Source of the DNA: Vicinamibacterales bacterium
Lineage (GTDB): Bacteria; Acidobacteriota; Vicinamibacteria; Vicinamibacterales; UBA2999
Direction of reading: 5' to 3'
Assembly (NCBI GenBank): GCA_050183355.1
Contig: JBFXBH010000001.1
Coordinates: 38,840 to 102,839 of the forward strand
DNA length: 64,000 nucleotides
The number at the start of each line of letters is the position of its first letter. Position 1 is the first letter of the stretch. The position numbers were made by a program, and so were the translations under genes. This document shows positions 1 to 64,000 of this stretch, one piece after another. A model generated the notes under the pieces. The model worked only from the letters and a program-made list of their open reading frames with translations. It made no database searches and was not told where the DNA came from.

Positions 1-607
1 CGGCGACCGTGCGGTAGCTGGTGTGCTCGTCCAGGAAACTCAGCGCCCGGTGGCCGGCCCAGAACTGCTGGAACAGCCGGTACATCAGGGACGGGTGCAG
101 CACCTGCGCGCGCGGCATGCCCCACTGCGCACGGGCGCGGTCGATCAGGTCGCGCTCGAACGGAGGGATCGCCATCTGTTTGTTGGTGCCACCCGACCCG
201 CCGATCCTCGACGCGTTGCAGGCGGCAAACGCGTCGGGCGTCACGTGATCGAACACCTCGAACCGGTTCGGCGTGATGTCGCCGTACCAGGCGCCCGCGC
301 CGCCGCGACTCACGACCAGCATCTGGTCCGCCTTGATGCGGTACGTCGACCGGAACCAGCGGACGAAGGGGACCCAGTAGAGCGCCTCGTAGCCGACCTC
401 GGAAATCCACGGACCCACGATGATCGGGGCGCCGCTGTCGGCCAGCCGCTCGATCTCCTGTTCGAGGTCGATCTCCGCCTGAATCGCCGCCCACCGCTCC
501 TGCGAGCGTCGCCGGCGCGACTGCCAGCGCACCAGCGGACGCCGCAGACCCCACGCCTGCAGCAGCGCCTTCCGCGTCAGGTTCCGCGCGGCGAGCGGCA
601 GGCTCAC
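1..607 (-). CDS. Family-X protein (putative GT-B-like glycosyltransferase), N-terminal ~200 aa only; gene runs off the left edge
   Basis: Absent from the ORF track (no stop in window). My own minus-strand translation is open from 607 to 1: VSLPLAARNLTRK..APIIVGPWISEVGYEALYWVPFVRWF..MLVVSRGGAGAWYG..HPSLMYRLFQQFW. It is collinear with the other X copies. The GTG start at 607-605 overlaps the TGA of the upstream gene (GTGA). Confidence 0.6.
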   Translation of the reverse strand, partial: MSLPLAARNLTRKALLQAWGLRRPLVRWQSRRRRSQERWAAIQAEIDLEQEIERLADSGAPIIVGPWISEVGYEALYWVPFVRWFRSTYRIKADQMLVVSRGGAGAWYGDITPNRFEVFDHVTPDAFAACNASRIGGSGGTNKQMAIPPFERDLIDRARAQWGMPRAQVLHPSLMYRLFQQFWAGHRALSFLDEHTSYRTVA

Positions 608-1611
608 GACGCCACCGCCACCGGACGACCTGCAGGCGTCACGGTCAGGAGATCCGGACCGAACCCGGCAAACACCGACTGCGCGAGGGCCAGATGCGTC
701 TTCGAGAAGCCCGCCGGATTCGAGTAGACGGCACGGGCTGGTATGCCACGGCTTGGCGCGAGGTAGGCGAAACCGCCGTACGTGCCGACCCAGGCGCTCG
801 CCCTGGCAACGATGGCGTCCTGCTGCGCAAGGTTGGTCGCCGGCACCGGCGCCGGCACGCCCCGCTGGGCCGCGTGGGCTTCCTCCTCCCATGCCGCGTG
901 ATCGTCGATACGAAGGCCCGTCGCCAGCGAGATGACCGGGCCTTCCTCCGCCAGTTCCCGCACGATCCGCTCGGCCGCCGCGTGATTCTCCGCCGTCGCG
1001 GGAAACGCTTCGTTGAAGTAGAACTTCACGGCCGTGAAACGCGGGGGCAGGTCGATGGCGGGAGCCGTCGCCGGCGGGAGCCGTTCAAAGCGCGCGTGCG
1101 ACCGGATCCACGGCTCGCCGGCATGCTTCCACCAGAACGGATTGAAGAGCCGGAACATCTGACCGGGATGCAGCACCTCGGGACGCGCGAACCCCTCGGC
1201 CTCGGCCACCGTCGCGACCAGCGAGGACTCGGACGCCGTCAGCCGCACCTGCTTCTGCTCGCCGAACGCCGCGATGCGCTCCTGGCCCATCCGCGCGATC
1301 GTGTCTGGCGGGAGCACATCGAACGCGTCGCGATAGCGGGATGAGACGCGGCCGTACCAGGCCGCCGTACCGCCTCGAGACACCACGAGCAGTCGGGAGC
1401 GGTCGAACCCGCACGCGTCGACCGCCCACTCGAGAAAGGGCCGCCAGTACAGCAGCTCGAACCCGACTTCGCCGAGCCAGGGACCGACGACCACCGGACG
1501 GCCGCTCCGCGCGATGCGCGTCAGCGCGTGCCGGACGGATCGCCCCGTCCACTCGCGCCATGCGCCGGCCGCCGCCGATCGCAGAGGCGCCGGAAGCCAG
1601 CCCGTCCTCAC
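604..1611 (-). CDS. Family-X protein (putative GT-B-like glycosyltransferase), ~335 aa
   Basis: C-terminal part of ORF 604-2826; the upstream 400 codons are R/A/G junk overlapping the next gene. Motifs: VVVGPWLGEVGFELLYWRPFLEW, LVVSRGGTAAWYG, HPGQMFRLFNPFWW, FTAVKFYFNEAFP, ASAWVGTYGGFAYLAPSRGIP. In-frame GTG at 1611-1609 overlaps the upstream TGA (GTGA), the same junction as at 604-607. Confidence 0.7.
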   Translation of the reverse strand: MRTGWLPAPLRSAAAGAWREWTGRSVRHALTRIARSGRPVVVGPWLGEVGFELLYWRPFLEWAVDACGFDRSRLLVVSRGGTAAWYGRVSSRYRDAFDVLPPDTIARMGQERIAAFGEQKQVRLTASESSLVATVAEAEGFARPEVLHPGQMFRLFNPFWWKHAGEPWIRSHARFERLPPATAPAIDLPPRFTAVKFYFNEAFPATAENHAAAERIVRELAEEGPVISLATGLRIDDHAAWEEEAHAAQRGVPAPVPATNLAQQDAIVARASAWVGTYGGFAYLAPSRGIPARAVYSNPAGFSKTHLALAQSVFAGFGPDLLTVTPAGRPVAVAS

Positions 1612-4280
1612 CGGGGCCTCCCTCGAACCGCGGCCGCGGCCGCCACGACATCCCCCGCTCCCAGCACGAGCCGCGTCACAGGCACCTCGCGGAGATCGAG
1701 CGGGATGAACGGGCCCACCTGGAGGGCGGAGAAGACCCGTCGCGCGACGTCGAGGTGATCGAACCGGAATCCGTTCGGATGGGAGTAGAACGCCACGGTC
1801 GGCACACCCAGCAGCGGCGCGAGGTAGGAGAAGCCGCCGTAGGTGCCGACAAACGCGTCCGCGCCGGCGATCACCGCCGACTGGACCTCGAGGTTGTCCT
1901 GCGGCCGCATCAGATCCGTGATCCGGTGGACGCGCCCGCGCACGTCCGACGGCAGGTCCGCGTGGTCGTCGAAACGGACGCCCGTATCGAGCAGCACGAC
2001 GTCGGACGTCTCCGTCAGGGTGCGCAGCGTCTCCGCGATGAAGCGCCTGTTCTCGCCCGTGTCCGGCAGCGCACCGTTCGCGTAGAACTTCGCGGCGATG
2101 TACCGCGCCGGCAGCGCGGCACGGACGTCCGGACGATCGGGTTTCGGCAGCGGGCCGTGCGCGGTGAACGCGTCGATCAGCGTCACGGGCGCAAGCTGGC
2201 GCCAGTAGGCGTTGAAGAGCCGGTACATGACGGACGGATGGAGGCGATGTGTCTTGCCGAGCTTCAGGGTCGCGACGACGCGCTGCTCCAGCTCGCGATC
2301 CCAGGCCGTCATCTCGAGATGCTTGAGGCGACCGCCGTACTCGAGCTGCCTGGCCTCGTTCATCGCCCGGAACTCGTCCGGCGTGCAGAAGTCGAAGATG
2401 TCGACGTAGCGACCGGTGATGTGCCGGTACCAGGACGCCGCCCCGCCACGCGAGATGACCACGAGCCGGTCGGCGTCGACGTTGCCGTACGCCCGCGCCC
2501 AGTTCAGGAACGGGATCCAGTAGAGCAGCTCGAAGCCGGTCTCCGAGACCCACGGGCCCAGGATGATGGGCTCGCTGATCCGGCCGATCGCCGTGACCAG
2601 CGCCCGCACCTCCTGCACTTCGGGCACGTTCGGGAACTTCTCGACCTTCGCCGGGTCCGCGCCCTTCCCCACCTTCGGCAGCATCGTGCCCTGATGCGGC
2701 GCCGGCGGCGCGACACCGAGCAGCACCAGCAGCCGGCGCCGCACGGGCGCCCAGGCGTACTCGATGACGCGGCGCTTCATCCGCTGTACCAGCGAGCGCG
2801 CGCTCTTGCGACCCAGCTCGGTCCACACCTGCGCACCGGCCACCAGCAGCCAGGGCAGCAGGAGGATGCGCGACACGAACGCGGCCCCCGCCGGGACACG
2901 CACGGGGGCAGGTGCCGGCCTGGCGCCAAGCGCCTCGATGGCGTCCGCGAATCGCGGCGTGCCGGCGTCATGCCTGCCAAACGGCCGCACGAACCCCTCG
3001 ACGAAGCGCCGGCTCTTGTCCGAGGTCTCGCCCGCCAGCACCCGCGCGAGCTGGTCGCGGTGCTCGTCGAAGCTCCGGGCCGCGTGCAGCAGGCCGCCGT
3101 TGACCTCCATCAGATACCGGAAGTGCAGCGTCCCTTCCTGATTCCGTTCGGAGAACTCGGGCAGGAGCACCGTGAACACCGGCCTGTCGACGCAGGCCGC
3201 TTCGATGAATGCGCTCGTGTTGAGGCCGATGACGCCGGCGGCGTAGTACATCGAGTCGAAGTAGTCATCCTGCGACGCGGCGTCGATCGGATGCGCGCCG
3301 TAGAGCGCGACGTCCTTGAAGCCGGTCAGCTCGGTGGACACCCATTCGTCCATGCGCTGCGGATGCGGCCGGACGAGAATCGATGCGTCACGAAGCGCCG
3401 GATCCGTGCTCGAACGGACCTCCTGAATCCAGCGCTCGACGAAGCGGGCCTCGTTGCCCGTCCCCTTGAAGAGCGACGAACAGACATAGAGCAGGAACGG
3501 CTTGCCGGGCGGAAGCCCGACGCGCTCGAGAAACACGTCGCGGGGCCGCGAGGGTTGCCGTTCGAACCACTTGTCGAAACACTGGGCGCCGGTCACGACG
3601 ATGCGCTCCTCGGGCACACCGTGAAAGCGCGTCGCCTCGTCGCGCTGCACCGGGTTCCAGACCATGACGAGCTCCGGGAGCTCACGGAGCCTGGACTTGC
3701 TCGAGAGGTGATCCCAGCTGCCGACGGCCAGCACGGATCGGAGACCCAGTGCCTTGGACGCGATCAGATGATCGAGCTGCGGCGCGCCGAGTTCGATGAG
3801 CGGCGTGATGAGGACGGCGTCCGGCCGCTGCGCGCGGAGGAAGTCCTCGAGCGGCGCGTTCGCCGGGATCGCGCGCTCCAGGATCCGGAGCCAGCGTTCG
3901 AGCCTCCTGGCGCCTTCGACACCTCCGAGACCGGGCAGGCGCTGGAGGCGCAGCAGCATGTGCGGCGCGCGCTCCCGTGCGCGAGCCCTCAGGTGCGGTG
4001 TGTCGTCGTAGAGCGGGTCGACGAACCGCAGATAGTCGAGGGCGAGCCGAAGACGCCGCGTCATTTCGACCCACGCGCCAGAGTCGCGGCCTTTCGTCCA
4101 GCCGAACGTCAGCCGCCCGCCGGACTCCGCGGCCAGCCGCCGCACCAGCTGCTCACCTCCGAGCAGTTCCCATCGATCGGCGGAGACATGGACGTCATGT
4201 CCCCGGCGGGCCAGTTCCAGCACCGCGGACTCGAAGTTCCGCAGGTAGGTGTAGTGCCGGACGAGGAAGAGAATGCGCAT
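1608..4280 (-). CDS. Family-Y / family-X fusion protein, 890 aa
   Basis: ORF 1608-4880; residues 1-200 are junk and the real start is ATG 4280 (MRILFLVRHYTYLRNFES), overlapping the upstream stop (TGATG). The N-terminal ~520 aa carry Y motifs (SWDHLSSKS, VWNPVQRDEATRFHGVPEERIVVTGAQCFDKWF, LVRPHPQ, GLNTSAFIEAACVDRPVF, EGTLHFRYL). A hydrophobic/basic linker follows (FVSRILLLPWLLVAGAQVW..MKRRV). The C-terminal ~330 aa carry X motifs (ILGPWVSETGFELLYWIPFLNW .. AFVGTYGGFSYLAPLLGVP). There is no stop between the halves. Confidence 0.75.
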   Translation of the reverse strand: MRILFLVRHYTYLRNFESAVLELARRGHDVHVSADRWELLGGEQLVRRLAAESGGRLTFGWTKGRDSGAWVEMTRRLRLALDYLRFVDPLYDDTPHLRARARERAPHMLLRLQRLPGLGGVEGARRLERWLRILERAIPANAPLEDFLRAQRPDAVLITPLIELGAPQLDHLIASKALGLRSVLAVGSWDHLSSKSRLRELPELVMVWNPVQRDEATRFHGVPEERIVVTGAQCFDKWFERQPSRPRDVFLERVGLPPGKPFLLYVCSSLFKGTGNEARFVERWIQEVRSSTDPALRDASILVRPHPQRMDEWVSTELTGFKDVALYGAHPIDAASQDDYFDSMYYAAGVIGLNTSAFIEAACVDRPVFTVLLPEFSERNQEGTLHFRYLMEVNGGLLHAARSFDEHRDQLARVLAGETSDKSRRFVEGFVRPFGRHDAGTPRFADAIEALGARPAPAPVRVPAGAAFVSRILLLPWLLVAGAQVWTELGRKSARSLVQRMKRRVIEYAWAPVRRRLLVLLGVAPPAPHQGTMLPKVGKGADPAKVEKFPNVPEVQEVRALVTAIGRISEPIILGPWVSETGFELLYWIPFLNWARAYGNVDADRLVVISRGGAASWYRHITGRYVDIFDFCTPDEFRAMNEARQLEYGGRLKHLEMTAWDRELEQRVVATLKLGKTHRLHPSVMYRLFNAYWRQLAPVTLIDAFTAHGPLPKPDRPDVRAALPARYIAAKFYANGALPDTGENRRFIAETLRTLTETSDVVLLDTGVRFDDHADLPSDVRGRVHRITDLMRPQDNLEVQSAVIAGADAFVGTYGGFSYLAPLLGVPTVAFYSHPNGFRFDHLDVARRVFSALQVGPFIPLDLREVPVTRLVLGAGDVVAAAAAVRGRPR

Positions 4281-5815
4281 CAGGTCGTCGGGGTCAGCTT
4301 CGCTCTGCGCTCGGCATGCTTGCGCCGTTCCTTGGCCGCGCCCGACTCGTCGTACGTGAGTAGCCATCCCGCGCGCGTCATCACGAGCGCGAGGAAGGCA
4401 CGGACAGCCAGCCGCGCCAGCAGGCCGCGCCGCGCCGGCGCCAGTCGCGGTGCGACGGCGGGGAGTTGCTCGATGGCATCGACCACGAGCGGCGTCGCCG
4501 CCTGATCCACGCCGTGGGGCCGCACGAAGGATCCGACGAAGCGGCGGCTGCGCCCGAGGTCCACGTCGCCCCGCACCGCAGCCGCGAGCTGCGCCGCGTG
4601 GTCCGCGAACGTGCGCGCCCCGTGCAACAGCCCCTTCTCCCCGTCGAACAGGTAGTGGAAGTGGATCGTGCCTTCCTGATTCTCGAAGTACTCCGGCAAC
4701 AGGATCGTATAGGCCGGGCGGCCGGCGATGGCGCCTTCGATGAACGCGCTCGTATTGAGACCCACCACGGCGATGCTGTGGTGCAGCGAGTCGAAATAGT
4801 CGGCCCGTGAGTCCGCATCGACGGGGTTGCTGCCCCAGAACGCGACGCCCGGCTCGACGGACGCGTCCACGCCTTCCCATTCCGGGAAGCGTGACGGATG
4901 GGGGCGCACGAGGATGTTCACGTCAGCGAGTTCCGGATGTCCGCTCTCACGCAGCTCGCGGACCCAGCGCATCACGAACTTCGCCTCGACCGGACTGCCC
5001 TTGAACAGCGACGAACATACCCAGAGGAGAAAGGGCCTGTCGTCCCGCAGCCCGACGCGACGGCAGAACTCCGTCCGCGGCCGGGACGGCCGACGGTCGA
5101 ACCACTGATCGAAGCACTGCGCGCCGGTCACCACGACGCGCTCCGCCGGCACACCGTGCAGTTCGGTCGCCTCGCGCCGCTGGATCGGATTCCACACGAT
5201 GATGCGATCGGGGACCGTCCGGATCAATGCCTTGCTCGACAGATGATCCCAGCTCCAGACGCAGAGCGCGGTCGGGAGACGCCGCGCCATCGCGGCGTAC
5301 AGGCAATCGAGTTGCGGCGAGGCAATCACGCCGATGAGCGGGGTAAACAGGACCACGTCCGGCTGCTGGGCATCCAGCAGCGCCTCAATCTCGGCGATCG
5401 GCGGTAGTCCGCGCTCACAGGCCGCCAGCCATCGACCGAGCAGGCGCCGTCCGAGTGGTGTGCGGAACGGCCACCGATCCGTGAGCCGCAGCACGCCGAT
5501 CGGAGCGCGGTTCCTGGCCCGCTGCCCGAGCCTGGGCATCCTCTCGTACGGTGGTGAAAGGTACCGGAGGTAGTCGATGCCGAACCGCAGTCGCGTGCCG
5601 AGCGTGTACTCGCGGCTCCTGGGCCTCGGTGCCAACCCGGCCGTCACCTGGCCGGGATACTCCCGGGCCAGCCGATCGATGATCTGGGAGCCGCCGAACG
5701 TGTCCTCCTGCTCCGCCGCGACATGGATCTGGTGGCCGTTCCGCGCGAGGCCCGCCAGCACGGACTCGAAGTTCCGGAGATAGGTGTAGTGCCGCGCGAA
5801 GAAGAGAATCTTCAT
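4280..5815 (-). CDS. Family-Y protein (putative GT-B-like glycosyltransferase), 511 aa
   Basis: Full ORF. MKILFFARHYTYLRNFESV; PDVVLFTPLIG; SWDHLSSKA; VWNPIQRREATELHGVPAERVVVTGAQCFDQWF; RPFLLWVCSS; LVRPHPS; VVGLNTSAFIEGAIAGRPAY; NQEGTIHFHYL; FVRPHG. ATG overlaps the upstream stop (ATGA at 5812-5815). Confidence 0.8.
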   Translation of the reverse strand: MKILFFARHYTYLRNFESVLAGLARNGHQIHVAAEQEDTFGGSQIIDRLAREYPGQVTAGLAPRPRSREYTLGTRLRFGIDYLRYLSPPYERMPRLGQRARNRAPIGVLRLTDRWPFRTPLGRRLLGRWLAACERGLPPIAEIEALLDAQQPDVVLFTPLIGVIASPQLDCLYAAMARRLPTALCVWSWDHLSSKALIRTVPDRIIVWNPIQRREATELHGVPAERVVVTGAQCFDQWFDRRPSRPRTEFCRRVGLRDDRPFLLWVCSSLFKGSPVEAKFVMRWVRELRESGHPELADVNILVRPHPSRFPEWEGVDASVEPGVAFWGSNPVDADSRADYFDSLHHSIAVVGLNTSAFIEGAIAGRPAYTILLPEYFENQEGTIHFHYLFDGEKGLLHGARTFADHAAQLAAAVRGDVDLGRSRRFVGSFVRPHGVDQAATPLVVDAIEQLPAVAPRLAPARRGLLARLAVRAFLALVMTRAGWLLTYDESGAAKERRKHAERRAKLTPTT

Positions 5816-8454
5816 GTCGCGGGCGCGCCCCTCAGACGGCCGGTCATGTGACGGTAAGTGAGGGCCTCTCCCGCACGGTCGGCCGCGGGATCCGCGGCGC
5901 CAGTCTTGTTCTTCGCTTTCGACGCCTTCTTCATCGCCCGTGTGTAGTCGGTATCGAGAGGCGACACGTCGGCCACGTCGTAGCGCGCGCCGAGAAGCGC
6001 GCTGACCGACTCGAGCTGGCCGTTATAGCGCGAGCGTTCACGGTTCAGGCTGTAGAGCCACGGACAGCGCGCGCGCGCCGCGAGGTCGACGTAGGCGGCC
6101 ACCTGATCGCCGGTCATCTCCTGGAACGACGCGATGTTCACGAGCAGATGCGGCGCGAAGCCCGGCAGGGCGGCGGCGCGAGTATTCGGCACGAACACGA
6201 AGTCGTAGTCACGCCACTGCTGCAGCACCCGCTCGGGCGTCGACGGCCCGACGAGGAGAGTGCGCGCGCCCGGGATGACGGTCTTCAGGTAGGTGGCCGA
6301 GAACAGAAAGAGTTCCGGAAGGTCCGTGATGACGTAGGTGATGTCGGGAAACAGCCGCGTGAACTGGTAGGCGAAGCCACCCCAGCCGCCGCCAATCTCC
6401 CAGGCGACGCGGCGTCCCTTCACGCCGCGAAAGGCGTCGAGAACGCCGGACCGCTTCATGCCGACGAGGACCTCGAGGTACTTCAGTCCGTCAAGGTTGA
6501 AGAGCTTCCCGTCGATCCGGTAGCCGAAGCCTCCGAGCGCGGGATGTTCGGGCACGACGAGCTCGTCGCCCCCCATCGCGGCCAGCGTGCGCAGCCGCTG
6601 CTCGAAGAGACCGGCCCGCTCGTCGTCGGCCACGCGATAGTCGTAGGGCCGGAGTCCGGTGATGTGGAAGGCATGATGGCGGAGCTTCGCGATGATGATG
6701 GGCGTCGCGTCCGTCATGTAGTCGATGTTGCCGAGTTCTTCGGTCCAGTACGCGCTGGGCAGACCGGTACCGTGCGAGTCGGCCCGTCGGTCCGCGGCAA
6801 TCACGCCGAGCACCGCGTCACGAACGCCGGTGTAGACACCGAAAGCCCGCCGTGCCTCCTCGCTGACGAGGATCGCGCCGTCGGTCGTCACTCCCCTCCT
6901 GCCCGTGTCCGGCAGTTCCGCGTCGGTGCCGCTCACGACGGGAGCGACCCTGCCGGCACGGGGCGGCTTGCCGGCCTTGCGCGGGACCTTCTTCGACTTC
7001 GGTGCCGGCCAGGCCTCGATCGCCCGCGCGGCAGGCCGCAGCAGCACGCGCAGCGCGCGGTCCAGCAGGCCATCCACATCCGCCGGTCTTGCCGGCGCGG
7101 CGGCGGCGCGTTCGAGGGTTTCCACGACGATAGGCGTGCAGGCCTTCTCGACGCCGTGGGGCCGGATGAAGGAAGCAACGAACCGACGTATCTCCGCCCT
7201 TGCGGCCTCCGGGTTGTTCAACACCTCGGCGAGCTGCGTGACGTGCTCGTCAAGTGTCCGTCCCACGCGAAGGAAGCCGCCGTTCTCCGGCAGCAGGTGC
7301 CGGAAGTGCAGGGTGCCCTCCTGCGTGCCGGCGAACCCGCCTGTCAACGAGAACACCGGTCGGCCGACAATCGCCGCCTCGATCATGGCGCTCGTGTTGA
7401 CACCCACGACCGCGGCGCTGTGGTGCATCGAGTCGAAGAAGCCCGAACGGTTCTGCTCGCTGACCGCGTTGTACGGCCCACGCGGCCACACCTGCACCTG
7501 GCCGAGATCGCCGAGATCGGCGTCCTTCCAGGCGTGCCAGTTGTACGGATGCGGACGAACCAGCACCGGGATGTCACGCACATGTGGATCCGTGGAGCGC
7601 CGGAGCGCCTGGATCCACGTCCGCACGAACGGCAGTTCGAGCTCGGAGCGCGCGATGAACACCGATGACGCGGTATACAGCAGGAACGGCCGATCCACCG
7701 GCAGGCCGACGGTGGAGCAGAACTGCTCGCGCGTCGTGCCCGGCATGCGCTCGAACCAGCGGTCGAAGAGCTGCGCGCCGGTCACCGCGACTCGATCGGC
7801 CGGAATGCCGTGATAGCGCGTGGCCTCGGACTTCTGCGCCTCGTTCCACACCATGACGAGGTCGGACTCCACGCGCAGGAGCCCCTTGTTGGTGAGGTTG
7901 TCCCAGCTCGCGATACCGGTGACCACGCGAAAGCCCCGCCGCCGCGCCGCGCGGACGACATCAACCTGATCGGACGCCGCGTCGATGAGCGGCGAGACCA
8001 CCACGACGTCCGGCTTCTGCCGCCGGAGAAACGTCATGATGGCGTCCGACACGGGCACCGCGCGTTCCAGACGTCTCAGCAGCGCGTAGAGACCGGCGAG
8101 CACCGGGGGCGGAAGCGACGGCAGGCGGTCGAGCCAGCGCAGCGGCCGTGGGAGCACCTTGCGCTTCATCCGGTCCCGGAGGGCGGCGGCATCGCGGTAG
8201 TCGGGATGCAGGTAGCGAAGGAAGTCGAAGGTTCCGCGCAGACCTCTCGCCAGCGCCAGCCAGCGGTCGCCACGGGGTGGCACGACGCCCAGCACGCGCA
8301 CGGAGTCACTGACGCCGTCGAAGGTCGCCTGCTTCTGCTCCTTGATGTGATTGACCGCGATCGACACGTCATGGCCGCGCGACGCGAGCAGCCGCAGCAC
8401 GGAGTCGTAGTAGCGGAGGTATTCCGGCGACGCGACCACGAAGAGAAACCTCAT
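5812..8454 (-). CDS. Family-Y domain fused to a C-terminal class-I SAM methyltransferase-like domain, 880 aa
   Basis: Full ORF. The N-terminal ~470 aa carry Y motifs (MRFLFVVASPEYLRYYDS, SWDNLTNKG, VWNEAQKSEATRYHGIPADRVAVTGAQLFDRWF, LVRPHPY, VVGVNTSAMIEAAIVGRPVF, TQEGTLHFRHL). A P/K/R-rich linker follows. The C-terminal ~350 aa (about nt 5812-6860) have a glycine-rich SAM motif (VAWEIGGGWGGFAYQF), then ITDLPE and NIASFQEM. ATGA overlap at 8451-8454. Confidence 0.8.
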   Translation of the reverse strand: MRFLFVVASPEYLRYYDSVLRLLASRGHDVSIAVNHIKEQKQATFDGVSDSVRVLGVVPPRGDRWLALARGLRGTFDFLRYLHPDYRDAAALRDRMKRKVLPRPLRWLDRLPSLPPPVLAGLYALLRRLERAVPVSDAIMTFLRRQKPDVVVVSPLIDAASDQVDVVRAARRRGFRVVTGIASWDNLTNKGLLRVESDLVMVWNEAQKSEATRYHGIPADRVAVTGAQLFDRWFERMPGTTREQFCSTVGLPVDRPFLLYTASSVFIARSELELPFVRTWIQALRRSTDPHVRDIPVLVRPHPYNWHAWKDADLGDLGQVQVWPRGPYNAVSEQNRSGFFDSMHHSAAVVGVNTSAMIEAAIVGRPVFSLTGGFAGTQEGTLHFRHLLPENGGFLRVGRTLDEHVTQLAEVLNNPEAARAEIRRFVASFIRPHGVEKACTPIVVETLERAAAAPARPADVDGLLDRALRVLLRPAARAIEAWPAPKSKKVPRKAGKPPRAGRVAPVVSGTDAELPDTGRRGVTTDGAILVSEEARRAFGVYTGVRDAVLGVIAADRRADSHGTGLPSAYWTEELGNIDYMTDATPIIIAKLRHHAFHITGLRPYDYRVADDERAGLFEQRLRTLAAMGGDELVVPEHPALGGFGYRIDGKLFNLDGLKYLEVLVGMKRSGVLDAFRGVKGRRVAWEIGGGWGGFAYQFTRLFPDITYVITDLPELFLFSATYLKTVIPGARTLLVGPSTPERVLQQWRDYDFVFVPNTRAAALPGFAPHLLVNIASFQEMTGDQVAAYVDLAARARCPWLYSLNRERSRYNGQLESVSALLGARYDVADVSPLDTDYTRAMKKASKAKNKTGAADPAADRAGEALTYRHMTGRLRGAPAT

Positions 8455-9950
8455 GCCGTGGCCCCGTCTCGCTTGCGCTCGGCCTTGCGGCGCGCCGCGG
8501 CCCGCCCGGCGGCCCTGGCGGCCGGCGCGAGGAGCGTCGTGAGCAGTCCGTCGAGGACCGAGCGGCGACGGGGGGCCGGGTGAAGGCGAGGCAGAGACTC
8601 GATGGCGGCCACGAAGTGCTCGGCGGCTGGTGCCGACATGCCGTGTGGCCGGACGAATGCCTCGACGAACGCGCGGCTGCGCGCCGCGAACGCCGACGGG
8701 TCGGCAAGGATGGGCGACAACTGCCGCAGGTGCGCATCGAGGCTCGGCGCCAGGTGCAGCAGGCCGCCGTTGACATCCTTCAGATGCTGGAAGTGCAGCG
8801 TGCCTTCCTGGGTTCCGGCGAAGTCATCCGCCTGGATCGCGCACACCGGTCGCCCGACGATGCCGGACTCGATCTGCGCGCTCGTGTTGATGCCGACGAC
8901 GGCCACGGCGTGGAACATCGAATCGAAGTAGTCCGCTCTCGCGTCGGCATCCACCGGGTTGGCGCCGGCACGGGGATAGACGGCGACGCGTGGATCGTCG
9001 ATGACGACATCGCTCCACTGCTCGGCATTCTGGGGGTGCGGCCGGATGAGCACGTTCGCTTCCCGGACGCGAGCGTCGCTCGACCCGCGGAGCGCAGCGA
9101 TCCAGCGGCGCACGAATGGCACTTCCCGTGGCGCGATGAATGGCGAGGAACAGAGATAGAGCAGGATCGGACCGTCCGCCGGAAGACCCACCTTCGCGCA
9201 GAACGTCTCACGCGCCGTCGACGGCTGCTGCGTGAACCAGTGGTCGTAGGCCTGGGCACCGGTCACGATGACCTTCCCGGACGCAACGCCGTGAATCTCG
9301 TGCGCCTCCCGGCGCTGCATCTCGTTCCAGACCGTCATGCGATCCGGGACCTCATGGATCATCCCCTTCGTCGTCAGGTGGTCCCAGCTGCCCACGCAGT
9401 GGCACACCGGGATGCCGCGATCGCGGGCGGCGCGGACAACATCGACCTGGGGTGAGCCGAAGTACAGGAGCGGCGTCACGAGCAGGACATCGGGACGCAA
9501 CTCGTCGAGCATCGATGCCGGCACGGTTCCCGCCGGCAGTGCCCGCTCCACCCGCCGTACCGCGGCGCGCAGCACCGCGACACCGGCACGTGATCCGATG
9601 ATGGGCCAGGCCGCGACGGACACCGCCGCGCGCGGGGCCTGGTGCGCGGCACGCTCGCGCAGGCTCGTCGCCCGGTCGTAGCGCGTCTCCAGGTACCGCC
9701 AGTAGTCGAGACTAAGCCGCAGCTTGAGCGAGAGCAGGTGGAACGGGTCACCCTTCCGCGACGGTACGTAGCTGCTCGTGAATGCGCCCGGAACCGCAGC
9801 CGTGAGGTTGTCGATCGTGCGTGTGCCGCCGAGGCGGTCCTGTCGATCGGCGAGCAGGTGGACCGTGTGCCCGCGCTGAGCCAGGAGCCGCAGCGCCGGC
9901 TCGAAGTTCCTGAGGAATCCGAAGTGGGAAACGTAGAAGAGAATCTTCAT
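8451..9950 (-). CDS. Family-Y protein, 499 aa; first gene of the 9950-to-left-edge operon
   Basis: Full ORF. MKILFYVSHFGFLRNFEPA; PDVLLVTPLLY; SWDHLTTKG; VWNEMQRREAHEIHGVASGKVIVTGAQAYDHWF; LIRPHPQ; VVGINTSAQIESGIVGRPV; TQEGTLHFQHL; FVRPHG. Confidence 0.8.
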   Translation of the reverse strand: MKILFYVSHFGFLRNFEPALRLLAQRGHTVHLLADRQDRLGGTRTIDNLTAAVPGAFTSSYVPSRKGDPFHLLSLKLRLSLDYWRYLETRYDRATSLRERAAHQAPRAAVSVAAWPIIGSRAGVAVLRAAVRRVERALPAGTVPASMLDELRPDVLLVTPLLYFGSPQVDVVRAARDRGIPVCHCVGSWDHLTTKGMIHEVPDRMTVWNEMQRREAHEIHGVASGKVIVTGAQAYDHWFTQQPSTARETFCAKVGLPADGPILLYLCSSPFIAPREVPFVRRWIAALRGSSDARVREANVLIRPHPQNAEQWSDVVIDDPRVAVYPRAGANPVDADARADYFDSMFHAVAVVGINTSAQIESGIVGRPVCAIQADDFAGTQEGTLHFQHLKDVNGGLLHLAPSLDAHLRQLSPILADPSAFAARSRAFVEAFVRPHGMSAPAAEHFVAAIESLPRLHPAPRRRSVLDGLLTTLLAPAARAAGRAAARRKAERKRDGATA

Positions 9951-10194
9951 ACAGGCACGGGACAGACTCCCGTCCTCTCACTCCCGTCCGGGAGCGCAAT
10001 CATCCGTCCGCGGCGCCGAGGCACGCCGCCAGATGCACCGGCTATTGCCGGTGAGTGCCTAACCCTGACGCCCGCGCCGCGAAGAACGGCCGCTCAAACG
10101 GGCCTGCTGACGAAACCGGAGGCTGGTGACAGGAACGGCCGACCGAAGAACCGGTCGAAGCGGGGGCGGCGAAACTGCTCGGCGCAATTGATGA

Positions 10195-10223
10195 ATCTTA
10201 GTGAGTTTGTGCCGCATTATCAA
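10195..10223 (-). promoter_or_regulatory. Candidate sigma70-like promoter for the family-Y/X operon
   Basis: This is the only AT-rich patch in the 463-bp gap. The minus strand reads TTGATA (10223-10218), a 17-nt spacer, then TAAGAT (10200-10195). It would give a 5' UTR of about 235 nt before ATG 9950. Motif match only. Confidence 0.3.
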
Positions 10224-10413
10224 CGGCTTAGCGGCACTCTGCCAGGCGGGATCCGGCGCAGGATCACGCGTGCCCGCGGCCTCGGTGCGGCTCGTTCCGG
10301 AAACAGGACGCGGAGAGCGGAGATGGCGAGAGTCCCGGCTGCGCGCGATGGGCGCGGAGAGCCTCATCCTGCGGGGGCATCCCGCCTGGGCAGGACGCCA
10401 GCCGGCGACGGAC

Positions 10414-11853
10414 TCAGGCGTCTCCCCGGCCGGACACGCTGGCCAGGAGCGGCCAGGCCGCCGTGTCGACGGGCACGAGGTGGCCGCCTTCGACCTCGCG
10501 GATGGCCGCCTGTGCCGCGTGCAGGTGCGACGCCTGGAACGTCTGTCGCGAGTAGAAGGCGGCGGTATCGACGCCGTACAACGGCGCCAGGTAGGAGAAC
10601 CCGCCGTATGTCCCCACGAACGCCTGGGCGCGGGCGATGACAGCCGACTGGATCGCCAGGTTGTCGTGCAGCGCCTGCCCGGCGTTGATGACATGGACAC
10701 GCTGGCTCGCTCCGGGCGCGAGGTCCGAGTGATCGTCGAGCGCGCCACCGGAGTGCAGCACCACCACGTCACCGCGCTCCGCGAGCCGCTCCACGACACC
10801 GGCGGCGAACCGCCGGTTCTCGGGCATATCCGGAAAGCAGTCACTGAAATAGAACCGCACCGCGGTGTAGCGTTCCGGCAGTCTCGCGCCCCACTCGCCG
10901 AGCGGAGGAGGCACAAGGCGGCGGAAGCTCGTGTACGCGGTCACCCGCGCCAGCGGGGCCTCGCGGCGCCAGTACGGAAAGAACAGCGCGTACATCATCG
11001 CGGGATGGATCAGCCCGTACGCGCCATGACGGTCACGCCGCAGGCGCCGCAGCAGAGTCCGATCGAACTGCGTGAGCCCCCGCTGCTTCTGGCTGCCGGT
11101 GGTCTGCTGACGGAACTCGTCCGGCGTCGCGTGGCCCAGGACCTCCTCGTACTGACCGGCGAGGCCGTCGTACCAGGTCCGCACACCACCTCGCGAGAAC
11201 ACCGTCACCCGGGCGGGATCGATCCCGGCATGCTCCAGCGCCCAGCGAACGAACGGAATCCAGTAGATGAGCTCGAAACCCACCTCGCCGGCCCAGGGCC
11301 CGACGAGCACCGGCCCGTCCCCCCTGGCCAGCCGATCGAGGCGCGCGAGCACGCGCTCCTCGCCGATCTCCACGCTGCGCTCGCTGACACGCCGGAGGAC
11401 CCGGTCGTTGAACTGCAGTTCACGGGTGACGCGGGCCCGAAGCCCGGTCTGGAGCCGTCGCAGCAACTCGACGTCCCTTGCCACTTCACTCATCCGCTCG
11501 GACTGGGAGGCCGCCCGGCGCTGTGCCGCCGAGACGGCGGGGAGTTCGTCTCCGGGTTCGACACTGCGCTCGCTGACCCGCCGAAGCACCCGCTCGCTAT
11601 GCTGCAGTTCCCGCGTCACGCTGGACCGGAGACCCGTATGCAGCTTGTGGAGTTGCTCCACTTCCCGGATGAGCCCGGTCAGTCGCTCGTCCTGCACGAC
11701 GGCGCGGCGCTGCAGCATGGAGACCGCCTCGCGCTGCTCGCGCGCAAACGTCTCGAACCGCTCGCGCTCGCGCTCGGCATCGGGATTGAAAAGGGGCCGC
11801 AGGCGGCGTCCCAGCCGGCCGAGCCATGACGAAGACGGTGATGGTGCGCCCAC
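10414..11853 (-). CDS. Family-X protein with ~150-aa N-terminal coiled-coil/repeat extension, ~479 aa
   Basis: ORF 10414-12267 trimmed to in-frame GTG 11853 (11 nt after the wzm stop); the N-terminus SWLGRLGRRLRPLFNPDAE parallels MGQSLLRRLGIRLAPLFHPMAE of the 47992-49329 paralog. A heptad-like E/R/L/Q-rich region with an internal duplication is followed by VLVGPWAGEVGFELIYWIPFVRW, TVFSRGGVRTWY, YTAVRFYFSDCFP, AQAFVGTYGGFSYLAPLYGV. Confidence 0.7.
   Translation of the reverse strand: MGAPSPSSSWLGRLGRRLRPLFNPDAERERERFETFAREQREAVSMLQRRAVVQDERLTGLIREVEQLHKLHTGLRSSVTRELQHSERVLRRVSERSVEPGDELPAVSAAQRRAASQSERMSEVARDVELLRRLQTGLRARVTRELQFNDRVLRRVSERSVEIGEERVLARLDRLARGDGPVLVGPWAGEVGFELIYWIPFVRWALEHAGIDPARVTVFSRGGVRTWYDGLAGQYEEVLGHATPDEFRQQTTGSQKQRGLTQFDRTLLRRLRRDRHGAYGLIHPAMMYALFFPYWRREAPLARVTAYTSFRRLVPPPLGEWGARLPERYTAVRFYFSDCFPDMPENRRFAAGVVERLAERGDVVVLHSGGALDDHSDLAPGASQRVHVINAGQALHDNLAIQSAVIARAQAFVGTYGGFSYLAPLYGVDTAAFYSRQTFQASHLHAAQAAIREVEGGHLVPVDTAAWPLLASVSGRGDA
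11368..11664 (-). repeat. Intragenic tandem duplication (two ~108-nt copies, 189-nt = 63-codon period) in the coiled-coil region
   Basis: DNA about 11368-11475 and about 11557-11664 align. Peptides: DVELLRRLQTGLRARVTRELQFNDRVLRRVSERSVEIGEE versus EVEQLHKLHTGLRSSVTRELQHSERVLRRVSERSVEPGDE. Confidence 0.75.
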
Positions 11854-11864
11854 GTGATCCCGCG

Positions 11865-12731
11865 TCAGAGCTCGTCCACGGAGGCCGCTTCCGATCGCAT
11901 GAAGTACCACGTCCCGGCCACGAAGAGAATCGGGACGAGGAGTGCGGTGCAGGCGAGCGGAACCACGGGGAACTGCCCGACACCGAGCAGCCCCCACTTG
12001 TAGGTCTCGACCAGCGAGGCCATCGGATTGAGGTAGATCACCCAGTGCAGATGCTCCGGCACCTGCGACATCGGATAGATGATCGGCGTGAGGTACGACC
12101 AGAAGCGCAGGAAGTAGCGCAGTGTGAAGCGGACCTCGCGATGCCGGACCTGCCAGACGGCCGTGAACATCGACAACGCGACGGCCAGCGCGGTCGTGAC
12201 CAGCAGCACCGCGAGCGAAATCGCCCATCCCGGGCCGAACGACAGGTACCACTTTCCGTCCTGCCACAGGTAGTAGCCCGCGCTGAGGACCAGGAGGCCG
12301 AGATAGACCCCCAGGTCCGTGAAGGCCGGCACGACGCCGGCGATCGGCAGAATCAGCCGCGGGAAGTACATCTTCTTCACGAGGCCCTTCTGGCGCTCGA
12401 GGCTTCGCGTCCCGAACAGCAGCGCGCGCTCGAAGAAGTGCCAGATGCTGTGTCCCGCGAGATAGAACAGGAAATACGGCAGGCCGTCAGAGGGGACACC
12501 CAGCAGGCGGCCAAAGATGAAGGCGCCGATCAACAGCGGCAGCAGCGGTCTGGCGAAGAGCCAGAAGATGCCGAGCGTGAACCGCTGATACATCCCCCGC
12601 GTGGAACGGACGGCGAAGAACGTCAGAAGGCGCCGGTACCGCCAGAACTCCTCGACGCGCGCCCGGAATCCGAGCCCGATGGGCTCGATCGTCCATTCCT
12701 CCGGCGCCGGGGGACTAGGTGCGCGCCGCAT
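11865..12731 (-). CDS. wzm: ABC-2 type polysaccharide exporter permease (Wzm/TagG-like), ~288 aa
   Basis: ORF 11865-12857 trimmed to ATG 12731 (MRRAPSPP..), overlapping the end of the ATPase gene by 17 nt. About 6 hydrophobic segments and typical ABC-2 signatures (FWRYRRLL, KKMYFPRLILP, YLNPMASLVE). Confidence 0.85.
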   Translation of the reverse strand: MRRAPSPPAPEEWTIEPIGLGFRARVEEFWRYRRLLTFFAVRSTRGMYQRFTLGIFWLFARPLLPLLIGAFIFGRLLGVPSDGLPYFLFYLAGHSIWHFFERALLFGTRSLERQKGLVKKMYFPRLILPIAGVVPAFTDLGVYLGLLVLSAGYYLWQDGKWYLSFGPGWAISLAVLLVTTALAVALSMFTAVWQVRHREVRFTLRYFLRFWSYLTPIIYPMSQVPEHLHWVIYLNPMASLVETYKWGLLGVGQFPVVPLACTALLVPILFVAGTWYFMRSEAASVDEL

Positions 12732-13995
12732 GCAATGCCTCGATCCGCCAGTCAAGCTTCGGTGCCAGCAGGGCCGCCTTGGCCATGCGCCCCCGGCGCT
12801 GCGGACTGCCGGTGTCGTTCGCGGCATACGCCATGAAGGACAGCGCGTTGTAGGCAACCAGCGTGTACTGCCGTAGTTCTCCCTCGCGCAGCGTGACCAC
12901 GCTCACGGTCACCGAATAGTTGATGTCCGCCAGGAAATGCGCGGGAATGCGCGCGAAGATGGAATAGAAACCCGCCTCGCCGGCCTCGCGGTACTCGGTG
13001 TCATCCGATCGGAACAGGATCTGGTTCTGCGCCTCGAACATCATGGACGACTTGATCGACACCGGCTTGAAGACCTCGACATCCACGCGGATGTAGACAT
13101 CCTCTGAAATCGGCGCCGCGCCGATCTCGCGGCCGTCGGCAGCCACCAGCTTCACGCCGCGGATCGCCGCAAACCGGCTCTCCTGCCGCCCGCGCTCGAA
13201 CCGCGTCGCCTCCGAGTTCATCCAGGTGGCGTCCTGATAGTCGGCGACCACGTCCTCCGGCTCGCCTATCGCCGCGACCGTTCCCTTGTTCATCCACAGC
13301 ACGCGGTTGCAGACACGCATGATCGCGTCCATGTCATGCGACACGAACAACACCGAAAGCCCCTGGCGCCCGCACTCCGCGACCTTCTGCAGGCAGCGCT
13401 CCTGAAACGCCGCGTCTCCGACCGCGAGGATCTCGTCGGCAAGCAGGATCGAGGGGCGCATGTTGATGGCGACCGAAAATGCCAGGCGGAGGTACATGCC
13501 GCTCGAGAAGTGCTTGAGGGGCTGGTCGGCAAACTGATCGATCTCCGCGAACGCGAAGATGTCGTCCATGCACGCCATGGCGTCGGCCTTCGAGAGGCCG
13601 TTGATCGCGGCGTTCATGAACACGTTCTCGCGGGCCGACACGTCGGGATCGAATCCGGCGCCGAGTTCGAGCAGCGAGACCACGCGGCCCGTGCCGGTGA
13701 CACGACCTTCGGTCGGTGGCGTCACACGAGCAAGAACCTTCAGCAGGGTGCTCTTGCCGGCGCCGTTCGCGCCGATGACGCCGAGAATGGTGCCCGGCTC
13801 GACCTGGAACGACACGTGACGCAGAGCCCAGAACTCACGCCGCCTGGACGCCCCCGCGGGTCCCAGACCCAGCCAGCGCTTCGCCACGCTGACACCGCGC
13901 CCAAGCGCGGAAACACCCTCCGGAGCACCCGCCTCGTCCGCGGAACCCGAGACGATGTAGCACTTCCCCAGGTCGTCAATATCGAGATTGACCAT
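12715..13995 (-). CDS. wzt: ABC polysaccharide exporter ATPase with ~160-aa C-terminal extension (Wzt-like, putative glycan-terminus-binding domain), 426 aa
   Basis: Walker A GANGAGKST, signature FSSGMYLRLAFS, Walker B ILLADE, H-loop FVSHD. Residues ~265-426 lie beyond the NBD and look beta-rich (YIRVDVEVF, NYSVTVSVVTL), as in Wzt C-terminal carbohydrate-binding domains. Confidence 0.9.
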   Translation of the reverse strand: MVNLDIDDLGKCYIVSGSADEAGAPEGVSALGRGVSVAKRWLGLGPAGASRRREFWALRHVSFQVEPGTILGVIGANGAGKSTLLKVLARVTPPTEGRVTGTGRVVSLLELGAGFDPDVSARENVFMNAAINGLSKADAMACMDDIFAFAEIDQFADQPLKHFSSGMYLRLAFSVAINMRPSILLADEILAVGDAAFQERCLQKVAECGRQGLSVLFVSHDMDAIMRVCNRVLWMNKGTVAAIGEPEDVVADYQDATWMNSEATRFERGRQESRFAAIRGVKLVAADGREIGAAPISEDVYIRVDVEVFKPVSIKSSMMFEAQNQILFRSDDTEYREAGEAGFYSIFARIPAHFLADINYSVTVSVVTLREGELRQYTLVAYNALSFMAYAANDTGSPQRRGRMAKAALLAPKLDWRIEALHAART

Positions 13996-14019
13996 TCGGC
14001 TAGATCTTACTCGTCCGAT

Positions 14020-15135
14020 TCAGTTCTGACGCGGACGGTCGGGACCGCCGTGGCGCCTGAACACGTGCACACCCCGGCGCAGCCATGCGAGGCCGGATTT
14101 TTTCGCCTGCTTTCGCAGCCGTGCGAACCGGCGCGGCGTTTCCACGCGCACTTCGCGCCAGAACCGCCGGGCCTCCTTGCGATTCCGTTCGACGGTCTTT
14201 TCGACCGTGCGCCAGGCACGGGTGACGGCGCGCGAAGCGGACTGTGACGCCAGACCGGCAGCGCGCCTCGCCGTGGCGCCCGTCCGCGCAAGGTGACGTC
14301 CCCCCGCAGCGACCACGCGCACGAGACCCAGAGACGCGCCGAGCAGGACGGAGACCAGGAGTGCCAGGCCGATCAGCAGGTCGATCGCGAGCGGCACGGG
14401 ACGCACCCACCACGGGAGCTCCCGGTGGCGCCAGGCGAGGCCTGCCAGGCGCCGCCACGGCGCGGTGGACACGACCGGCACCACGGCCGCGATGCGCTCG
14501 CCCGCCAGGTCCAGGAGTCGTGCCACGACACCGGCCTCGTCCGAGCCGGTCTCGATGTGGACGGCCCCGGCGTACCCGGAGGCGCGCACCTGGGCACCGA
14601 CGGCGGCGGATACCGCGATAACGGACGTCGGATCGCTCCACGGCCACGCCTCGTCATCGACCCCGGTCGCCACACAGGCAACCGGGCACCCGATAGCCTG
14701 TGCCGCGCGGATCCACTCCACGGCGGGTGCCGCGGCGCGCGGCCACGACGAGACGACCAGCAGATCTGGACGCAGCCCGCGCAGACCGGCACGCATCGTC
14801 TCGCTGACGGGAGACGTCGCCGCCCGCGTCGCGAGGCGGACCGCCTGAGCCCCCTGCCCCTCGCGCAGGAGCCGGACGGCGAGGACCCGCGCGCGCTCGG
14901 CGTCGTCCAGCCGGGCATCCTGTTCGCGATGCGGTGGCGACACGAGCACCGAGGACCCGCCGTCCGGGGCCGGCGTCCACCGCGTCTGCCGTACGCGGGG
15001 CGTGACCGGCGCGACCGCGGGTACGACAAAGTGCCCCGCCGCGCGGAGCGAGTCCCAGTACGGCCGTACCGATGCGATGGGCGTGGCCGGGTCGTGCAGC
15101 CACACGATGCGCCGGACGTTCGGCACGGCGGTCAC
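14020..15135 (-). CDS. Truncated family-Y-like protein (N-terminal half only) + TM helix + W/R/K-rich basic tail, ~371 aa
   Basis: ORF 14020-15192 trimmed to GTG 15135, which overlaps the upstream TGA (GTGA). RRIVWLHD..AAGHFVV and PDLLVVSSWPRAAAPAVEWIRAAQAIGCPVACV align to the Y N-half. The C-half motifs (RPHP, NTSA.IEA) are absent, replaced by LAIDLLIGLALLVSVLLGASLGLV and the tail RAWRTVEKTVERNRKEARRFWREV..RLRKQAKK. Confidence 0.55.
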   Translation of the reverse strand: MTAVPNVRRIVWLHDPATPIASVRPYWDSLRAAGHFVVPAVAPVTPRVRQTRWTPAPDGGSSVLVSPPHREQDARLDDAERARVLAVRLLREGQGAQAVRLATRAATSPVSETMRAGLRGLRPDLLVVSSWPRAAAPAVEWIRAAQAIGCPVACVATGVDDEAWPWSDPTSVIAVSAAVGAQVRASGYAGAVHIETGSDEAGVVARLLDLAGERIAAVVPVVSTAPWRRLAGLAWRHRELPWWVRPVPLAIDLLIGLALLVSVLLGASLGLVRVVAAGGRHLARTGATARRAAGLASQSASRAVTRAWRTVEKTVERNRKEARRFWREVRVETPRRFARLRKQAKKSGLAWLRRGVHVFRRHGGPDRPRQN

Positions 15136-16451
15136 TCGATCGACGCCCGCGCGATCCAACCATCCCCCATGAACCCGTCGTCCGCGCCCCACTTCCGGAC
15201 GTACTGCAGCCGCACCGTTGCCGACGCCTCGACGGCCAGCGCCTTGAACCGCACCTGACCCTCCGATGGCGTCACACCCCGGTCCAGAAGGTCCAGCATC
15301 TCGCCCACACCCCGCACGATATCCGCGGGCGTGTTGTCGAGATACTCGTACTGAATCGTGTCGCGCACATGCGCCAGGAACGACGGCGTAAGCATCGCCT
15401 CGGGAGTCACGGTCTCACCGGTGCGGCGGTCCACGACGCGCTTGAGCAGGTAGAGACCGTTCGCCCTGATCGGATAGGCGCTGATCGGATCCGTGGCGTT
15501 CACGTTCAGTGTCGGCGTGTTCGTCAGATAGGCCGCGCCAAGCGGTCCCGACTCGCCGGCGATGAGGAAGGTGCTCCGCAGCAGACAGAAGACCTCGAGC
15601 AGGGCTGTCCTGTGCGGCGAGGTCGCGAGGTCGATGAGCCCGGGTCTGGAGACAGGCCGCATGCTGGGGTCTCCCAGGCGGACGACCGTGAAGCCCTTGG
15701 CGACCAGCGCGTCGATGGCCTCGAAGTATCCCGTGATGTCGATATTGCGCGTGGAGTCGTCGCGGAAGCCCGCGCTGTCCTCGCCCGGCGCGGGGCGCCC
15801 CTTGTCGTGCGACTCGTGCCCGAGTTTGAATCCCGCCTCGCGGGCGTGCACGGTGACGATGGGAACGTCAGGGGCCAACCCGAGTGCGCGCGCGTCCCGC
15901 AGCGCCTGCTCGTGGGCGGCCGGCCGGAGCCGGACGGGTACCTCCTCGCGGAGCAGCCGGCGCCGATAGTAGGCGCGCGTATCCAGGGCCGGCAACTGGG
16001 GGAGGCTCTTCTTCAGGCCCTTCATGGCGCGCCTGACCGGATCGGGCACGCGCGGGTTCGTCGCGTACCCGGCCAGTTCATCCTCGAGGGAGCCGCGCCA
16101 CGCCTCCAGCGCGTGGTGCCAGAAGACGGTCCGCCCGTTCAGCAGTTCCTGGGGCCACCAGGCCGCTGCGCAGACCGTGCGACCCACGGGGCCCGGGCGG
16201 ATCATCGGCACGTCGGGCGACTCGATCTCGAAGAGTCCTTCGTTCACCCACGGTTCGGCGTGGTACACGACGAGTCCGGCCCGGCGCATCCGCGCCAGGA
16301 CCAGGGACATCTGCAGTTCGAGGGCGAGGTGACCGTAGTGGACGGCGTCCGGGCGGACCATCAGCCACCCGGGGGCCAGGTGTCGGACGTACTTCGACGT
16401 CAGCCTCGCGGGCTCGACGCCGGTCACCCTGCCCGCGGACCCGTCCGTCAC
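15132..16451 (-). CDS. Family-Z protein (unassigned; putative glycosyltransferase-like), ~439 aa
   Basis: ORF 15132-16532 trimmed to GTG 16451 (GTGA overlap with the methyltransferase stop). Shares long blocks with 31511-32761: YGHLALELQM, VTVHAREAGFK, RN.DI..YF, GFTVVRLGDPSMRPVSRPGLIDLATSPHRT, ESGPLGAAYLTNTPTLNVNATDPISAYPIRANGL, KWGADDGFMGDG. Confidence 0.7.
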   Translation of the reverse strand: MTDGSAGRVTGVEPARLTSKYVRHLAPGWLMVRPDAVHYGHLALELQMSLVLARMRRAGLVVYHAEPWVNEGLFEIESPDVPMIRPGPVGRTVCAAAWWPQELLNGRTVFWHHALEAWRGSLEDELAGYATNPRVPDPVRRAMKGLKKSLPQLPALDTRAYYRRRLLREEVPVRLRPAAHEQALRDARALGLAPDVPIVTVHAREAGFKLGHESHDKGRPAPGEDSAGFRDDSTRNIDITGYFEAIDALVAKGFTVVRLGDPSMRPVSRPGLIDLATSPHRTALLEVFCLLRSTFLIAGESGPLGAAYLTNTPTLNVNATDPISAYPIRANGLYLLKRVVDRRTGETVTPEAMLTPSFLAHVRDTIQYEYLDNTPADIVRGVGEMLDLLDRGVTPSEGQVRFKALAVEASATVRLQYVRKWGADDGFMGDGWIARASIE

Positions 16452-17113
16452 TCGTAGTAGATGCAGGCGTAGTCGCCGGTGTAGCCGGCCTTCGAGAAGA
16501 TCCAGTCCCACTCCTCGGGACGGTAGAAGCACTCGCAGGTGAGCTGCCAGTACATCAGGTTTACCTTCTCCTGCTCGTTCCTGTAGCCATCCAGGATCAA
16601 GTACTTGCCGCCACGGCCGACGCGCTCGATCTCGCCAAGCGCGGTGAAGAGATCGCCGATGAGGAGATTGTGCAGCGTATTGATGGAGACAACGAGGTCG
16701 AAGTGATTGTCCGGGTACGGCAGCGACACCGCCGAGCCGACCTGCACGAACGGCTTCATGTCGTCCATGGCGTTGGCGATCGCGTACTCCGAGATATCGA
16801 TGCCGGCGACTTCCAGGCCCGGTACGACCTTGGCGAATTCATGGAGCAGGAAACCCTTCGCACAGCCGATGTCGAGCACCCGCATGCCCGGTTTCAGGCC
16901 ATAGTGCCGGGCCAGGTCGCGGGCAAACGACTCCCACCGGCCTTCCATGTACTTGAAGCCGCCGTAGCCGTACTTCCGATCGCCGTCGAAGTAGTCGAAG
17001 CCGAACTGCCGCGAGATCGCCGCGCACTCCGCCTTGTCGTACTCAACGACGCGCTGCAGGTAGTTCCGCTTCGTACTGGTGTGGATCTTCTCGATGAAGT
17101 CGATGTAGGCCAT
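16448..17113 (-). CDS. Class I SAM-dependent methyltransferase, ~221 aa
   Basis: ORF 16448-17272 trimmed to ATG 17113 (MAYIDFIEK; TGATG junction). SAM motif RVLDIGCAKGFLLHEF, then VAGIDISEYAI and FDLVVSINTLHNL. Confidence 0.85.
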   Translation of the reverse strand: MAYIDFIEKIHTSTKRNYLQRVVEYDKAECAAISRQFGFDYFDGDRKYGYGGFKYMEGRWESFARDLARHYGLKPGMRVLDIGCAKGFLLHEFAKVVPGLEVAGIDISEYAIANAMDDMKPFVQVGSAVSLPYPDNHFDLVVSINTLHNLLIGDLFTALGEIERVGRGGKYLILDGYRNEQEKVNLMYWQLTCECFYRPEEWDWIFSKAGYTGDYACIYYE

Positions 17114-18048
17114 CAGCGTGTCCGGGCGGGGCTCAGACCGCCGAGCGCCTCGAGGATCTGCGGAGCCGTCAGGCCGTGCGCCCGCAGCAGGTCCTGATGC
17201 GACCCATAGATGTGCAGGAATTCGTCCTTGAGCGCGAAGGCGTGGACGTGGCAGGCGGCGCGGCGCTCCCATGCGAGACGCTTCACCTCGACACCCAGGC
17301 TCCCGCGCACGGACGTCTCCTCGATGACGACAACGTGCTCGAAACGGGAAAACAACGCCGCCACACCGTCCTCGTCGAGCGGCTTGACCGTATGGGCGGA
17401 TACGACCGACACCGAACAGCCGCGCCCTTCGAGGGTCTTCGCGACGTCGAACGCCGTCTTGAGAATCGGTCCGTACCCCAGGATGCAGACATCGCTGCCC
17501 TCGGTGATCCGCCGCAGCTTGCCGAACACGAACGGGTCGATCGCGCTCGCCGTCAGATCCGGCTCGCCCGCCTTACCGAGCCGGAGATAGACGGGACCCG
17601 TATGACGTGCGCATGCCCATGCCGCCTGTACCGTCTCGGCCGGATCACACGGCGCGAGGATCGACATGTTGGGCAGACCACCCATGATGGCGACGTCCTC
17701 CTGCGCGTGGTGCGTGCTGCCAAGGAGCGAATACCCGACGCCTGCACCGACACCGACGATCGTGACCGGCAGGTTCTGATAGCACAGGTCGTCGCGCACC
17801 TGCTCGAACGGGCGATAGATCGAGAACGTGGCGATCGTGTACGCGAAGGGTGTGCAGCCACGCAACGCGAGACCGGCACAGAGACTGATCATCGCCTGCT
17901 CGGCGAGACCGACGTTGACGAACTGATCGGGGAAGTCTCGGAGAAACGGCGCCATCGCCGCGGCTGGCGAGATATCCGCAACGACGACGAACGTCTTCGG
18001 ATCCGCCTTCGCGATGTCGTAGATGGTGCGGGCGAATGCGTCTCTCAT
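17113..18048 (-). CDS. Transketolase, C-terminal (pyrimidine-binding) subunit, ~311 aa
   Basis: ORF 17113-18399 trimmed to ATG 18048 (MRDAFARTIYD; ATGA overlap). FVNVGLAEQAMISLCAGLALRG, GSTHHAQEDVAIMGGLPNMSILAPCD. Confidence 0.9.
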   Translation of the reverse strand: MRDAFARTIYDIAKADPKTFVVVADISPAAAMAPFLRDFPDQFVNVGLAEQAMISLCAGLALRGCTPFAYTIATFSIYRPFEQVRDDLCYQNLPVTIVGVGAGVGYSLLGSTHHAQEDVAIMGGLPNMSILAPCDPAETVQAAWACARHTGPVYLRLGKAGEPDLTASAIDPFVFGKLRRITEGSDVCILGYGPILKTAFDVAKTLEGRGCSVSVVSAHTVKPLDEDGVAALFSRFEHVVVIEETSVRGSLGVEVKRLAWERRAACHVHAFALKDEFLHIYGSHQDLLRAHGLTAPQILEALGGLSPARTR

Positions 18049-18866
18049 CGCGCCTCCTCCACCTCGCGGATCGCCTGCGCGTACTCCTGCGGGTTCGGGG
18101 ACCGGTAGTGCCAGAGCGGCACGTTCTCCATGTAGCTGACGCCCTTCCCTTTGACCGTCCTGCCGAGGGCCAGGAAGGGCCGGCTGGTCTTCCGGTGCCG
18201 CGCGGCATCGACGATGGCCTGCGGATCGTGCCCGTCGATCTCCACGGCTTCCCAGCCGAACGACTCGATCTTCGGCAACACGGGGTAGAAGTTCGGATGG
18301 ATCTGGCTGATCTGCCCGAGTGACTGGAAGTCGTTCAGGTCCACGTACACGATCAGGTTGGACAGCTTCAGCGTCGGCGCGAGCATCAGCGCCTCCCACA
18401 CCGACCCCTCTTCGAGCTCACCATCGCTGATGACGACGAACACCGTCCGCGACACGCCCGCGGTGCGGTCCGCGAGCGCCATCCCCAGCGCAATCGGGAG
18501 GCCGTGCCCGAGCGAGCCGGTGGACGCCTCGATACCCGGCACACCGAGGTCCGGATGCATGCCGATCCGGCCGCCTTCCTTGCCGGCACCGGCCACTTCC
18601 TCGGATGTCAGGATTCCCAGCTCCTCGAGCACGCAGTACTGCGCCATGGCGCCGTGCCCCTTCGAGAGGATGAAGGTGTCGGGGTCCGGTCCGTCCCGGC
18701 GCATCAGTCCGAAATAGATCGCGTCCACCATCTCGAGGCACGAGAAGGCGGGGGCGATGTGCAGGGCCGGCACCGTCTGGGAGATATCCAGAATGCGCCG
18801 GCGGAACGTACGGCACCGCGCGCGCGCGGCTGCCGCATCGAATGGCGTGGCCTGGCTGGTTGTCAT
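18045..18866 (-). CDS. Transketolase, N-terminal (ThDP-binding) subunit, 273 aa
   Basis: Full ORF. HIAPAFSCLEMV, ILSKGHGAMAQY, GSLGHGLPIALGMA, VISDGELEEGSVWEA (ThDP/Mg motif). Confidence 0.9.
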   Translation of the reverse strand: MTTSQATPFDAAAARARCRTFRRRILDISQTVPALHIAPAFSCLEMVDAIYFGLMRRDGPDPDTFILSKGHGAMAQYCVLEELGILTSEEVAGAGKEGGRIGMHPDLGVPGIEASTGSLGHGLPIALGMALADRTAGVSRTVFVVISDGELEEGSVWEALMLAPTLKLSNLIVYVDLNDFQSLGQISQIHPNFYPVLPKIESFGWEAVEIDGHDPQAIVDAARHRKTSRPFLALGRTVKGKGVSYMENVPLWHYRSPNPQEYAQAIREVEEAR

Positions 18867-19975
18867 CAGGCGCGCCCCGTGTAGAACCGGCGGATGTGTT
18901 CGATGATGAACTCGATGTGCCCCGGGTCGAGATGCTGGTGGGCCGGGATCGTGATGACCTCAGCGGCCTGCCGTTCCGCGACGGGAAAGTCGCCCTTCGT
19001 GTAGCCGAGCCCGGCGGCGCACTGCTGCAGATGCAGCGGAATCGGATAGTGCACCTTGCATTCGATCTCCTGTGAGACCAGGTAGGCCAGCAAGTCGTCC
19101 CGGCGCGTCGCGAGCGCGAGATACAGCTGATAGACCTCCCGGTTGGCCGCCGGCCGCTCCGGTGTGCGGATGAATTCCCGCAGCGGCGCCAGACCTTCGT
19201 CGAGCAGGCGCGCGTTGCGGATGCGGGCGGCGATGTTCTCCTCGATGCCGTCGAGCATCCGGCACCCGACCACGGCCTGGAAGGGCTGAAGGCGCTCGTT
19301 CACGCCCCAGAACGCGATGTGATCGCGATCGACGAGCCCGTGATTGCGGTAGAGCCGCAGCCACCCGGCAAGCGCATCGTCGTCGGTCACGACGATGCCG
19401 CCGTCACCCATGACATTGAGCGGCTTGAGCGGATGCATGCTGAAGCCGCTCACGCGACCGAACGTGCCGGCCTTCTTTCCGTTGATCCACGCGCCGGTGG
19501 CCGGGCACGCGTCCTCGACGACGGGAAGACCGTGCCTGTCCGCCACGGCGAGCACCGCGGCCAGATCCGGCGATGCCCCGGCCCAGTGCACCGGCAGAAT
19601 CGCCTTCGTGCGCGGCGTGATGACGGCCTCGAGCTGCGTCGCATCCATCTGATAGCGCGCGTCGCAGTCGACAAAGACGGGCCGCGCCCCGACGGCCGCA
19701 ATGGCGCCGGCCGTGGCGATGAACGTGTTGGCGACGGTAATCACTTCGTCGCCGGCGCCGACGCCGAGCGCCTTGAGACACAGGATCAGCGCGCCGGTAC
19801 CGGTGTTGGTGCCGATGGCGTGCTTGACGCCCAGATAGGCGGCGAACTGGCGCTCGAACTTCTCCACGAACGGGCCGATCGTGAACTCGCCCGTGCGGAC
19901 GAGCTCGCGCAGGTCGGCAAAGAGACCGTCGACGTCGGCGAACTGCTCCTCAAGATACGAATACTTCACGCGCAT
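18866..19975 (-). CDS. DegT/DnrJ/EryC1/StrS-family sugar aminotransferase, 369 aa
   Basis: Full ORF. GTNTGTGALILCLKALGVGAGDEVITVANTFIAT, FSMHPLKPLNVMGDGG (PLP-lysine context). Confidence 0.9.
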   Translation of the reverse strand: MRVKYSYLEEQFADVDGLFADLRELVRTGEFTIGPFVEKFERQFAAYLGVKHAIGTNTGTGALILCLKALGVGAGDEVITVANTFIATAGAIAAVGARPVFVDCDARYQMDATQLEAVITPRTKAILPVHWAGASPDLAAVLAVADRHGLPVVEDACPATGAWINGKKAGTFGRVSGFSMHPLKPLNVMGDGGIVVTDDDALAGWLRLYRNHGLVDRDHIAFWGVNERLQPFQAVVGCRMLDGIEENIAARIRNARLLDEGLAPLREFIRTPERPAANREVYQLYLALATRRDDLLAYLVSQEIECKVHYPIPLHLQQCAAGLGYTKGDFPVAERQAAEVITIPAHQHLDPGHIEFIIEHIRRFYTGRA

Positions 19976-19979
19976 GGGC

Positions 19980-21098
19980 TTACGCTTTGCCTCCGTGGAA
20001 CGCGGCGATGAGGGTGATCACGCGGTCCTGCTGTGCCTCGGTGAGGCCCGGGAAGAGTGGCAGGCTCAGGATGCGTCCGACGACATCACGGCACACCGGA
20101 AAGTCGTCAGGCGTATACCCGAGGCCCGCGGCCGCCGGCTGCAGATGGATCGGCGTGGCGTAGTGCACGAGCGCTTCCACCTGGTGCTCGGTCAGATACG
20201 CCTGCAGGCGATCGCGGTTCTCGGTCTGGATCATGTAGGTCTGATAGACGTGGTACTCGCCGGGCGCCTCGTCGGGCACGAGCACGTAGGGCCGCAGCGC
20301 CTCGTTGTAACGGAACGCCAGCCGCCGCCGCTCTTCGGTCCACGAGTCAAGGTGCTGGAGACAGACGCGGAGCATCGCGGCCTGGACCTCGTCGAGACGG
20401 CAGTTGAAGCTCCAGAACTCGCATGTGTTGCGGTCCTTGAGCCCGTGGTTCCTGGCCTGCATGATGCGCGCGGCGATGGCATCGTCGCTTGTCGTCATCA
20501 TGCCGGCATCGCCGATCGCGAACAGGTTCTTGAGCGGGTGCAGACTGAACGTCCCGGCGTGTCCCCAGCTTCCGACGCGCCGGCCGTCGAGCCTCGCGCC
20601 CACGGCCTGCGCCGCGTCCTCGAGCACGAACAGGCCATGCCGCTTCGCGATCGCGAGGATCGCCGGCATCGACGCCGGACGCCCGGTGAGGTGCACCGGA
20701 ATGATCGCCTTCGTGCGCGGCGTGATGGCGGCCTCGAGCCGGTCGGGATCCATGTTCATGTCCGGCCGGACGTCGACGAAGACGGGGCGGGCACCGGCCA
20801 GCGCGATGGTCGAAGCCGACGCGAGAAACGAGTTCGGCGCGGTAATCACCTCGTCGCCGGGCTCAAGGCCGATCCCCCGCAGCACGAGGTGCAGCGCGCA
20901 GGTGCCGTTGGCGAGGCCGACGGCGCGTGTCGCGCCGCAGTAGTCGGCAAATGCCTGCTCGAAGGCCTGCACGTTGGGGCCAAGGATGTACCGGCCGCCG
21001 TCGAGCACCTGCTCGACGGCGGTCAGCAACTGGCTCTTGATCGTACCAACCTGCTGGCCAAGTGCCGAGTACGGCACCCGCTCGATGGTCACGGACAT
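19980..21098 (-). CDS. DegT/DnrJ/EryC1/StrS-family sugar aminotransferase, ~372 aa
   Basis: ORF 19980-21290 trimmed to ATG 21098 (MSVTIERVPYS). GLANGTCALHLVLRGIGLEPGDEVITAPNSF, FSLHPLKNLFAIGDAG. Confidence 0.9.
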   Translation of the reverse strand: MSVTIERVPYSALGQQVGTIKSQLLTAVEQVLDGGRYILGPNVQAFEQAFADYCGATRAVGLANGTCALHLVLRGIGLEPGDEVITAPNSFLASASTIALAGARPVFVDVRPDMNMDPDRLEAAITPRTKAIIPVHLTGRPASMPAILAIAKRHGLFVLEDAAQAVGARLDGRRVGSWGHAGTFSLHPLKNLFAIGDAGMMTTSDDAIAARIMQARNHGLKDRNTCEFWSFNCRLDEVQAAMLRVCLQHLDSWTEERRRLAFRYNEALRPYVLVPDEAPGEYHVYQTYMIQTENRDRLQAYLTEHQVEALVHYATPIHLQPAAAGLGYTPDDFPVCRDVVGRILSLPLFPGLTEAQQDRVITLIAAFHGGKA

Positions 21099-21130
21099 GA
21101 ATGCGTGTCTCCTTCGTCGATCAGCCGGTC

Positions 21131-22309
21131 TCAGACCGGCGACAGGATGCCGGATACAAGTGCCGTCGACAGGCACTGCGCGATCCGCGTGTTTCCCAGC
21201 GCCGAGTAGTGCACGGGGTCGTACATGACCGGGTTGTGGTAGAGAAAATTCTCCCGTTCGACTGACAGACACGGCCGCAGCGGCACCCACGGGAGCTGCC
21301 GCCTCCGCGCCAGCCTCTCCAGTTCGGCGCCGGTCGCCTCATACCACTTGGCGATGTGCTCGGGCAGAATGGGCTGCCAGCGATCGTACTGCCACTCGAC
21401 GTCGGCCGGCACGTGCGCGTTGGTCCACAGGCCGTTCCGATACCCATGCACCGGCTCGGCGAGTACCATCCGGATGCCGCGCTCGGTCGCGAGATCGACG
21501 ATGCGGTCAACCCACTTCGCGTAGTCCTCGAGGGACGGCGTGACACGGCCTTCCGTGAAGGTATAGGTCTGCCGCCACGGCGGGGGCGCTCCGACAATCT
21601 GACGAATGCTGCGATAGAGCGCGACGTGCGTGGATATCCACTCGAGCACGGGGCGCACCGTGCGCGGTCCGCGTTCGTAGAACTGGGTCTCGCTGATCCG
21701 GTTGCCGACCTCGTAGTAGATGACCAGGTCCGGCGAGAGCGGCAGCACGAGACTCCGGAACACGTGGTAGAGGTCGATGCTGCCGAAGCCCGAGAAGCCC
21801 GCGTTGATGACTTCAATCTGTCTGCCGTCCACCTGACGCCCGGCCAGCGCCCGCTGGAGCTGCGCGGGATATGTCTCGGCATTGGACACACCGATGCCTT
21901 CCGTCGTGCTGCCGCCGAGACAGACGATCCGGAACGTCCGGGCCGGCTTCTCGACGGTGAACTCCGGTCCCCGGAAGCCATAGCTGTTCGACGACCACTG
22001 TTCGGAGAACCGGAAGCTCCGGCGGAACAGGTTCGGCGGAAAGAGCGTCTCCTCGCCGAAGACGGCGACCGGGTCGAATGACTCGACGTCCTGCATGTCC
22101 GGCATCCGCAGCCGGTTCCAGCGGTAGCGCGCATACCCGACCGGCAGCTCCGGGGGTGGCTCCTTCAAGCGAAGCACCGGGCTGGCGATGACGTAGCCGA
22201 GCCGCCACCGGACGAGCACTTCGTCGATGGCGACGGCAAGCAGGCACAGCACGCCAGTCAGTGCAATGACCGCCGTGCGGGCACGGCGGGAACCAGCGCG
22301 CGTGATCAC
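21131..22309 (-). CDS. Membrane-anchored SGNH/GDSL-like hydrolase or O-acyltransferase, ~390 aa (start uncertain: GTG 22309 or TTG 22312/22318)
   Basis: ORF 21131-22519 trimmed past the upstream stop at 22336. N-terminal anchor AVIALTGVLCLLAVAI; block I FRIVCLGGSTTEG; block III INAGFSGFGS; block V YDPVHYS. Confidence 0.6.
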   Translation of the reverse strand: MITRAGSRRARTAVIALTGVLCLLAVAIDEVLVRWRLGYVIASPVLRLKEPPPELPVGYARYRWNRLRMPDMQDVESFDPVAVFGEETLFPPNLFRRSFRFSEQWSSNSYGFRGPEFTVEKPARTFRIVCLGGSTTEGIGVSNAETYPAQLQRALAGRQVDGRQIEVINAGFSGFGSIDLYHVFRSLVLPLSPDLVIYYEVGNRISETQFYERGPRTVRPVLEWISTHVALYRSIRQIVGAPPPWRQTYTFTEGRVTPSLEDYAKWVDRIVDLATERGIRMVLAEPVHGYRNGLWTNAHVPADVEWQYDRWQPILPEHIAKWYEATGAELERLARRRQLPWVPLRPCLSVERENFLYHNPVMYDPVHYSALGNTRIAQCLSTALVSGILSPV

Positions 22310-22335
22310 CAAACTCAAGACTCTAGCAGAACGAC

Positions 22336-24078
22336 TCAGGTGCGGGGCCGGCTCGAGCCACGAAGCCGTTCGGCGGCCACCCGGCGTACCTGCGCGAACT
22401 TCTTCCGGCCGCGGTGCCGCGCCTTGGTCACGGACTTCTGCGTCTGCCGCCACTGCCGCGCTGTCCACTTCGTCAGCGGCCGGCGCCAGCGATCCAGCCA
22501 TTGACCCGCGCGGCGCCACAGCGGGTCGTCGCTGACGTAACGCTCCCGCCGCTTCTCGACGACGTCCCGCGTCAGCGCGAAGCTCTCACTCGTGTCACGC
22601 CACACCTTCGCGACGTTCGCGAAGAACCCGGTCTCCAGTTTCGGCAGCACCAGACGACTTGTCACCGACCGCGGCCGCGGGACCATGACGGCAAGCACTG
22701 TCGTTATCGGCCGGGCGATCACAGCCGACGGCCCTCCTTCCGGGCGCCAGGCGAAGCCGCGCTCGGTCGCGAGCAAGGCGGCCTCGACCCGTGAGGCGAC
22801 CAGCCCGTCGAGACCGAACTCCTTCTCGAATCCGGCAAGGTCCTCCGGATGGGGACCTTCCTTCAGGCTGAAGGCAAGGGCCAGCACGTGGTCGTCCTCG
22901 TCGGTCGTGAACGAGACGAGCGAGGGAAAGCGCGCGGACAGCGGATTGAGATGGTGCCGGCAGCTCTCGAACTCCACCCGATGCTCCGCATGAAGTTCGA
23001 TCAGATAGTGCAGCGGACGCCCGGCCGCCAGCACATCGAGTGTGCCGTGCGGGCTGAGGCGGACGACGGCGGCGGCACGACGGACTGTCGCCATCAGCGG
23101 ACCGGCACCGCCGGATGCATCGACGGCCGCCCTGTGCACGCCAACGCCGTCCCACGCCCCGAACTCCGGCTTCCGGCCGCGGAGCATCCACGCGCGATCC
23201 ACCCAGACCAGCACCTGCGTTGCCGGGAACTCCCGCTGGAACAGCGACAGCCAGCGTGTGATGGTTCCCGGACGCACGCCGTGCATGACGTGGAGGAGCA
23301 CGAAGGGCCGGGCGGGTTCGAGGCCGGCCGCGGCAAGGAGGCGCGCCGGGTCCGGCCCGGACGGCCGATCGGCCCGCTGTGCCTGAAGCGGCTGCGCACC
23401 CACGACCGTCACGTCGGAGGGCCTGGCGCCGATGATGGATTCAACTTCCTGCCGCTGCACGTCGTGCCAGACCAGCCAGCGATCGACCGGGCCCGGGAAC
23501 TCCCGCGGCGTGGTGTAGTCGTCCAGGCTGGCGGGATAGACGGCCGTCGGCATGCCGAGCCACCGCGCGGCCTTCAGCACCTCGCTGCCCCACACGCCGG
23601 CGACCGGGGGCACGGACAAGACGATGTCGGGCCTGTGGCGCCGCAGGAGATCGACGATCTTCGCATCCGGCGCGACCAGGTGGTCCACGGCCTGCAGCAG
23701 GCGCCGCATCGTCCTCGGTGCCCAGGGCCCGAGCAGCGTCAGGTGCTGACCGAATGTCCGGACGCCACGCGCCATACCCTTGCTCCGCGCGTGCCGGATG
23801 CCGCGGCTGCGGATACCTCGATAGCGCGGGTGGAGATAGTAGGTGGACGTCGCCAGAATCCGGAGGTGGATCACCAGGGCGCCGGTGGCGTTCCGATAGC
23901 GCGACGGCAGCTCGACGACCCGAGCGTCCAGCCGGCCCAACCGGGCCACGTCAGCCCGCGTGGGGCGCACGGCCGCGCACATGACCGTGACGGCGTGCGC
24001 GCGCGCGCGCAGCGCCTGAACCAACGGCGTCAGGACCGTTGCGGTCCGCCCCGAGTCGACAACGAGCAGGACCCTCAC
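22336..24078 (-). CDS. Divergent family-Y-like protein with W/R/K-rich basic C-terminal tail, ~580 aa; first gene of the 24078-10414 operon
   Basis: ORF 22336-24165 trimmed to GTG 24078, preceded by GGGAGGG (SD) about 8 nt upstream. VRVLLVVDSGRTATVL..ARAHAVTV; PDIVLSVPPVAG..AARWLGMPTAV; VWHDVQRQEVESIIGARPSDVTVVGAQPLQ. The C-half is degenerate (RPHP lost). Tail: WRRAGQWLDRWRRPLTKWTARQWRQTQKSVTKARHRGRKKF. Confidence 0.6.
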   Translation of the reverse strand: MRVLLVVDSGRTATVLTPLVQALRARAHAVTVMCAAVRPTRADVARLGRLDARVVELPSRYRNATGALVIHLRILATSTYYLHPRYRGIRSRGIRHARSKGMARGVRTFGQHLTLLGPWAPRTMRRLLQAVDHLVAPDAKIVDLLRRHRPDIVLSVPPVAGVWGSEVLKAARWLGMPTAVYPASLDDYTTPREFPGPVDRWLVWHDVQRQEVESIIGARPSDVTVVGAQPLQAQRADRPSGPDPARLLAAAGLEPARPFVLLHVMHGVRPGTITRWLSLFQREFPATQVLVWVDRAWMLRGRKPEFGAWDGVGVHRAAVDASGGAGPLMATVRRAAAVVRLSPHGTLDVLAAGRPLHYLIELHAEHRVEFESCRHHLNPLSARFPSLVSFTTDEDDHVLALAFSLKEGPHPEDLAGFEKEFGLDGLVASRVEAALLATERGFAWRPEGGPSAVIARPITTVLAVMVPRPRSVTSRLVLPKLETGFFANVAKVWRDTSESFALTRDVVEKRRERYVSDDPLWRRAGQWLDRWRRPLTKWTARQWRQTQKSVTKARHRGRKKFAQVRRVAAERLRGSSRPRT

Positions 24079-24253
24079 ACAGTCACCCTCCCGCGACGGC
24101 GCATCATCCGGGCGGCCGGCACGCCGGGCGCGGCAACGGTCATCATCCCGGACGCACGCCTCCATGAATCGATGCGTTCATCGGCGGTGAACCGCTTCAT
24201 ACGCCCGCCCGCGCTTGTGCCATCAATGGGCGTGTAGTACCGTGACCGGCTGC

Positions 24254-26734
24254 ATGCACACGGATCTGCTCGAAGTGCTTTCCTGTCCTTCGTGCAGCCG
24301 GCCGTTCCCCGAACAGCGTGAAACCGGACCGATCCTGATCCTCCGTCGCGGTCCGGACGACGACCCGGATGCGATTGCCGACGGCGCGCTGATGTGCGCG
24401 GCCTGCGGAGCCTGGTTTCCGGTTGACGATGGCCTGCTCGATCTGAGACCTCTCGCGCTGCAGGATGCCGGGCGACGGGTTCGAATCGGCACCGCACTGG
24501 GACTCGTCACCGCCTCCGCCGATGGACCCGCCGACGCGCACAAGACGGCGCAGGCCGCCTTCTTTACGCGCGAGCTCGAAGGCTACGAACGGGACGTCGT
24601 CGGCTCCCGCTTCTACCAGGCCCTCGACGCCAACACGGTGCATCGATGGGGCACGCTCGTCCCGAGCGGCACGCGGGTCCTGGATATCGGCGCCGGCACC
24701 GGCCGCGCGTCGCGCCGGCTTGCCGCCCGGGGTTGCCGCGTGGTCGCGCTCGACCTGACCGAGCCCCTGCTGCGCCGGGCCCAGGCGCAGGCGCGGGCTG
24801 ACGGCCTGTCCCGCCAGGCGGATTTCGTGCTCGGGGACGCGGAGCAACTCCCCTTCCGTGACGGCACCTTCGGTGCCGCGCTCGCTCACGGCGTGCTCCA
24901 TCATCTCGATCGGCCGGAGGCCGTGATTGCGCATGTGGGCCGGGCCCTCCAACCGGGTGGCCGCTGGTTCTCCCTGGATCCGAACCGGACACCGCTGCGC
25001 GGCGTCTTCGACGCGGCGATGCGCCTGGTCCCTCTCTGGGAGGAAGAGGCCTCGAGCAGTCCGCTCCAGGACGAGCGCAGACTGACCGCGTGGTGCGATG
25101 CGGCGGGCATCGACAGCTACGCACGCTATACGTGCTACATCCTGCCTCACGCCCTCTCGCGGGTACCGGTCCGGCTGAGCCGATGGCTGCTCGACGGCAC
25201 CGACGCCCTCTTCGCGCGCGCGCCGGGCATCTCGCGATGGGCCGGCGTGATCGTCGTATCGGGCGTCAGGCGTGGCGCCCCGCCCGTGCATCCGGAACCA
25301 CGGCGGCGCGGACGGCAAGGCGCCGTCGCCGCGATGCTCGTGGCGTTGCTGGCCCTGGCCACGACCGTCTGGAAGGTTGATGCGTCCGTCGCGGCGCGGA
25401 GCGCGTCGTACTACATGGGTGGGCTGGAGACGATGCTCGGCTACGCCAATGCGCCGGCCCGCACCGGCGTCGTCATGCTGTACCCGAACGGACAGCCGCT
25501 CGAACAAGGCACACTCGACGACATTGGATATCTGCTGGGCGCGCAACTGCTCTCGGCCGCCGGGGTTCAGGTGACTGGTGCGGTGCTGGCGCAGGCTCAC
25601 CTGCTGCTGTTCATCGCCGGCGCCGTCGCGCTGGCTGCTGGAGTGGCGACCGCGTTCTCGTCGGTGGCTGCCGGACTGATTGCGGGTGGCGCGGCATTGA
25701 CAGCTGGAAACAGTCTGCGTCACCTGCTCTACGCGCAAGTCACGAATCAGAGTATCACGCCGGTATTCCCGCCATTCGTCCTCAGCGCTCTGGCGCTGGT
25801 CGCGATCGCCACCGCGACCCCACGCGGCCGGCAGTGGCTCGCCGCCGGGTGCGCGGGGGTTCTGACAGGGCTCATCGATCTCGCGCGACACGCGCACGGG
25901 CTCGCCGTGCTCGGCACGCTCATCACGTGGATGCCACTGACACCAGTCCGGCGGAAGGCGCTCGTGGCGCTCGCGGTGGCCGTTCTGCTCGGAGTGCTGA
26001 CGGCAACGATCGGCCTGCCGACGATACTGAAGGCCCATCGCGATGTCGTGCTGCGTCGCCCGGCCGGACTCGTCGAACGCCTGGAACGCCCGCCCAGTCA
26101 CCACATCTACTACACCCTGCTCACGGCGATCGGCCGCTATCCGAACGCGCTTGGACTGACGTATGCGGACTCGTCCGTCGATGCGTACATCGCGACGGCG
26201 ACGGCTGGCGATCCGCAACCGATGGACGTCCATCGGGCGATCGAGGTGTCGCGACGCCTGTTTGTCGACTACGTCGTGGCGCACCCCGGTGAGTGGGTGC
26301 GCTCGCTGATGCGGGGCGCGGCGGAGCTGCCACCGTTCATCGCGTATGTCACGTTCACCGCCGACCGCCGTTGGGAACTCGGCTGGCCGGGCATCGCACC
26401 CGGCGTGCACGTGGACGATCGCGACAGGGCCCGGTACGGGGAGAACCTGCTGATGAACGTGCGCTGGGCCTACGTCCGCGCCTCGGCGCCGCAATGGCTC
26501 ATGTTCGGCGCCGCGTGGGTGGCGATCGCCGCCGCGGTGGGCATCGCCGTCCGCAGGCGCAGGTGGCCCGCCGACGGCTTCGTCGTGGGTGGTGCGCTGT
26601 ATCTGGCGTGGGTGGCGTTGCCCCGCGCACTGGTTCCTGTTCAGGGCCTCGACCTGGTGATGACGTTCTGGCTGGTAACCGGTCTGGCAACTGCCGCGCT
26701 GCTGGCCTGGCGGCCTGCCGGCGAGACCGACTAG
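24254..26734 (+). CDS. Zn-ribbon + class I SAM methyltransferase fused to a ~470-aa polytopic membrane domain, ~826 aa
   Basis: ORF 24215-26734, start taken at the second ATG (MHTDLLEVLSCPSC). CxxC..CxxC ribbon (CPSC..CAAC); VLDIGAGTGRASRRLA, VALDLTEPLL, FGAALAHGVLHHL. From about aa 345 there are at least 8 hydrophobic segments and one large loop. Confidence 0.7.
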   Translation: MHTDLLEVLSCPSCSRPFPEQRETGPILILRRGPDDDPDAIADGALMCAACGAWFPVDDGLLDLRPLALQDAGRRVRIGTALGLVTASADGPADAHKTAQAAFFTRELEGYERDVVGSRFYQALDANTVHRWGTLVPSGTRVLDIGAGTGRASRRLAARGCRVVALDLTEPLLRRAQAQARADGLSRQADFVLGDAEQLPFRDGTFGAALAHGVLHHLDRPEAVIAHVGRALQPGGRWFSLDPNRTPLRGVFDAAMRLVPLWEEEASSSPLQDERRLTAWCDAAGIDSYARYTCYILPHALSRVPVRLSRWLLDGTDALFARAPGISRWAGVIVVSGVRRGAPPVHPEPRRRGRQGAVAAMLVALLALATTVWKVDASVAARSASYYMGGLETMLGYANAPARTGVVMLYPNGQPLEQGTLDDIGYLLGAQLLSAAGVQVTGAVLAQAHLLLFIAGAVALAAGVATAFSSVAAGLIAGGAALTAGNSLRHLLYAQVTNQSITPVFPPFVLSALALVAIATATPRGRQWLAAGCAGVLTGLIDLARHAHGLAVLGTLITWMPLTPVRRKALVALAVAVLLGVLTATIGLPTILKAHRDVVLRRPAGLVERLERPPSHHIYYTLLTAIGRYPNALGLTYADSSVDAYIATATAGDPQPMDVHRAIEVSRRLFVDYVVAHPGEWVRSLMRGAAELPPFIAYVTFTADRRWELGWPGIAPGVHVDDRDRARYGENLLMNVRWAYVRASAPQWLMFGAAWVAIAAAVGIAVRRRRWPADGFVVGGALYLAWVALPRALVPVQGLDLVMTFWLVTGLATAALLAWRPAGETD

Positions 26735-27432
26735 CGACGCCCCCGCACCCGGAACGCCAGGTGGAAGCGGATGAGCTCCGCGACGGCCTGGAGGGCGGCG
26801 CGCCAGGTCACGCTGGACACCCCGGCCTGCCTCGGCAGACAGGTCACGTCGATCTCGACAATCCGGCACCCACCGGCATGCGCCTGCAGGACCAGTTCCG
26901 CGTCGGCAAAACCACCATTGGCGCGTGTCCTGAGGTGGGCGATGCTGGAGCGCCGGTAGAGCTTCGGCGCGTTGATGTTCGTCAGCGACAGGCCGAACAG
27001 CGCCCGGACCGTGGCCCGGTAGAAGCGCGAGAACACCAGCCGCGCCGTGGAGTCGGGCCGGTTGCGGTAGCGACCGACGACGACGTCTGCCTCTGTCGAC
27101 GCGAGCAGGTAGGCCGGCAGCTCCTCGGGCGCGATCTGTCCATCGGCCGGAATCACCCAGACCCAGTCGCCGCGGGCCGCCTGCAGTCCGGAGCGCTGCG
27201 CCGCGCCGTAGCCCCGATTGACGTCGTGCGTCACGGCACGCACGCGCGCGTCCGTACCCGCGAGCCCGTCCAGAATGCGCGGCGTGTCGTCGCGGCTTCC
27301 GTCATTGACGACGATGACTTCGTGTTCGCCGGGGATTCCGTCGAGCGTGCCGCACGCTCTGCGAACCAGTCCTGTGAGGTTCGGCGCTTCGTTGAACGCC
27401 GGCATGACGATCGAGATTCCGATGTCGGCCAT
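26731..27432 (-). CDS. GT2-family glycosyltransferase (polyprenyl-phosphate sugar synthase-like, soluble type), ~233 aa
   Basis: ORF 26731-27618 trimmed to ATG 27432 (MADIGISIVMPAFNE). VIVVNDGSRDDT, NRGYGAAQRSG, VIPADGQ. Confidence 0.85.
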   Translation of the reverse strand: MADIGISIVMPAFNEAPNLTGLVRRACGTLDGIPGEHEVIVVNDGSRDDTPRILDGLAGTDARVRAVTHDVNRGYGAAQRSGLQAARGDWVWVIPADGQIAPEELPAYLLASTEADVVVGRYRNRPDSTARLVFSRFYRATVRALFGLSLTNINAPKLYRRSSIAHLRTRANGGFADAELVLQAHAGGCRIVEIDVTCLPRQAGVSSVTWRAALQAVAELIRFHLAFRVRGRR

Positions 27433-27439
27433 CGGCACG

Positions 27440-28309
27440 TCAACCGGCGAGCGTCCGCGCCAGACCGGCCTCGATGCCCGTCCCAGGCCGGAACCGCAGC
27501 AGCTGTCGCGCGCGGGACATGTCGGCCACCATGTCACCGACAGCGGGGTTCGTACCGTCCGCGAACGTGGGCGCCGATCCCACCAGGCGGCCAATCGCCT
27601 CGGCCAGTGCCGGCACACGGACCGCCTCGGGCCCGGCGCAGTTGACGATTGCGCCTCTGCCCGCGACGAGCGCGCGTCGCGTCAGGTCGATCGCGTCATC
27701 CACGAAGACGGGGTTGAGGCGCGGATGGCGGCCGCGTGCGTGGAGCGTCACTGGCGTACCGGACGCGACGGCGGCCACGAGGCGTGGAACGAACCCGGAC
27801 GCCTGGCCTGGGCCGTACGGAAAGAAGTAGCGCACGATGCTGACGCGCCCCGGCGCGTGGAACAACGCGGCCAGCTCTCCCTGCCACTTGCTCATCGTGT
27901 AGTCGTCGAAGGGCCGCGCGCGGTGCGTCTCCCGGATACGACCGGGACGATAGCCGTAGATGCCGCCGGTCGAGCCCAGGACGAACTGCCGGACCCCGGC
28001 GCCTGCTGCCCAGGCGGCCAGCGCCGCCGTGGCGGACGTATTGACCGCGTACAGCTCATCGACGCCGGACCCTGGTGACGGGAGCCGGGCTGAAGCCAGG
28101 TGGAGGACGTAGTCAGCGCGGCGAGGCAGCCTGGCCCGGTGGAACGGCTCGCAAAGGTCGTGATCGATCCAGTCGATCCGCCCGCAACCGGACACCTCGG
28201 GCCTGCGGCGTCCCAGCGCCACGCACGAGAACTGGCGGCCGTAGGCGGCCAGAAACGCGGCCCCCAGAAATCCCGTCGCGCCGGTGATCAGCAGACGTGG
28301 CCGTGGCAC
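27440..28309 (-). CDS. NAD-dependent epimerase/dehydratase (extended SDR), ~289 aa
   Basis: ORF 27440-28567 trimmed to GTG 28309 (4 nt after the upstream stop). LLITGATGFLGAAF, DDYTMSKWQGE (YxxxK). Confidence 0.75.
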   Translation of the reverse strand: MPRPRLLITGATGFLGAAFLAAYGRQFSCVALGRRRPEVSGCGRIDWIDHDLCEPFHRARLPRRADYVLHLASARLPSPGSGVDELYAVNTSATAALAAWAAGAGVRQFVLGSTGGIYGYRPGRIRETHRARPFDDYTMSKWQGELAALFHAPGRVSIVRYFFPYGPGQASGFVPRLVAAVASGTPVTLHARGRHPRLNPVFVDDAIDLTRRALVAGRGAIVNCAGPEAVRVPALAEAIGRLVGSAPTFADGTNPAVGDMVADMSRARQLLRFRPGTGIEAGLARTLAG

Positions 28310-28313
28310 GATG

Positions 28314-29282
28314 TCAGGCGCCCTGACCGCCCCTTTGGTACCAGGCGACCGTCTCGGCGATGCCCTGGGCCGCGGGTGTCGTCGACGCGCCCGGAAGCAG
28401 CGACCTGAGGAGGGCGACACCGGCGACATGCCGGCGGTGGTCGCCGGCCCTGACGGGCCGACGGTCGATCGGCCCGCGGTAGCCAAGCGTCTCGCAGATG
28501 GTGGCGATGAGGGCGCCGATCTGCAGTTCCTCGCCGGCCGCCACGTTGATCTCTCGTCCCCAGGCATCGCCCTGCTCGACCAGTTCGAGCGCCAGGCGCG
28601 CGGTGTCGGTGACGAACGTGAAATCCCGCGTCTGGTGTCCGTCGCCTTCGAGCACCGGTGCCTGGCCCGACAGGATGCGTCGAATCGTCAACGGGATCAC
28701 GGCGGCATAGTCACCGGCGTTCTGCCGGGGCCCGTAGTTGTTGAACGGCCTCACCGTCAGCACGCGTATGCCGAACAGTTCGCGGTATGACCGCAGCAGC
28801 AGATCCGCGGCAAGCTTCCCGGCGGCGTAGGGCGTCGTCGGGTGACACGGGTGCTCCTCGTCCATGGGCGCCCTGCGTGCGTCGCCGTACACCTCGGACG
28901 TGGAGAACTGGACGAGCGCCCCGAAGGCGCCGCCGCGCTGCAGTTCCGCGAGGTTCGCGGCGATGTCGACGTTCACCATGTAGGCGCCGCGGGGATTCAC
29001 GAAGCTGTAGTTGAGCGGCTTCGTCGCGAGGTTGAACACGATGTCGGGCCTGACCCTCTCGATCACCGAGACCAGCGCAGGGAACTCCGCGGCGTCCTCC
29101 TGGTAGAACGCCAGCTCCGGGCACAACCGGGTGGCATCGTCGAGATTCGCGCGGCGGCCGAGCCACAGCGTGTCCATCACGGCCAGATGCGCGGCCCCGC
29201 GGGCGGCCACCGCCTCGACGAGGTGGCTGCCGATGAACCCGGCACCGCCGATGACAAGGACGCGGGACGACGAAAGCTGCAT
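28314..29282 (-). CDS. NAD-dependent epimerase/dehydratase (extended SDR), 322 aa
   Basis: Full ORF. VLVIGGAGFIGSHLV, STSEVYG, TPYAAGKLAAD, RPFNNYGPRQ. Confidence 0.85.
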   Translation of the reverse strand: MQLSSSRVLVIGGAGFIGSHLVEAVAARGAAHLAVMDTLWLGRRANLDDATRLCPELAFYQEDAAEFPALVSVIERVRPDIVFNLATKPLNYSFVNPRGAYMVNVDIAANLAELQRGGAFGALVQFSTSEVYGDARRAPMDEEHPCHPTTPYAAGKLAADLLLRSYRELFGIRVLTVRPFNNYGPRQNAGDYAAVIPLTIRRILSGQAPVLEGDGHQTRDFTFVTDTARLALELVEQGDAWGREINVAAGEELQIGALIATICETLGYRGPIDRRPVRAGDHRRHVAGVALLRSLLPGASTTPAAQGIAETVAWYQRGGQGA

Positions 29283-29302
29283 GGGACGATGGCGGTCCGG
29301 CG

Positions 29303-29983
29303 CTAGACGATCTTGTTGCTGGTCCGCAGGTGACGCGGCAGCTTCTCGAAGCGTGCGGGCGCGCCGACGGCCATGTGCCAGGGCGGCACGTCCCTGGTCA
29401 CCACCGCTCCAGCCGCCACGAACGCGCCGCGGCCCACGGTCACACCGGGCAGCAGCGTGGCGTTCCCGCCGATCGTGGCGCCCTTCCGGATCACCGGCGC
29501 CACCAGGGGCGCCTTCTGGCGGATCGGGAACCGGTCGTTGAGGAACACCGCGTTCGGCCCGATGAACACGCCGTCCTCCACCACGGTGCCAGTCGGCAGA
29601 TAGACCGTCGACTGGATGCTGACCCTGTTCCCGATGACCGAATCGTTGTCGATGACCACGTTCGTTCCCACGAGCACGTGGCTCCCGATCCGGCAGTTCT
29701 CGCGGATCAGAATCTTGTGACCGGTCCTGACGTAGTTCCCGAGCTCGACGTTCCGGTAGATCACGGCCTCGGAGCGGATGATGGAGTGGTGTCCGATGCG
29801 CACACCGGTGTACCGCAGATCCTCGTTGCGGGTTCGCTTCCGCATGATCTCCACGAGCACGTCGCTTGTGGGATAGCCGAGGATGACATTCTCCAGAATC
29901 ATCGTGTGGGATCCGATCCAGTTGCGGCCGTAGGTCTTGAGGGTCTCGTGGATCAGGCAGGCTCGTCCGTACTTTTCAATCAT
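29303..29983 (-). CDS. Left-handed beta-helix (hexapeptide-repeat) acyl/acetyltransferase, 226 aa
   Basis: Full ORF. Repeated [LIV]G..[LIV] hexapeptides (IGSHVLVGTNVVIDNDSVIGNRVSIQS..IGGNATLLPGVTVGRGAFVAAGAVV). Visibly lower GC than its neighbours. Confidence 0.85.
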   Translation of the reverse strand: MIEKYGRACLIHETLKTYGRNWIGSHTMILENVILGYPTSDVLVEIMRKRTRNEDLRYTGVRIGHHSIIRSEAVIYRNVELGNYVRTGHKILIRENCRIGSHVLVGTNVVIDNDSVIGNRVSIQSTVYLPTGTVVEDGVFIGPNAVFLNDRFPIRQKAPLVAPVIRKGATIGGNATLLPGVTVGRGAFVAAGAVVTRDVPPWHMAVGAPARFEKLPRHLRTSNKIV

Positions 29984-31514
29984 GGCGCGCAGACGGTGAA
30001 GGGCCGGATGGCCCGGATGAAGGCGCAGGTGTCGCCCGTACGGCCCGGTGACGCAACGCCCGCAGGTCGGCGGCCTCTATTGGACCATCCTGCCGGCGCG
30101 CGGCGTAGGCCGCGAGAAACCGGGCCGCCGCGGCTGAAGGCGCCGGCAGCGGATCGGGAGTGAGGCCGGCCGCCGCGAGGATGCCGGCGACCAGCCGGGG
30201 CGTCGCCGCCTCCGTCAGGCCGTGCGGCCGCACGAACGTCTCCACGAACCGGCGGCCCAGGGCATCGGGCATCGGCGTGGTGGCGGCGTCCGACAACTGT
30301 ACAAGGTGCTCCGCCAGCGTGTTCGCCTGCGTCAGGAGACGCCCCTCCGACTGCACCAGGTGATGGAAGTGCAGAGTCCCCTCCTGCGTTTCGGCGAACT
30401 CCGGCGCGAGAAGCGTATAGACCGGGCGGCCGACAATCCCGGCCTCGATGAGCGCCGAGGTGTTCACGCCCACGACTGCGCGGCTGTGATATAGGGCGTC
30501 GAAGAACGCGGAGCGCGAGTCCGCGTTCACGGGCGCATCGCCCAGCGCCAGTGCGACGCCAGGACCGGCCGGAAACGTGCCCGCGGCACTCTGCCAGCGG
30601 TCGGCCTGCTTCGGGTGTGGGCGGACCAGCACGTTGACGTCCGCCAGTCCCGGCAACCCGCTGCCACGGATGGCGCGAATCCACCCGGAGACGAACTCGG
30701 GCTCGGCCGCCGCGATTCCCTGCGTCGAGCCCAGGAACAGGAGGATCGGCCGCGCGGGATCCAGGTCGTATCGGAGGCAGAACTCGTCGCGGGACGTCGA
30801 CGGCCGCCAATCGAACCAGTGGTCGAAATTCTGCGCACCGGTCACGACAACGCGCCCGGCGGGCACGCCGTGGAGATCCGTCGCCTCCCCGCGCTGGGCC
30901 TCGTTCCAGACGAATACCCGATCCGGAACGATGCGCATCACGCCCTTGTTGGTCAGGTTGTCCCAACTGGCCACACACAGGGCGGTCGGCACACCCAGAG
31001 ATCGGGCCGCGCGCACGATGTCGACCTGGTCGGACCCGATGTTCACCAGCGGGGTCACGAGCACGACATCGGGCGCCTGCTCCCGGATGAAGGTCACGAT
31101 GCTCGGCAGCGCCGGCGTCGCCCGTTCGACCTCTTCCAGCGCAGCCACAACCCGGGGCACGGCTCCATGCCGGTGATAGCCGCGCACGAGTGCCACGACC
31201 CACGGCGGCATTGTCTCCTCGACGCGACGGCGCAGGTAGGTCGCGCGGGCATACCGCGGGTCGAAGTAGCGCAGATAATCCCGGTACGACCGCAGCTCGG
31301 CAAGCGGCGCGACCCACGAATCCCCCTTGCGCTTCGGCAAACGCTGATGCGTGACGCGTCCGGGGAAGGCCGCGGCGAGCCGCTCCAGCTGCTCGGACTC
31401 AACCCACTTGCTGTAGGCGACGTGCACCGCATGGCCGTCTTCGGCGAGCCCGCGGATCGTGGACTCGTAGTAGAACGTGAACCCCGAGTGGAGCATGCAG
31501 AAGAGGACCTTCAT
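29976..31514 (-). CDS. Family-Y protein, ~512 aa
   Basis: ORF 29976-31595 trimmed to ATG 31514 (MKVLFCMLHSGFTFYYES; ATGA overlap with the upstream stop). PDVVLVTPLVN, SWDNLTNKG, VWNEAQRGEATDLHGVPAGRVVVTGAQNFDHWF, LVRPHPK, VVGVNTSALIEAGIVGRPVY, TQEGTLHFHHL, FVRPHG. Confidence 0.8.
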   Translation of the reverse strand: MKVLFCMLHSGFTFYYESTIRGLAEDGHAVHVAYSKWVESEQLERLAAAFPGRVTHQRLPKRKGDSWVAPLAELRSYRDYLRYFDPRYARATYLRRRVEETMPPWVVALVRGYHRHGAVPRVVAALEEVERATPALPSIVTFIREQAPDVVLVTPLVNIGSDQVDIVRAARSLGVPTALCVASWDNLTNKGVMRIVPDRVFVWNEAQRGEATDLHGVPAGRVVVTGAQNFDHWFDWRPSTSRDEFCLRYDLDPARPILLFLGSTQGIAAAEPEFVSGWIRAIRGSGLPGLADVNVLVRPHPKQADRWQSAAGTFPAGPGVALALGDAPVNADSRSAFFDALYHSRAVVGVNTSALIEAGIVGRPVYTLLAPEFAETQEGTLHFHHLVQSEGRLLTQANTLAEHLVQLSDAATTPMPDALGRRFVETFVRPHGLTEAATPRLVAGILAAAGLTPDPLPAPSAAAARFLAAYAARRQDGPIEAADLRALRHRAVRATPAPSSGPSGPSPSARHD

Positions 31515-32761
31515 GCCGGCGCCGTCTCCCAATACCGCTCCAGAAACGCACCGCCAAGCCGTCCGTCTCCCATGAATCCGTCCTCGGGGCCCCACTTCCG
31601 GACGTACGAGTACCGGTCGCGCAGCTCCTCGGCCGTGGACACGACTCGGGCCTTGTACGTCGACTGCAGAGGCGTTTCCGGGAGTCCGCGTTCGACGAAT
31701 TCAACCATCTCGGCACCGGCCTCGACCAGATCCTCAGCCGAGTTCTCGATGTACTCGTAGCGCCGGACGTCCCGGAGATGCTTCAGATACCTCTCCGTCA
31801 GCATGTCCTGAAGCGAGAGGATCTGCCCGGACTTGTAGTCGCGCACGAGTTTCAGCACGTGCAGCATGTTCGCCCGGATCGGGAAGGCACTGATGGGATC
31901 CGTGCAGTTGACGATCAGCGAGGGCGTGTCGGTGAGATACACCACGCCGTACGGGCCGGACTCGCAGCCGACCATGAAGACGCTCTTCATCAGACAGAAC
32001 AGGTCAACCAGGCCGGTCCGCAAGGGCGACGTCGCCAGGTCGATCACGCCGGGTCGCGACACCGGCGTCATGCTCGGATCCCCGACCCGCACCACGGTGT
32101 ACCCCCGCCGCACCAGGTCATCCATCAGATCGAAGTAGTTCTCGATGTGCGCGTTGCGCGTGTGGTCCTTCCGGAACCCACTCATCTCCCGGCCGGCCTT
32201 GAACCCGCCTTCCCGCGCATGGAGCGTCACGATGCGGGCGTCCGGGTCCAGGCCGATCCTGGCGGCCTCCGCGCGCGCCTGCGCGAGCGTGGACTCCGGC
32301 AGCGCCACCTGGATCGGACGGCGCATCAGGGCCCGCCGGTAGTACGGCACGTCATCCTTGAACGTATCCCGGCGGATCGCCTCCGTCGTCGACTCGTCGT
32401 ACCAGTACACCAGGTCGCGGAACCACTCCGGAAAGCGCGTGTCACCGTACATCTCGCGCCGGCGGATCGCCTTTCGCAGACTGACCCTCACCCGGAGGAC
32501 ACCCCGCTGCGCCTGCCACGGCAGCGTCAGGAGCGACAGCGGATGCCAGGGCCCGATGACGTCGATGCCCGGCGTGCGCAGTTGCAGAAGCGCCGGGTTC
32601 ACGACCTGGTCCGGCACCAGAAACCGTACGCGGGACGCCCCCTGCTCCTTCGCCAGCAGGAACGACATCAGGATCTCGAGCGCCAGATGCCCGTACTGTT
32701 CAGTATTGGGAATGGTCACCACGAGGCGACCGCGTCCCGTCGGCAGCGACTTGAAGATCAT
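31511..32761 (-). CDS. Family-Z protein (paralog of 15132-16451), ~416 aa
   Basis: ORF 31511-32797 trimmed to ATG 32761 (MIFKSLPTGRG). YGHLALEILM, VTLHAREGGFKAG, GYTVVRVGDPSMTPVSRPGVIDLATSPLRT, ESGPYGVVYLTDTPSLIVNCTDPISAFPIRANML, KWGPEDGFMGDG. Confidence 0.75.
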   Translation of the reverse strand: MIFKSLPTGRGRLVVTIPNTEQYGHLALEILMSFLLAKEQGASRVRFLVPDQVVNPALLQLRTPGIDVIGPWHPLSLLTLPWQAQRGVLRVRVSLRKAIRRREMYGDTRFPEWFRDLVYWYDESTTEAIRRDTFKDDVPYYRRALMRRPIQVALPESTLAQARAEAARIGLDPDARIVTLHAREGGFKAGREMSGFRKDHTRNAHIENYFDLMDDLVRRGYTVVRVGDPSMTPVSRPGVIDLATSPLRTGLVDLFCLMKSVFMVGCESGPYGVVYLTDTPSLIVNCTDPISAFPIRANMLHVLKLVRDYKSGQILSLQDMLTERYLKHLRDVRRYEYIENSAEDLVEAGAEMVEFVERGLPETPLQSTYKARVVSTAEELRDRYSYVRKWGPEDGFMGDGRLGGAFLERYWETAPA

Positions 32762-32765
32762 CGCG

Positions 32766-33755
32766 CTAGGCGCGCAGCACGTACTCCGCCGACGCATCGG
32801 CGATGAGCGGCAGGTACTTCCGGCCCCACGCCACCATGTCCTTCACGCCCTCTTCAAGGGAAATCTCCGGCTCCCAGCCGAGTTCCTTCTTGATGAGCGA
32901 GGAGTCGAGCCAGTACTGCGCGTCCTCACCGGGCCGGCCCGGCTTGATCTCCACCAGATCGTCGAACGACATGCCCAGTTCCTGTGCCGTCAGCTCGACG
33001 AGGGTCCGGATCGACACGGGCTCGGCGGAACCGGCGTTGTAGATCCGGCCGAGCGGCGCCCTCTCCGCCATCAGGTACAGCGCACGGGCGAGGTCCTGCG
33101 CGTGGATGTAGCTCTTCTTCGCTCCGCCACCGCCTTCGAGCGGCAGCTTCCTTCCCGTCAGGCCGCACATCACGGCGCGCGGCAGCACGCGATAGAGCTG
33201 CTGCCCGGGGCCGTAGGCGTTCGAGGGCCGGATGATGTTCATGGGGAACTTCCGGGCGTTGAACATCGAGATGAGGTGCAGGTCGCCCGCCATCTTCGAC
33301 ACCGAGTAGGGGCTGGTCGGTGTCAACGGATAGTTCTCGTCGGCGGGCCGATCCACCGCGCCGTAGAGCTCCGAGCTGCCGACCTGGATGAAGCGCTTCA
33401 GGTAGTCACGGGTGGCAAGCCCCTCGACCATCTTGGCGAGCGCGGTGACATTGGTGTCGTAGAAGCGCCACGACTTCGTCCACGACGCGCCGTGCGCGAG
33501 CGCGGCGAAGTTGATGATCACCTCAGGCTTCTCTCGATCGAAGACCTCGAACAGCCGGTCCTGCTCGTAGACCATGTGGACCTGTTCGTAGCCATAGCGC
33601 GGGTCGCCTTTGCCGACGTCGAGCGTGAACGCCGCGGACTTCTCCGCGTTCCGGCCCACGCACACGACGCGTTCGACGCCGGTGTTCTTCAGCAGATAGA
33701 GCGCGGTGTGCACGCCGAAGGGGCCGTTGCCCCCGAGGATCATGTAACGCTTCAC
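32766..33755 (-). CDS. NAD-dependent epimerase/dehydratase (extended SDR), 329 aa
   Basis: Full ORF. ILGGNGPFGVHTALYL, GSSELYG, SPYSVSKMAGD, RPSNAYGPGQ. Confidence 0.85.
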   Translation of the reverse strand: MKRYMILGGNGPFGVHTALYLLKNTGVERVVCVGRNAEKSAAFTLDVGKGDPRYGYEQVHMVYEQDRLFEVFDREKPEVIINFAALAHGASWTKSWRFYDTNVTALAKMVEGLATRDYLKRFIQVGSSELYGAVDRPADENYPLTPTSPYSVSKMAGDLHLISMFNARKFPMNIIRPSNAYGPGQQLYRVLPRAVMCGLTGRKLPLEGGGGAKKSYIHAQDLARALYLMAERAPLGRIYNAGSAEPVSIRTLVELTAQELGMSFDDLVEIKPGRPGEDAQYWLDSSLIKKELGWEPEISLEEGVKDMVAWGRKYLPLIADASAEYVLRA

Positions 33756-33771
33756 GGAGCCTCCTGACGCC

Positions 33772-34926
33772 CTACCGGCCGGCCGTCATGGCCGGGGCGG
33801 GCGCGATGATGAAACGGGTTCCCGCAAGCGCGGGATACTGTGCCGAGAGCCGGGAGGCGATCGCCGCGGCTGTCCCGGGCAGGAACGACATGACAACGGG
33901 CACGCCGGGCTCGAGCGCCGCCGGCGTCCGGATCGGCGCACCGGCAACCGTCTGCCCCTCCCGCGCCTCGTCCTCGTCGACGAAGCAGACGGGCGGCGTG
34001 GCGAACTGCGTGGCCATCCACAGACCGGCCATACCGGTACCGAAGATCGCGAAGGGACGATCGCCGACTTCGCGATCGATGGCCTCCATCGCCGTGCGGA
34101 TCCAGGGGAAGACGTCTGCGAGCATCTCGGTCTCGAGCGCCGGGGCCTCGCCCTTCTCCAGAAGGAGCGTGAGGCAGTTGTGTACCCAGGCCCGGCCGTC
34201 GACGGCGATGCGCAGACCGGCGCGTGCGCACGTACGCGCCAGCTGCGAGGGGCCGAAATGCGACTCGTGATCGACAACCGCGAGGTCGAAGGGGTTGCGG
34301 ACCACATCGGGCACCTGAATCAGCACGCGTCCACCCGGTGCGAGCTTCGCCGCAATCGCCGAGAGCAGCGACGCCGGATCGGGGACGTGCTCCAACGTGT
34401 GCCAGAGCACCGCGAGGTCGAAGTTGCCTTCCGGCACGGCGGTGAAGTCTCCGGACCAGAATCCACGCACCCCGGGCATCCCCTCGATCTCGGCCCTGAA
34501 CTTGTCCCCGACGTCGAAGCCGTAGAGAGACCAGCCCGGCAGCAGCGCCTGCGCGGACTTCAGCACGGCGCCATTGCCCGTGCCCACATCAAGCAGCCGG
34601 CCTGTCGCGGGCAGTCGTGGCACGCACTGCTCGATACAGTGGTACGTGCGGGGGCGCGGCGGCAAGCCTGGAGGAAACACGAGCTGCTCACGCCCGCCGG
34701 AGAGGTGGTGCGCCTGGTAGGTCGCGTAGATCCGATCGATCGCGGTCCGCTCATCCGGAGTCGGGGCCTTCTGCAGATGCCCGCACGCGCTGCACTGCCA
34801 GATCACGGCAGGCAGGTCGCAGGGCAGCGAATCGGAGGTGACCGACGCGGCCCGCAGCCCGAGCGTGCCGAGACGACCGACGGATTGCGCGCCGCAGGCG
34901 TGACAGGCGTGCGGGGTCTCACTCAT
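33772..34926 (-). CDS. Zn-ribbon SAM-dependent methyltransferase (NDP-sugar C-methyltransferase-like architecture), 384 aa
   Basis: Full ORF. CHAC..CSAC ribbon, LLDVGTGNGAVL, LAVLWHTLEHVPDP, plus an extra ~130-aa C-terminal Rossmann-like domain (FAIFGTGMAGLW). Confidence 0.8.
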   Translation of the reverse strand: MSETPHACHACGAQSVGRLGTLGLRAASVTSDSLPCDLPAVIWQCSACGHLQKAPTPDERTAIDRIYATYQAHHLSGGREQLVFPPGLPPRPRTYHCIEQCVPRLPATGRLLDVGTGNGAVLKSAQALLPGWSLYGFDVGDKFRAEIEGMPGVRGFWSGDFTAVPEGNFDLAVLWHTLEHVPDPASLLSAIAAKLAPGGRVLIQVPDVVRNPFDLAVVDHESHFGPSQLARTCARAGLRIAVDGRAWVHNCLTLLLEKGEAPALETEMLADVFPWIRTAMEAIDREVGDRPFAIFGTGMAGLWMATQFATPPVCFVDEDEAREGQTVAGAPIRTPAALEPGVPVVMSFLPGTAAAIASRLSAQYPALAGTRFIIAPAPAMTAGR

Positions 34927-35747
34927 GCGTCAGGTCCTCCGAGAACGGCGTCGCGGCAGCGCAGACAGGTGTCGCTGCACACGGTGAGCCGCGGCTGCTC
35001 GCGGATCACGCGCGCCAGCCGGTCGATGAGCGCGGGCAGCGGCGCGGCGGCAAGGTCCGCCGCGCCAAGGCCCGTGCGTGTGAACAAGTCGTCACAGTAC
35101 GGCTGAAGCCGGTCGAACCCTTTCGAGCATCCGGCCACCCGGATCCGCCGGACGCGGTCGTCGCGGTCGACGTTCCAGCGGATGAACGGCCGGCGGCCGG
35201 CCCGCTCCTCGGCCACGTGGACGGCGGTGCAGCTGGCGAGCCCGACGCCGGCGAACAGGACGAATCCCCCGCGGGCGGCGAGCCGTTCGAGCGGGAGGTT
35301 GGTGGTGTCCCACGGGTGCGGCGTCACGAGCGCGTGCGCCCCGTCGCCGTGTGCGACCCAGGAATGCCAGGGATGATCGCTCCGCTCGGTTCCGGGGAGG
35401 GCGGCCAGCGCGCGCGGCACGGCGCCCATCTTCGGGTCGATGGATGCCGTTTCACGTACCCACGGCACGCGGGGCCGGTTCCAGTGATCGTAGTACGCGT
35501 AGTCGCAGCCGTTGACGGGCGGCCGGTCGTCGGCGGGCGGCTCCCAGTTCGAGTCGAAGCAGAAGGCAGGGGCCATGACCACCGGGCATGCCCCGGCCAG
35601 ACTCGCGGCGACCGTCGCGGCGCCGCCATCAACGTATCCGAACGACCGCAACGAGGCGTGGATGACCACGGGGTGTCCGGCAACGCCGAGCCGCGCGAGG
35701 GCGTCACGGATGTCGGCCGCCGTCACGGCCGGCGACGTCGCGCTCAT
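34923..35747 (-). CDS. AAC(3)-family (Antibiotic_NAT-like) N-acetyltransferase, ~274 aa
   Basis: ORF 34923-36065 trimmed to ATG 35747 (MSATSPAV; ATGA overlap at both ends). LARLGVAGHPVVIHASLRSFGYVDGGAATV, MGAVPRALAALPGTERSDHPWHSWVAHG, VLFAGVGLASCTAVHVAEE follow the AAC(3) block pattern as I remember it. Confidence 0.65.
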   Translation of the reverse strand: MSATSPAVTAADIRDALARLGVAGHPVVIHASLRSFGYVDGGAATVAASLAGACPVVMAPAFCFDSNWEPPADDRPPVNGCDYAYYDHWNRPRVPWVRETASIDPKMGAVPRALAALPGTERSDHPWHSWVAHGDGAHALVTPHPWDTTNLPLERLAARGGFVLFAGVGLASCTAVHVAEERAGRRPFIRWNVDRDDRVRRIRVAGCSKGFDRLQPYCDDLFTRTGLGAADLAAAPLPALIDRLARVIREQPRLTVCSDTCLRCRDAVLGGPDA

Positions 35748-36952
35748 CGAAGAAACGCCGCCTCCACCTTCGCCACGGCGGCCACGATGTCGTCCGCCTC
35801 CTCGCGCGTGAAGTGCTCGTTGAAGAGGATGTTGAAGTGCTCCTCCCGCCAGGCCGTCGCGTTCGGCGTGTCCTTCGCGCCGTCCAGATACGGCCGGACC
35901 CACGGCCACTCGGAGACGACGTAGCGGTAGTCGTGGTTCAGGTCGATGCCTTCGGCCCGCACGGCGAGCGCGAACTCCTGCTTGCCGCAGGTCAGACGCG
36001 ACCGGTCGACACGGATCGGATAGTAGAACGGCGAATCGTCCCGCGACACCGGTGCCCCGACGCACGCCTGCGTCCCGGCCGCGAGCCGCTCACGCAGATA
36101 CTCGAGAAACGCCACCCTGCGGCTGATCGTCTCCGGCAGCTTCTCCAGCGACCGTATGCCGATGGCGCATGACAGCTCGTCGAGGTTGAAATTCAGCGCA
36201 GGTCCCAGGAACGTCGTCGGATCCTTGTCGTCGAAGCCGGGCTCCCAGAACGGCTTCCCGCGATCCGCGTGCGCCCGCAGACGGCGATACCAGGTCTCGG
36301 AGCGCGAGAACGTCACGCCGCCGCATCCGCCGGTGGCATGCGCTTTCCGGTACATCGTCGAAAACGCGGCGACGTCGCCGAACGTGCCGACCTGCGCGCC
36401 CTGCCAGCGCGCGCCATGCGCCTGGGAACAGTCCTCGAGGAGGATGGCGTCGTGGGCGCGGCAGAACTCCGCGATCGGCCCGGCGGCCGCCGCCTGACCC
36501 GCCGCATGCACGAGTACGGCGGCGCGCACACCGTCCTGCCACCGGGCTTCGACTTCGGCCGGCCCCGCGTTCGGCGTTCCCGGCTCGCTGTCCAGCAGGA
36601 CGGGGACCAGGTTGTTGAGGATGATGGCGCTGATGGTCCCGGGATCGGTGATCGGCGAGACGAGCACGCGGGCGCCCTTCGGCAGTTCCATGGCGGCCAG
36701 CGCGACAAAGAGCGCCGCCGTGCCCGTGCTGACGGCGTCGGCGTAGCCCGGCACGCCCATCGCCCGGACGAAGGCGTCCGTATAGCGCCGCTCGTAGGTG
36801 TCCTGGTAGCCGAAGTCCGCCTGGCGGCCGCGATAGTGCGCGAGGAACCCGTCGAGCACCTGCATGTCGTCCGGACCGACGAACGCCAGACGGGCCGGCA
36901 TGCGCCTGGTCCGCACCGGCGTGCCACCGTGGATCGCAAGCGGCGATGCCAT
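35744..36952 (-). CDS. DegT-like PLP-dependent sugar aminotransferase/dehydratase, 402 aa
   Basis: Full ORF. AVSTGTAALFVALAAMELPKGARVLVSPITDP, ILLEDCSQAHGA, FSTMYRKAHATGGCGG (PLP lysine). Confidence 0.85.
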   Translation of the reverse strand: MASPLAIHGGTPVRTRRMPARLAFVGPDDMQVLDGFLAHYRGRQADFGYQDTYERRYTDAFVRAMGVPGYADAVSTGTAALFVALAAMELPKGARVLVSPITDPGTISAIILNNLVPVLLDSEPGTPNAGPAEVEARWQDGVRAAVLVHAAGQAAAAGPIAEFCRAHDAILLEDCSQAHGARWQGAQVGTFGDVAAFSTMYRKAHATGGCGGVTFSRSETWYRRLRAHADRGKPFWEPGFDDKDPTTFLGPALNFNLDELSCAIGIRSLEKLPETISRRVAFLEYLRERLAAGTQACVGAPVSRDDSPFYYPIRVDRSRLTCGKQEFALAVRAEGIDLNHDYRYVVSEWPWVRPYLDGAKDTPNATAWREEHFNILFNEHFTREEADDIVAAVAKVEAAFLR

Positions 36953-37428
36953 CAGACGATCGCGCCCGCCTGGCGGGCCGCGCCAAGCGCCAGGTCCCAG
37001 GCGCGGATCAGGAAATCGGGAACGGCGTACCGGTCGGCGTCCTCTCGCTTCAGGAACTCGAGCGCCTGCCCTTCGTGACAGACGATGGGTTGCACGTCAT
37101 CGTAGACGGCCCAGAACACGGCCACGCTGAACAGCGGGTGGTCGGGAGGCTGATCCTCGAACCGCGCGAGCCAGTGCAGGTCGCCGAGCCTGTACTCCGT
37201 CTCCTCCAGAAACTCACGCCGCGCGGTACTCTCAATCGGCTCGTCCGGCTCGCTGTGGCCGCCGGGCAGCACCCACATGTTCGCGTGGCTGAGCCCGGGC
37301 TTGTCGTCCCTGAGCTGCATCAGCGCGGCACCGTCCCGGCGCAGCAGCGCGATGGCGGCAACACGATCCGTGCCGCGGCTCATGTCGTCGACACGGTCGA
37401 ACACGAACGTGTGCGGGGCGGTGCCCAT
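36952..37428 (-). CDS. NUDIX hydrolase, 158 aa
   Basis: Full ORF. Nudix box GGHSEPDEPIESTARREFLEETEY. Confidence 0.85.
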   Translation of the reverse strand: MGTAPHTFVFDRVDDMSRGTDRVAAIALLRRDGAALMQLRDDKPGLSHANMWVLPGGHSEPDEPIESTARREFLEETEYRLGDLHWLARFEDQPPDHPLFSVAVFWAVYDDVQPIVCHEGQALEFLKREDADRYAVPDFLIRAWDLALGAARQAGAIV

Positions 37429-38318
37429 CAGCCGCGCCGCGCCGCCTCCACGCTCCGCCTCAGTCCGTCGGCAAGCGTGGTCATCTGGAGATCGGGAAAC
37501 GCCTGGATGCGCGCGGTCACGTCGAAGTGGCGATGCGTGATCGGGTTCGCGCGGGGGGACGGCTCGATCGCGACCGGTCGGCCGGCGAGCTCCGCGACCG
37601 TGCGCGCCACCTCGGCGAATGCGTGAGAGGTGCCCGTCACGAGGTTCAGCACGCCCGAAGAACGACGCTGCAGCACGAGACGGATGATGGTTGCGACGTC
37701 CTCGATGAAGACGTGATCGCGCTGCTCCTCCCCGCCACCAAAGAGCGCGATCCTGCCGTCGACGAGCGCCGTCCTGACGAAGCGGTTCGGGCCGTAGGCG
37801 TTGTGGGTGTCGCCGGGGCCGTACAGGATCGACGGCCGCAGCAGCGCGAGCGGCGTCTTCGACGCCCGCATCGACTCGATCAGCATGCGCTCACGTGTCA
37901 TGTGCATGACGCCATGAAACGACGAGGGCTGCGCGCACGACGACTCGCGCACGGGGTTGGCGTCGTCGTGATACACGGCGTCGCTGCCGACGTGCACCAC
38001 ATGGGCCACCGGCGACGCGGCCAGCGCGGCGCACACGTGCTGCACCATCTGCAGGTTGCGCATCAGCGTCGCGATGTCGCGCCCCCGGTCCGGCGTCAGG
38101 CCGGACACGATGACGACGGCATCCTCCGGCCTGAAACGGGCACGCAGGGCCTCGACCGATGCGGGGTCGGTGAGATCGATGTCGGTTGACGCGATCGCCT
38201 CGACCGGAACGCCCGCCGCCTGGAGACCGGCCACCGTGTAGCGCCCGACGAAGCCGCGGCTGCCGAGCACGACGGCGCGCGATGGCGCGCCGGAGATGGA
38301 ATCAAGATGAGTCAACAT
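37428..38318 (-). CDS. NAD(P)-dependent sugar reductase/epimerase (extended SDR), 296 aa
   Basis: Full ORF. VVLGSRGFVGRY, GSDAVY, LLRPSILYGPGD. Confidence 0.8.
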   Translation of the reverse strand: MLTHLDSISGAPSRAVVLGSRGFVGRYTVAGLQAAGVPVEAIASTDIDLTDPASVEALRARFRPEDAVVIVSGLTPDRGRDIATLMRNLQMVQHVCAALAASPVAHVVHVGSDAVYHDDANPVRESSCAQPSSFHGVMHMTRERMLIESMRASKTPLALLRPSILYGPGDTHNAYGPNRFVRTALVDGRIALFGGGEEQRDHVFIEDVATIIRLVLQRRSSGVLNLVTGTSHAFAEVARTVAELAGRPVAIEPSPRANPITHRHFDVTARIQAFPDLQMTTLADGLRRSVEAARRG

Positions 38319-38612
38319 GTCATACCGTCACGCGGGACGCCGCGCAGAACATTGCTGGTTGGACGTGCGAACGCGGATCGCGATCGCGACCGGCGCGAGA
38401 GCCTCGACCACCGGCGGACGCACGCGGACTGGAGATTGCGCGGCGCGCGGTATCCCTGGACCGTATGGAAGACCGGAAGGCAGACCAGCACGTCGGCGAG
38501 CAGGTCGTTCAGGCCGTGACACGGCGAAGCGCCGCAGCGGAGCCGTCGCCTGACGCGCCTCCACCCGCACCGAGCGGGCTGCCGCGACGACCCCGGCGCT
38601 GGCTCCCATCGA

Positions 38613-39914
38613 TCATGCCGACGGCAGCGTGCCGGTGCCGAGCCGCCGATGCTCGAGGCCCGCGCCACGCGCGGCGTCCGGCGTCAGCACCCCGAAGGGA
38701 TCGACGACGACCCGGCCGCGCATCGCCGACGCCAGGGTGACCGGGTCGACCTGACCGAACTCCGGCCAGGGCGTCATGATCGCCAGCAGATCCACGCCAC
38801 GCACGGCGTCGAGCGCCGTTCCGGTCCGGGTGACGCCGCGTGGCGTCTCGGCTTCGGCCACGGCGGGATCGTACGCGCGGATCTCGAAGCCGGGAAGGGC
38901 CGCGATGAGCGCCAGCGCGGGCGAGTTCTTCGTGAACTGGGTGTGCTCCTTGTAGGCAAGGCCCCAGATGCCGAGCACCGTCCCGGGAGTCCCAAGGCCA
39001 TGCGCGTACAACGTACGCAACGCCCAGTCCCGCCGATACTCGCTGTGCACCAGCCACGTCTCGACGAGGCCGGCATCCGTCCCGTTCGCGCCCGCGAGCG
39101 CCTGCACGGACGCAAGATCACGTGTGAGGTTGCCGCCGCCGATGCCCAGGCCCGGCGTGAGATACGCGTGCGGGCCGATCCGGCGGTCCAGCCGGAGCGC
39201 GGGCGCGATCTCCCGCCAGTCGGCGCCGATCGACTCGCAGACCTCCGCCAGCATGTTGGTGGTCGAGACAGACGACACCAGAAACATGTTGATACTGATC
39301 TTGCAGAGCTCGGCGCTCTCGTACCGCATCGGCAGGACCGGACAGCCAAACGACTCGAGGAACTGCCGCAGTGCCGGCGGCAGGGGCTCGGCCGGATCGG
39401 CCAACCCGACCATGAACCGCTCCGGCTCCATCGCGCGTTCGACGGCACGACCGAAGATCAGCGTCTCGACCTGGTAGTACAGCCGCGCCCCGGACGCCTC
39501 CGCCTGCTCGCGTTCCGCGCGCGTGAAACCGGGAATCACCTGACTGAGGACGACGATGGATGCACCCGGCTTCACGGCCGCGGCCACCGTCGAGACGAGC
39601 GCGCGGACGGGAGCCACATCGCTCCGGCCACGGGCGTCGGTCGGCACGTCGACCGCGATGAACACCACATCGCAGTGCCGGAGCGCGCCGGGATCCGCCG
39701 ACGCCGTGAATCGCGGCGCCGCCGTCGCGAACAGCGCATCGAGACCCGGCTCGACAAACCGGAACCGGCCAGCCGCCACGTCCGTGACCAGCACGGCGTC
39801 CGGATCGAACCCGACGGTCTCGAAGCCCTTCGCGGCCGCGGCCAGGCCGGACACCACACCCAGGTGTGTCAGACCGGCATAGCCGATGACGGGTCGCGCG
39901 GCGCCCGCCGTCAC
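38613..39914 (-). CDS. UDP-glucose/GDP-mannose dehydrogenase-family protein, atypical active site, ~433 aa
   Basis: ORF 38613-40007 trimmed to GTG 39914 (GTGA overlap). VIGYAGLTHLGVVSGL, VVFIAVDVPTD, YESAELCKISINMFL, and a C-terminal UDP-binding-like WGLAYKEHT. The canonical GxGGxCxPKD is replaced by GLGIGGGNLTRD. Confidence 0.8.
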   Translation of the reverse strand: MTAGAARPVIGYAGLTHLGVVSGLAAAAKGFETVGFDPDAVLVTDVAAGRFRFVEPGLDALFATAAPRFTASADPGALRHCDVVFIAVDVPTDARGRSDVAPVRALVSTVAAAVKPGASIVVLSQVIPGFTRAEREQAEASGARLYYQVETLIFGRAVERAMEPERFMVGLADPAEPLPPALRQFLESFGCPVLPMRYESAELCKISINMFLVSSVSTTNMLAEVCESIGADWREIAPALRLDRRIGPHAYLTPGLGIGGGNLTRDLASVQALAGANGTDAGLVETWLVHSEYRRDWALRTLYAHGLGTPGTVLGIWGLAYKEHTQFTKNSPALALIAALPGFEIRAYDPAVAEAETPRGVTRTGTALDAVRGVDLLAIMTPWPEFGQVDPVTLASAMRGRVVVDPFGVLTPDAARGAGLEHRRLGTGTLPSA

Positions 39915-40840
39915 GCCAGCATCTCCACGCCGAGGGAGCGTCCCAGTCCGTTCAGCACGCCGTTGATCCAGATGTCGTTGTCGATGTTCGATCCGCCGCG
40001 GCGGCACAGGCTGCGGAAGTAGTCGTACTCACGGACCCAGGTCGGATCCTTCTGCTCAAGCGTGACGATCTCTTCGTCGGGCTTGCCGCTCGGCAGCACG
40101 CGTCCACGGAGCACCAGCGAGGTCGGACCCCATTTGCAGAGCCCGGTGACGTGCAGGCTGCCCCGCTCGCCCACCAGGTCGAGTCCGAACGCATTCCGCC
40201 ACGAGAGCAGCGTGCCTTCCAGCTTGACCACGGGCGACGACTCCGGAAAACCCATCAGGAAGTAGTCGTACGCGGCGTTCTCATACTTCTGTACCGTCCA
40301 GACCTGCGGCGCGCCGGCGGGCCGTCCGAACCAGAAGAGCACGAGGTCGAGCATGTGGGAAGCGAGGTCCGGGATCACGCCGAGCCCCTTGTCCCGCCAT
40401 GGCGAGTTGCGCACGTCCCGCGCGGTGCCGTTGCCGTAGAACATGCGGCAGTGGTACACGCGCCCGATCCGATCCTCGTCCAGATAGCGCTTCACCGTTT
40501 CGAGATGGGGCTCGAATCGATGGTTGTAGGCCGTGTAGCAGACGGCGCCCGTGCGCGCGGCAAGGGCCTTGAGTGTCTCCAGGTCCGCATCCACGGCAGC
40601 CACCAGCGGCTTCTCGACGAGAACGTGCTTGCCGTGTGACAGGAGGTACGTCAGCAGCTCGACCTTCGGCCCGTCCGGCGTGCAGACGAGGGCGGCGTCG
40701 TAATCGCCGAGCGGCACGTCCTCGATCCGCGTCCAGGTCGCGCCGGCGGCCACCGGATCGACGGCACCGATGCCGTCCGGTCCCGCCACGGCGAGTCGTT
40801 TCCGCCCCTGGATGCCGAGACCGACGATGACGGACTTCAT
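39911..40840 (-). CDS. Gfo/Idh/MocA-family NAD(P) oxidoreductase, ~309 aa
   Basis: ORF 39911-40924 trimmed to ATG 40840 (MKSVIVGLGIQGRKR; ATGA overlap). HVLVEKPL, AYNHRFEP. Confidence 0.8.
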   Translation of the reverse strand: MKSVIVGLGIQGRKRLAVAGPDGIGAVDPVAAGATWTRIEDVPLGDYDAALVCTPDGPKVELLTYLLSHGKHVLVEKPLVAAVDADLETLKALAARTGAVCYTAYNHRFEPHLETVKRYLDEDRIGRVYHCRMFYGNGTARDVRNSPWRDKGLGVIPDLASHMLDLVLFWFGRPAGAPQVWTVQKYENAAYDYFLMGFPESSPVVKLEGTLLSWRNAFGLDLVGERGSLHVTGLCKWGPTSLVLRGRVLPSGKPDEEIVTLEQKDPTWVREYDYFRSLCRRGGSNIDNDIWINGVLNGLGRSLGVEMLA

Positions 40841-42399
40841 GCGAACCGGATGCGCTTCTCGATGGCGCTGAGCTTCGCCCGGACCTGATCCGGCGTGACC
40901 GGCGTGTTGCCGTCGTGCTCGCACGCGATGCCGGCAGCCATCGTCCCGAGGATGGACGCCACGACCGGGTCGCCGGTCGCGCGCAGCGACAGCGTGGCGT
41001 AGGAAAGCAGCGCGTCACCGGACCCGACCGGATCCACGACGTGGTCCGCGAACGCGTCGATCGTGAAGAACGAACGGATGTCGGGCGACGGCGCGCGATA
41101 CGTGATGATCCCGCGTGCGCCCATCTTGAGGATGAGCACCTTGCAGCCGGCGCGTTTGTAGAGGTCCAGCGCCAGCGGGCGCACGACAGAGTCCTGGTCC
41201 GCGAGGGAGAAGCGCGCTTCCTTCTCGTTCGGCGTGATCAGATCGAAGCCGTGGAAGTCGAGCACGTTGCCCCACCGGCTTGCGACCTGGCTGTCGGCCA
41301 CGCGCAGCGGACCCTGACGGAGGGCGGCGATGAGCGACGGAATCGTGCCACGGCCGAAGATCCCGTGGCGGAAGTCGCTGAAGACGTAGGCGTCGACCTC
41401 GGTCGCGCCGAGCTGTTCGCCGAACTGCGCGACGATCTTCTCCGAGATCGGCCGGTTGTCGACACGATCCACCTTCAGCAGGCGGTATCCGTTGGCGATA
41501 TAGGCGGCCTTGTTGGTTGTCGGACGGGTCGGATCGATGACGGGGAGACAGCGCACACCGTGCCGCTCCATCTCGCCCAGCACGAAGTCCTTGTGCGCGT
41601 CGTCGCCGAGGACGGTGGAGAACGTCACCTCCGCTCCGGCGGCGCGGATATGACGCGCGACCACGGCGGCTCCTCCGGCGAAGTCCGCCTGCTCCTCGAA
41701 CTTCACGCTGAGGGTCGGCGTCTTGCTCGTGCTCGATCCGATCGGCGTGGTGTAGCAGTAGGAGTCGACGATGGTGTCGCCGAGCACATGCACGCGCAGC
41801 CCCCGGCATTTCTCGAGCGCCTCGCGCAGGCCGTCGAAGGTCACGCCCTCCGACTCCATCAGCGCCATAAGCTTCTCGACACCGATGCTGGGAGGGGTCT
41901 CCTCGATGAAACGCGATGAGGAGTACACGACGTCGCCGGGCGTGAAGAGCACTTCCCCGCCGAAGCTCGCCAGGACATCGACCTCTTCCTGCGTCTTCGG
42001 ATGGAGCTTGCCGCTCTCCGTATACTCGAAGCCCTTGGCGAAGTAGTCCGGTTGCAGGAACGCGAGGTTATCCAGCGGTGTCGGCTGATCGTCAACAATG
42101 ACGTAGTCGACCACCTCCAGCGCCGCCAGGTTCATCGCACGCAGCTGTTGCGGCACGAACGGACGGTAATGCGCCTTGAGGATGAACGCGTCCGAGGTGA
42201 GACTCGCCACCAGCACGTCGGCCTTCGAGCGCGCGTACATCAGGTGCCGCAGATGACCCGGGTGCACGAGGTCAAACGTGCCGTGGCACATGATGACCTT
42301 CCGGGCGCGGGGCCGCGACCCGATGATCTCGCGCAGCTCCTCGCGCGTCTTGATCTTGCGCCGGAAGCGGTCGTCCGTTCCGTCGTGCATCGGAATCAT
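40837..42399 (-). CDS. Bifunctional sugar-phosphate nucleotidyltransferase (N-terminal) / PfkB-type sugar kinase (C-terminal), HldE-like with inverted domain order, ~520 aa
   Basis: ORF 40837-42465 trimmed to ATG 42399 (ATGA overlap). N-terminus: VIMCHGTFDLVHPGHLRHLMYARS (HxGH cytidylyltransferase fold). C-terminus: VLGDTIVDSY.., ITPNEKEA, DPVGSGDALLSY (PfkB signature). Confidence 0.85.
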   Translation of the reverse strand: MIPMHDGTDDRFRRKIKTREELREIIGSRPRARKVIMCHGTFDLVHPGHLRHLMYARSKADVLVASLTSDAFILKAHYRPFVPQQLRAMNLAALEVVDYVIVDDQPTPLDNLAFLQPDYFAKGFEYTESGKLHPKTQEEVDVLASFGGEVLFTPGDVVYSSSRFIEETPPSIGVEKLMALMESEGVTFDGLREALEKCRGLRVHVLGDTIVDSYCYTTPIGSSTSKTPTLSVKFEEQADFAGGAAVVARHIRAAGAEVTFSTVLGDDAHKDFVLGEMERHGVRCLPVIDPTRPTTNKAAYIANGYRLLKVDRVDNRPISEKIVAQFGEQLGATEVDAYVFSDFRHGIFGRGTIPSLIAALRQGPLRVADSQVASRWGNVLDFHGFDLITPNEKEARFSLADQDSVVRPLALDLYKRAGCKVLILKMGARGIITYRAPSPDIRSFFTIDAFADHVVDPVGSGDALLSYATLSLRATGDPVVASILGTMAAGIACEHDGNTPVTPDQVRAKLSAIEKRIRFA

Positions 42400-43397
42400 G
42401 CTCGGTCTCCGGCCAGCATCGTGAACCACGTCTTCGTGGCCTGTTCGATCGACGCGGGGTCCCACACGGGCGCCTGCCGCCAGTAGTCGATCCGCTTCAC
42501 CATCTCCGCGACACCCGCCTCGAACGACACCTGCGGCGTCCAGCCAAGCTGGCTGCTGATCTTCGTGATGTCAGCCCAGGTGCAGTCCGGCTCGCCCGGC
42601 CGCTTCGGCACGTACACGACTTCGCCGCCGAGCAGCTCGACGAGCCGGTTGACGGACTGTGGCTTCCCCGCGCCGACGTTGTAGATCTCCTGGGTGCGTG
42701 GCGTCTCGGCCGCGGCGAGAAACGCCCGCGCCAGATCGCTCGCGAACACGAAGTCGCGCGTCTGGGTACCATCGCCGACGACGGTGAACGGCTTCCCGGC
42801 CAGCTTCTGCGCGAGGAACACACCGAACACCGCGCCGTAGGCGCCGGACGTCTTCGAGCGCGGGCCGTACGCGTTGAAGATGCGAATCACGTTGACGGGC
42901 AGTTTGTAGACGTGTCCCCAGTGCAGCACCGCCTGTTCGCCCTGGTACTTGCTCAGCGCGTACGGATACTCCGGCTGGATCGGCGCGTCTTCACGCGTCG
43001 GCGTGGCCGCGAGGCCGTAGCAGGACGACGAGGCCGCGTACACGAACTTGCGCGCGCCCGCCGCGCGAGCGGCCTCGAGCGCATGCACCGTGCCCTGCAC
43101 GTTGGCCGACATGTACTCGGCGGGACGCTCGATCGACGGCACGATGTCGCCAATCCCCGCGAAGTGGATCACATACGTGACATCCGCGAAGAGCGGGTCA
43201 CCCGGCGCGATGTCGCGGATGTCCCGCACGGCGACGGACAGCCTGGCGTTGCCCTGGTGATGCGCCAGATTGTCGAGCCGGCCGCCGACGAGGTTGTCGA
43301 TGACCCGCACCGTGAAGCCGCGCTCCAGGAGCAGGTCCACCATGTGGCTGCCGATGAAGCCGGCGCCGCCTGTGACGACGGCGATCGGCTCGCTCAC
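42396..43397 (-). CDS. NAD-dependent nucleotide-sugar epimerase/dehydratase (extended SDR), ~333 aa
   Basis: ORF 42396-43487 trimmed to GTG 43397 (GTGA overlap). AVVTGGAGFIGSHMVDLLL, ASSSCYG, YPYALSKYQGE, RIFNAYGPR. Confidence 0.85.
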   Translation of the reverse strand: MSEPIAVVTGGAGFIGSHMVDLLLERGFTVRVIDNLVGGRLDNLAHHQGNARLSVAVRDIRDIAPGDPLFADVTYVIHFAGIGDIVPSIERPAEYMSANVQGTVHALEAARAAGARKFVYAASSSCYGLAATPTREDAPIQPEYPYALSKYQGEQAVLHWGHVYKLPVNVIRIFNAYGPRSKTSGAYGAVFGVFLAQKLAGKPFTVVGDGTQTRDFVFASDLARAFLAAAETPRTQEIYNVGAGKPQSVNRLVELLGGEVVYVPKRPGEPDCTWADITKISSQLGWTPQVSFEAGVAEMVKRIDYWRQAPVWDPASIEQATKTWFTMLAGDRA

Positions 43398-44395
43398 TTG
43401 AGCGCCATCGCTTTCACGGACCGCACGTTGAAGTACTTCTGATCCTCGAAGCTGTTCGGGATCTTGCCGGCCTTGAAGGCGCGGCACAGGTCACGCACGG
43501 CGTCCTCGATGGAGTGCTTCGGCGTCCAGCCGAGCACGTCGGCGATCTTCCGGGAGGAGACGTGGTACGAGCGGTTGTCGTCGCTCGGCGTGGTGACGAT
43601 CGGAATCGGCGCCTTCTCGGGGAACTCCTGCTCGACGATCCGCTTCACCTGCTCGGCCAGTTCCGAGACCGTGAAGTTCTCGTACCCGGCGTTGAACGTC
43701 TGCCCGGCGATCTGCGCGTCGGGCCGCTCCATCAGATCCACGTACAGGTCCGTGATGTCCTCGATGTGGATGTTCGGCCGCTTCTGCGTACCGCCGAAGA
43801 CGGTGATCTGGCCCTTGTTGACGGCGTGGTTGGTGAGAATGTTGACCGTCAGGTCCAGCCGCAGGCGCGGCGAGTATCCGCAGACGGTCGCGGGACGGAC
43901 GATCACCGTCGTGAACGTAGGGGACTGATACTTGAGCAGGAACGGCTCGGTGAGTCCCTTGTACTTGTTGTACTCGGTCAGCGGCAGCAGCGGATGGGTT
44001 TCCGTCACCTCGGGCGCGTCGCTGACGCCGTAGACGGAACTGCTCGACGCGTAGATGAATCGCCGCACGCCGGCGTCCACGGCCGCCTTCACCATCGGCT
44101 CGAACGCGTCGAAGTTGATCGACTTGCTGAGGTCGGGATCGAGCTCGAAGCTCGGATCGTTCGAGATGCACGCAAGATTGATGACGGTATGCGCGCCCTC
44201 GAAGATCTGGCGGAGCAGCGCAGTGTTGCGGATATCGCCCTCCACGACGGTCAGGTGCGGCTCACCGTTCGGCAGGCCGTCGGACCCGTAGAGCATGAGG
44301 TCGAACACCACCACTTCGTAGCCCTGCTTCAGCAGCTTGGGCACCAGCACGCAGCCCTTGTATCCGGCTCCACCGACGACAACGACCTTCTTCAA
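43394..44395 (-). CDS. NAD-dependent nucleotide-sugar epimerase/dehydratase (extended SDR), ~333 aa
   Basis: ORF 43394-44920; the first 175 codons are junk. The TTG start at 44395 is preceded by AGGAGG 5 nt upstream. KKVVVVGGAGYKGCVLV, SSSSVYG, TEYNKYKGL, RPATVCG. Lower GC than its neighbours by eye. Confidence 0.8.
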   Translation of the reverse strand: MKKVVVVGGAGYKGCVLVPKLLKQGYEVVVFDLMLYGSDGLPNGEPHLTVVEGDIRNTALLRQIFEGAHTVINLACISNDPSFELDPDLSKSINFDAFEPMVKAAVDAGVRRFIYASSSSVYGVSDAPEVTETHPLLPLTEYNKYKGLTEPFLLKYQSPTFTTVIVRPATVCGYSPRLRLDLTVNILTNHAVNKGQITVFGGTQKRPNIHIEDITDLYVDLMERPDAQIAGQTFNAGYENFTVSELAEQVKRIVEQEFPEKAPIPIVTTPSDDNRSYHVSSRKIADVLGWTPKHSIEDAVRDLCRAFKAGKIPNSFEDQKYFNVRSVKAMALK

Positions 44396-44430
44396 TGCGC
44401 CTCCTGTGCGGCGAAACGCCGCGTCCAACA

Positions 44431-45174
44431 CTAGAAGTCCTCGTCGAACGCCAGGCCGGCGATCGAAAAGCCAGCCGACACCGCGTCCTGCCGGAACATC
44501 TTCACCGTATCGAGCGAGAAGGCGGCGAGATCCTTCCCGATGAGCGGCAGCTTGGCCAGCACGTCGCTGGTCGCGGTGATCACGTGGCAGCCGATCTCGT
44601 CCGCCTGGATCACATTGAGCAGTTCGCGTGGGCTCGCCCAGATCAACTCGGACTGCGGCAGCGGTCGCATCAGCTCGAGTGATGTCGCCATGATCGGCAT
44701 GGGATCCCGGCCGGTATCCGCGATGCGGCCGGCAAACACCGAGATGAAACTGGCGACCGACGGTGACAACGCTGACACAACCGCCGCGACCTGCTCGGTC
44801 GTCAGCAGGGCGGTGACATTCAACTGCACACCACGCGACGCGAGCGCCGTGATCAGCGGCCCGGCAAACGCGCCCGCCGTGTTCGTCACGGGAATCTTCA
44901 CGAAGACGTTTGGTCCCCACGAGGCGATCTGGAGCGCCTGCGAGGCCATCTCCCGGAAGTCATCCGAGAACACCTCGAACGAGATCGGCCGGTCGGGCAC
45001 AACCGCCAGCATCTCGCGCGCGAAGGCCGCGTAGTCGGACACCCCGGCCTTCTTCATCAGCGTGGGGTTGGTCGTGAAGCCCTTGATGAGGGGGTTCGCG
45101 GCCATCTGGCGGATGACGGCGAGGTCGGCACCGTCGGCGAACAGCTTGACGCGCAGATCTGATGCGCTAGGCAT
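44431..45174 (-). CDS. Transaldolase / fructose-6-phosphate-aldolase family protein, 247 aa
   Basis: Full ORF. KGFTTNPTLM, VFVKIPVT (Schiff-base lysine context), NVTALLT, SVFAGRIAD. Confidence 0.85.
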   Translation of the reverse strand: MPSASDLRVKLFADGADLAVIRQMAANPLIKGFTTNPTLMKKAGVSDYAAFAREMLAVVPDRPISFEVFSDDFREMASQALQIASWGPNVFVKIPVTNTAGAFAGPLITALASRGVQLNVTALLTTEQVAAVVSALSPSVASFISVFAGRIADTGRDPMPIMATSLELMRPLPQSELIWASPRELLNVIQADEIGCHVITATSDVLAKLPLIGKDLAAFSLDTVKMFRQDAVSAGFSIAGLAFDEDF

Positions 45175-45228
45175 GACACTCCTGGGAGGTGGTGGGAATG
45201 ACGTCCGAACCGGGACGTGGAGAGCGGT

Positions 45229-45831
45229 TCACCGCGCGGTCGACTCCCACTTGGTCGCCATCTGCTGCAGGATCGGATGCGACACGAGTGCGTGCCAGAC
45301 CACGGCCTGAAACGCCTCGGAGAGCGGTGTGATGAGCGCGGGGTCCACCGTCGGGATCACGATGACCTCGTCGCCGACCCGCTTCGTGTATCCGCCGTCG
45401 CGGCCGACGATGCCGAAGACGCGCATCTGGCGGCGCTTCGCCTCTTCGAGTCCCCTGACGATGTTCGGACTGACGTTGCGCTCAAGATCGCCACCACCCA
45501 CGGACAGCACCAGCACGGCATCACGGTCGCTGGCGCGGCTGACGCGCAGATACGCCTCGAAGACCGTCTCCCATCCTTCGTCGTTGGTGCGGGCGGTCAG
45601 TTCCGACACGTTGTCCGTCGGCGCGCAGGCGTCGATTCCGGCGAGCTTGCGAAAGTCGTTGACCGCATGGCCGCAGTTCCCCGCGCTGCCCCCGACGCCG
45701 AAGAGAAACAGACGGCCGCCGCGCGCGCGCAGGTCGGCGAGCGCCCGGGCAAGCCGTTCGATTCCAGGCTGATCGATCTGTGCCGCGATCGTGGCGACAT
45801 GTTCAAAGTAGCGGGCAAGGTGATCGGTCAT
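45229..45831 (-). CDS. gmhA: SIS-domain sedoheptulose-7-phosphate isomerase (GmhA-like), 200 aa
   Basis: Full ORF. RLFLFGVGGSAGNCGHAVNDF, VLVLSVGGG, VFGIVGRDGG. Adjacent to the transaldolase and, four genes downstream, the kinase/nucleotidyltransferase. Confidence 0.75.
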   Translation of the reverse strand: MTDHLARYFEHVATIAAQIDQPGIERLARALADLRARGGRLFLFGVGGSAGNCGHAVNDFRKLAGIDACAPTDNVSELTARTNDEGWETVFEAYLRVSRASDRDAVLVLSVGGGDLERNVSPNIVRGLEEAKRRQMRVFGIVGRDGGYTKRVGDEVIVIPTVDPALITPLSEAFQAVVWHALVSHPILQQMATKWESTAR

Positions 45832-46111
45832 GATCTTGCGAATGTAGCTTCGCCCTCTCGGTTACATGACGGTGCAGACGCAACCGAATAACTGCGCTCC
45901 ATCCAAGCGCCCGTGTTCACGCGCGGGCGTTCCCGGCCGGCACTCCCGGGACGCAACAGCTGAATGTCACGGATGATTCTGTGGAACAACCGGCGTGGCT
46001 CAGATGCTCAGGATGGGCTCACACTTCCAGATAAACCCTGTCAGTGTACACCGCGCATATCCGGGGCTTCAACTGAGCGGGACGCCGCGCGGCGCGCGGC
46101 GGCGACGCCAT

Positions 46112-47995
46112 TCAGCAGGGAGCGAGCGCGCGAATGGTCACGGCCACGTCCAGCGCGCGGGCGGCCGCGAGCATACGCCGCACGGCCGGTTCATCCGCAG
46201 CCCCGCCGGCGACTTCGAGGCGGCTCGCCCGGAACTTGAGGAGGAGCAGGCGGGCCTGCGCGGCCTCAGCAGGTACGGTCACCACGACGCAGCGCTTGAT
46301 CCGGCGACTGGCCGCCCTTGCCGCCGTGCCGGCGGCACTTCCCTCTGGCGTGCACAGGAGAATCCGGCCGCCCCGGCCGGCCAACTCGACCGCCACGGAC
46401 AGAAGCCCTTCGACCTGGTCGGGAGTGGACGCCAGGCAGACCACCCGCTGGCCGCCTCCCGACTCGGCGTGCCCGACGCGAAAGGGCTCGACGGCGGGCA
46501 GAAACCACTCCTGGAACCGCGGTGACGCTGTCGTCGCCCGCAGTTGCCGCGCGTTCTCCGCCGCGGGGGCGAACAGCGCGAGCCACCGGCGCACCGCCGC
46601 CGTGCGCCAGTCGCGGCGGACCGGCCGGTACACCGCCGTGGCCTGTTCGACCGCTTCCGCGAACACACGCCCCGCGGGAATGTCCGCGCCGGCAGGACGC
46701 ACGAAGGCCGCAACGAAGCGCCGGGATTGCACGTCGGCATCCCGGGCCTCCAGCGCCGCTCCCAGCTGCCGCACGTGTTCCGCCAGCGAGGATGCGGTAT
46801 GCAGGAGCCCGCCGCCCGCCTTCTGAAGGTGACGGAAATGCAGCGTGCCGGACTGCGTGCCGGCATAGCGCTCGGACAGAATCGAGAACACCGGGCGGCC
46901 GACAATCGCCGACTCGATCTGCGCACTCGTATTCACGCCGACGACGGCCTGGCTGAACGACAACGAGTGAAAGAAGTCCGAGCGGGCCTCCGCCCCGACC
47001 GGATTGGCTCCCTCCCGGGGCCACACAACCGTCAAGCCGTCGTCAAAGACCTCGTCGCGCCACTGGGATGCGTTCTGGGGATGCGGCCGGATGATGACCG
47101 CCGCCGAACGCAACGGCTCAGCGGCGCCGCGAATCGCCGCCAGCCACTCACGCACGGCCGGCCGTTCGTCGCCCGCGATGAACACCGAAGAACAGAGATA
47201 CAGCAGCAGCGGACGGTCGGGCGGCACACCCGCCGTGGCGCAGAAGGTGGCGCGATCCGTCTGGAGCGGCTGCTCGAACCAGTGATCGAATGCCTGGGCG
47301 CCCGTCGCACGGCAGTGCGCGCGGTCGAGCCCCTGGTGCGTCACGCACTCCTCGATCTGCGCGTCGTTCCAGACGAGCGCGAGATCCGGCTTCTCGTGCA
47401 ACAGGCCCTTCGTCGTGAGGTGATCCCAGCTCCCGGCTGCATAGACGACCGGCAGGCGGCGCGCGCGCGCCGCGCGGACGATGTTGACCTGAACGGACAG
47501 GAAATACAGGAGCGGCGTGACGACGACGACGTCGGGTCCGAAGGCGTCGAGCGGCGCGCCTGCGTCGTCCGGGACGGGCAGCCGGCGCTCGGCTGCGTGC
47601 ACGAGCGCGTCCACGAGTCTCCGGACGGGCGTGAATCGCAGCAGCGGATCGAGTCGCACGGCGAACGCGGGCGTCTCGGTCCGCGCCCGCTGACGCAGCA
47701 GCGGCGCGTCGTCGTACTCCGGGCCGAGGTACCGCCAGTAGTCTCGAGCCGCCCGGAGATCCAGGGCGAGTGCCGACCAGGCGTCGGCGCCACCTGCCGC
47801 GACACCCGATGTCAGCCGGCCATCGCCAGGGTCGACGCGGTCGAGAACCTGGAGCGCCGCACCGGTGACGCTCCCGCGATCGGCGTCCTTGCCGAAGAGC
47901 ACGTGCACGTGGTGGCCGCGAAGCAGCAGGTGCCGGAGGCCCGATTCGAAGTTCCTGAGAAAGCCCGGGTGGCTGATGGCGAAGAGAATCTTCAT
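46112..47995 (-). CDS. Family-Y protein with ~150-aa C-terminal extension, ~627 aa
   Basis: ORF 46112-48178 trimmed to ATG 47995 (MKILFAISHPGFLRNFES; ATGA overlap). PDVVVVTPLLY, SWDHLTTKG, VWNDAQIEECVTHQGLDRAHCRATGAQAFDHWF, IIRPHPQ, VVGVNTSAQIESAIVGRPVF, TQSGTLHFRHL, FVRPAG. Extra tail: QRVVCLASTPDQVEGLLSVAVELAGRGGRILLCT. Confidence 0.75.
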   Translation of the reverse strand: MKILFAISHPGFLRNFESGLRHLLLRGHHVHVLFGKDADRGSVTGAALQVLDRVDPGDGRLTSGVAAGGADAWSALALDLRAARDYWRYLGPEYDDAPLLRQRARTETPAFAVRLDPLLRFTPVRRLVDALVHAAERRLPVPDDAGAPLDAFGPDVVVVTPLLYFLSVQVNIVRAARARRLPVVYAAGSWDHLTTKGLLHEKPDLALVWNDAQIEECVTHQGLDRAHCRATGAQAFDHWFEQPLQTDRATFCATAGVPPDRPLLLYLCSSVFIAGDERPAVREWLAAIRGAAEPLRSAAVIIRPHPQNASQWRDEVFDDGLTVVWPREGANPVGAEARSDFFHSLSFSQAVVGVNTSAQIESAIVGRPVFSILSERYAGTQSGTLHFRHLQKAGGGLLHTASSLAEHVRQLGAALEARDADVQSRRFVAAFVRPAGADIPAGRVFAEAVEQATAVYRPVRRDWRTAAVRRWLALFAPAAENARQLRATTASPRFQEWFLPAVEPFRVGHAESGGGQRVVCLASTPDQVEGLLSVAVELAGRGGRILLCTPEGSAAGTAARAASRRIKRCVVVTVPAEAAQARLLLLKFRASRLEVAGGAADEPAVRRMLAAARALDVAVTIRALAPC

Positions 47996-49329
47996 CCGGG
48001 ATGAGCGAGGCCGGGACCCGTCACTCCGGCCAGGCCCGCGTTCAGGAGTCCGGCGGCGTGCGTCGGGATCACCGTCAGCGGCGCGGCATGCAGCCGGGAG
48101 AACGCGAGATCGGCCAGGTGCCGGTGGTGCAGGTAGTAGTCGGCGACCGAGTGGAACACCACGGCTTCGACGTCGCACATCGGCGCCAGATAGGAGAACC
48201 CGCCGTAGGTGCCGACAAACGCCCGGGCGTGTCCCACCACCGCCGTCTGCACCTCGAGGTTGTTGGCCGGCGTCACTGCCGCGCCGAGCGCGCTGAGAGA
48301 CAGATGGCGCGGGTCCGAGTACTGGCCGTGGTCGTCAACGGCCGCGCCCTGGTCCAGCAGGACCACGGGCAGGCCCGCGGCGACCTGCGACAGAACATCC
48401 GCCGCAAACCGCCGGTTCTCAGCCGTGTCCGGAAAGGCGGTGCTGAAATAGAACTTGGCCGCGACGTAGTCCGCCGGCAGACCCGGCACAAGCGTTCGAG
48501 GCGGCGGGATAATCCCGCGATAGCGCAGGACGTCCAGCATCGGCCGCACGCCGGTCTGCCCATCCAGGTACGCCGCCGCCATGCCGTAGAGATAGGTGGG
48601 ATGCAGCACGAACGGCACGGAGCCGAGATGCGCCGACGCGAGGCGTATCAACCGGCGGTCCCGGGGGCCAACGCGCAACTGTTTGAGCCTCGCGCCGTCT
48701 GGCGCCGCGCCCCGATCGCCCGCCAGGGCGAGGACGTCGAGATACCTGGGGGCCAGATCTCCGTACCACGAGACCGGACCGCCGCGGGACATCACCACGA
48801 GCCGGGACGGGTCGACGGCGAAGTGCTCCACGAACCACCGGACAAACGGAATCCAGTAGACCAGCTCGAAACCGACTTCTCCGGTCCAGGGTCCGACGAG
48901 CACCGGACGCGTGCCTGCCGCGATCCGCGACAGCCGCTGCATGACCTGCTGCTGGATCACGGCCTGCTGGGAAATGGACTGGGTGGAGCCGAGCACTCCC
49001 TTCAGGAAGAGGCTCTGCTTGGAGAGGGTGGCCCTCAGCCGCTGCGTCTGCTCGCGCAGGTCGCCCTTCAGGGCCTTCTGGCCGAGGAAGCCGGTCTCAA
49101 GCGCGGTCCGGGTTCCCGCCAGCCGGTCCGTGATCCGCTGCATCTCCTTCCGCAGCGCGGCCACGTCCTTCCTGAGCACTTCCACGTTGGCGTGGTCGGC
49201 GGCGTGAGCACCACGCAGGGTCCGCAACATCTCGAGCACCTGCTTGCGTCCACGACGCTCGTCCTCCGCCATCGGATGGAAGAGCGGCGCGAGTCGGATC
49301 CCGAGACGTCGAAGCAGGGACTGCCCCAT
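47992..49329 (-). CDS. Family-X protein with ~130-aa N-terminal coiled-coil extension, ~445 aa
   Basis: ORF 47992-49440 trimmed to ATG 49329 (MGQSLLRRLGIRLAPLFHPMAE). Heptad-like region LRKDVAALRKEMQRITDRLAG..LREQTQRLRATLSKQ, then VLVGPWTGEVGFELVYWIPFVRW, VVMSRGGPVSWYG, YVAAKFYFSTAFP, ARAFVGTYGGFSYLAPMCDV. Confidence 0.75.
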   Translation of the reverse strand: MGQSLLRRLGIRLAPLFHPMAEDERRGRKQVLEMLRTLRGAHAADHANVEVLRKDVAALRKEMQRITDRLAGTRTALETGFLGQKALKGDLREQTQRLRATLSKQSLFLKGVLGSTQSISQQAVIQQQVMQRLSRIAAGTRPVLVGPWTGEVGFELVYWIPFVRWFVEHFAVDPSRLVVMSRGGPVSWYGDLAPRYLDVLALAGDRGAAPDGARLKQLRVGPRDRRLIRLASAHLGSVPFVLHPTYLYGMAAAYLDGQTGVRPMLDVLRYRGIIPPPRTLVPGLPADYVAAKFYFSTAFPDTAENRRFAADVLSQVAAGLPVVLLDQGAAVDDHGQYSDPRHLSLSALGAAVTPANNLEVQTAVVGHARAFVGTYGGFSYLAPMCDVEAVVFHSVADYYLHHRHLADLAFSRLHAAPLTVIPTHAAGLLNAGLAGVTGPGLAHPG

Positions 49330-49434
49330 CGCTTGGGGTAGTGTCGCACACCTCGCCGGCACCGTCGCGCGGACGGAGACCGGGTTAGGATGGTGCAACT
49401 TCCGCTGGTCCATTCCAGGACCCGCGCCTCGGCC

Positions 49435-50877
49435 ATGCACCTACTCCTGCTGCTCGGAGCTCCGCTCTACCTGCGACCGTTCATCGATACGGTGCGCACG
49501 CTGGCGGAGCGTGGCCACCGCGTCACGATCGGCTGGCCACCCGAATCCGCTCGCGAGCATGAGACAGCCCCGGCGGCACTGGCCACCGTCGAGGGCGTGC
49601 GATTCGTCACCGTTCCGTCGACCCGTGGCGAACGGCAGGACGAAGTGGGCCTCCTGAGACGCGCGCGGACGTACGTGCGCTATCTCGATCCCCCTTTCCG
49701 CAACGCCGGGAAGCTGCGCCGCCGCGCCTACGGCCGGCTGCTGCGGGTGGCCCTGACGGATCACGCCGCGGCCGACCTGGCATTGGGCGATGCGCTGGTC
49801 GACCTCCCAAGGCGCGACGTCAAACGGCTGGCCGAGACGCTGACCTGGCTCGAGTCCCTCGTGCCGCCGGACCCGGTTTCCATCGGGCTGCTTGCGGACG
49901 GGGGGTACGACGCGGTGCTTGTCTCGCCGCTGGTGGACCTGAGCTCGTCGGGTCAGGCCGACATCGTCAAGGCCGCCCGGCACCTCGGCCTCCGCACCGG
50001 CCTGCTCGTCTACAGCTGGGACAACCTCAGTACCAAGGGCAGCCTGCACGTGACGCCGGACACGGTGTTCACCTGGAACCAGGTGCAGCGCAACGAGGCC
50101 GCCAAGCTCCACGGCGTGCCGGTGGACCGCATCGTCGTCACGGGCGCACCGCGGTTCGACGCATTCCTGGACCGCGCGCCCCTGTTCGCCCGTCCGCACT
50201 TTCTGGCCCAGCTCGAACTGGATCCCGCAAAGCCGGTGCTGATGTACGTCTGTTCGTCGGCGTTCGTCAGTGGCGACGAATCCGTGTTCATCAGGCAGTG
50301 GCTGGCCGCACTGCGAGGCTCGCCCTCGCCGGATGTCCGTGCGTGCGGCGTGATCATCCGTCCGCACCCGGATGTTCCCCTGACCGGCATGGACGTCCCG
50401 GGCCGGAAGGTGGACCTGGCGTTTGACGGCGTTCCGGTGACGACGCGCCGGCCCTTTGGTGATCCGCACGCCGCGATCGTCAGCACGGCGTCGCTGACGC
50501 CGCAGGGTCTCTACGAGTGTCTCGTCCACAGCGACGCCGTCGTCGGCCTGAACACCAGCGCCGAGATCGAGGCGGGTCTCCTTGGCCGGCCTGTGTTCTC
50601 CGTGCTCGCGGGCGACGACGCGGATGGTCAGCAGACGACGCTGCACTTCCACTACCTCCTCAAGGGAAGCGGAGGTTTTGTCGAGGTGGCCAACTCGCTC
50701 ACGCAGCACTGCGAACAGCTGCAGACAGCGCTGGCGCTCACGCCCCGTCAGCGGAAGCGGGAGTCGAAGATCATCACGCGTCGCGCGATGAAATTCGTCA
50801 GGCCGCTCGGCGCCACTCTGCCGGTGGCCGGGTTGCTGGCCGACGCGATCGAGCGGGAGCTCTCCAGGCGCGACTGA
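49435..50877 (+). CDS. Family-Y protein (only plus-strand copy), ~480 aa
   Basis: ORF 49390-50877 trimmed to ATG 49435 (MHLLLLLGAPLYLRPFIDT..RGHRVTI). YDAVLVSPLVD, SWDNLSTKG, TWNQVQRNEAAKLHGVPVDRIVVTGAPRFDAF, IIRPHPD, VVGLNTSAEIEAGLLGRPVF, TTLHFHYL, FVRPLG. Confidence 0.75.
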   Translation: MHLLLLLGAPLYLRPFIDTVRTLAERGHRVTIGWPPESAREHETAPAALATVEGVRFVTVPSTRGERQDEVGLLRRARTYVRYLDPPFRNAGKLRRRAYGRLLRVALTDHAAADLALGDALVDLPRRDVKRLAETLTWLESLVPPDPVSIGLLADGGYDAVLVSPLVDLSSSGQADIVKAARHLGLRTGLLVYSWDNLSTKGSLHVTPDTVFTWNQVQRNEAAKLHGVPVDRIVVTGAPRFDAFLDRAPLFARPHFLAQLELDPAKPVLMYVCSSAFVSGDESVFIRQWLAALRGSPSPDVRACGVIIRPHPDVPLTGMDVPGRKVDLAFDGVPVTTRRPFGDPHAAIVSTASLTPQGLYECLVHSDAVVGLNTSAEIEAGLLGRPVFSVLAGDDADGQQTTLHFHYLLKGSGGFVEVANSLTQHCEQLQTALALTPRQRKRESKIITRRAMKFVRPLGATLPVAGLLADAIERELSRRD

Positions 50878-50907
50878 CGCCGGCAGGCGCGCCGCCCGCC
50901 GGCTGGC

Positions 50908-51087
50908 CTAGAAGAGTGTGTAGATGAACGGCGCGGCCGCAGTGCTCGCGAGCGCCATCAGACCGGCGACGGCGAGCAGGACGACGATCAGCGGGATCAG
51001 CCACCACTTCTTCTCGCGGCGCAGCAGATCCCAGACGTCACCAAGAAAACCCCCGCCGCCTGCCGCGGCCTTCTCGAACTCCGACAT
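50908..51087 (-). CDS. Small single-TM protein, 59 aa (resembles the small membrane proteins that accompany carbamoyltransferase genes)
   Basis: Below the ORF-track size cutoff; my own translation is MSEFEKAAAGGGGFLGDVWDLLRREKKWWLIPLIVVLLAVAGLMALASTAAAPFIYTLF. High GC3; starts 18 nt after the carbamoyltransferase stop. Confidence 0.55.
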   Translation of the reverse strand: MSEFEKAAAGGGGFLGDVWDLLRREKKWWLIPLIVVLLAVAGLMALASTAAAPFIYTLF

Positions 51088-51105
51088 CGATGCGCCTTTC
51101 GGGTC

Positions 51106-53427
51106 TCAGGACTGCCGCAGATAGTCGCGCGCGGCCCTGGGGCCCCGCGTCGGTCGCCAGTGCGTCGCGCGCGCCCGCGGGCGCTTCAGCGCCAGCTCGT
51201 CCCGCCCGCTCAGCCTGAAGAACAGGCCGAACGGGGTGAAGATCAGATAGTAGATCGCGGCCAGGACGACACGGGACAGGACCGCCCCCACGGGAGCGGT
51301 GACGGCCAGCGCCACGCGATAGAACGGCCGGACCACCGCCGGCCAGAGGCCGCCCACCAGGGCGAGCGCAACACCCGCGCCGGCGGTCGACGTCACGGTG
51401 GGCGTCACCCCGGTGCGCCAGCCCGTCCATCCGGCGAGTCCGACGAGCAGGCTCGCGCCGATCAGGGCGAACTGCCTGACCGTCCGATCGGAATCGCCCG
51501 GGCCGGCCGGCCGCGCCAGCACGGGGTCAACCGCCGACCCCTCGCCAGCCGTCAGCCGCCGCCACGCCCGTACACCGGGGCCGGGTGCGGCGTCCTTCCC
51601 GGGCCTCCGGCCGTTTGGAGGCGTGAAGGGAGGCTGCGCCGGCTTGAGAAGCAGGATGTCCTCCAACACGAGCGCGTCCATTTCCGACTGCATGAACGTG
51701 GCGTAGGCTTCCGCGGGCGTCAGCACGATCGGTTCCCAGGAGAGGTTGAAGCTGGTATTGACGACAATCGGGCAGCCGGTCAGCGTGAAGAACCGCTGCA
51801 TCAGACGGTGCAGCCTGCCATGCCGTTCATCGACCGTCTGTATCCGCGCGCTGTAGTCCACGTGCGTCACCGCCGGAATCACGCTTCGGGGAACGTTGAC
51901 GCGACGAATCAGATCCGGATCATCGCGAAGCGTCCTGGCGTCGTCCGGCGAGAGGGGCACGCGCCTGCGCTCCGCGATCGGCGCCACGAGCAGCATGTAG
52001 GGCGACTCTTCGTCGGGCCGCGTGTCGAACCACTCGGAGACGTGCTCCTTGAGCACGCAGGGCGCAAACGGCCGGAACCCCTCACGGAACTTGATCTTGA
52101 GGTTCAATGACGCCTGCGTATCCGTCCGGCGTGGATCCGCCAGAATGCTGCGCGCGCCCAGTGCGCGTGGACCGAACTCGGCACGCCCCTGAAACCAGCC
52201 GACGATCTTGCCGTCTCCAAGCAGTCCGGCCACACGGTCTAGCAGGACCGCCTCGTCCGCGACAGCTTCGTACACGGCCTGCTTCGCATCGAGCGCCGCG
52301 CGGATCTCCGCACCTGTATAGGCCGGCCCGAGGTAGCTGGCCTGTTGTCGATCCTGTCCGGTGGCGGCCCGCGGATGCTCCAGCAACTGGTGCCACACGT
52401 GCAACGCCGCGCCCAGCGCGCCTCCAGCGTCGCCGGCGGCCGGCTGGATCCAGATCCGGTCGAAGGGCCCTTCGCGCAGGAGCCGGCCATTGGCCACGCA
52501 GTTGAGAGCCACGCCACCGGCCATCACGAGATTCCGCTGCCCGGTGGCCGCGTGCGCGTGACGCCCGATCCGCAACAGGCATTCTTCCGTGACCTTCTGG
52601 ATGCTGGCCGCGATGTCCATATGCCGCTGTTCCAGCCGTCCGTCCGGCGCCCTGGGTGGCCCGCCGAACAGGACATGGAAACGGTCGCTGGTCATGCGCA
52701 GGCCCGCGGCGTACTGAAAGTACGTCTGGTCCATCCAGAAGCTGCCGTCGGCCTTGAGGTCGATGAGGTGATCGAGGATCACGTCCACGTAGCGTGGCTG
52801 TCCGTAGGGCGCCAGGCCCATCAGTTTGTATTCGCCGCTGTTGACCGCGAAGCCGCAGTAATACGTGAAGGCTGAGTAGAGCAGTCCCAGGGAGTGCGGG
52901 AACCGGATCTCGTGCGAGAGCTCGATGGCCCGCCCACGACCGCAGCCGATCGTCGCCGTACTCCACTCGCCGACACCGTCCACCGTGACGATGGCCGCCT
53001 CCTCGAACGGCGACGGAAAGAACGCGCTCGCCGCGTGACTTTCGTGATGGTCGAGAAACACGACGGGCGCACGGAGGGCGGTGCCGAGTTCGCGTCGGAT
53101 CACGCGGCGGAGGAAGAGCTTTGTCGTCAGCCACGGCGGCATGGCCGCGGAGAAACTCGACAGGCCACGCGGCGCGTGGGCGAGATACGTTTCAAGCAGA
53201 CGCTCGAACTTGACCAGCGGCTTGTCGTAGAACGCGACGTAGTCGAGATCGCGCGCCGTCAGCCCGGCCGTTCGGAGGCAGTAGGCGACCGCCTGGGCGG
53301 GAAACGCCGGATCGTTCTTGATCCGGGTGAACCGCTCCTCCTGCGCGGCGGCGACAATCTCGCCGTCCGCCACCAGGCACGCCGCGCTGTCGTGAAAGAA
53401 GGCCGAGAGCCCGAGTATCGCGGTCAC
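51106..53427 (-). CDS. NodU/CmcH-family carbamoyltransferase fused to a C-terminal ~130-aa multi-TM domain, ~773 aa
   Basis: ORF 51106-53526 trimmed to GTG 53427 (GTGA overlap with the fcl stop). ILGLSAFFHDSAACLV, EERFTRIKND, DHHESHAASAF, GGVALNCVANG, VNTSFN. The tail has 3-4 hydrophobic segments (FALIGASLLVGLAGW.., AAIYYLIFTPFGLFF). Confidence 0.85.
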   Translation of the reverse strand: MTAILGLSAFFHDSAACLVADGEIVAAAQEERFTRIKNDPAFPAQAVAYCLRTAGLTARDLDYVAFYDKPLVKFERLLETYLAHAPRGLSSFSAAMPPWLTTKLFLRRVIRRELGTALRAPVVFLDHHESHAASAFFPSPFEEAAIVTVDGVGEWSTATIGCGRGRAIELSHEIRFPHSLGLLYSAFTYYCGFAVNSGEYKLMGLAPYGQPRYVDVILDHLIDLKADGSFWMDQTYFQYAAGLRMTSDRFHVLFGGPPRAPDGRLEQRHMDIAASIQKVTEECLLRIGRHAHAATGQRNLVMAGGVALNCVANGRLLREGPFDRIWIQPAAGDAGGALGAALHVWHQLLEHPRAATGQDRQQASYLGPAYTGAEIRAALDAKQAVYEAVADEAVLLDRVAGLLGDGKIVGWFQGRAEFGPRALGARSILADPRRTDTQASLNLKIKFREGFRPFAPCVLKEHVSEWFDTRPDEESPYMLLVAPIAERRRVPLSPDDARTLRDDPDLIRRVNVPRSVIPAVTHVDYSARIQTVDERHGRLHRLMQRFFTLTGCPIVVNTSFNLSWEPIVLTPAEAYATFMQSEMDALVLEDILLLKPAQPPFTPPNGRRPGKDAAPGPGVRAWRRLTAGEGSAVDPVLARPAGPGDSDRTVRQFALIGASLLVGLAGWTGWRTGVTPTVTSTAGAGVALALVGGLWPAVVRPFYRVALAVTAPVGAVLSRVVLAAIYYLIFTPFGLFFRLSGRDELALKRPRARATHWRPTRGPRAARDYLRQS

Positions 53428-54383
53428 GCGAGGCTGGCGCGGGCCGCGCCCTGGGCGAGACCATGCTCCAGAAACCACCGGTAGGTGGACCGGATCCCGT
53501 CGGGCAGGTCGACGCGGTGCCGCCACCCGAGGCGGTGAATACGCGAGACATCGAGAAGCTTCCGCGGCGCGCCGTCGGGCTTGGAGGTGTCGAAGTCAAG
53601 CGCCGCGCCTGGATACACGACATCCCGCACGAGTGCCGCCAGCTCGGCAATCGAGACGTCCTCGCCCGTGCCGACGTTGATGTGGGGGCGGTCGCTGTAC
53701 TGCTGCATCAGGAAGACGCAGGCGTCCGCCAGATCGTCCACATGCAGGAACTCCCGGCGCGGACGTCCGGTGCCCCAGATCGTCACGGTCCCCGCGCCTT
53801 TCTCCTTCGCCTCGTGACACTTCCGGATCAGCGCAGGCACGACGTGCGACGCGGTCAGATCGAAGTTGTCACCGGGCCCGTACAGGTTGGTCGGCATCGC
53901 CGAGATGAAGTCGCATCCGTACTGCCGGCGGTACGCCTCGCAGATCTTGATGCCGGCGATCTTCGCCACCGCATAGGGTTCGTTGGTCGGCTCGAGGAGT
54001 CCCGTCAGCAAGGCCTCCTCCGCCATCGGCTGCGGCGCCTCACGCGGGTAGATGCACGAGCTGCCGAGATACAGCAGCTTCCTGACGCCGTGCTGGTACG
54101 CGGCGTGGACCACCGTGGCGTGGATCATCATGTTGTCGTAGATGAACTCGGCCGGGCGCGTGGAGTTCGCCAGGATGCCGCCGACCGTCCCTGCGACCAG
54201 GAACACATACTCGGGACGGTTCACGCGGAACCAGTCGTCGACGGCGGCCTGATTCCGCAGGTCGAGCCGGTCGCGCGTGGCCGTCAGGAGCGACGAATAG
54301 CCCTCGGCGTTCAGGCGCCGGACGACTGCGGAACCCACGAGCCCCCGGTGACCGCTGACGAAGATGCGGCTGGCACGCTCCAT
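53424..54383 (-). CDS. fcl: GDP-L-fucose synthase (GDP-4-keto-6-deoxymannose 3,5-epimerase/4-reductase)
   Basis: Full ORF, 319 aa. IFVSGHRGLVGSA, LYLGSSCIYP, EPYAVAKIAG, PTNLYGPGDNF, GTGRPRREFLHVDDLA. Confidence 0.9.
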   Translation of the reverse strand: MERASRIFVSGHRGLVGSAVVRRLNAEGYSSLLTATRDRLDLRNQAAVDDWFRVNRPEYVFLVAGTVGGILANSTRPAEFIYDNMMIHATVVHAAYQHGVRKLLYLGSSCIYPREAPQPMAEEALLTGLLEPTNEPYAVAKIAGIKICEAYRRQYGCDFISAMPTNLYGPGDNFDLTASHVVPALIRKCHEAKEKGAGTVTIWGTGRPRREFLHVDDLADACVFLMQQYSDRPHINVGTGEDVSIAELAALVRDVVYPGAALDFDTSKPDGAPRKLLDVSRIHRLGWRHRVDLPDGIRSTYRWFLEHGLAQGAARASLA

Positions 54384-54396
54384 GAGGAAACCTATT

Positions 54397-54867
54397 CTAG
54401 CGGTTGCGGGCCTTCACTGCCGCGCGGGTCTCGCGGTCAACCTCGCGACGCCGGATCGTTTCGCGCTTGTCGTGGAGCTGCTTGCCCCTGGCGAGCGCGA
54501 CGGCAACCTTCACGCGGCCGTCCTTGAAGTACATCCGGAGAGGCACGAGGGTCAGCCCCTTCTCGGCCACCTTGCCGGTCAGTTTCCGGATCTCGGCCTT
54601 GTGCAGCAGCAGCTTCCGCTGCCGCCGATCTTCGTGCGAGGCATACCCGCTGTGGCTGTACGGGCCGATGTGCAGGTTCAGCAGCCACACCTCGCCGTTG
54701 TCGAGCCTGGCGTAGCTGTCCCGGAGGTTTACGCTGCCTTCCCGGATGGACTTGACCTCCGTTCCGAGCAGCACGACCCCCGCCTCGAACGTGTCGAGGA
54801 CGTGGTAATCGTGCAGGGCCTTACGGTTATCCGCGATGAGGCGGCCGGCGTCGTCCTTCTCGGGCAC
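54397..54867 (-). CDS. smpB: SsrA-binding protein SmpB
   Basis: Full ORF, 156 aa. IADNRKALHDYHVLDTFEAGVVLLGTEVKS, RKLLLHKAEIRKL, GLTLVPLRMYF. Confidence 0.95.
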   Translation of the reverse strand: MPEKDDAGRLIADNRKALHDYHVLDTFEAGVVLLGTEVKSIREGSVNLRDSYARLDNGEVWLLNLHIGPYSHSGYASHEDRRQRKLLLHKAEIRKLTGKVAEKGLTLVPLRMYFKDGRVKVAVALARGKQLHDKRETIRRREVDRETRAAVKARNR

Positions 54868-55037
54868 GGCACCCGGCTCAGTATCCGCCGACCCCGGTCG
54901 TCTTCAGACGGTCGCGAACCTCGTCCACGCGGACGCGGGCGCGGCACACGACGCGCGGTTCGAGGGTTTCCGCCAGCGTACGGAGTCGCGTCATCACGCC
55001 CATGGTCGTCGTTGAGAATAGCACGCGCGATCGCGCG

Positions 55038-56741
55038 CTATCGAAGGCAGGGCCAGCCTGTATCGCGATAGGTCCCGCGCACCTCACGGTCCCGCCTCAC
55101 GAAGAGCTTCACGCGGCTGCCATTGCCGAGGTCGACGTCACCATGCTCGCGAAAGCCGATTCGGAGCCACGCGTCGATTCGCGGCATCTCCCGCTCGATG
55201 CCGCCGTAATCGTCGCCGGCCGGCATGATGGCGAGCGGCACGCGCTGGCGCTGCAGGCGCTCCACGGCCAGCTGTTGCTCGGGGCCTGTCTTGTAGAAAC
55301 TGGGACGAAGGTCGGCATGGCCGGCCGGAAACGGCCTCCGCGCCAGCGCATGCACCTCCGCCATGTACGGGGAGATGAAGACGCGGTCGTCGTCCGCCGT
55401 GCAGTCACGCACGTAGTAGATCAGCCGTGACGTGCCGCCGCGATCGCGATCCAGCCAGCCCTCGAGCGGCCATGTCACGAGACGCTGGCGCATGGCGATG
55501 GCGCGGTCGTACGCGCCTAACGGCCGATCCAGCATGCCCGTGTTGTCCAGGCGCGTGCGCACAGGCGGGAAGAGCACGAAGACCGTGCCGGCGAGCACCG
55601 CCAGCGTCATGGTCGCCGTGGCCACGCGGAGGACAAACGGTCCGGTCGTCACGCGGCGCAGCGCCGTCCGCAGGAGCCACGCGGCGCACACGGCCGTCGT
55701 GACACCGACATCGCCGAATCGGATCGCGAGATTCCCCCGGATGAAGCCCCAGAAAAGGAGGAGTCCCAACCCCGCCACGACGATGAGCTTCTGGCGTGCA
55801 TGCGGCCAGTCGTTGCGCGACTCGACGCTGCCTGCCTGACCGGCAAGCGTCGCCAACGGCAGCGCCAACAGCAGCCAGAACAGCCACGGCTCGTAGTTGC
55901 GGGCGGCCTGTTCGAACACACCCCGCTCCCACCAGTCGGCATCGTCGGGCACCCGATCCTCATCGGACTGCGGAGTGAGCGCAAAGGCCGGCAGAATCAG
56001 CGGCGCACGCTCGCGGTCGCGCTGCGAATAGGAGTTCGCCGTCCGGACGTGTGTCAGCACGCCTCCGTTCAGCTGCAACCAGCCCAGATACGGCAGGGCG
56101 CAGGCCACGGTCAGCAGCCCGTACGCGGCCAGGTGCTTGAGACGCGGCAGCCAGCCGACATGCGTCTGCAGCAGGATCGTCGCCACGCAGGCGAGACCGA
56201 TGAACGCGCCGTGGTCGTGCCGGAGGAGCAACGCCACGACGCTGAACACGGCCAACGCGATGCGCTTCTTCGTGGTCGGCGCGTCGACGTACGACCAGAG
56301 CAGCGGGAACGCCGCGGCATAGATCAACACCTTGGGATAGTTGTAATAGCGCGGAAGCAGCACGGCCTGAAAGACGGCGGCACCCAGGCCGACGAGGGTG
56401 GAGCCTGATGCCCGTCGGGCCGCCCAGAACGTCAGGGCCGTCGCGATCGAGAGCATCGTGACCGTGAAGAGGATCTCCGAGCCCGTACCGCGGCCCCCAA
56501 CGACCTGCGTCAGCGCGGCGAGCACGAAGGTGAGCGGCGCTCCCGGGTCCACGAAATCGCGATCGGGCCACTCGCCGTACAGAATCTGCCACCCACGCGT
56601 GAGGTAGAAGAAGTGGTCGTCACTGAGGCCCGCAACCGGCCCGTCAAGGTCGACGTAGCGATAGAGCCAGGACCAGACAAACACCGCGATCCCTACCAGG
56701 CTGGCGACCGCCCCTCCCAGCGTCACAGCTGTCTTCTTCAT
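55038..56741 (-). CDS. Polytopic membrane protein with ~170-aa C-terminal extracytoplasmic domain (GT-C-like or polymerase-like candidate), ~567 aa
   Basis: ORF 55038-56852 trimmed to ATG 56741 (MKKTAVTLGG; ATGA overlap). At least 10 hydrophobic segments and a soluble tail (RLIYYVRDCTADDDRVF..). Confidence 0.65.
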   Translation of the reverse strand: MKKTAVTLGGAVASLVGIAVFVWSWLYRYVDLDGPVAGLSDDHFFYLTRGWQILYGEWPDRDFVDPGAPLTFVLAALTQVVGGRGTGSEILFTVTMLSIATALTFWAARRASGSTLVGLGAAVFQAVLLPRYYNYPKVLIYAAAFPLLWSYVDAPTTKKRIALAVFSVVALLLRHDHGAFIGLACVATILLQTHVGWLPRLKHLAAYGLLTVACALPYLGWLQLNGGVLTHVRTANSYSQRDRERAPLILPAFALTPQSDEDRVPDDADWWERGVFEQAARNYEPWLFWLLLALPLATLAGQAGSVESRNDWPHARQKLIVVAGLGLLLFWGFIRGNLAIRFGDVGVTTAVCAAWLLRTALRRVTTGPFVLRVATATMTLAVLAGTVFVLFPPVRTRLDNTGMLDRPLGAYDRAIAMRQRLVTWPLEGWLDRDRGGTSRLIYYVRDCTADDDRVFISPYMAEVHALARRPFPAGHADLRPSFYKTGPEQQLAVERLQRQRVPLAIMPAGDDYGGIEREMPRIDAWLRIGFREHGDVDLGNGSRVKLFVRRDREVRGTYRDTGWPCLR

Positions 56742-57217
56742 GGCGAGATCCTCGGATAGCGCACGTCCGCGCAGTCCGCGGGCGGCTCGAAACCCTCCCG
56801 CGCGCGCAACCACTCCTGGGCATCGATGTTCCGCTGGGACACGGCGAGGCACCAGAGCACCGGCATCTGGGCCGTCCCGAGCCGAGCGCCGCCGGCCACC
56901 AGATACGCCATCACACTGACGTGCCGGGATGTCATCGCTGCCTCAAGGGGGGTCATGGCCGCGTTTACGGCGCGGATCCGTGTCCGCCGCACGCGCTCGG
57001 CCCGGTTCGGATCGGCCCCGGCCCGCAGCAGGCGGACCACATCCGCGTCGCTCTCGAGAGCCGCGGCTTCGGGAAGCGTCATGCGCTCCGCGGATGAGAA
57101 CGGGGCGACCTCGATTACGCGCAGCAGCAGCGCGAGAGCGATGACGACCGCCAGCAGCCCACCCGGAAGTCCGATTGCGAGCGCGGCGACACTCGGGCGT
57201 TGCGGCCGGCTGTTCAT
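56738..57217 (-). CDS. Signal-anchored ankyrin-repeat-like protein, ~159 aa
   Basis: Only the last 159 codons of ORF 56738-58846 are used (the rest overlaps the 57214-58644 gene out of frame). MNSRPQRPSVAALAIGLPGGLLAVVIALALLL, then TLPEAAALESDADVVRLLRAGADPN and MTPLEAAMTSRHVSVMAYLVAGGARL (ANK-like). ATGA overlaps at both ends. Confidence 0.5.
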   Translation of the reverse strand: MNSRPQRPSVAALAIGLPGGLLAVVIALALLLRVIEVAPFSSAERMTLPEAAALESDADVVRLLRAGADPNRAERVRRTRIRAVNAAMTPLEAAMTSRHVSVMAYLVAGGARLGTAQMPVLWCLAVSQRNIDAQEWLRAREGFEPPADCADVRYPRISP

Positions 57218-58644
57218 CGGAACACCCGTGTGCCCTGCAGGGCCAGACCGTAGGGGTTGCCCGTCACGCGGGCCAGCGCATCGTCCCGCAGCGTCTCCAC
57301 GAGCCGCCGGCCGGCGTCGGTCGAGGGCGACGCCCGCTGGGCCGCGAGCCACGCGTCCACCGTGACCCACTCGTTCCGGACATCGTGCGCCATCTGGTGC
57401 AGGTGATAGTGCAGCCCGACCGCGCGGACGGCCCAGCCGCCCGAGACCACCAGCAGGACCGCCAGCAGCGTCAGGCGCATCGGGCTCGACACGCCAGGCA
57501 CGCGCTCCCGGCCCTCGGCGCGCGCCGCGAGCCACTCCCGGGCCGCCGCCGTCGCCGCCAGCGCGTAGAACGCGCCGGCCACGCTCATGATCTCGTCCTT
57601 CGTGTATCCGTACGACAGCACCGCGTTCGCGACGACGAGCACACCGGCGAGGATGGCCGCCCGATCGCCCCGGTCGAACCGGCGGAGGCGCCACGCCGCC
57701 CACCGGCGCACGGCCCACACGGCGAGACCGGCTGTCGTCACGAGCGACACGGCGATGTTCATCAGCGTCCCCGGCTGCACGCCGCCCTCCCGCGCCTCGG
57801 CCACCAGCGTCCAGACGCCCGCGCGCGGCTGCGAGGCCAGCACCGAGCCGATCGATGAGACGACGTTGTAGGCATACAGCACGAACGGCCGGTCGCCGAA
57901 CCGGCGCGTCAGCTCGGCCGGGTCCAGGCGCGCGGCGCCGAAGCCCGTGCTGCGCTCGACCAGGGTGGGCAGGCCGGTCGAGAATCCGAACCGGACGGCC
58001 GCGTACCCGGCGAGCAGGACCGTGAGCACCACGATCCCCCGTCGCGAGAGCCCGGGTGCGCCACACCACCAGGCCACGACGGCGACGACCCAGACGAGCA
58101 GGCCCGACTCCAGCGTCAGCGCCGCGGCGACGAGCGCGAGCGCCGCCAGCGCGTCCGCCCACCAGCCGCCGGGCGACTCGGCGAGCACGTAGACGCACAG
58201 GCACGCCACGACCACTTCGAGGAAGTGGTTGATCGGGTACGCCTCCCAGACGGTGCCGAGGAAGGTGTGCAGCCCCGTCAGCACCGTCAGGCCGAACGCG
58301 AGCGCCCAGAGGTCCGCCGACTGCCGCACGCGCACGGCGATCGTGAACAGCGCCAGGCATACGCAGGTGAGCGCCACGTGAAAGCCGCGAAAGACCTCGA
58401 AGTACCGGCCATCGGCCACGTCGAACAGCCACTGGATCTGGCCGATACGCAGCGGACGCAGGTACCCCGCCGAGTCGGCGCTGCTCATCACGGCGGCGCG
58501 CCACGACGCCGCCTCCTGCGCCTGGAGGAGCGGAATCAGACTGTCGGTGACCTGAACCGGGATCGTGAGCAGGCCGGCGCCGAGCCCCGCGGCATAGATG
58601 CCGGTGAGGAGCCACGCGGCCGCGCGGATGCGGGTTCCCGTCAC
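57214..58644 (-). CDS. Polytopic membrane protein (about 10-12 TM; O-antigen polymerase/ligase-like or GT-C-like candidate), ~476 aa
   Basis: ORF 57214-59124 trimmed to GTG 58644 (GTGA overlap with the GT2 stop). Hydrophobic throughout (AAAWLLTGIYAAGLGAGLL, VALTCVCLALFTIAV, LVWVVAVVAWW..). Confidence 0.65.
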   Translation of the reverse strand: MTGTRIRAAAWLLTGIYAAGLGAGLLTIPVQVTDSLIPLLQAQEAASWRAAVMSSADSAGYLRPLRIGQIQWLFDVADGRYFEVFRGFHVALTCVCLALFTIAVRVRQSADLWALAFGLTVLTGLHTFLGTVWEAYPINHFLEVVVACLCVYVLAESPGGWWADALAALALVAAALTLESGLLVWVVAVVAWWCGAPGLSRRGIVVLTVLLAGYAAVRFGFSTGLPTLVERSTGFGAARLDPAELTRRFGDRPFVLYAYNVVSSIGSVLASQPRAGVWTLVAEAREGGVQPGTLMNIAVSLVTTAGLAVWAVRRWAAWRLRRFDRGDRAAILAGVLVVANAVLSYGYTKDEIMSVAGAFYALAATAAAREWLAARAEGRERVPGVSSPMRLTLLAVLLVVSGGWAVRAVGLHYHLHQMAHDVRNEWVTVDAWLAAQRASPSTDAGRRLVETLRDDALARVTGNPYGLALQGTRVFR

Positions 58645-59432
58645 GAAGCGCGGCGGCCGCCCCGCGCGGGATAGCGGCCGAGCAGTTGATTCCAGCGCAC
58701 GCGCAGCAGGTCCACGAAGCCGGCGCCGCCGGCCAGGGCGGTAACCTTCGTGCTGGCGCGATACGTCCACGTGACCGGCACTTCGCGCACGGTGAACCCG
58801 GCACGGCCCGCGAGAAACAGAATCTCGCAGTCGAAGCCGAAGCCATCGAGCCGCTGCAGCGGAAAGAGCGTGGTCGCCGCCTCGGCGCTGAACAGCTTGT
58901 AGCCGCACTGCGTATCCGAGAGCCCGCCGACGACCAGCAGCTTCGCGGCGATGTTGAAGGCGCGCCCCAGCGCGTGCCGGTGCCACGGCTCCTCGATCCG
59001 CTCCGCGCCGGCGGCTTCCCGCGAGCCGATCAGGATGTCCGCCGCGGGCACACCCGGTCCGGGCAGGAACCGCGAGAGCTCGTGGATCGGCATCGAGAGG
59101 TCGGCGTCGGCGAGAAAGCGCCACGTGCCGGCCGCCTCGATCATGCCGCGCCGGACGGCGCCGCCCTTGCCGAGGTGCGGCGCGGCGATCAGCCGGACGC
59201 GCGGGTCGGCCTCCTGCCGGCGGCTCACGATCTCGCGCGTGCGGTCGGTGCTGCCGTCATCGACGACGAGCACTTCCCACGTGTGTCCCAGCCGGTCGAG
59301 CTCAGCCACGACGTCTGCCAGCGTCTGATCGATGCAGGCCTCCTCGTTGTACGCGGGGATGACGATCGAAATGAACGGCGCGGGCACCACCGGAATTGTA
59401 GTCTCGCGCCACGCCGCGGCCCCTTTTTGCAT
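58641..59432 (-). CDS. GT2-family glycosyltransferase (polyprenyl/dolichyl-phosphate hexose synthase-like), 263 aa
   Basis: Full ORF. ISIVIPAYNEE, VLVVDDGSTDRT, GKGGAVRRGM, LADADLS, QCGYKLF. Confidence 0.85.
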   Translation of the reverse strand: MQKGAAAWRETTIPVVPAPFISIVIPAYNEEACIDQTLADVVAELDRLGHTWEVLVVDDGSTDRTREIVSRRQEADPRVRLIAAPHLGKGGAVRRGMIEAAGTWRFLADADLSMPIHELSRFLPGPGVPAADILIGSREAAGAERIEEPWHRHALGRAFNIAAKLLVVGGLSDTQCGYKLFSAEAATTLFPLQRLDGFGFDCEILFLAGRAGFTVREVPVTWTYRASTKVTALAGGAGFVDLLRVRWNQLLGRYPARGGRRAS

Positions 59433-59443
59433 ATCCTGAGTCC

Positions 59444-60580
59444 ATGCTCCGTCGACTGCGGCAGGCCGCGGCCATCATCCGTCCGAGTGCCGTGGCGCAA
59501 TTGGCGTCGCGCCTGACACGCCTCACCACCGATCACCACACCCTGGCCACGCAGGCCCGTCAGCACATCCGAGCCACGGAGAGGGCCCTGCAGGGTCTCA
59601 CGCGGCACGCCGAGCGCGATCGCGGGAAGCTGCTCAGGCAGGCCGAGACCCAGGCCGCGCAGACGGCACGGCTCGCGGATCTGACCGCGCAGGTCGCCGC
59701 GCTGCAGGAGACCGTCCGGCGTCTGTCCACGCGAACGGACCACCTGACGGTGGCGACCGAGCGGCTGACGGCCGACGACGACGTGTCGTCGCTCATCGAC
59801 GGCGTGCTCGACGTCGGGGCCGTGCAAGCCCACGTCCGGTCGGTGCTCGACCGGACGCCGCTCGAGTCGGACCCGTATCCGCACATGGTGCTGGACAATC
59901 TGCTGCCGTCGGCGTTCTACAAGGCGCTCATCGACACGATGCCGCCGCGTGCCCTGTTCGACGAGGCCGTCAACAAGGAGCAGTTGCGCGTCCCCCCGCG
60001 TGGCGCGGGGCTCACGACGTTCCGCATCTGGCGGTTCCTCGTGGCCGAGATCCTCGAGAGCCAGCTGCAGGACGCCCTGCTCGCCCGCTTCCGCGAGCCG
60101 CTCACCGAGTACGCGCGCCGCTTCTGGCCCTCGGCGAACCTGGACGACCTGCGCCTGGGCGGGTCGGATGGCCGCATCATCCTGCGCCAGCGGGGCTACG
60201 TGATCCCGCCGCATCGGGACCCGAAGTGGGCCTGGCTGACCTTCATCCTCTATCTCGCGAAGCCGGGCGACCCGGACACGTGGGGCACGCAGTTGTATCG
60301 GGTCAACGACGACGTCGAGGCCCCGGGGGCCCAGCCCTTCTGGATGGGATCGCACGACCACGTGCTGGCGAAAGACGTCCGCTTCCTCCCCAACCGCGCG
60401 CTGGTCTTCCTGAATGCCGACGGGTCGCACGGCGCGTCGATTCCGGAGGACGCTCCGGCGGACTTCGAGCGCTACATCTACCAGTTCCGCATCGGTCCGG
60501 ATCGGAAGGCCGTCGAGCGCCTGAAGGCGGAGCTCCCGCCAGAGGCGCGGGCGAAGTGGGAGGGGAAGCAGGGCTACTGA
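59444..60580 (+). CDS. Coiled-coil protein with C-terminal 2OG-Fe(II)-oxygenase-like domain, 378 aa
   Basis: Full ORF. The N-terminal ~110 aa are heptad-like (LQGLTRHAERDRGKLLRQAETQAAQTARLADLTAQVAALQETVRRL). Then DPYPHMVLDNLLPSAFY, IPPHRDPKW (HxD), NADGSHGAS (distal His). The antisense 467-aa ORF was rejected on composition. Confidence 0.6.
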   Translation: MLRRLRQAAAIIRPSAVAQLASRLTRLTTDHHTLATQARQHIRATERALQGLTRHAERDRGKLLRQAETQAAQTARLADLTAQVAALQETVRRLSTRTDHLTVATERLTADDDVSSLIDGVLDVGAVQAHVRSVLDRTPLESDPYPHMVLDNLLPSAFYKALIDTMPPRALFDEAVNKEQLRVPPRGAGLTTFRIWRFLVAEILESQLQDALLARFREPLTEYARRFWPSANLDDLRLGGSDGRIILRQRGYVIPPHRDPKWAWLTFILYLAKPGDPDTWGTQLYRVNDDVEAPGAQPFWMGSHDHVLAKDVRFLPNRALVFLNADGSHGASIPEDAPADFERYIYQFRIGPDRKAVERLKAELPPEARAKWEGKQGY

Positions 60581-60698
60581 CGCCCCGGCGACCGGCGCGG
60601 TAGCGGGTCCTGTCGCCGAACAGCCCACTCGTGCTCGACGCGATACGCGTCTGCGCGCGTGTGGGCACCCAGTTCGACGCCACCCGCGAGGCGCGCCG

Positions 60699-61601
<903 letters not shown>

Positions 61602-61748
61602 TCGGCTGGCGTTGCATCCCCGTGGACTGCGTTGCTCCTTCCTCGAATATGGCCCGATCTTCTCGGTCGTCACGCCTTGCCCACGGGGCGCCTCGCCACC
61701 CTCGGTGCTCGCCGGGACTTCCACCACGGGCTGCTGGACAACGCGAGC

Positions 61749-62765
61749 TCAGATCTGCAGGACGAGCCAGTCCGCGACGATCTTCGGATTGGCGTTGCGG
61801 TCGAGCGCGAGGAGCGCGCGGTCGACGGCCGCGTACGCGCGGCTCGACCGGTCGGCGTCCCACGCACCGGACAACCGATCGAGGTCGGCCTCGAGATCCG
61901 CGTTGGCGAGCAGGCGCGCGTCGGCGCGCGACGCGAGGAGGCCGAGGTCCCGGAGCAGCGACGACAGGACGCGCAGGCACGCCGCCAGTTGATCGCGCTC
62001 GCTGGCCGGCGACCCCTTCGCGGCGCCGAGGAGCTTCGCGGCATCGAGGCGCCGCTGCGGGTCCGCGCGGCGGGCCGTCTCGCCGAGCAGCGCCTGCGCG
62101 ACCTCGCGGGCGGCGGTCACGTCGGCCGTCTGCGCCGAGAGCGCGCGGCCCACGCTGCCGCCGGCATCGGCCGCCGCGGCCACGGCGTCGGTCTGCGTGT
62201 AGCCATGGTCGCGCACCAGCACGGCGGCCACGTCCGCCGGGAGGAGCGGCGCAAACCGCAGGCGCGGGCAGCGTGACCGGACCGTTTCGAGCAGGCTGTC
62301 CGGCACCGACGAGACGAGGACGAACACGGAGGCCGACGGCGGCTCCTCGAGCGTCTTGAGCAACGCGTTCTGCGCCTGCGCCACCATCGCGTCGGCCTCG
62401 TCGACGATCACCACGCGCCGGCGTCCTTCGAACGGCCGGTACTGCGCGCGGTCGATCACGTCGCGGACCTGCTCGATCTTGATCGCGCCCGTCTCGCCCG
62501 GCTCGATGATGATGACGTCCGGATGCATGCCGCGCGCGATCTTCCGGCACGCGCCGCAGACGCCGCACGCATCGCGGCCGGCGCCATCAGCGGTCGCCAC
62601 CGGATCGAGGCAGTTCAGCGCTTCGGCCAGTGCCTGCGCGACGCGCCGCTTGCCGACGCCCCGGGGGCCGGCCAGCAGCAGCGCCGGCGGCACGCGATCC
62701 TGCGCCACGGCGCGGGCGAGCAGCGAGACGAGCCGGCGGTGGCCGGTGACGGCCTCAAACGACAT
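61749..62765 (-). CDS. holB: DNA polymerase III subunit delta prime
   Basis: Full ORF, 338 aa. LLLAGPRGVGKRRVA, the Zn module CGVCGACRKI, VVIVDEADAM, NALLKTLEEPP, SRCPRLRF. Confidence 0.85.
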   Translation of the reverse strand: MSFEAVTGHRRLVSLLARAVAQDRVPPALLLAGPRGVGKRRVAQALAEALNCLDPVATADGAGRDACGVCGACRKIARGMHPDVIIIEPGETGAIKIEQVRDVIDRAQYRPFEGRRRVVIVDEADAMVAQAQNALLKTLEEPPSASVFVLVSSVPDSLLETVRSRCPRLRFAPLLPADVAAVLVRDHGYTQTDAVAAAADAGGSVGRALSAQTADVTAAREVAQALLGETARRADPQRRLDAAKLLGAAKGSPASERDQLAACLRVLSSLLRDLGLLASRADARLLANADLEADLDRLSGAWDADRSSRAYAAVDRALLALDRNANPKIVADWLVLQI

Positions 62766-62808
62766 CAGGGCTCGATCTTAGTGCCCGGACCGTCGCGTGA
62801 CGATCCCA

Positions 62809-63040
62809 CTCGGTGGGGCTGCCGTCTGGCGCGGCGGCGGGTCCGGTTCCGCATGCCGGACAAACGCACCTCCGGCGGACCTGTCGCATCCGGGCGGGAG
62901 CCCTGTCGACGCCCGTCGCTTGATCGCCCGACGGGTCCCACCGTCGACATCCCACCCGGCGCCTGCGGTGCGTTTGTCGTGCATCCATGACGGCATGCTC
63001 CACAGGCCCCGCCGCCGCGCCAGACGGCAGCCCCACCGAG
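62809..63040. repeat. 232-nt imperfect hairpin / inverted-repeat element with 33-bp perfect terminal arms
   Basis: 62809-62841 (CTCGGTGGGGCTGCCGTCTGGCGCGGCGGCGGG) is the exact reverse complement of 63008-63040. Further inner pairings: 62851-62858 with 62991-62998 (8 bp), 62859-62870 with 62967-62978 (12 bp), and an apical stem GTCGACG/CCCGTCG with CGACGGG/CGTCGAC. It lies in the holB-marR divergent intergenic region. Confidence 0.8.
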
Positions 63041-63094
63041 CGGATCGGTGTGCCGGGGGTCGCTGCCCGGTCACAGGCAGGTGCGGACGCGGGG

Positions 63095-63126
63095 GGCTTG
63101 CAAGCCGACCGGCGCGGGAATATAGT
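63095..63126 (+). promoter_or_regulatory. Candidate marR-family promoter with overlapping palindromic operator
   Basis: The 12-bp perfect palindrome GGCTTGCAAGCC (63095-63106) contains TTGCAA (-35-like, 63098-63103). A 17-nt spacer and TATAGT (63121-63126) follow, with the ATG at 63140. Motif match only. Confidence 0.35.
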
Positions 63127-63139
63127 TCACGTATCAACC

Positions 63140-63565
63140 ATGCCGGACTCGTTCAGCACCGCGTTCTCGACGCTGCTCCACGCCTCCGGCGCGGCCCAGG
63201 CGCACCTCGAGTCCAGGCTGGCGGCCTGCGGGCTGTCCGGCGCGAAGATGCTCGCGCTTCAGCGGCTGGTCGAGGCCGGCGATTCGCTGCCGCTCGGACA
63301 GCTCGCGGAGCGGCTGTCCTGCGTGAAGTCGAACGTGACGCAGCTCGTGGACCGGCTGGAGGCCGACGGGTACGTCAGCCGGGAGGCCGACCCGAACGAC
63401 CGGCGGTCCAAGCTCGCGGTCATCACGCCCGAGGGCCGGAAGGTCTACGCGGAAGGCGCGAAGATCCAGGAGAGCGTCGAACGGGATCTCTTCGCGAAGT
63501 TTTCGAAGGAGGAAGCGTTGCAGCTGGCGTCGTTCATGGCGAGGCTGGAAGCCTCGGCGCGGTAG
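63140..63565 (+). CDS. MarR-family transcriptional regulator, ~141 aa
   Basis: ORF 62987-63565 trimmed to ATG 63140 (MPDSFSTAF). Winged-helix pattern LGQLAERLSCVKSNVTQLVDRLEADGYVSREADPNDRRSKLAVITPEG. Confidence 0.9.
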   Translation: MPDSFSTAFSTLLHASGAAQAHLESRLAACGLSGAKMLALQRLVEAGDSLPLGQLAERLSCVKSNVTQLVDRLEADGYVSREADPNDRRSKLAVITPEGRKVYAEGAKIQESVERDLFAKFSKEEALQLASFMARLEASAR

Positions 63566-63633
63566 GAACTTTTTTTCGGCTGATTCGTTCATGTATGTGC
63601 CATGCAGGCATGCGTCATTAACGTGGTGAACCA

Positions 63634-63981
63634 ATGGAGAAGCGGGTCATGAACAGGGTGGGGTGGGTGTTGCAGGTCGCGGCGGCGGGCATGTTCGTGT
63701 TGGCCGGTGCGCCCAAGATCATCGGGAACGCGCAGTCCGCGCAGATGTTCGAGTCCATCGGCGCGCCGTGGTGGTTCGTCTACATGACCGGCGCGATCGA
63801 AGTCGTCAGTGCCATCGGGCTGCTGATTCCGGCGACGGCACGCTTCGCGGCGCTCGCGCTGGCCGCCACGATGATCGGCGCGACGTATACGCACGTGGCC
63901 CTGCTGCACAACAGCCCGGCGATCCCGCTGGTGCTGCTGGTCGTGCTCAGTGCAATCATCTGGATTCGGAGGAACGGCTGA
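63634..63981 (+). CDS. DoxX-family small membrane protein, 115 aa (alternative start ATG 63649 has a better GGAG spacing)
   Basis: Full ORF. Four hydrophobic segments; FVLAGAPKI..AQMFESIG..VVSAIGLLIP..MIGATYTH is typical of DoxX. Confidence 0.8.
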   Translation: MEKRVMNRVGWVLQVAAAGMFVLAGAPKIIGNAQSAQMFESIGAPWWFVYMTGAIEVVSAIGLLIPATARFAALALAATMIGATYTHVALLHNSPAIPLVLLVVLSAIIWIRRNG

Positions 63982-64000
63982 TGGCGCTCCCGCAGGACAG

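Follow-up and report, generated by a model that had tools for sequence, protein, structure and literature searches.

On balance we consider it probable that the window (the whole 64,000-nucleotide stretch of Vicinamibacterales DNA analysed here) carries, at about 45831-32766 and, for the transketolase and methyltransferase genes, at 18866-16448, a Vicinamibacterales version of a sugar-nucleotide cassette that is both widespread and highly conserved, that the phosphatase gene has been deleted from this copy, and that the dephosphorylation (one step of the pathway proposed below) is supplied in trans. The cassette sits in an ABC-transporter-type surface-glycan locus. The first-pass annotation had presented the lack of a GmhB phosphatase as a feature of a heptose-activation pathway; comparison with related loci shows instead that the window lineage has cleanly deleted the cassette's GmhB-like gene and that the 'missing GmhB' is ordinary. 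Functions are predicted throughout from family resemblance, and literature searches found no published description of the cassette.

Gene content of the cassette

NCBI gene calls of the same contig were mapped onto window coordinates, and every gene listed by the first-pass annotation was present on the minus strand, its coordinates agreeing with those given either exactly or to within a few codons; the fusion gene, given as 40837-42399, now starts at 42390, with 42399 an alternative start codon. All cassette reading frames are intact. The operon probably begins at the 280 bp gap that precedes the SIS gene (45832..46111), the largest non-coding gap in the neighbourhood; a sigma-70 consensus scan gave no match, and the promoter placed there is presumptive. 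The first gene (45229..45831, minus strand, as are all genes below) encodes a divergent GmhA-like SIS isomerase of 200 aa (Pfam SIS_2, 43.5 bits), which scores 48.6 bits against NCBIfam gmhA (cut-off 209) and has orthologues of 51-84% identity in 47 loci. It is a single SIS domain, its 13 highest-scoring sequence matches in the PDB are without exception phosphoheptose isomerases (GmhA; 32-52 bits), and it is GmhA-like, as had been proposed, and not KpsF/GutQ-like. The GmhA loop ISTSGKS, presumably the phosphate-binding loop, aligns to SVGGGDLERNVS in the window protein. A junction of 54 bp (45175..45228), the commonest site of the HAD gene in relatives, separates it from a short transaldolase of 247 aa (44431..45174; Pfam TAL_FSA, 137.7 bits), in which the lysine context FVKIPVT can be read and which is of the TIGR02134 type (NCBIfam, 329.8 bits, above the cut-off of 281.95).

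Two SDR genes follow. The product of the first, SDR2 (43394..44395), has as its nearest PDB entries 6vo6 and 6vo8, which we take to be C. jejuni Cj1427; the match to 6vo6 is full length at 153 bits, the next best PDB match reaching 89 bits. Cj1427 is a GDP-heptose C4-dehydrogenase (PMC10680097). SDR1 (42396..43397) is a GalE/4,6-dehydratase-like extended SDR (Pfam Epimerase, 194 bits), whose best PDB matches are UDP-hexose 4-epimerases and for which all NCBIfam equivalogs fall below cut-off. The adjoining gene (40837..42390) encodes an HldE-like bifunctional fusion in reversed domain order, with an N-terminal cytidylyltransferase-like nucleotidyltransferase (rfaE_dom_II, aa 51-188, 84 bits, cut-off 181) and a C-terminal PfkB kinase (rfaE_dom_I, aa 218-531, 125 bits, cut-off 345); the nearest PDB entries are HldC 5x9q and HldA 4e84, respectively, at about 55 bits each, and the motifs HPGH, SSS, NE and DPVGxGD are invariant in the family alignment.

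The fusion gene is succeeded by genes for a Gfo/Idh/MocA oxidoreductase of 309 aa (39911..40840; Pfam, with GLGIQG and EKP motifs) and a UGDH-like NDP-sugar dehydrogenase (38613..39914; TIGR03026, 205.6 bits, above the cut-off of 189.8) without the catalytic cysteine: GGSCFPKD of UGDH 4a7p aligns to GGGNLTRD, and the cysteine position is occupied by Asn in 73/73 orthologues. Beyond these lie genes for SDR3, an RmlD/GDP-fucose-synthase-like reductase (37428..38318), a Nudix hydrolase of 158 aa (36952..37428; Pfam NUDIX), a DegT-family aminotransferase (35744..36952; Pfam, 177.6 bits) with orthologues of at least 50% identity in five loci only, and an AAC(3)-like N-acetyltransferase (34923..35747; Pfam Antibiotic_NAT, NCBIfam AAC_3 below cut-off) found, among 83 loci, only in L004 and L009. 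SDR4 (32766..33755) resembles NDP-hexose 4,6-dehydratases (Pfam GDP_Man_Dehyd, 160 bits; TIGR01181, 168 bits, below cut-off) and lies downstream of the cassette in 14-16 loci.

A split transketolase-like enzyme is encoded at 17113..18866 (Pfam Transketolase_N, Transket_pyr and Transketolase_C), its N-terminal half at about 18045-18866 and its C-terminal half at about 17113-18047, with start codons not fixed; its best PDB match is the split transketolase 6yaj (178 bits). Two DegT-family aminotransferases (18866..21338; ORFs 19980-21338 and 18866-20017, Pfam 366 and 342 bits) adjoin it in the window, L004 and L075, and on its other side is a SAM methyltransferase gene (16448..17176; Pfam).

Distribution and conservation

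The fusion protein is encoded at at least 566 genome loci in at least eight phyla by homologue search, the best 80 of these showing 62-89% identity and including Acidobacteriota, Verrucomicrobiota, Planctomycetota, Proteobacteria, Myxococcota, Omnitrophota, Elusimicrobia and others. Gene order in related loci, taken from tblastn, is SIS, GmhB-like HAD, transaldolase, two SDRs, the reversed-order HldE-like fusion, Gfo/Idh/MocA, cysteine-less UGDH-like protein, SDR and, in some, Nudix, with split transketolase and methyltransferase as frequent extra members. Among the 64 loci whose upstream sequence extends for 6 kb or more, used for the upstream census, SIS, HAD and transaldolase occur together in 37 and SIS and transaldolase without HAD in three; downstream, 63 of them have the Gfo gene (directly after the fusion gene), 60 the UGDH-like gene and 56 SDR3. 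Transaldolase accompanies SIS in 40 of the 43 loci with SIS within 10 kb. All three upstream genes are absent within 10 kb in 15 of the 64 loci, so they are not certainly obligatory partners of the fusion enzyme, and some loci keep HAD and fusion with no SIS or transaldolase nearby. For seven cassette genes compared between the window and L004, dN/dS is 0.08-0.15 (about 0.1) at dS 0.66-1.0, which indicates that the cassette genes other than the lost one are under purifying selection.

In 26 of 83 loci the transketolase gene (55-84% identity) lies downstream of the cassette and in the same orientation. The methyltransferase gene (MT1) adjoins it in 24/24 loci where the flank reaches that far, in the order TKN-TKC-MT1 or MT1-TKN-TKC in 24 of the 26; in the remaining two the sequence stops at the transketolase. 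The transketolase gene stays with the tailoring genes and the methyltransferase even at loci whose transaldolase, SIS and HAD genes have another location or run in the opposite direction.

Loss of the phosphatase gene

Where SIS and transaldolase lie within 10 kb upstream of the fusion gene, a HAD gene stands beside them in 37 of 40 loci, and in 36 of the 40 this adjacent HAD is GmhB-like. The commonest layout (25 of the 36) places a phosphatase gene of about 180 aa between SIS and transaldolase; in L003 a PGP-like HAD takes the place of the GmhB-like one. The cassette HADs carry the motif FxDRDGV and, in most members shown, CxH...CxCRKP; they pass HAD-IIIA domain cut-offs and have the heptose-1,7-bisphosphate phosphatase family as their best NCBIfam match, at 131 bits and below cut-off. 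In the window, L004, L006 and L009 the SIS-transaldolase spacing is 30-75 bp, and neither tblastn nor HMM found a HAD remnant in any of the four. The HAD-less lineages' genomes are GCA_050248235.1 and JBEBFY01.

That the window holds no HAD phosphatase, as the first-pass annotation had noted, was borne out by several searches. Pfam detected no HAD or other phosphatase family in about 60 window reading frames (GC3-selected ORFs and a few long ORFs in alternative frames). Two HAD types from related loci, used as tblastn queries, gave nothing (best E 0.18), and neither did an HMM of 46 cassette HADs when all six window frames were scanned with its filters turned off (best E 3.8; positive control 5e-89). 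Precomputed Pfam calls contained no HAD in the 10 kb beyond each window end, which brought the coverage to about 82 kb of one 133 kb contig of a MAG. A relocated copy was not found with a cassette-HAD query; of the few NCBI-sourced matches one was traced, to another assembly. The Nudix gene, present in 32 of the 64 loci, also occurs in HAD-containing ones and is therefore not a HAD substitute. In an NJ tree drawn without branch support one HAD-less clade unites the window with L004 and L006, and L009 branches apart from it, a pattern suggestive of two or more losses. Since the remaining genes are under purifying selection, the phosphatase activity is probably provided in trans, and dephosphorylation would then be due to a phosphatase, of the GmhB/HisB type or another, whose gene lies elsewhere.

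Predicted pathway and size of the sugar

Our working model is that the transaldolase would make or supply a ketose phosphate, which the GmhA-like SIS enzyme would convert to an aldose phosphate; the PfkB domain of the fusion would phosphorylate the anomeric carbon, a HAD phosphatase (in the window lineage, one acting in trans) would remove the distal phosphate, and the cytidylyltransferase-like domain would yield an NDP-beta-sugar. Remodelling may then involve the Cj1427-like SDR, the second SDR, the Gfo/Idh/MocA and cysteine-less UGDH-like enzymes and the RmlD-like reductase and, in the window genome, the aminotransferase and N-acetyltransferase as well. As for the sugar itself, we slightly prefer a heptose from sedoheptulose-7-P (S7P), at a little under an even chance, to an octose made in the fashion of LmbR/LmbN, whose chance is smaller and still considerable.

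The full heptose scenario is somewhat less likely than not: transaldolase and split transketolase would together run a mini pentose-phosphate shunt of their own (2 F6P to S7P and X5P) feeding a true GmhA, and NDP-D-glycero-D-manno-heptose would be tailored as in the Campylobacter capsule. The SIS, kinase and nucleotidyltransferase domains and the relatives' HAD do best match GmhA, HldA/HldE, HldC and GmhB, and to this extent the isomerase/kinase/nucleotidyltransferase logic of heptose activation seen by the first-pass annotation holds. Yet the SIS, HAD and fusion scores are 23-74% of the curated equivalog cut-offs for GmhA, GmhB and HldE, so S7P is not established as the substrate, and the GmhA loop is remodelled. 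The transaldolase exceeds a curated transaldolase cut-off, both transaldolase and transketolase genes are conserved members of the system, and loci with HAD and fusion but no nearby SIS or transaldolase look as if housekeeping enzymes could replace these. Against this, we know of no transaldolase in a characterised heptose cluster, and literature searches found none. In the transketolase, moreover, the canonical THAGLTVGEDGASHQ is replaced by GVGAGVGYSLLGSTHH: His is changed to Gly and Asp to Leu in 26/26 orthologue matches where the stretch aligned, with the same replaced motif as the window in 25 of them. From yeast and E. coli transketolase we take these two residues to serve acceptor and phosphate binding. 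Judged by these residues, the window enzyme is not a standard pentose-phosphate enzyme; because they are replaced and because the gene travels with the tailoring genes and not with transaldolase, its role in S7P supply, which had been proposed for it, is doubtful, although the gene is indeed a member of the conserved system. The proposed likeness to Campylobacter tailoring is supported by SDR2, nearest to 6vo6 (presumably the GDP-heptose C4-dehydrogenase Cj1427), but no RmlC-type C3/C5 epimerase, as employed by the Campylobacter pathways, was seen in the window, which speaks against it.

Possible, though on the unlikely side, is the corresponding octose scenario, in which the transaldolase joins ribose-5-P to a C3 unit taken from either F6P or S7P, giving octulose-8-P (LmbR-like), SIS isomerises it (LmbN-like), and kinase, phosphatase and nucleotidyltransferase activate it; SDR, UGDH-like, Gfo and aminotransferase enzymes would act like LmbM, LmbL, LmbZ and LmbS, and the product would be an amino-deoxy-octose for a surface glycan. 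To our knowledge, and as far as we have searched, LmbR/N/K/P/O is the only characterised pathway with a transaldolase besides GmhA-like, GmhB-like, kinase and nucleotidyltransferase genes, and its lincosamide enzymes LmbR, LmbN and LmbK build an octose, not a heptose. The transaldolase-SIS-HAD trio is tightly conserved, the core enzymes have diverged strongly from the heptose equivalogs, LmbL, LmbZ, LmbM and LmbS have window counterparts at the family level, and a UGDH-like enzyme that invariably lacks its cysteine is in keeping with a two-electron role and not with uronic-acid formation. As of 2015, the nearest homologues outside the lincosamide clusters came from acidobacteria for CcbK (49%) and CcbZ (40%) and from myxobacteria for CcbN (39%), and both groups carry the cassette. 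The likeness to Lmb/Ccb, however, rests on families and descriptions and not on sequence comparison, and several details differ. CcbR (222 aa) is nearest to an actinobacterial housekeeping-type transaldolase and is taken, by description, as a different subfamily from the TIGR02134-type window enzyme; CcbP is galactokinase-related whereas the cassette kinase is of the PfkB type; and CcbO is a 'nucleotidyl transferase family protein', unlike the cytidylyltransferase-like domain here. The aminotransferase lies outside the conserved core, and the nearest characterised relative of SDR2 acts on a heptose.

We think it improbable that HAD-less lineages dispense with dephosphorylation, the nucleotidyltransferase taking the bisphosphate and the NDP-sugar keeping a distal phosphate that is retained in the glycan or serves as leaving group for downstream oxidoreductases. 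Adenylyltransferases can turn heptose-1,7-bisphosphate into ADP-heptose-7-P, about 82 kb lacks a phosphatase while the genes stay under selection, and HAD loss coincides with the lineage-specific aminotransferase and AAC(3)-like pair in three of the four HAD-less loci. HAD is, however, kept in 37 of 40 relatives; fusion proteins of HAD-less and HAD-containing loci are 74-89% identical and share the invariant motifs, so a change of substrate is not indicated; and phosphatase redundancy is documented (PMC10680097, PMC9454879). That the pathway is broken and its genes decaying remnants is very improbable: one canonical step lacks a gene in the locus, but frames and fusion catalytic motifs are intact, dN/dS of 0.08-0.15 at dS 0.66-1.0 between two HAD-less genomes contradicts it, and three diverged genomes have the HAD-less state in common.

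Relation to known systems

Viral and eukaryotic NDP-heptose enzyme sets without a phosphatase have been described (PMC11461863). Deletion of gmhB in E. coli is leaky, with a near wild-type phenotype, because HisB and other phosphatases substitute (PMC9454879). Supply of gmhB from outside a heptose cluster is already known in C. jejuni, whose capsule heptose cluster relies on the GmhB Cj1152, encoded elsewhere (PMC10680097). Both bacteria, and the viral and eukaryotic enzyme sets, are precedents for the in-trans phosphatase supply that we propose for the window lineage.

Organization and conservation of the gene cassette

The heptose-type module of the window is one copy of a conserved cassette of about 10 genes, kept at 60–90 % protein identity across at least eight phyla. 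With few exceptions the genes of the window, whose G+C content is 69 %, are on the minus strand, and this holds for every gene of the module. When the deposited gene calls were mapped onto the window, the module comprised genes for a SIS protein (45229–45831), a transaldolase (44431–45174), the short-chain enzymes SDR2 (43394–44395) and SDR1 (42396–43397), a nucleotidyltransferase (NT)/kinase fusion enzyme (40837–42390), a Gfo/Idh/MocA protein (39911–40840), a UGDH-like protein (38613–39914), SDR3 (37428–38318) and a Nudix protein (36952–37428), followed by a DegT aminotransferase (35744–36952), an AAC(3)-like acetyltransferase (34923–35747), a methyltransferase (33772–34926) and a 4,6-dehydratase-like SDR (32766–33755). 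For every gene that the first-pass annotation described, Pfam and NCBIfam agree with the identity proposed there. From the transaldolase gene through the acetyltransferase gene most neighbours overlap or abut, so that this stretch looks like one operon; upstream of the SIS gene there is a 280-bp gap, and a scan there found no consensus promoter or terminator sites.

A collection with one genome per species holds at least 566 relatives of the fusion protein. Their best 80 share 62–89 % identity and belong to Acidobacteriota, Verrucomicrobiota, Planctomycetota, several proteobacterial orders, Myxococcota, Omnitrophota, Elusimicrobia and others; in a plasmid collection the same domain architecture was found only at 33 % identity. 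Comparison of the window proteins with 83 related loci by tblastn revealed a recurrent gene order, namely SIS, a GmhB-like phosphatase of the HAD family (hereafter HAD), transaldolase, SDR2, SDR1, fusion enzyme, Gfo/Idh/MocA, UGDH-like and SDR3, with a Nudix gene often, and a 4,6-dehydratase-like SDR and aminotransferase genes sometimes, following SDR3. In 26 of the 83 loci a split transketolase and a methyltransferase are encoded downstream on the same strand, and these genes are orthologues (49–84 % identity) of those at 18866–16448 in the window. Gene content upstream was counted in the 64 loci with at least 6 kb of sequence upstream of the fusion gene: 37 have the SIS, HAD and transaldolase genes, only three have SIS and transaldolase without HAD, and in 15 no member of this trio is within reach. 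One related locus, L080, from the cultured Azospirillum rugosum IMMIB AFH-6, holds part of the cassette. The downstream genes are retained more uniformly (Gfo/Idh/MocA in 63, UGDH-like in 60 and SDR3 in 56 of the same 64 loci). The cassette itself is of the NDP-heptose pathway type but forms a variant of its own, and literature searches on transaldolase with gmhA, gmhB or octose found no published description of it. A local variation was seen in one related locus, L001, where the Gfo/Idh/MocA gene after the fusion gene appears fused to a methyltransferase domain (11557–12756, 399 aa); on a second contig, L002, which encodes an identical fusion protein, a plain 310-aa Gfo/Idh/MocA gene follows.

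Core enzymes: fusion protein, transaldolase and SIS protein

According to Pfam and NCBIfam the fusion enzyme combines a PfkB kinase with a cytidylyltransferase-like domain, and the catalytic motifs of both are intact; the motifs HPGH (HxGH), SSS, the PfkB NxxE (NE) and DPVGxGD (GxGD) are invariant in 14 diverse members. The NT domain (aa 51–188) precedes the kinase domain (aa 218–531), the reverse of HldE, in which the kinase is N-terminal and the adenylyltransferase C-terminal, and the protein scores 141.7 against the HldE model NF008454 (cut-off 521), 124.7 against HldE domain I (cut-off 345) and 84.2 against domain II (cut-off 181.5), so that no score reaches half of its cut-off and the lowest is about a quarter of it. 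The HldE-type motif (F/L)xxGxSTT reads FTPGDVVYSSS in the NT domain of the fusion, and among solved structures HldC and HldA come closest, each at about 55 bits. The transaldolase passes TIGR02134 (329.8 bits, cut-off 281.95) and its sequence contains the Schiff-base lysine context, FVKIPVT.

The SIS protein is a single-domain protein of 200 aa matched by Pfam SIS_2 alone. Its best 13 sequence matches in the PDB are all phosphoheptose isomerases (GmhA), at 32–52 bits, and it falls below the GmhA model TIGR00441 (48.6 bits, cut-off 209.45) and three further GmhA models (30–45 bits, cut-offs 265–320). We take the catalytic and metal-binding residues of GmhA to be His, Glu, Gln and His, and its S-T-S-G-x-S loop to bind phosphate. 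In HMMER alignments of the SIS protein with GmhA the first His is kept, Glu is replaced by Asp and Gln by Thr, and the region of the C-terminal His is unaligned; the GmhA loop ISTSGKS is replaced by SVGGGDLERNVS, which is six residues longer, and this pattern of residues and loop is kept in the family. The first-pass annotation had named a KpsF/GutQ-type isomerase as the identity that would overturn its reading of this protein; that identity is ruled out by the one SIS domain, the lack of CBS domains and the nearest solved relatives, so that by domain content and PDB matches the protein is GmhA-like.

Absence of the GmhB-like phosphatase

The observation, made from the sequence alone, that the window encodes no HAD-like protein was borne out by searches. 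Scanning about 60 of its reading frames with Pfam turned up neither a HAD nor any other phosphatase family, two HAD types taken from related loci had no tblastn match in the window, and an HMM built from 46 cassette HADs and run unfiltered against all six frames of the window found none, with a positive control of 5e-89. A HAD-IIIA gene is likewise missing from the 10 kb past either end of the window, and is present in 36 of the 40 loci that have both the SIS and transaldolase genes. In the relatives the protein is a GmhB-like HAD-IIIA phosphatase with an FxDRDGV motif and, in most members shown, CxH...CxCRKP; it passes the HAD-IIIA domain cut-offs TIGR01656 and TIGR01662 and scores 131.4 bits against its best NCBIfam match, the heptose-1,7-bisphosphate 7-phosphatase model NF006506 (cut-off 178).

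The absence of GmhB from the window is accounted for by a lineage-specific deletion: the gene is normally part of the cassette. Three other loci (L004, L006 and L009) are also without the HAD gene, and in these and in the window the SIS and transaldolase genes are 30–75 bp apart, with no HAD remnant between them. In a neighbour-joining tree of four concatenated cassette proteins, for which no branch support was computed, a HAD-less clade made up of the window, L004 and L006 stands beside the HAD-containing locus L005, and the HAD-less L009 lies in another clade beside the HAD-containing L012; these two separate positions suggest at least two losses of the HAD gene. A comparison of two HAD-less loci, the window and L004, gave dN/dS of 0.08–0.15 (dS 0.66–1.0) for all seven cassette genes tested, and these low values argue for continued selection on the pathway once the phosphatase gene had gone.

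The simplest reading is that the phosphatase step would be supplied in trans, by analogy with characterized systems: the capsule heptose cluster of C. jejuni depends on the GmhB Cj1152 from outside the cluster (PMC10680097), an E. coli gmhB deletion mutant is close to wild-type since HisB and other phosphatases fill in (PMC9454879), and viral and eukaryotic NDP-heptose enzyme sets contain no phosphatase (PMC11461863). A search for a cassette HAD relocated within the same metagenome-assembled genome found none, but this is a weak test: among the best 120 homologues one of the few NCBI-sourced matches was traced, and it belonged to another assembly. Replacement by a different HAD has a candidate in the related locus L003, in which a 247-aa phosphoglycolate-phosphatase-like HAD with a DIDGTL motif (5841–6584) lies upstream of the SIS gene instead of the GmhB-like HAD and appears to serve as its non-orthologous substitute. 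Three further explanations were ruled out: a hidden or fragmentary HAD gene in the window by the tblastn, unfiltered HMM and Pfam searches, a HAD fused to an adjacent gene by the lengths of the SIS, transaldolase and fusion proteins, which match those in HAD-containing relatives, and a stand-in role for the Nudix protein by its co-occurrence with HAD in many loci and its absence from L004. Of the genes in such pathways, the comparative data show that for the phosphatase to be the easiest to dispense with and to replace; a heptose-type pathway without one is a local gene loss with known precedents and alone opens no new question.

A further feature of the HAD-less loci is that in three of the four a DegT aminotransferase and AAC(3)-like N-acetyltransferase gene pair is found just downstream of the cassette (window 34923–36952; L004 13781–15800; L009 13058–14706). 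Elsewhere in the 83 loci the AAC(3)-like acetyltransferase is absent.

Tailoring enzymes

SDR2 aligns along its full length with PDB entry 6vo6 (153 bits), and other SDRs score far lower; going by its distinctive molecule name, we take this structure to be the C4-dehydrogenase Cj1427 of C. jejuni. The UGDH-like protein contains all three Pfam domains of its family and passes TIGR03026 (205.6 bits, cut-off 189.8), and the catalytic Cys of GGSCFPKD aligns with an Asn that is found in all 73 cassette orthologues. This replacement would exclude the four-electron oxidation to a uronic acid by the standard mechanism, and the enzyme is predicted to be unable to form a uronic acid in that way. No RmlC-type C3/C5 epimerase domain was detected in any scanned ORF of the window.

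In the split transketolase, Pfam matched the ThDP-binding, pyrimidine-binding and C-terminal domains across the two halves, which score 204 and 166 bits against the curated equivalog (cut-off 488), and the C-terminal half is nearest to the split transketolase of Carboxydothermus hydrogenoformans (178 bits). The canonical stretch THAGLTVGEDGASHQ is replaced by GVGAGVGYSLLGSTHH in the window, and the pattern G-x-G-[GA]-G-x-x-Y-S-x-L-G-x-T-H-H is shared by the window and 25 of the 26 orthologue hits with an aligned stretch. Within THDS...GEDG, His is replaced by Gly and Asp by Leu in the window, and both residues are replaced in all 26 aligned orthologue hits; in the yeast and E. coli enzymes this His and Asp presumably bind the phosphate and C2-hydroxyl of the aldose acceptor. 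The transketolase genes adjoin the tailoring genes and the methyltransferase gene even where the SIS, HAD and transaldolase genes are absent or on the opposite strand. Because of the altered acceptor residues and this position, we treat the transketolase-like protein as a predicted tailoring enzyme that would form C–C bonds. The first-pass annotation had linked it to the supply of sedoheptulose-7-phosphate (S7P); the comparative data do place it in the same system, but gene position and the replaced His and Asp speak against the pentose-phosphate role.

The surrounding glycan locus

The cassette lies in a large glycan locus with a Wzm/Wzt-type ABC transporter, GT2 glycosyltransferases and several methyltransferases. 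The transporter is encoded at 11865–14019 by genes for a Wzm-like ABC-2 permease and a Wzt-like ATPase, and the latter has a weak match to the Wzt C-terminal carbohydrate-binding domain (18 bits, below the cut-off); this points to ABC-transporter-dependent export in which a chain-terminal residue would be recognized. Carbamoylation of the glycan is suggested by a NodU-like carbamoyltransferase (Carbam_trans_N and Carbam_trans_C) at 50908–53595, with a 65-aa DUF5989 ORF ahead of it. Immediately to the left of the window, on the contig that holds it (L085, 20328–22527), are genes for a NeuB-like protein of the sialic-acid-synthase family and a NeuC-like UDP-GlcNAc 2-epimerase, which extend the glycan locus, so that the same locus may also make a nonulosonic acid. 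The housekeeping gene smpB (54397–54903) stands between sugar-epimerase and glycosyltransferase genes of a glycan region that otherwise looks continuous.

Seven paralogues of a module of about 480 aa are also encoded, six on the minus strand (2838–4280, 4436–5824, 7030–8454, 8592–9950, 30159–31514 and 46631–47995) and one on the plus strand (49435–50877), with 34–38 % identity to the reference copy and no Pfam or PDB sequence match. An AlphaFold model of the module (pLDDT 79, pTM 0.82) has a predicted GT-B fold like those of UDP-GlcNAc 2-epimerases and the MshA and OleD glycosyltransferases. Three of the seven carry extra C-terminal domains, giving proteins of 627–890 aa, and homologues of the module were found only in L003, L004, L006 and one or two more loci. 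A second unannotated domain, marked by GPW(L/V)xExGFELLYW, extends the C terminus of the 890-aa GT-B fusion protein (1608–4280) and recurs in the adjacent ORF (604–1607); it gave no family match.

Product and significance of the cassette

The pathway logic of the first-pass annotation, a self-contained heptose-activation module in which transaldolase and transketolase supply S7P, holds in part; the self-supply of S7P and the heptose product are unproven and partly contradicted. As to the sugar made, a heptose is our first candidate, at slightly below an even chance, and is favoured by the Cj1427-like SDR2; an octose has a serious but smaller chance, and something else accounts for the remainder. 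A more specific proposal, which we put forward tentatively and consider less likely than not, is that the cassette makes no ordinary heptose and represents, for surface glycans, a widespread equivalent of the lincosamide octose pathway, with the transaldolase making octulose-8-phosphate from ribose-5-phosphate; possibly the cysteine-less UGDH-like enzyme would convert the terminal carbinol of the NDP-sugar into an aldehyde, after which the non-canonical split transketolase would add a C2 ketol unit, giving amino sugars of 8–10 carbons in bacteria of many phyla.

The hallmarks of the cassette are a domain-swapped HldE-like enzyme, a built-in transaldolase, a cysteine-less UGDH-like protein and a transketolase-like protein with an altered acceptor site, and it merits biochemical follow-up. 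Should an octose or a chain-extended sugar be made, a higher-carbon sugar chemistry so far known from one antibiotic pathway would reach the surfaces of abundant soil and freshwater bacteria. If it is an NDP-β-heptose derivative, the carriers would be additional sources of ALPK1-type agonists.

Comparison with known systems

With the GmhA/HldE/GmhB pathway to NDP-heptose the cassette shares a SIS isomerase, a PfkB anomeric kinase, a HAD-IIIA phosphatase (in the relatives) and a cytidylyltransferase-like NT, in a reaction order that we infer to be the same. It differs in that its SIS, fusion and HAD proteins all fall far below the curated cut-offs, that the domain order of the fusion is reversed and its NT motif altered, that a transaldolase is built in, that the window lineage is without a phosphatase gene, and that no cassette protein reaches the cut-off for HldD, the ADP-heptose 6-epimerase.

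The capsule GDP-heptose system of C. jejuni (Cj1423–1425, the GmhB Cj1152, Cj1427, Cj1430 and Cj1428) is also a second, dedicated heptose-type pathway inside a surface-glycan locus with GmhB outside the cluster, and the SDR nearest to 6vo6 is here too followed by an SDR reductase. The C. jejuni pathway has no counterpart to the transaldolase, Gfo/Idh/MocA, cysteine-less UGDH-like and transketolase-like genes of the window (PMC10680097). Conversely, the window kinase is of the PfkB type, its NT is HldC-like and no RmlC-type epimerase is encoded in the window. In C. jejuni, by contrast, the kinase HddA is a GHMP-family enzyme and the NT is one of the GDP-forming NTP transferases, and the α anomer is made.

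The transketolase shares its two-chain architecture with the split transketolase of Carboxydothermus hydrogenoformans (PDB 6yaj/6yak), but the THAGLTVGEDGASHQ stretch of the latter is replaced.

The octose pathway of the lincosamides lincomycin and celesticetin (LmbR, LmbN, LmbP, LmbK, LmbO, LmbM, LmbL, LmbZ and LmbS) is, to our knowledge, the only characterized pathway in which a transaldolase is combined with GmhA-like, GmhB-like, kinase and NT enzymes. LmbR makes octulose-8-phosphate from ribose-5-phosphate and either fructose-6-phosphate or S7P (PMC5854111), LmbN, LmbP, LmbK and LmbO activate the octose, and LmbM, LmbL (a dehydrogenase), LmbZ (an NAD(P) oxidoreductase) and LmbS (an aminotransferase) tailor it (PMC12945683; PMC4351081). 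The two systems differ in kinase family, probably in NT family and apparently in transaldolase subfamily, as judged from their family descriptions, and in context, an antibiotic there and a surface glycan here, where a split transketolase and a methyltransferase are additional. CcbR is a 222-aa transaldolase nearest to a Cellulomonas enzyme and CcbP is related to galactokinases, so parts of the two pathways are not orthologous. In 2015 the nearest non-lincosamide homologue of CcbK was a Solibacter usitatus protein (49 %), that of CcbZ an uncultured acidobacterial one (40 %) and that of CcbN a Sorangium one (39 %) (PMC4351081 supplement). In both systems SDR, UGDH-like, Gfo/Idh/MocA and DegT enzymes follow sugar activation, and the lincosamide functions R, N, K (in relatives only), M, L, Z and S all have family-level counterparts here.

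Follow-up and report, generated by a model that had tools for sequence, protein, structure and literature searches.

A predicted lipid-carrier-dependent glycosylation operon with an ankyrin-repeat partner at the edge of an acidobacterial polysaccharide island

Organization and genomic context of the operon

In the window, which is the whole 64,000-nucleotide stretch of Vicinamibacterales DNA that was analysed, positions 55038-59432 carry four minus-strand ORFs exactly where the original prediction had placed them (Table 1). Its claim of GTGA/ATGA coupling also held, as the three 4-nt overlaps read GTGA, ATGA and ATGA. They join the GT2 stop to the GTG start of MemA (...gct tcG TGA cgg), the MemA stop to the ATG start of the ankyrin-repeat (ANK) gene (...cgA TGA ac), and the ANK stop to the ATG start of MemB (...ccA TGA ag); GAGGA sits 5' of the MemB start. 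The same starts and lengths were found in a public protein collection for MemA (P0125, 476 aa), ANK (P0245, 159 aa) and MemB (P0005, 567 aa). The operon frames showed the codon-position G+C bias typical of real genes in this genome of about 70% G+C, with GC3 values of 0.87 for GT2 and 0.82 for MemB. MemA and ANK narrowly missed the GC3/GC2 filter; despite this, their frames are credible because conserved homologues exist.

Table 1. Genes of the operon, with positions in the window
Gene	Position	Strand	Product
GT2	58641-59432	-	263 aa, TM-less; candidate synthase for a polyprenyl-phosphate-linked sugar
MemA	57214-58644	-	476 aa; GT-C-fold membrane protein, candidate glycosyltransferase
Ankyrin-repeat protein (ANK)	56738-57217	-	159 aa; 2-3 ANK repeats behind an N-terminal TM helix
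MemB	55038-56741	-	567 aa; polytopic, with C-terminal soluble domain of about 170 aa; remote PMT_2/ArnT-type GT-C candidate

The host is an uncultured soil-type acidobacterium. The operon sits on the margin of a polysaccharide/sugar-nucleotide island of about 100 kb with a Wzm/Wzt-type ABC (ABC-2) exporter; two paralogous MemA-ANK pairs are found within the island. Around the operon are genes for a GDP-fucose synthase, a carbamoyltransferase, dehydratases, aminotransferases and ABC-2/ABC_tran proteins; no candidate gene for a Ser/Thr-rich substrate was seen beside it. These two pairs belong to a sugar-nucleotide cluster with a full-length GtrB-like GT2 (match to 5ekp, 2.2e-52, residues 2-296). 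Further ArnC/GtrB-like GT2s are present in the genome, and a canonical Wzy_C gene is found elsewhere in it. A search for the GtrA family (PF04138), the sole flippase family sought, gave 0 matches in the host genome (G000, 92.47% complete); in a control search, 8 of the 14 genomes used as references had this family. With no GtrA-family protein found in this 92%-complete genome, the search offered no candidate for a flipping step.

The candidate donor synthase and two membrane proteins

GT2 matched PF00535 (E 1.2e-26, 94.1 bits, residues 22-186) and contains DDGSTD at residues 58-63 and DAD (DxD) at residues 109-111. It has a GT-A catalytic domain and is closest to polyprenyl-phosphate glycosyltransferases: its nearest relatives in the PDB were ArnC (8.4e-14), Pyrococcus DPMS (Dol-P-Man synthase; 2.2e-12, residues 21-228) and GtrB (2e-7), in agreement with the earlier description of a polyprenyl-phosphate-hexose-synthase-like enzyme. 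The best NCBIfam models were PgfS (60.3 bits against a cut-off of 500), a halophile Dol-P-hexose transferase, AglJ and PpgS (48.7 against 370, aligned with residues 23-226); among the 25 matches listed of 27 families, no equivalog cut-off was reached. We looked for the C-terminal TM anchor present in GtrB, ArnC and Pyrococcus DPMS, but none of the 263 residues of GT2 falls in a hydrophobic segment; the PDB alignments end ahead of the TM regions that ArnC and GtrB possess. As a short protein lacking TM helices, GT2 is comparable to the models for PpgS and the halophile enzyme, whose lengths are 226 and 213, respectively.

Relatives of this TM-less GT2 are anchored through fusion to MemA. GT2 orthologues fused N-terminally to MemA were found in P0148, P0196, P0236 and P0244 (4/120 among the homologues listed), and a fifth fusion, P0282, was found separately. 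In related loci, 11 of 26 MemA genes had a GT2 beside them or fused to them, and the other 15 had no GT2 nearby; the association was seen again in genome G122. These fusions link the functions of donor synthase and transferase, and they place the N-terminus of MemA in the cytoplasm.

MemA had no match in Pfam or NCBIfam even at E<=10 and no sequence match in the PDB, and none of the GT-C Pfam families searched (PMT, PMT_2, YfhO, GT87 and others) was matched by 34 members of its family at E<=1. Profile comparison with hhalign gave a weak relation to PMT_2 (26.2%; 72.2% with a wider alignment). Its AF2 model (pLDDT 88.7, pTM 0.91) shows 11 TM helices, rather than the roughly 12 proposed before. 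When this model was compared with 48,161 representative chains by VIA-align, the best 20 were all GT-C enzymes, with 255-384 residues aligned and Z from 16.4 to 8.7 (ALG12 16.4, ArnT 16.2, AglB 16.1, Pmt1/2 16.0, and so on to ALG6 8.7). A second structural comparison placed GT-C enzymes in all of the best 33 of 999 positions (Z 18.4-8.3; next 5.4), with the SEDS proteins FtsW and RodA at Z 4.8 and 4.3. TM-scores against MFS-type transporters were 0.10-0.14. Used by itself, Foldseek gave weak scores (best E 0.027), with GT-C rows at probability 0.9-0.99. The structural neighbours include STT3, PglB, Pmt1/2, Pmt4 and DPY19 and, at similar Z, the glycan- or lipid-directed ArnT, ALG12, Emb and Aft. 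As judged by the model, MemA has a GT-C fold, but its sequence family, which comprises 737 representative clusters (E<=1e-3), is undescribed.

The original prediction had called for topology and fold analysis with attention to a GT-C signature in the first external loop; besides the modelled GT-C fold, a conserved acidic residue was found there. D34 (IPVQVTDS) lies between model helices 3-25 and 32-44, and is present in 34/34 sequences and in 26/27 of a wider set including paralogues. Residues kept in 26-27 of these 27 were D34, R63, P64, H126, E134, E179, R218, R231, Y259 and N260. With the N-terminus inside, every conserved polar residue of the model is located in an external loop or at the outward-facing end of a helix. 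Loops 314-325 and 369-383 hold 5 and 4 Lys/Arg residues, respectively.

MemB had been described as a protein of about 10 TM helices with a soluble C-terminal domain. The tail (about 170 aa) was confirmed, and the hydrophobic segments number about 11-13. MemB itself gave no hit to PF13231 (PMT_2), let alone one above the gathering score, and neither MemA nor MemB matched Wzy_C (PF04932) in Pfam searches. Weak matches were obtained with 34 MemB family members: PMT_2 in 6/34 (sub-threshold, best E 5.7e-4), PTPS_related in 5/34 and Wzy_C in 3/34 (best E 0.0025). We then used hhalign with 35 PMT_2 proteins from 13 related genomes and with 30 Wzy_C proteins. The MemB family aligned with the PMT_2 set at a probability of 97.3% (E 1.9e-11, 211 columns), versus 7.9% with the Wzy_C set (2.1% with a wide alignment). 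MemA reached 1.3% against Wzy_C (7.4% wide), and the control comparison of PMT_2 with Wzy_C gave 4.6%. In the alignment, which covers the N-terminal catalytic module, DDHFFY of MemB falls on 'De..y' of PMT_2, the catalytic DE motif of loop 1, and GAPLTF falls on 'Ppl'. The residues kept in 65-69 of 69 sequences were D42, R61, D62, E89, K137, R174-H175-D176-H177, R335, R341, D344, C447, R469 and C565. By profile comparison, MemB is a candidate for a remote GT-C enzyme of the PMT_2/ArnT type.

The ankyrin-repeat protein

The third protein had been called ankyrin-like, and HMM analysis bore this out. It matched Pfam Ank with 22.6 bits (cut-off 21.1), and Ank_2 scored 17.1, under its cut-off of 27.3; among family members, Ank was matched in 30/31 and Ank_2 in 16/31. 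The family profile gave 400 PDB matches (best 3.1e-30), all 60 of those listed being ankyrin-repeat or DARPin-type chains, with single DARPins at about 1e-11 to 1e-12. A TM helix spans approximately residues 13-31. The mean net charge in 31 sequences was +1.7 ahead of this helix and -2.5 over the 15 residues that follow; C123 and C149 were invariant in these sequences, and C123 was present in 20/25 of a wider set. The charge bias and the conserved cysteines suggest that the ankyrin domain is periplasmic.

At loci anchored on MemB, the ANK gene was directly behind MemA in 21 of 25 cases, and the host genome has three MemA-ANK pairs, so that all three MemA copies are paired. In a search anchored on MemA, ANK was behind the one close MemA (1/1), and none was detectable near four distant MemA-like genes. 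No description of the MemA-ankyrin pair was found in the literature searched. An exported ankyrin protein may have a precedent, because Pseudomonas aeruginosa AnkB, needed for KatB catalase activity, is cited as an ankyrin-like protein of the periplasm in the available part of a report (PMC12754779, its ref. 56).

Proposed function and relation to known systems

We propose, with a probability of roughly 0.68, that the four genes make up a lipid-carrier-dependent module for extracytoplasmic glycosylation. The relatives of GT2, the fold of MemA, the profile of MemB and the confirmed ankyrin repeats all support the Gtr- and ArnC/ArnT-like interpretation offered by the original prediction. By homology, the soluble GT2 would work at the cytoplasmic face, using a nucleotide sugar to glycosylate polyprenyl (undecaprenyl) phosphate, and it would be kept at the membrane via association with MemA, which is covalent in the fusions of some relatives. 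The lipid-linked monosaccharide would then be flipped across the membrane. On the periplasmic side, two GT-C-type transferases would use the flipped donor, as suggested for MemA by its fold and for MemB by profile homology; extracytoplasmic use of a polyprenyl-phosphate-linked sugar by these proteins is likewise consistent with the fusion or adjacency of GT2. In the first external loop, D34 of MemA and D41/D42 of MemB are the acidic residues that may be catalytic. MemA would represent a minimal GT-C core that lacks a large periplasmic domain, and the ankyrin protein may be its periplasmic subunit, stabilising MemA or presenting the acceptor; in MemB, its own C-terminal periplasmic domain would fill this role. 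The acceptor would most likely be a polysaccharide or glycoconjugate of the surrounding island, with protein as the main alternative, and side-branch modification is one possible scenario among several.

A further-reaching proposal is that MemA and the ankyrin protein are the two obligate parts of a GT-C holoenzyme, the founder of a glycosyltransferase family not described before, and that a membrane-anchored periplasmic ankyrin domain takes the place of the acceptor-binding domains built into other GT-C enzymes. In this genus, the family would have radiated into 3-7 specialised pairs per genome, each perhaps for a different unusual island sugar, and the donor synthase would sometimes be fused to the transferase. 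We regard this proposal as tentative, with the odds somewhat against it.

An alternative, which we judge rather unlikely, is that the acceptors are proteins and that the operon performs O- (or N-) glycosylation like PMT/TMTC, streptococcal Pgf or GtrB/PgtC2, with the ankyrin protein as an adaptor recruiting protein substrates to MemA. Ankyrin repeats are protein-binding modules, and since they usually bind proteins, they fit a glycan acceptor poorly. MemB is nearest to PMT_2, a family that includes protein O-mannosyltransferase-like enzymes; the presence of STT3, PglB, Pmt1/2, Pmt4 and DPY19 among the MemA neighbours and the PgfS model as the best NCBIfam match of GT2 point the same way, as does Pgf itself, described in the available text as a GT-A with two GT-C enzymes acting on proteins (10.1101/2024.05.05.592596). 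However, the operon and the two further MemA-ANK pairs are located at the edge of and within a polysaccharide island with an ABC-2 exporter, glycan- and lipid-directed GT-C enzymes resemble MemA at similar Z, and a Ser/Thr-rich substrate candidate was not seen beside the operon.

GT2 could instead be an ordinary cytoplasmic glycosyltransferase acting on an Und-PP-linked oligosaccharide, with MemA and MemB working independently, for example on donors made elsewhere. Its lack of TM helices and its scores below the equivalog cut-offs leave room for such a conventional cytoplasmic acceptor; in addition, it is missing beside 15/26 MemA genes, and the host has other ArnC/GtrB-like GT2s. We nevertheless consider this reading improbable, given the recurrent GT2-MemA fusions, the adjacency or fusion in the other 11 cases and again in G122, the GTGA coupling to MemA, and best solved relatives that all act on polyprenyl-phosphate acceptors. 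Least probable is that MemA, MemB or both belong among the Wzy-type polymerases, WaaL-type ligases or transporters, one of the outcomes named in the original prediction as its refutation: both are polytopic proteins in a glycan locus and three MemB relatives weakly matched Wzy_C, but the structures nearest to MemA are GT-C rather than SEDS or MFS proteins, hhalign separates MemB (PMT_2, not Wzy_C) and MemA from Wzy_C, and a canonical Wzy_C gene already exists elsewhere in the genome.

Bacteria are known to diversify their surfaces by extracytoplasmic glycosylation with lipid-linked monosaccharides as donors, and the enzymes for this are hard to spot by sequence. MemA is a case in point: a sizeable family unseen by Pfam, NCBIfam and PDB-sequence searches, yet with a clear GT-C fold in its model. 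If functional, its near-constant pairing with an ankyrin protein would represent a new kind of accessory subunit for GT-C enzymes and an unusual job for bacterial ankyrin repeats. The GT2-MemA fusions provide a built-in functional clue that ties donor synthase to transferase. Vicinamibacterales are an abundant, poorly studied soil group, and heterologous expression of the compact four-gene unit could define their sugars and acceptors.

The proposed module resembles the three-component systems GtrA/GtrB/GtrC, ArnC/ArnEF/ArnT and CsbB/GtcA/YfhO in loading a sugar on polyprenyl phosphate at the cytoplasmic face and transferring it outside by a GT-C enzyme. It differs from them in that the PF04138 search detected no GtrA-type flippase in its genome, its GT2 lacks TM helices and in relatives forms one polypeptide with the GT-C protein, two GT-C proteins (MemB by profile homology) occur in one operon, and MemA falls outside every GT-C sequence family searched. 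To our knowledge, a separately encoded ankyrin partner is not part of three-component periplasmic glycosylation systems, and none was found in the literature searched. Other GT-C enzymes have built-in repeat or binding domains, such as TMTC with TPR and PMT with MIR. These share with the operon a GT-C core and a soluble extracytoplasmic domain that engages, or in the operon would engage, the acceptor; in the operon, however, the repeat domain is of ankyrin type, is a separate membrane-anchored polypeptide and is a candidate binder only. Emb/AftD are described as carrying CBMs in the available part of a study of Citrobacter youngae, which reports a three-component periplasmic glycosylation system for pentofuranose, PPPRS/MATE/GT136 (PMC11127046). 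There, an added periplasmic CBM of the GT136 enzyme ORF12 binds the acceptor, as the cited study describes (PMC11127046); we propose a similar role for the C-terminal domain of MemB and, in trans, for its ankyrin neighbour.

In Streptococcus mutans, the Pgf cluster comprises the GT-A PgfS, the YfhO-type GT-C enzymes PgfM1 and PgfM2 and the epimerase PgfE, according to the part of the report available (10.1101/2024.05.05.592596). Both clusters contain a GT-A and two polytopic proteins of GT-C type (MemB by profile homology), with the catalytic motif, or in the operon its candidate, in an extramembrane loop. The operon differs in that GT2 is not a PgfS equivalog (about 60 bits versus 500), MemA and MemB have no YfhO match in Pfam, and no epimerase lies inside it; on the Pgf side, the available text describes protein acceptors and no ankyrin protein. 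AnkB of P. aeruginosa, in the accessible part of its description (PMC12754779), is also a bacterial ankyrin protein reported to be periplasmic and encoded beside the protein that it supports; its partner is the catalase KatB, not a membrane glycosyltransferase.

The mycobacterial proteins PpgS (Rv3631), Rv3632 and Rv3779 decorate arabinogalactan with galactosamine (PMC3485146). In the available text on PpgS and on Ppm1 D2/D1, the role of membrane partner falls to a small protein or to a domain of Lnt type rather than to the GT-C, and an ankyrin protein does not figure; the operon GT2 scored 48.7 bits against the PpgS cut-off of 370. In both of these systems, as proposed for the operon, the polyprenyl-P-sugar is the product of a GT2 that has a membrane protein as its partner or fusion domain, and in the PpgS system a polysaccharide is subsequently decorated outside the membrane by a GT-C enzyme, Rv3779 (PMC3485146).

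Gene organization at the margin of a glycan island

Re-reading of the DNA reproduced exactly the four genes of the original prediction, which encode GT2, the two polytopic membrane proteins MemA and MemB, and an ankyrin-like protein, all on the minus strand at 55038–59432. Their coupling through GTGA/ATGA overlaps was also confirmed: three 4-nt stop/start overlaps were found, with junctions gcttcGTGAcgg, ccgATGAac and gccATGAag. The public protein collection contains proteins with identical starts and lengths, and the operon frames showed the expected third-position G+C bias in a region of ~70% G+C. The assembly of the genome under study comprises 3.3 Mb in 308 contigs and is 92% complete, with the window at C1:38840-102839; the closest homologues of the operon proteins are labelled Vicinamibacterales or Acidobacteriota. 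Three sequencing runs contained at least half of the window, all of them landfill metagenomes from one study, two of which may be the source sample; no RNA run was found among the runs listed.

Features of the operon, its surroundings and the related cluster upstream (L005, the 19-kb locus C1:12000-31000 upstream of the window)
Feature	Coordinates	Strand	Remarks
GT2	58641-59432	-	263 aa
MemA	57214-58644	-	476 aa
Ankyrin-like protein	56738-57217	-	159 aa
MemB	55038-56741	-	567 aa
smpB	54397-54867	-	7.4e-64; downstream, 170-bp gap from MemB
GDP-L-fucose synthase gene	53424-54383		beyond smpB, downstream of operon
Carbamoyltransferase gene	51106-53526		beyond smpB, downstream of operon
Divergent gene	59444-60580	+	start next to GT2 start codon
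Another island GT2	26731-27681	-	best solved relative ArnC, 3.5e-15, residues 89-299
ABC-2 membrane protein and its ATPase	11865-14019		glycan island
MemA-ankyrin pair 2	L005:11464-12873 and 11005-11463		15-20 kb upstream of window
MemA-ankyrin pair 3	L005:6726-8156 and 6259-6801		15-20 kb upstream of window
Full-length GtrB-like GT2	L005:3187-4125		2.2e-52 to 5ekp, residues 2-296; same cluster as pairs 2 and 3

Between ~4 and 59 kb of the window, nearly all genes lie on the minus strand and belong to sugar-nucleotide or glycan synthesis, including dehydratases, DegT aminotransferases, acetyltransferases, methyltransferases, a UDP-glucose/GDP-mannose-type dehydrogenase and a heptose-type kinase/nucleotidyltransferase. 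The theme continues in the L005 locus, where NeuB, a CMP-type cytidylyltransferase and further tailoring enzymes are encoded. The housekeeping gene smpB stands between the operon and the fucose synthase and carbamoyltransferase genes, so either the island is broken at this point or the operon forms a unit of its own on the island's edge. The other GT2 gene of the island possibly encodes a third lipid-sugar synthase, judging from its relatedness to ArnC. Six further canonical PMT_2-type (PF13231) genes for GT-C enzymes, the polytopic membrane glycosyltransferases, were found in the genome on contigs C305, C16, C6, C10, C9 and C256 (loci L069–L074); thus, extracytoplasmic glycosylation seems to be heavily used by this organism.

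On the upstream side, the divergent gene is followed by pdxA and the DNA polymerase III delta' gene. Only 11 bp separate the starts of the divergent gene and GT2, so their promoters must overlap coding sequence unless one of the starts was miscalled. The product of the divergent gene has a coiled-coil-like N-terminus and, in its C-terminal part, an HRD...SHG pattern reminiscent of 2OG-oxygenases. It had no significant match in Pfam (best E 0.016, short of the cut-off) and no meaningful relative in the PDB; the NCBIfam row TIGR04211 was weak (21 bits versus a cut-off of 65). A coiled-coil gene at 10414–11853 was compared with it and proved unrelated.

The GT2 and the two membrane proteins

Residues 22–186 of GT2 matched PF00535 (E 1.2e-26), and DDGSTD and DAD motifs were present. 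Its nearest solved relatives were ArnC (8.4e-14), the Pyrococcus dolichol-phosphate mannose synthase (2.2e-12, residues 21–228) and Synechocystis GtrB (2e-7). The best NCBIfam rows were PgfS, a halophile dolichyl-phosphate hexose transferase, AglJ and PpgS, all far below the equivalog cut-offs. Unlike GtrB and ArnC, GT2 had no detectable hydrophobic segment along its length.

MemA had no match in Pfam, NCBIfam or PDB sequence searches, even at E 10, and none of 34 relatives matched a GT-C Pfam family. Neither MemA nor MemB matched a PDB entry, whether searched as a single sequence or as a profile; the sole row, OST2 (E 0.78), was taken as chance. An AlphaFold2 model of MemA was built from a 34-sequence alignment (pLDDT 88.7, pTM 0.91). 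Foldseek returned nothing at E ≤ 0.001 (best E 0.027), and its high-probability rows were ArnT, STT3, EmbB, ALG12 and AftB. Since Foldseek alone was weak on this model, VIA-align searches were needed. An exhaustive search of 48,161 representative chains placed GT-C enzymes in all of the first 20 positions, with Z scores of 16.4 for ALG12, 16.2 for ArnT, 16.1 for AglB and 16.0 for Pmt1/2, down to 8.7 for ALG6, below which only short helical matches (Z ≤ 8) appeared. When Foldseek's top 999 chains were aligned in the same way, 33 GT-C chains scored from 18.4 (yeast STT3) to 8.3, and the next row scored 5.4. Of SEDS-type chains, FtsW reached Z 4.8 and RodA 4.3, versus at least 8.3 for the GT-C chains. 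The separate ESM Atlas model of MemA agreed (TM 0.63 to a PMT_2/PMT cluster). These models indicate that MemA has a GT-C fold, as the original prediction anticipated. The protein is polytopic as proposed, but the model gives 11 TM helices instead of ~12.

With the model of MemA oriented so that its N-terminus is in the cytoplasm, the acidic residue D34 as well as R63 and P64 lie in the first external loop (residues 26–80, with three short helices). The remaining conserved polar residues (H126, E134, E179, R218, R231, Y259 and N260) would also face outward, and loops 314–325 and 369–383, both Lys/Arg-rich, would be internal. This orientation is supported independently by relatives in which a cytoplasmic GT2 domain is fused directly before MemA TM1 (P0148, P0196, P0236 and P0244 among the 120 homologues listed, and also P0282). 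The MemA family comprises 737 representative clusters at E ≤ 1e-3. In another set of proteins (P0305–P0308 and P0356, 892–925 aa, and L040:4071-7325), MemA is fused behind a further polytopic domain of ~430 aa. This domain had no Pfam match and aligned weakly to PMT_2 by hhalign (57%, E 1e-4), which makes these proteins candidate double GT-Cs.

MemB likewise had no family match in Pfam, NCBIfam or the PDB; among 34 relatives, weak Pfam matches were to PMT_2 (6/34), PTPS_related (5/34) and Wzy_C (PF04932; 3/34). We assembled a discriminating set of 35 PMT_2-bearing and 30 Wzy_C-bearing proteins from the genome under study and 12 related genomes, and compared alignments with hhalign. The original prediction had named Wzy/WaaL as an alternative for the membrane proteins; the 34-sequence MemB alignment gave 7.9% against Wzy_C, versus 97.3% against PMT_2 (E 1.9e-11, 211 columns). 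A wide alignment of 69 sequences gave 2.1% and 96.9%, respectively, and the PMT_2 set itself, as a control, gave 4.6% against Wzy_C. The 35-protein set superseded a preliminary run with six PMT_2 proteins only (MemB 79.6%, MemA 0.1%). Two PMT_2 motifs had counterparts in MemB: DDHFFY aligned with 'De..y' of loop 1, and GAPLTF with 'Ppl'. These alignments indicate that MemB is a remote homologue of PMT_2. D42, R61, D62, E89, K137, RHDH 174–177, R335, R341, D344, C447, R469 and C565 were kept in 65–69 of the 69 members. The predicted soluble C-terminal part was recovered as a 171-aa tail, but hydropathy gave about 11–13 segments rather than ~10. MemA and MemB were not detectably related (hhalign 0.4%).

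The ankyrin protein and its pairing with MemA

The ankyrin assignment held up in HMM searches. Pfam was marginal on the single protein (Ank 22.6 bits versus a cut-off of 21.1; Ank_2 below cut-off), and Ank was matched by 30 of 31 relatives. The family profile retrieved 400 PDB chains, and the best 60 of the 400 were all ankyrin-repeat or DARPin-type (best 3.1e-30; single DARPins near 1e-11). Two repeats of the protein, TLPEAAALESDADVVRLLRAGADPN and TPLEAAMTSRHVSVMAYLVAGGA, are canonical, and a third forms a capping half-repeat. A single hydrophobic helix was located at about residues 13–31; across 31 relatives, the segment before this helix carries a net charge of +1.7 and the following 15 residues −2.5. 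This charge bias and the invariant C123 and C149 suggest that the ankyrin domain is periplasmic and held by an N-in, C-out anchor.

We scanned 63 loci anchored on MemB with HMMs of the four operon proteins and found 26 MemA genes. An ankyrin gene directly followed MemA in 21 of the 25 cases with at least 500 nt downstream. MemB came next after 12 of these 21 pairs, a figure biased by the selection of loci through MemB. Of the 26 MemA genes, 5 had the GT2 fused to them and 6 had it as an adjacent gene; around the other 15, no GT2 was seen. In a MemA-anchored search, the genome G122 had the order GT2-MemA-ankyrin, with MemB 2.3 kb further on. No ankyrin match was found beside four distant MemA-like genes (genomes G258 and G039; E 1e-36 to 1e-52), whose extensions contained no informative Pfam domain; a Tmemb_14 row (E 0.0067) was at chance level. 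P0390 (656 aa) was considered as a MemA-ankyrin fusion and treated as a frameshift artefact, the intervening stretch reading like out-of-frame sequence.

The genome under study has a single MemB, whereas MemA occurs in three copies and an ankyrin-like gene lies behind every one of them (identity 38–39% among MemA copies, 39% over 67 aa among ankyrin proteins). The two extra pairs sit among amino-sugar genes, with a GFO/IDH oxidoreductase, hexapeptide acetyltransferases, a DegT aminotransferase, a dehydratase and NeuB around them. MemA was present in all four same-genus genomes (4–7 matches each) and in 9 of 12 from the same family; eight genomes from other families in the order had none. A phylum sample gave 4 of 301 genomes, an undercount because only five candidates per genome were scored; the same-family and same-genus figures came from a fuller search. 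Tandem MemB paralogues were frequent (L006, L008, L012, L019, L020, L049, L055, L058, L059 and L061), and L058 interleaves three MemA-ankyrin pairs with three MemB genes. The records of six contigs with MemB relatives (L009, L011, L019, L036, L038 and L068; best segments 31–68% identical) name Bifidobacteriaceae, Acidimicrobiia or Dehalococcoidia, apparently through errors of binning or labelling; all remaining loci are labelled Acidobacteriota or Vicinamibacterales.

Proposed glycosylation module and related systems

The GT2 family, the MemA fold, the remote homology of MemB, the ankyrin repeats, the fusions and the conserved pairing all fit the original proposal of a lipid-carrier-dependent periplasmic glycosylation module, to which we assign a probability of about 0.68. 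GT2, tethered to MemA, would make a polyprenyl-phosphate sugar at the inner membrane face, and a flippase would carry this lipid-linked donor across; no GtrA-family (PF04138) flippase was found in the 92% complete genome. MemA with its ankyrin partner, presumably in physical contact, and MemB with its own tail, presumably on the same outer side as the ankyrin domain, would then transfer the sugar to acceptors outside. A glycan from the surrounding island is somewhat the more likely acceptor. Ankyrin repeats are protein-binding modules, which keeps alive the option that the same chemistry serves protein acceptors; we consider it rather unlikely.

This lipid-carrier-dependent logic is common to the Gtr, Arn and CsbB/GtcA/YfhO three-component systems. 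It is also like that of a three-component pentofuranose system whose GT-C carries a substrate-binding CBM (PMC11127046), the Pgf system, which combines one GT-A enzyme with two GT-Cs (10.1101/2024.05.05.592596), and mycobacterial PpgS/Rv3632/Rv3779 (PMC3485146). A full-text search, with subscription journals outside its coverage, found no description of an ankyrin partner of a GT-C enzyme; the papers retrieved look unrelated, judging by title and abstract start. The operon differs from the three-component systems in that its donor synthase is TM-less and in relatives fused to the GT-C, two mutually unrelated GT-Cs share one operon, GtrA is not recognisable, one GT-C family (MemA) lacks any sequence annotation, and the ankyrin partner is separately encoded.
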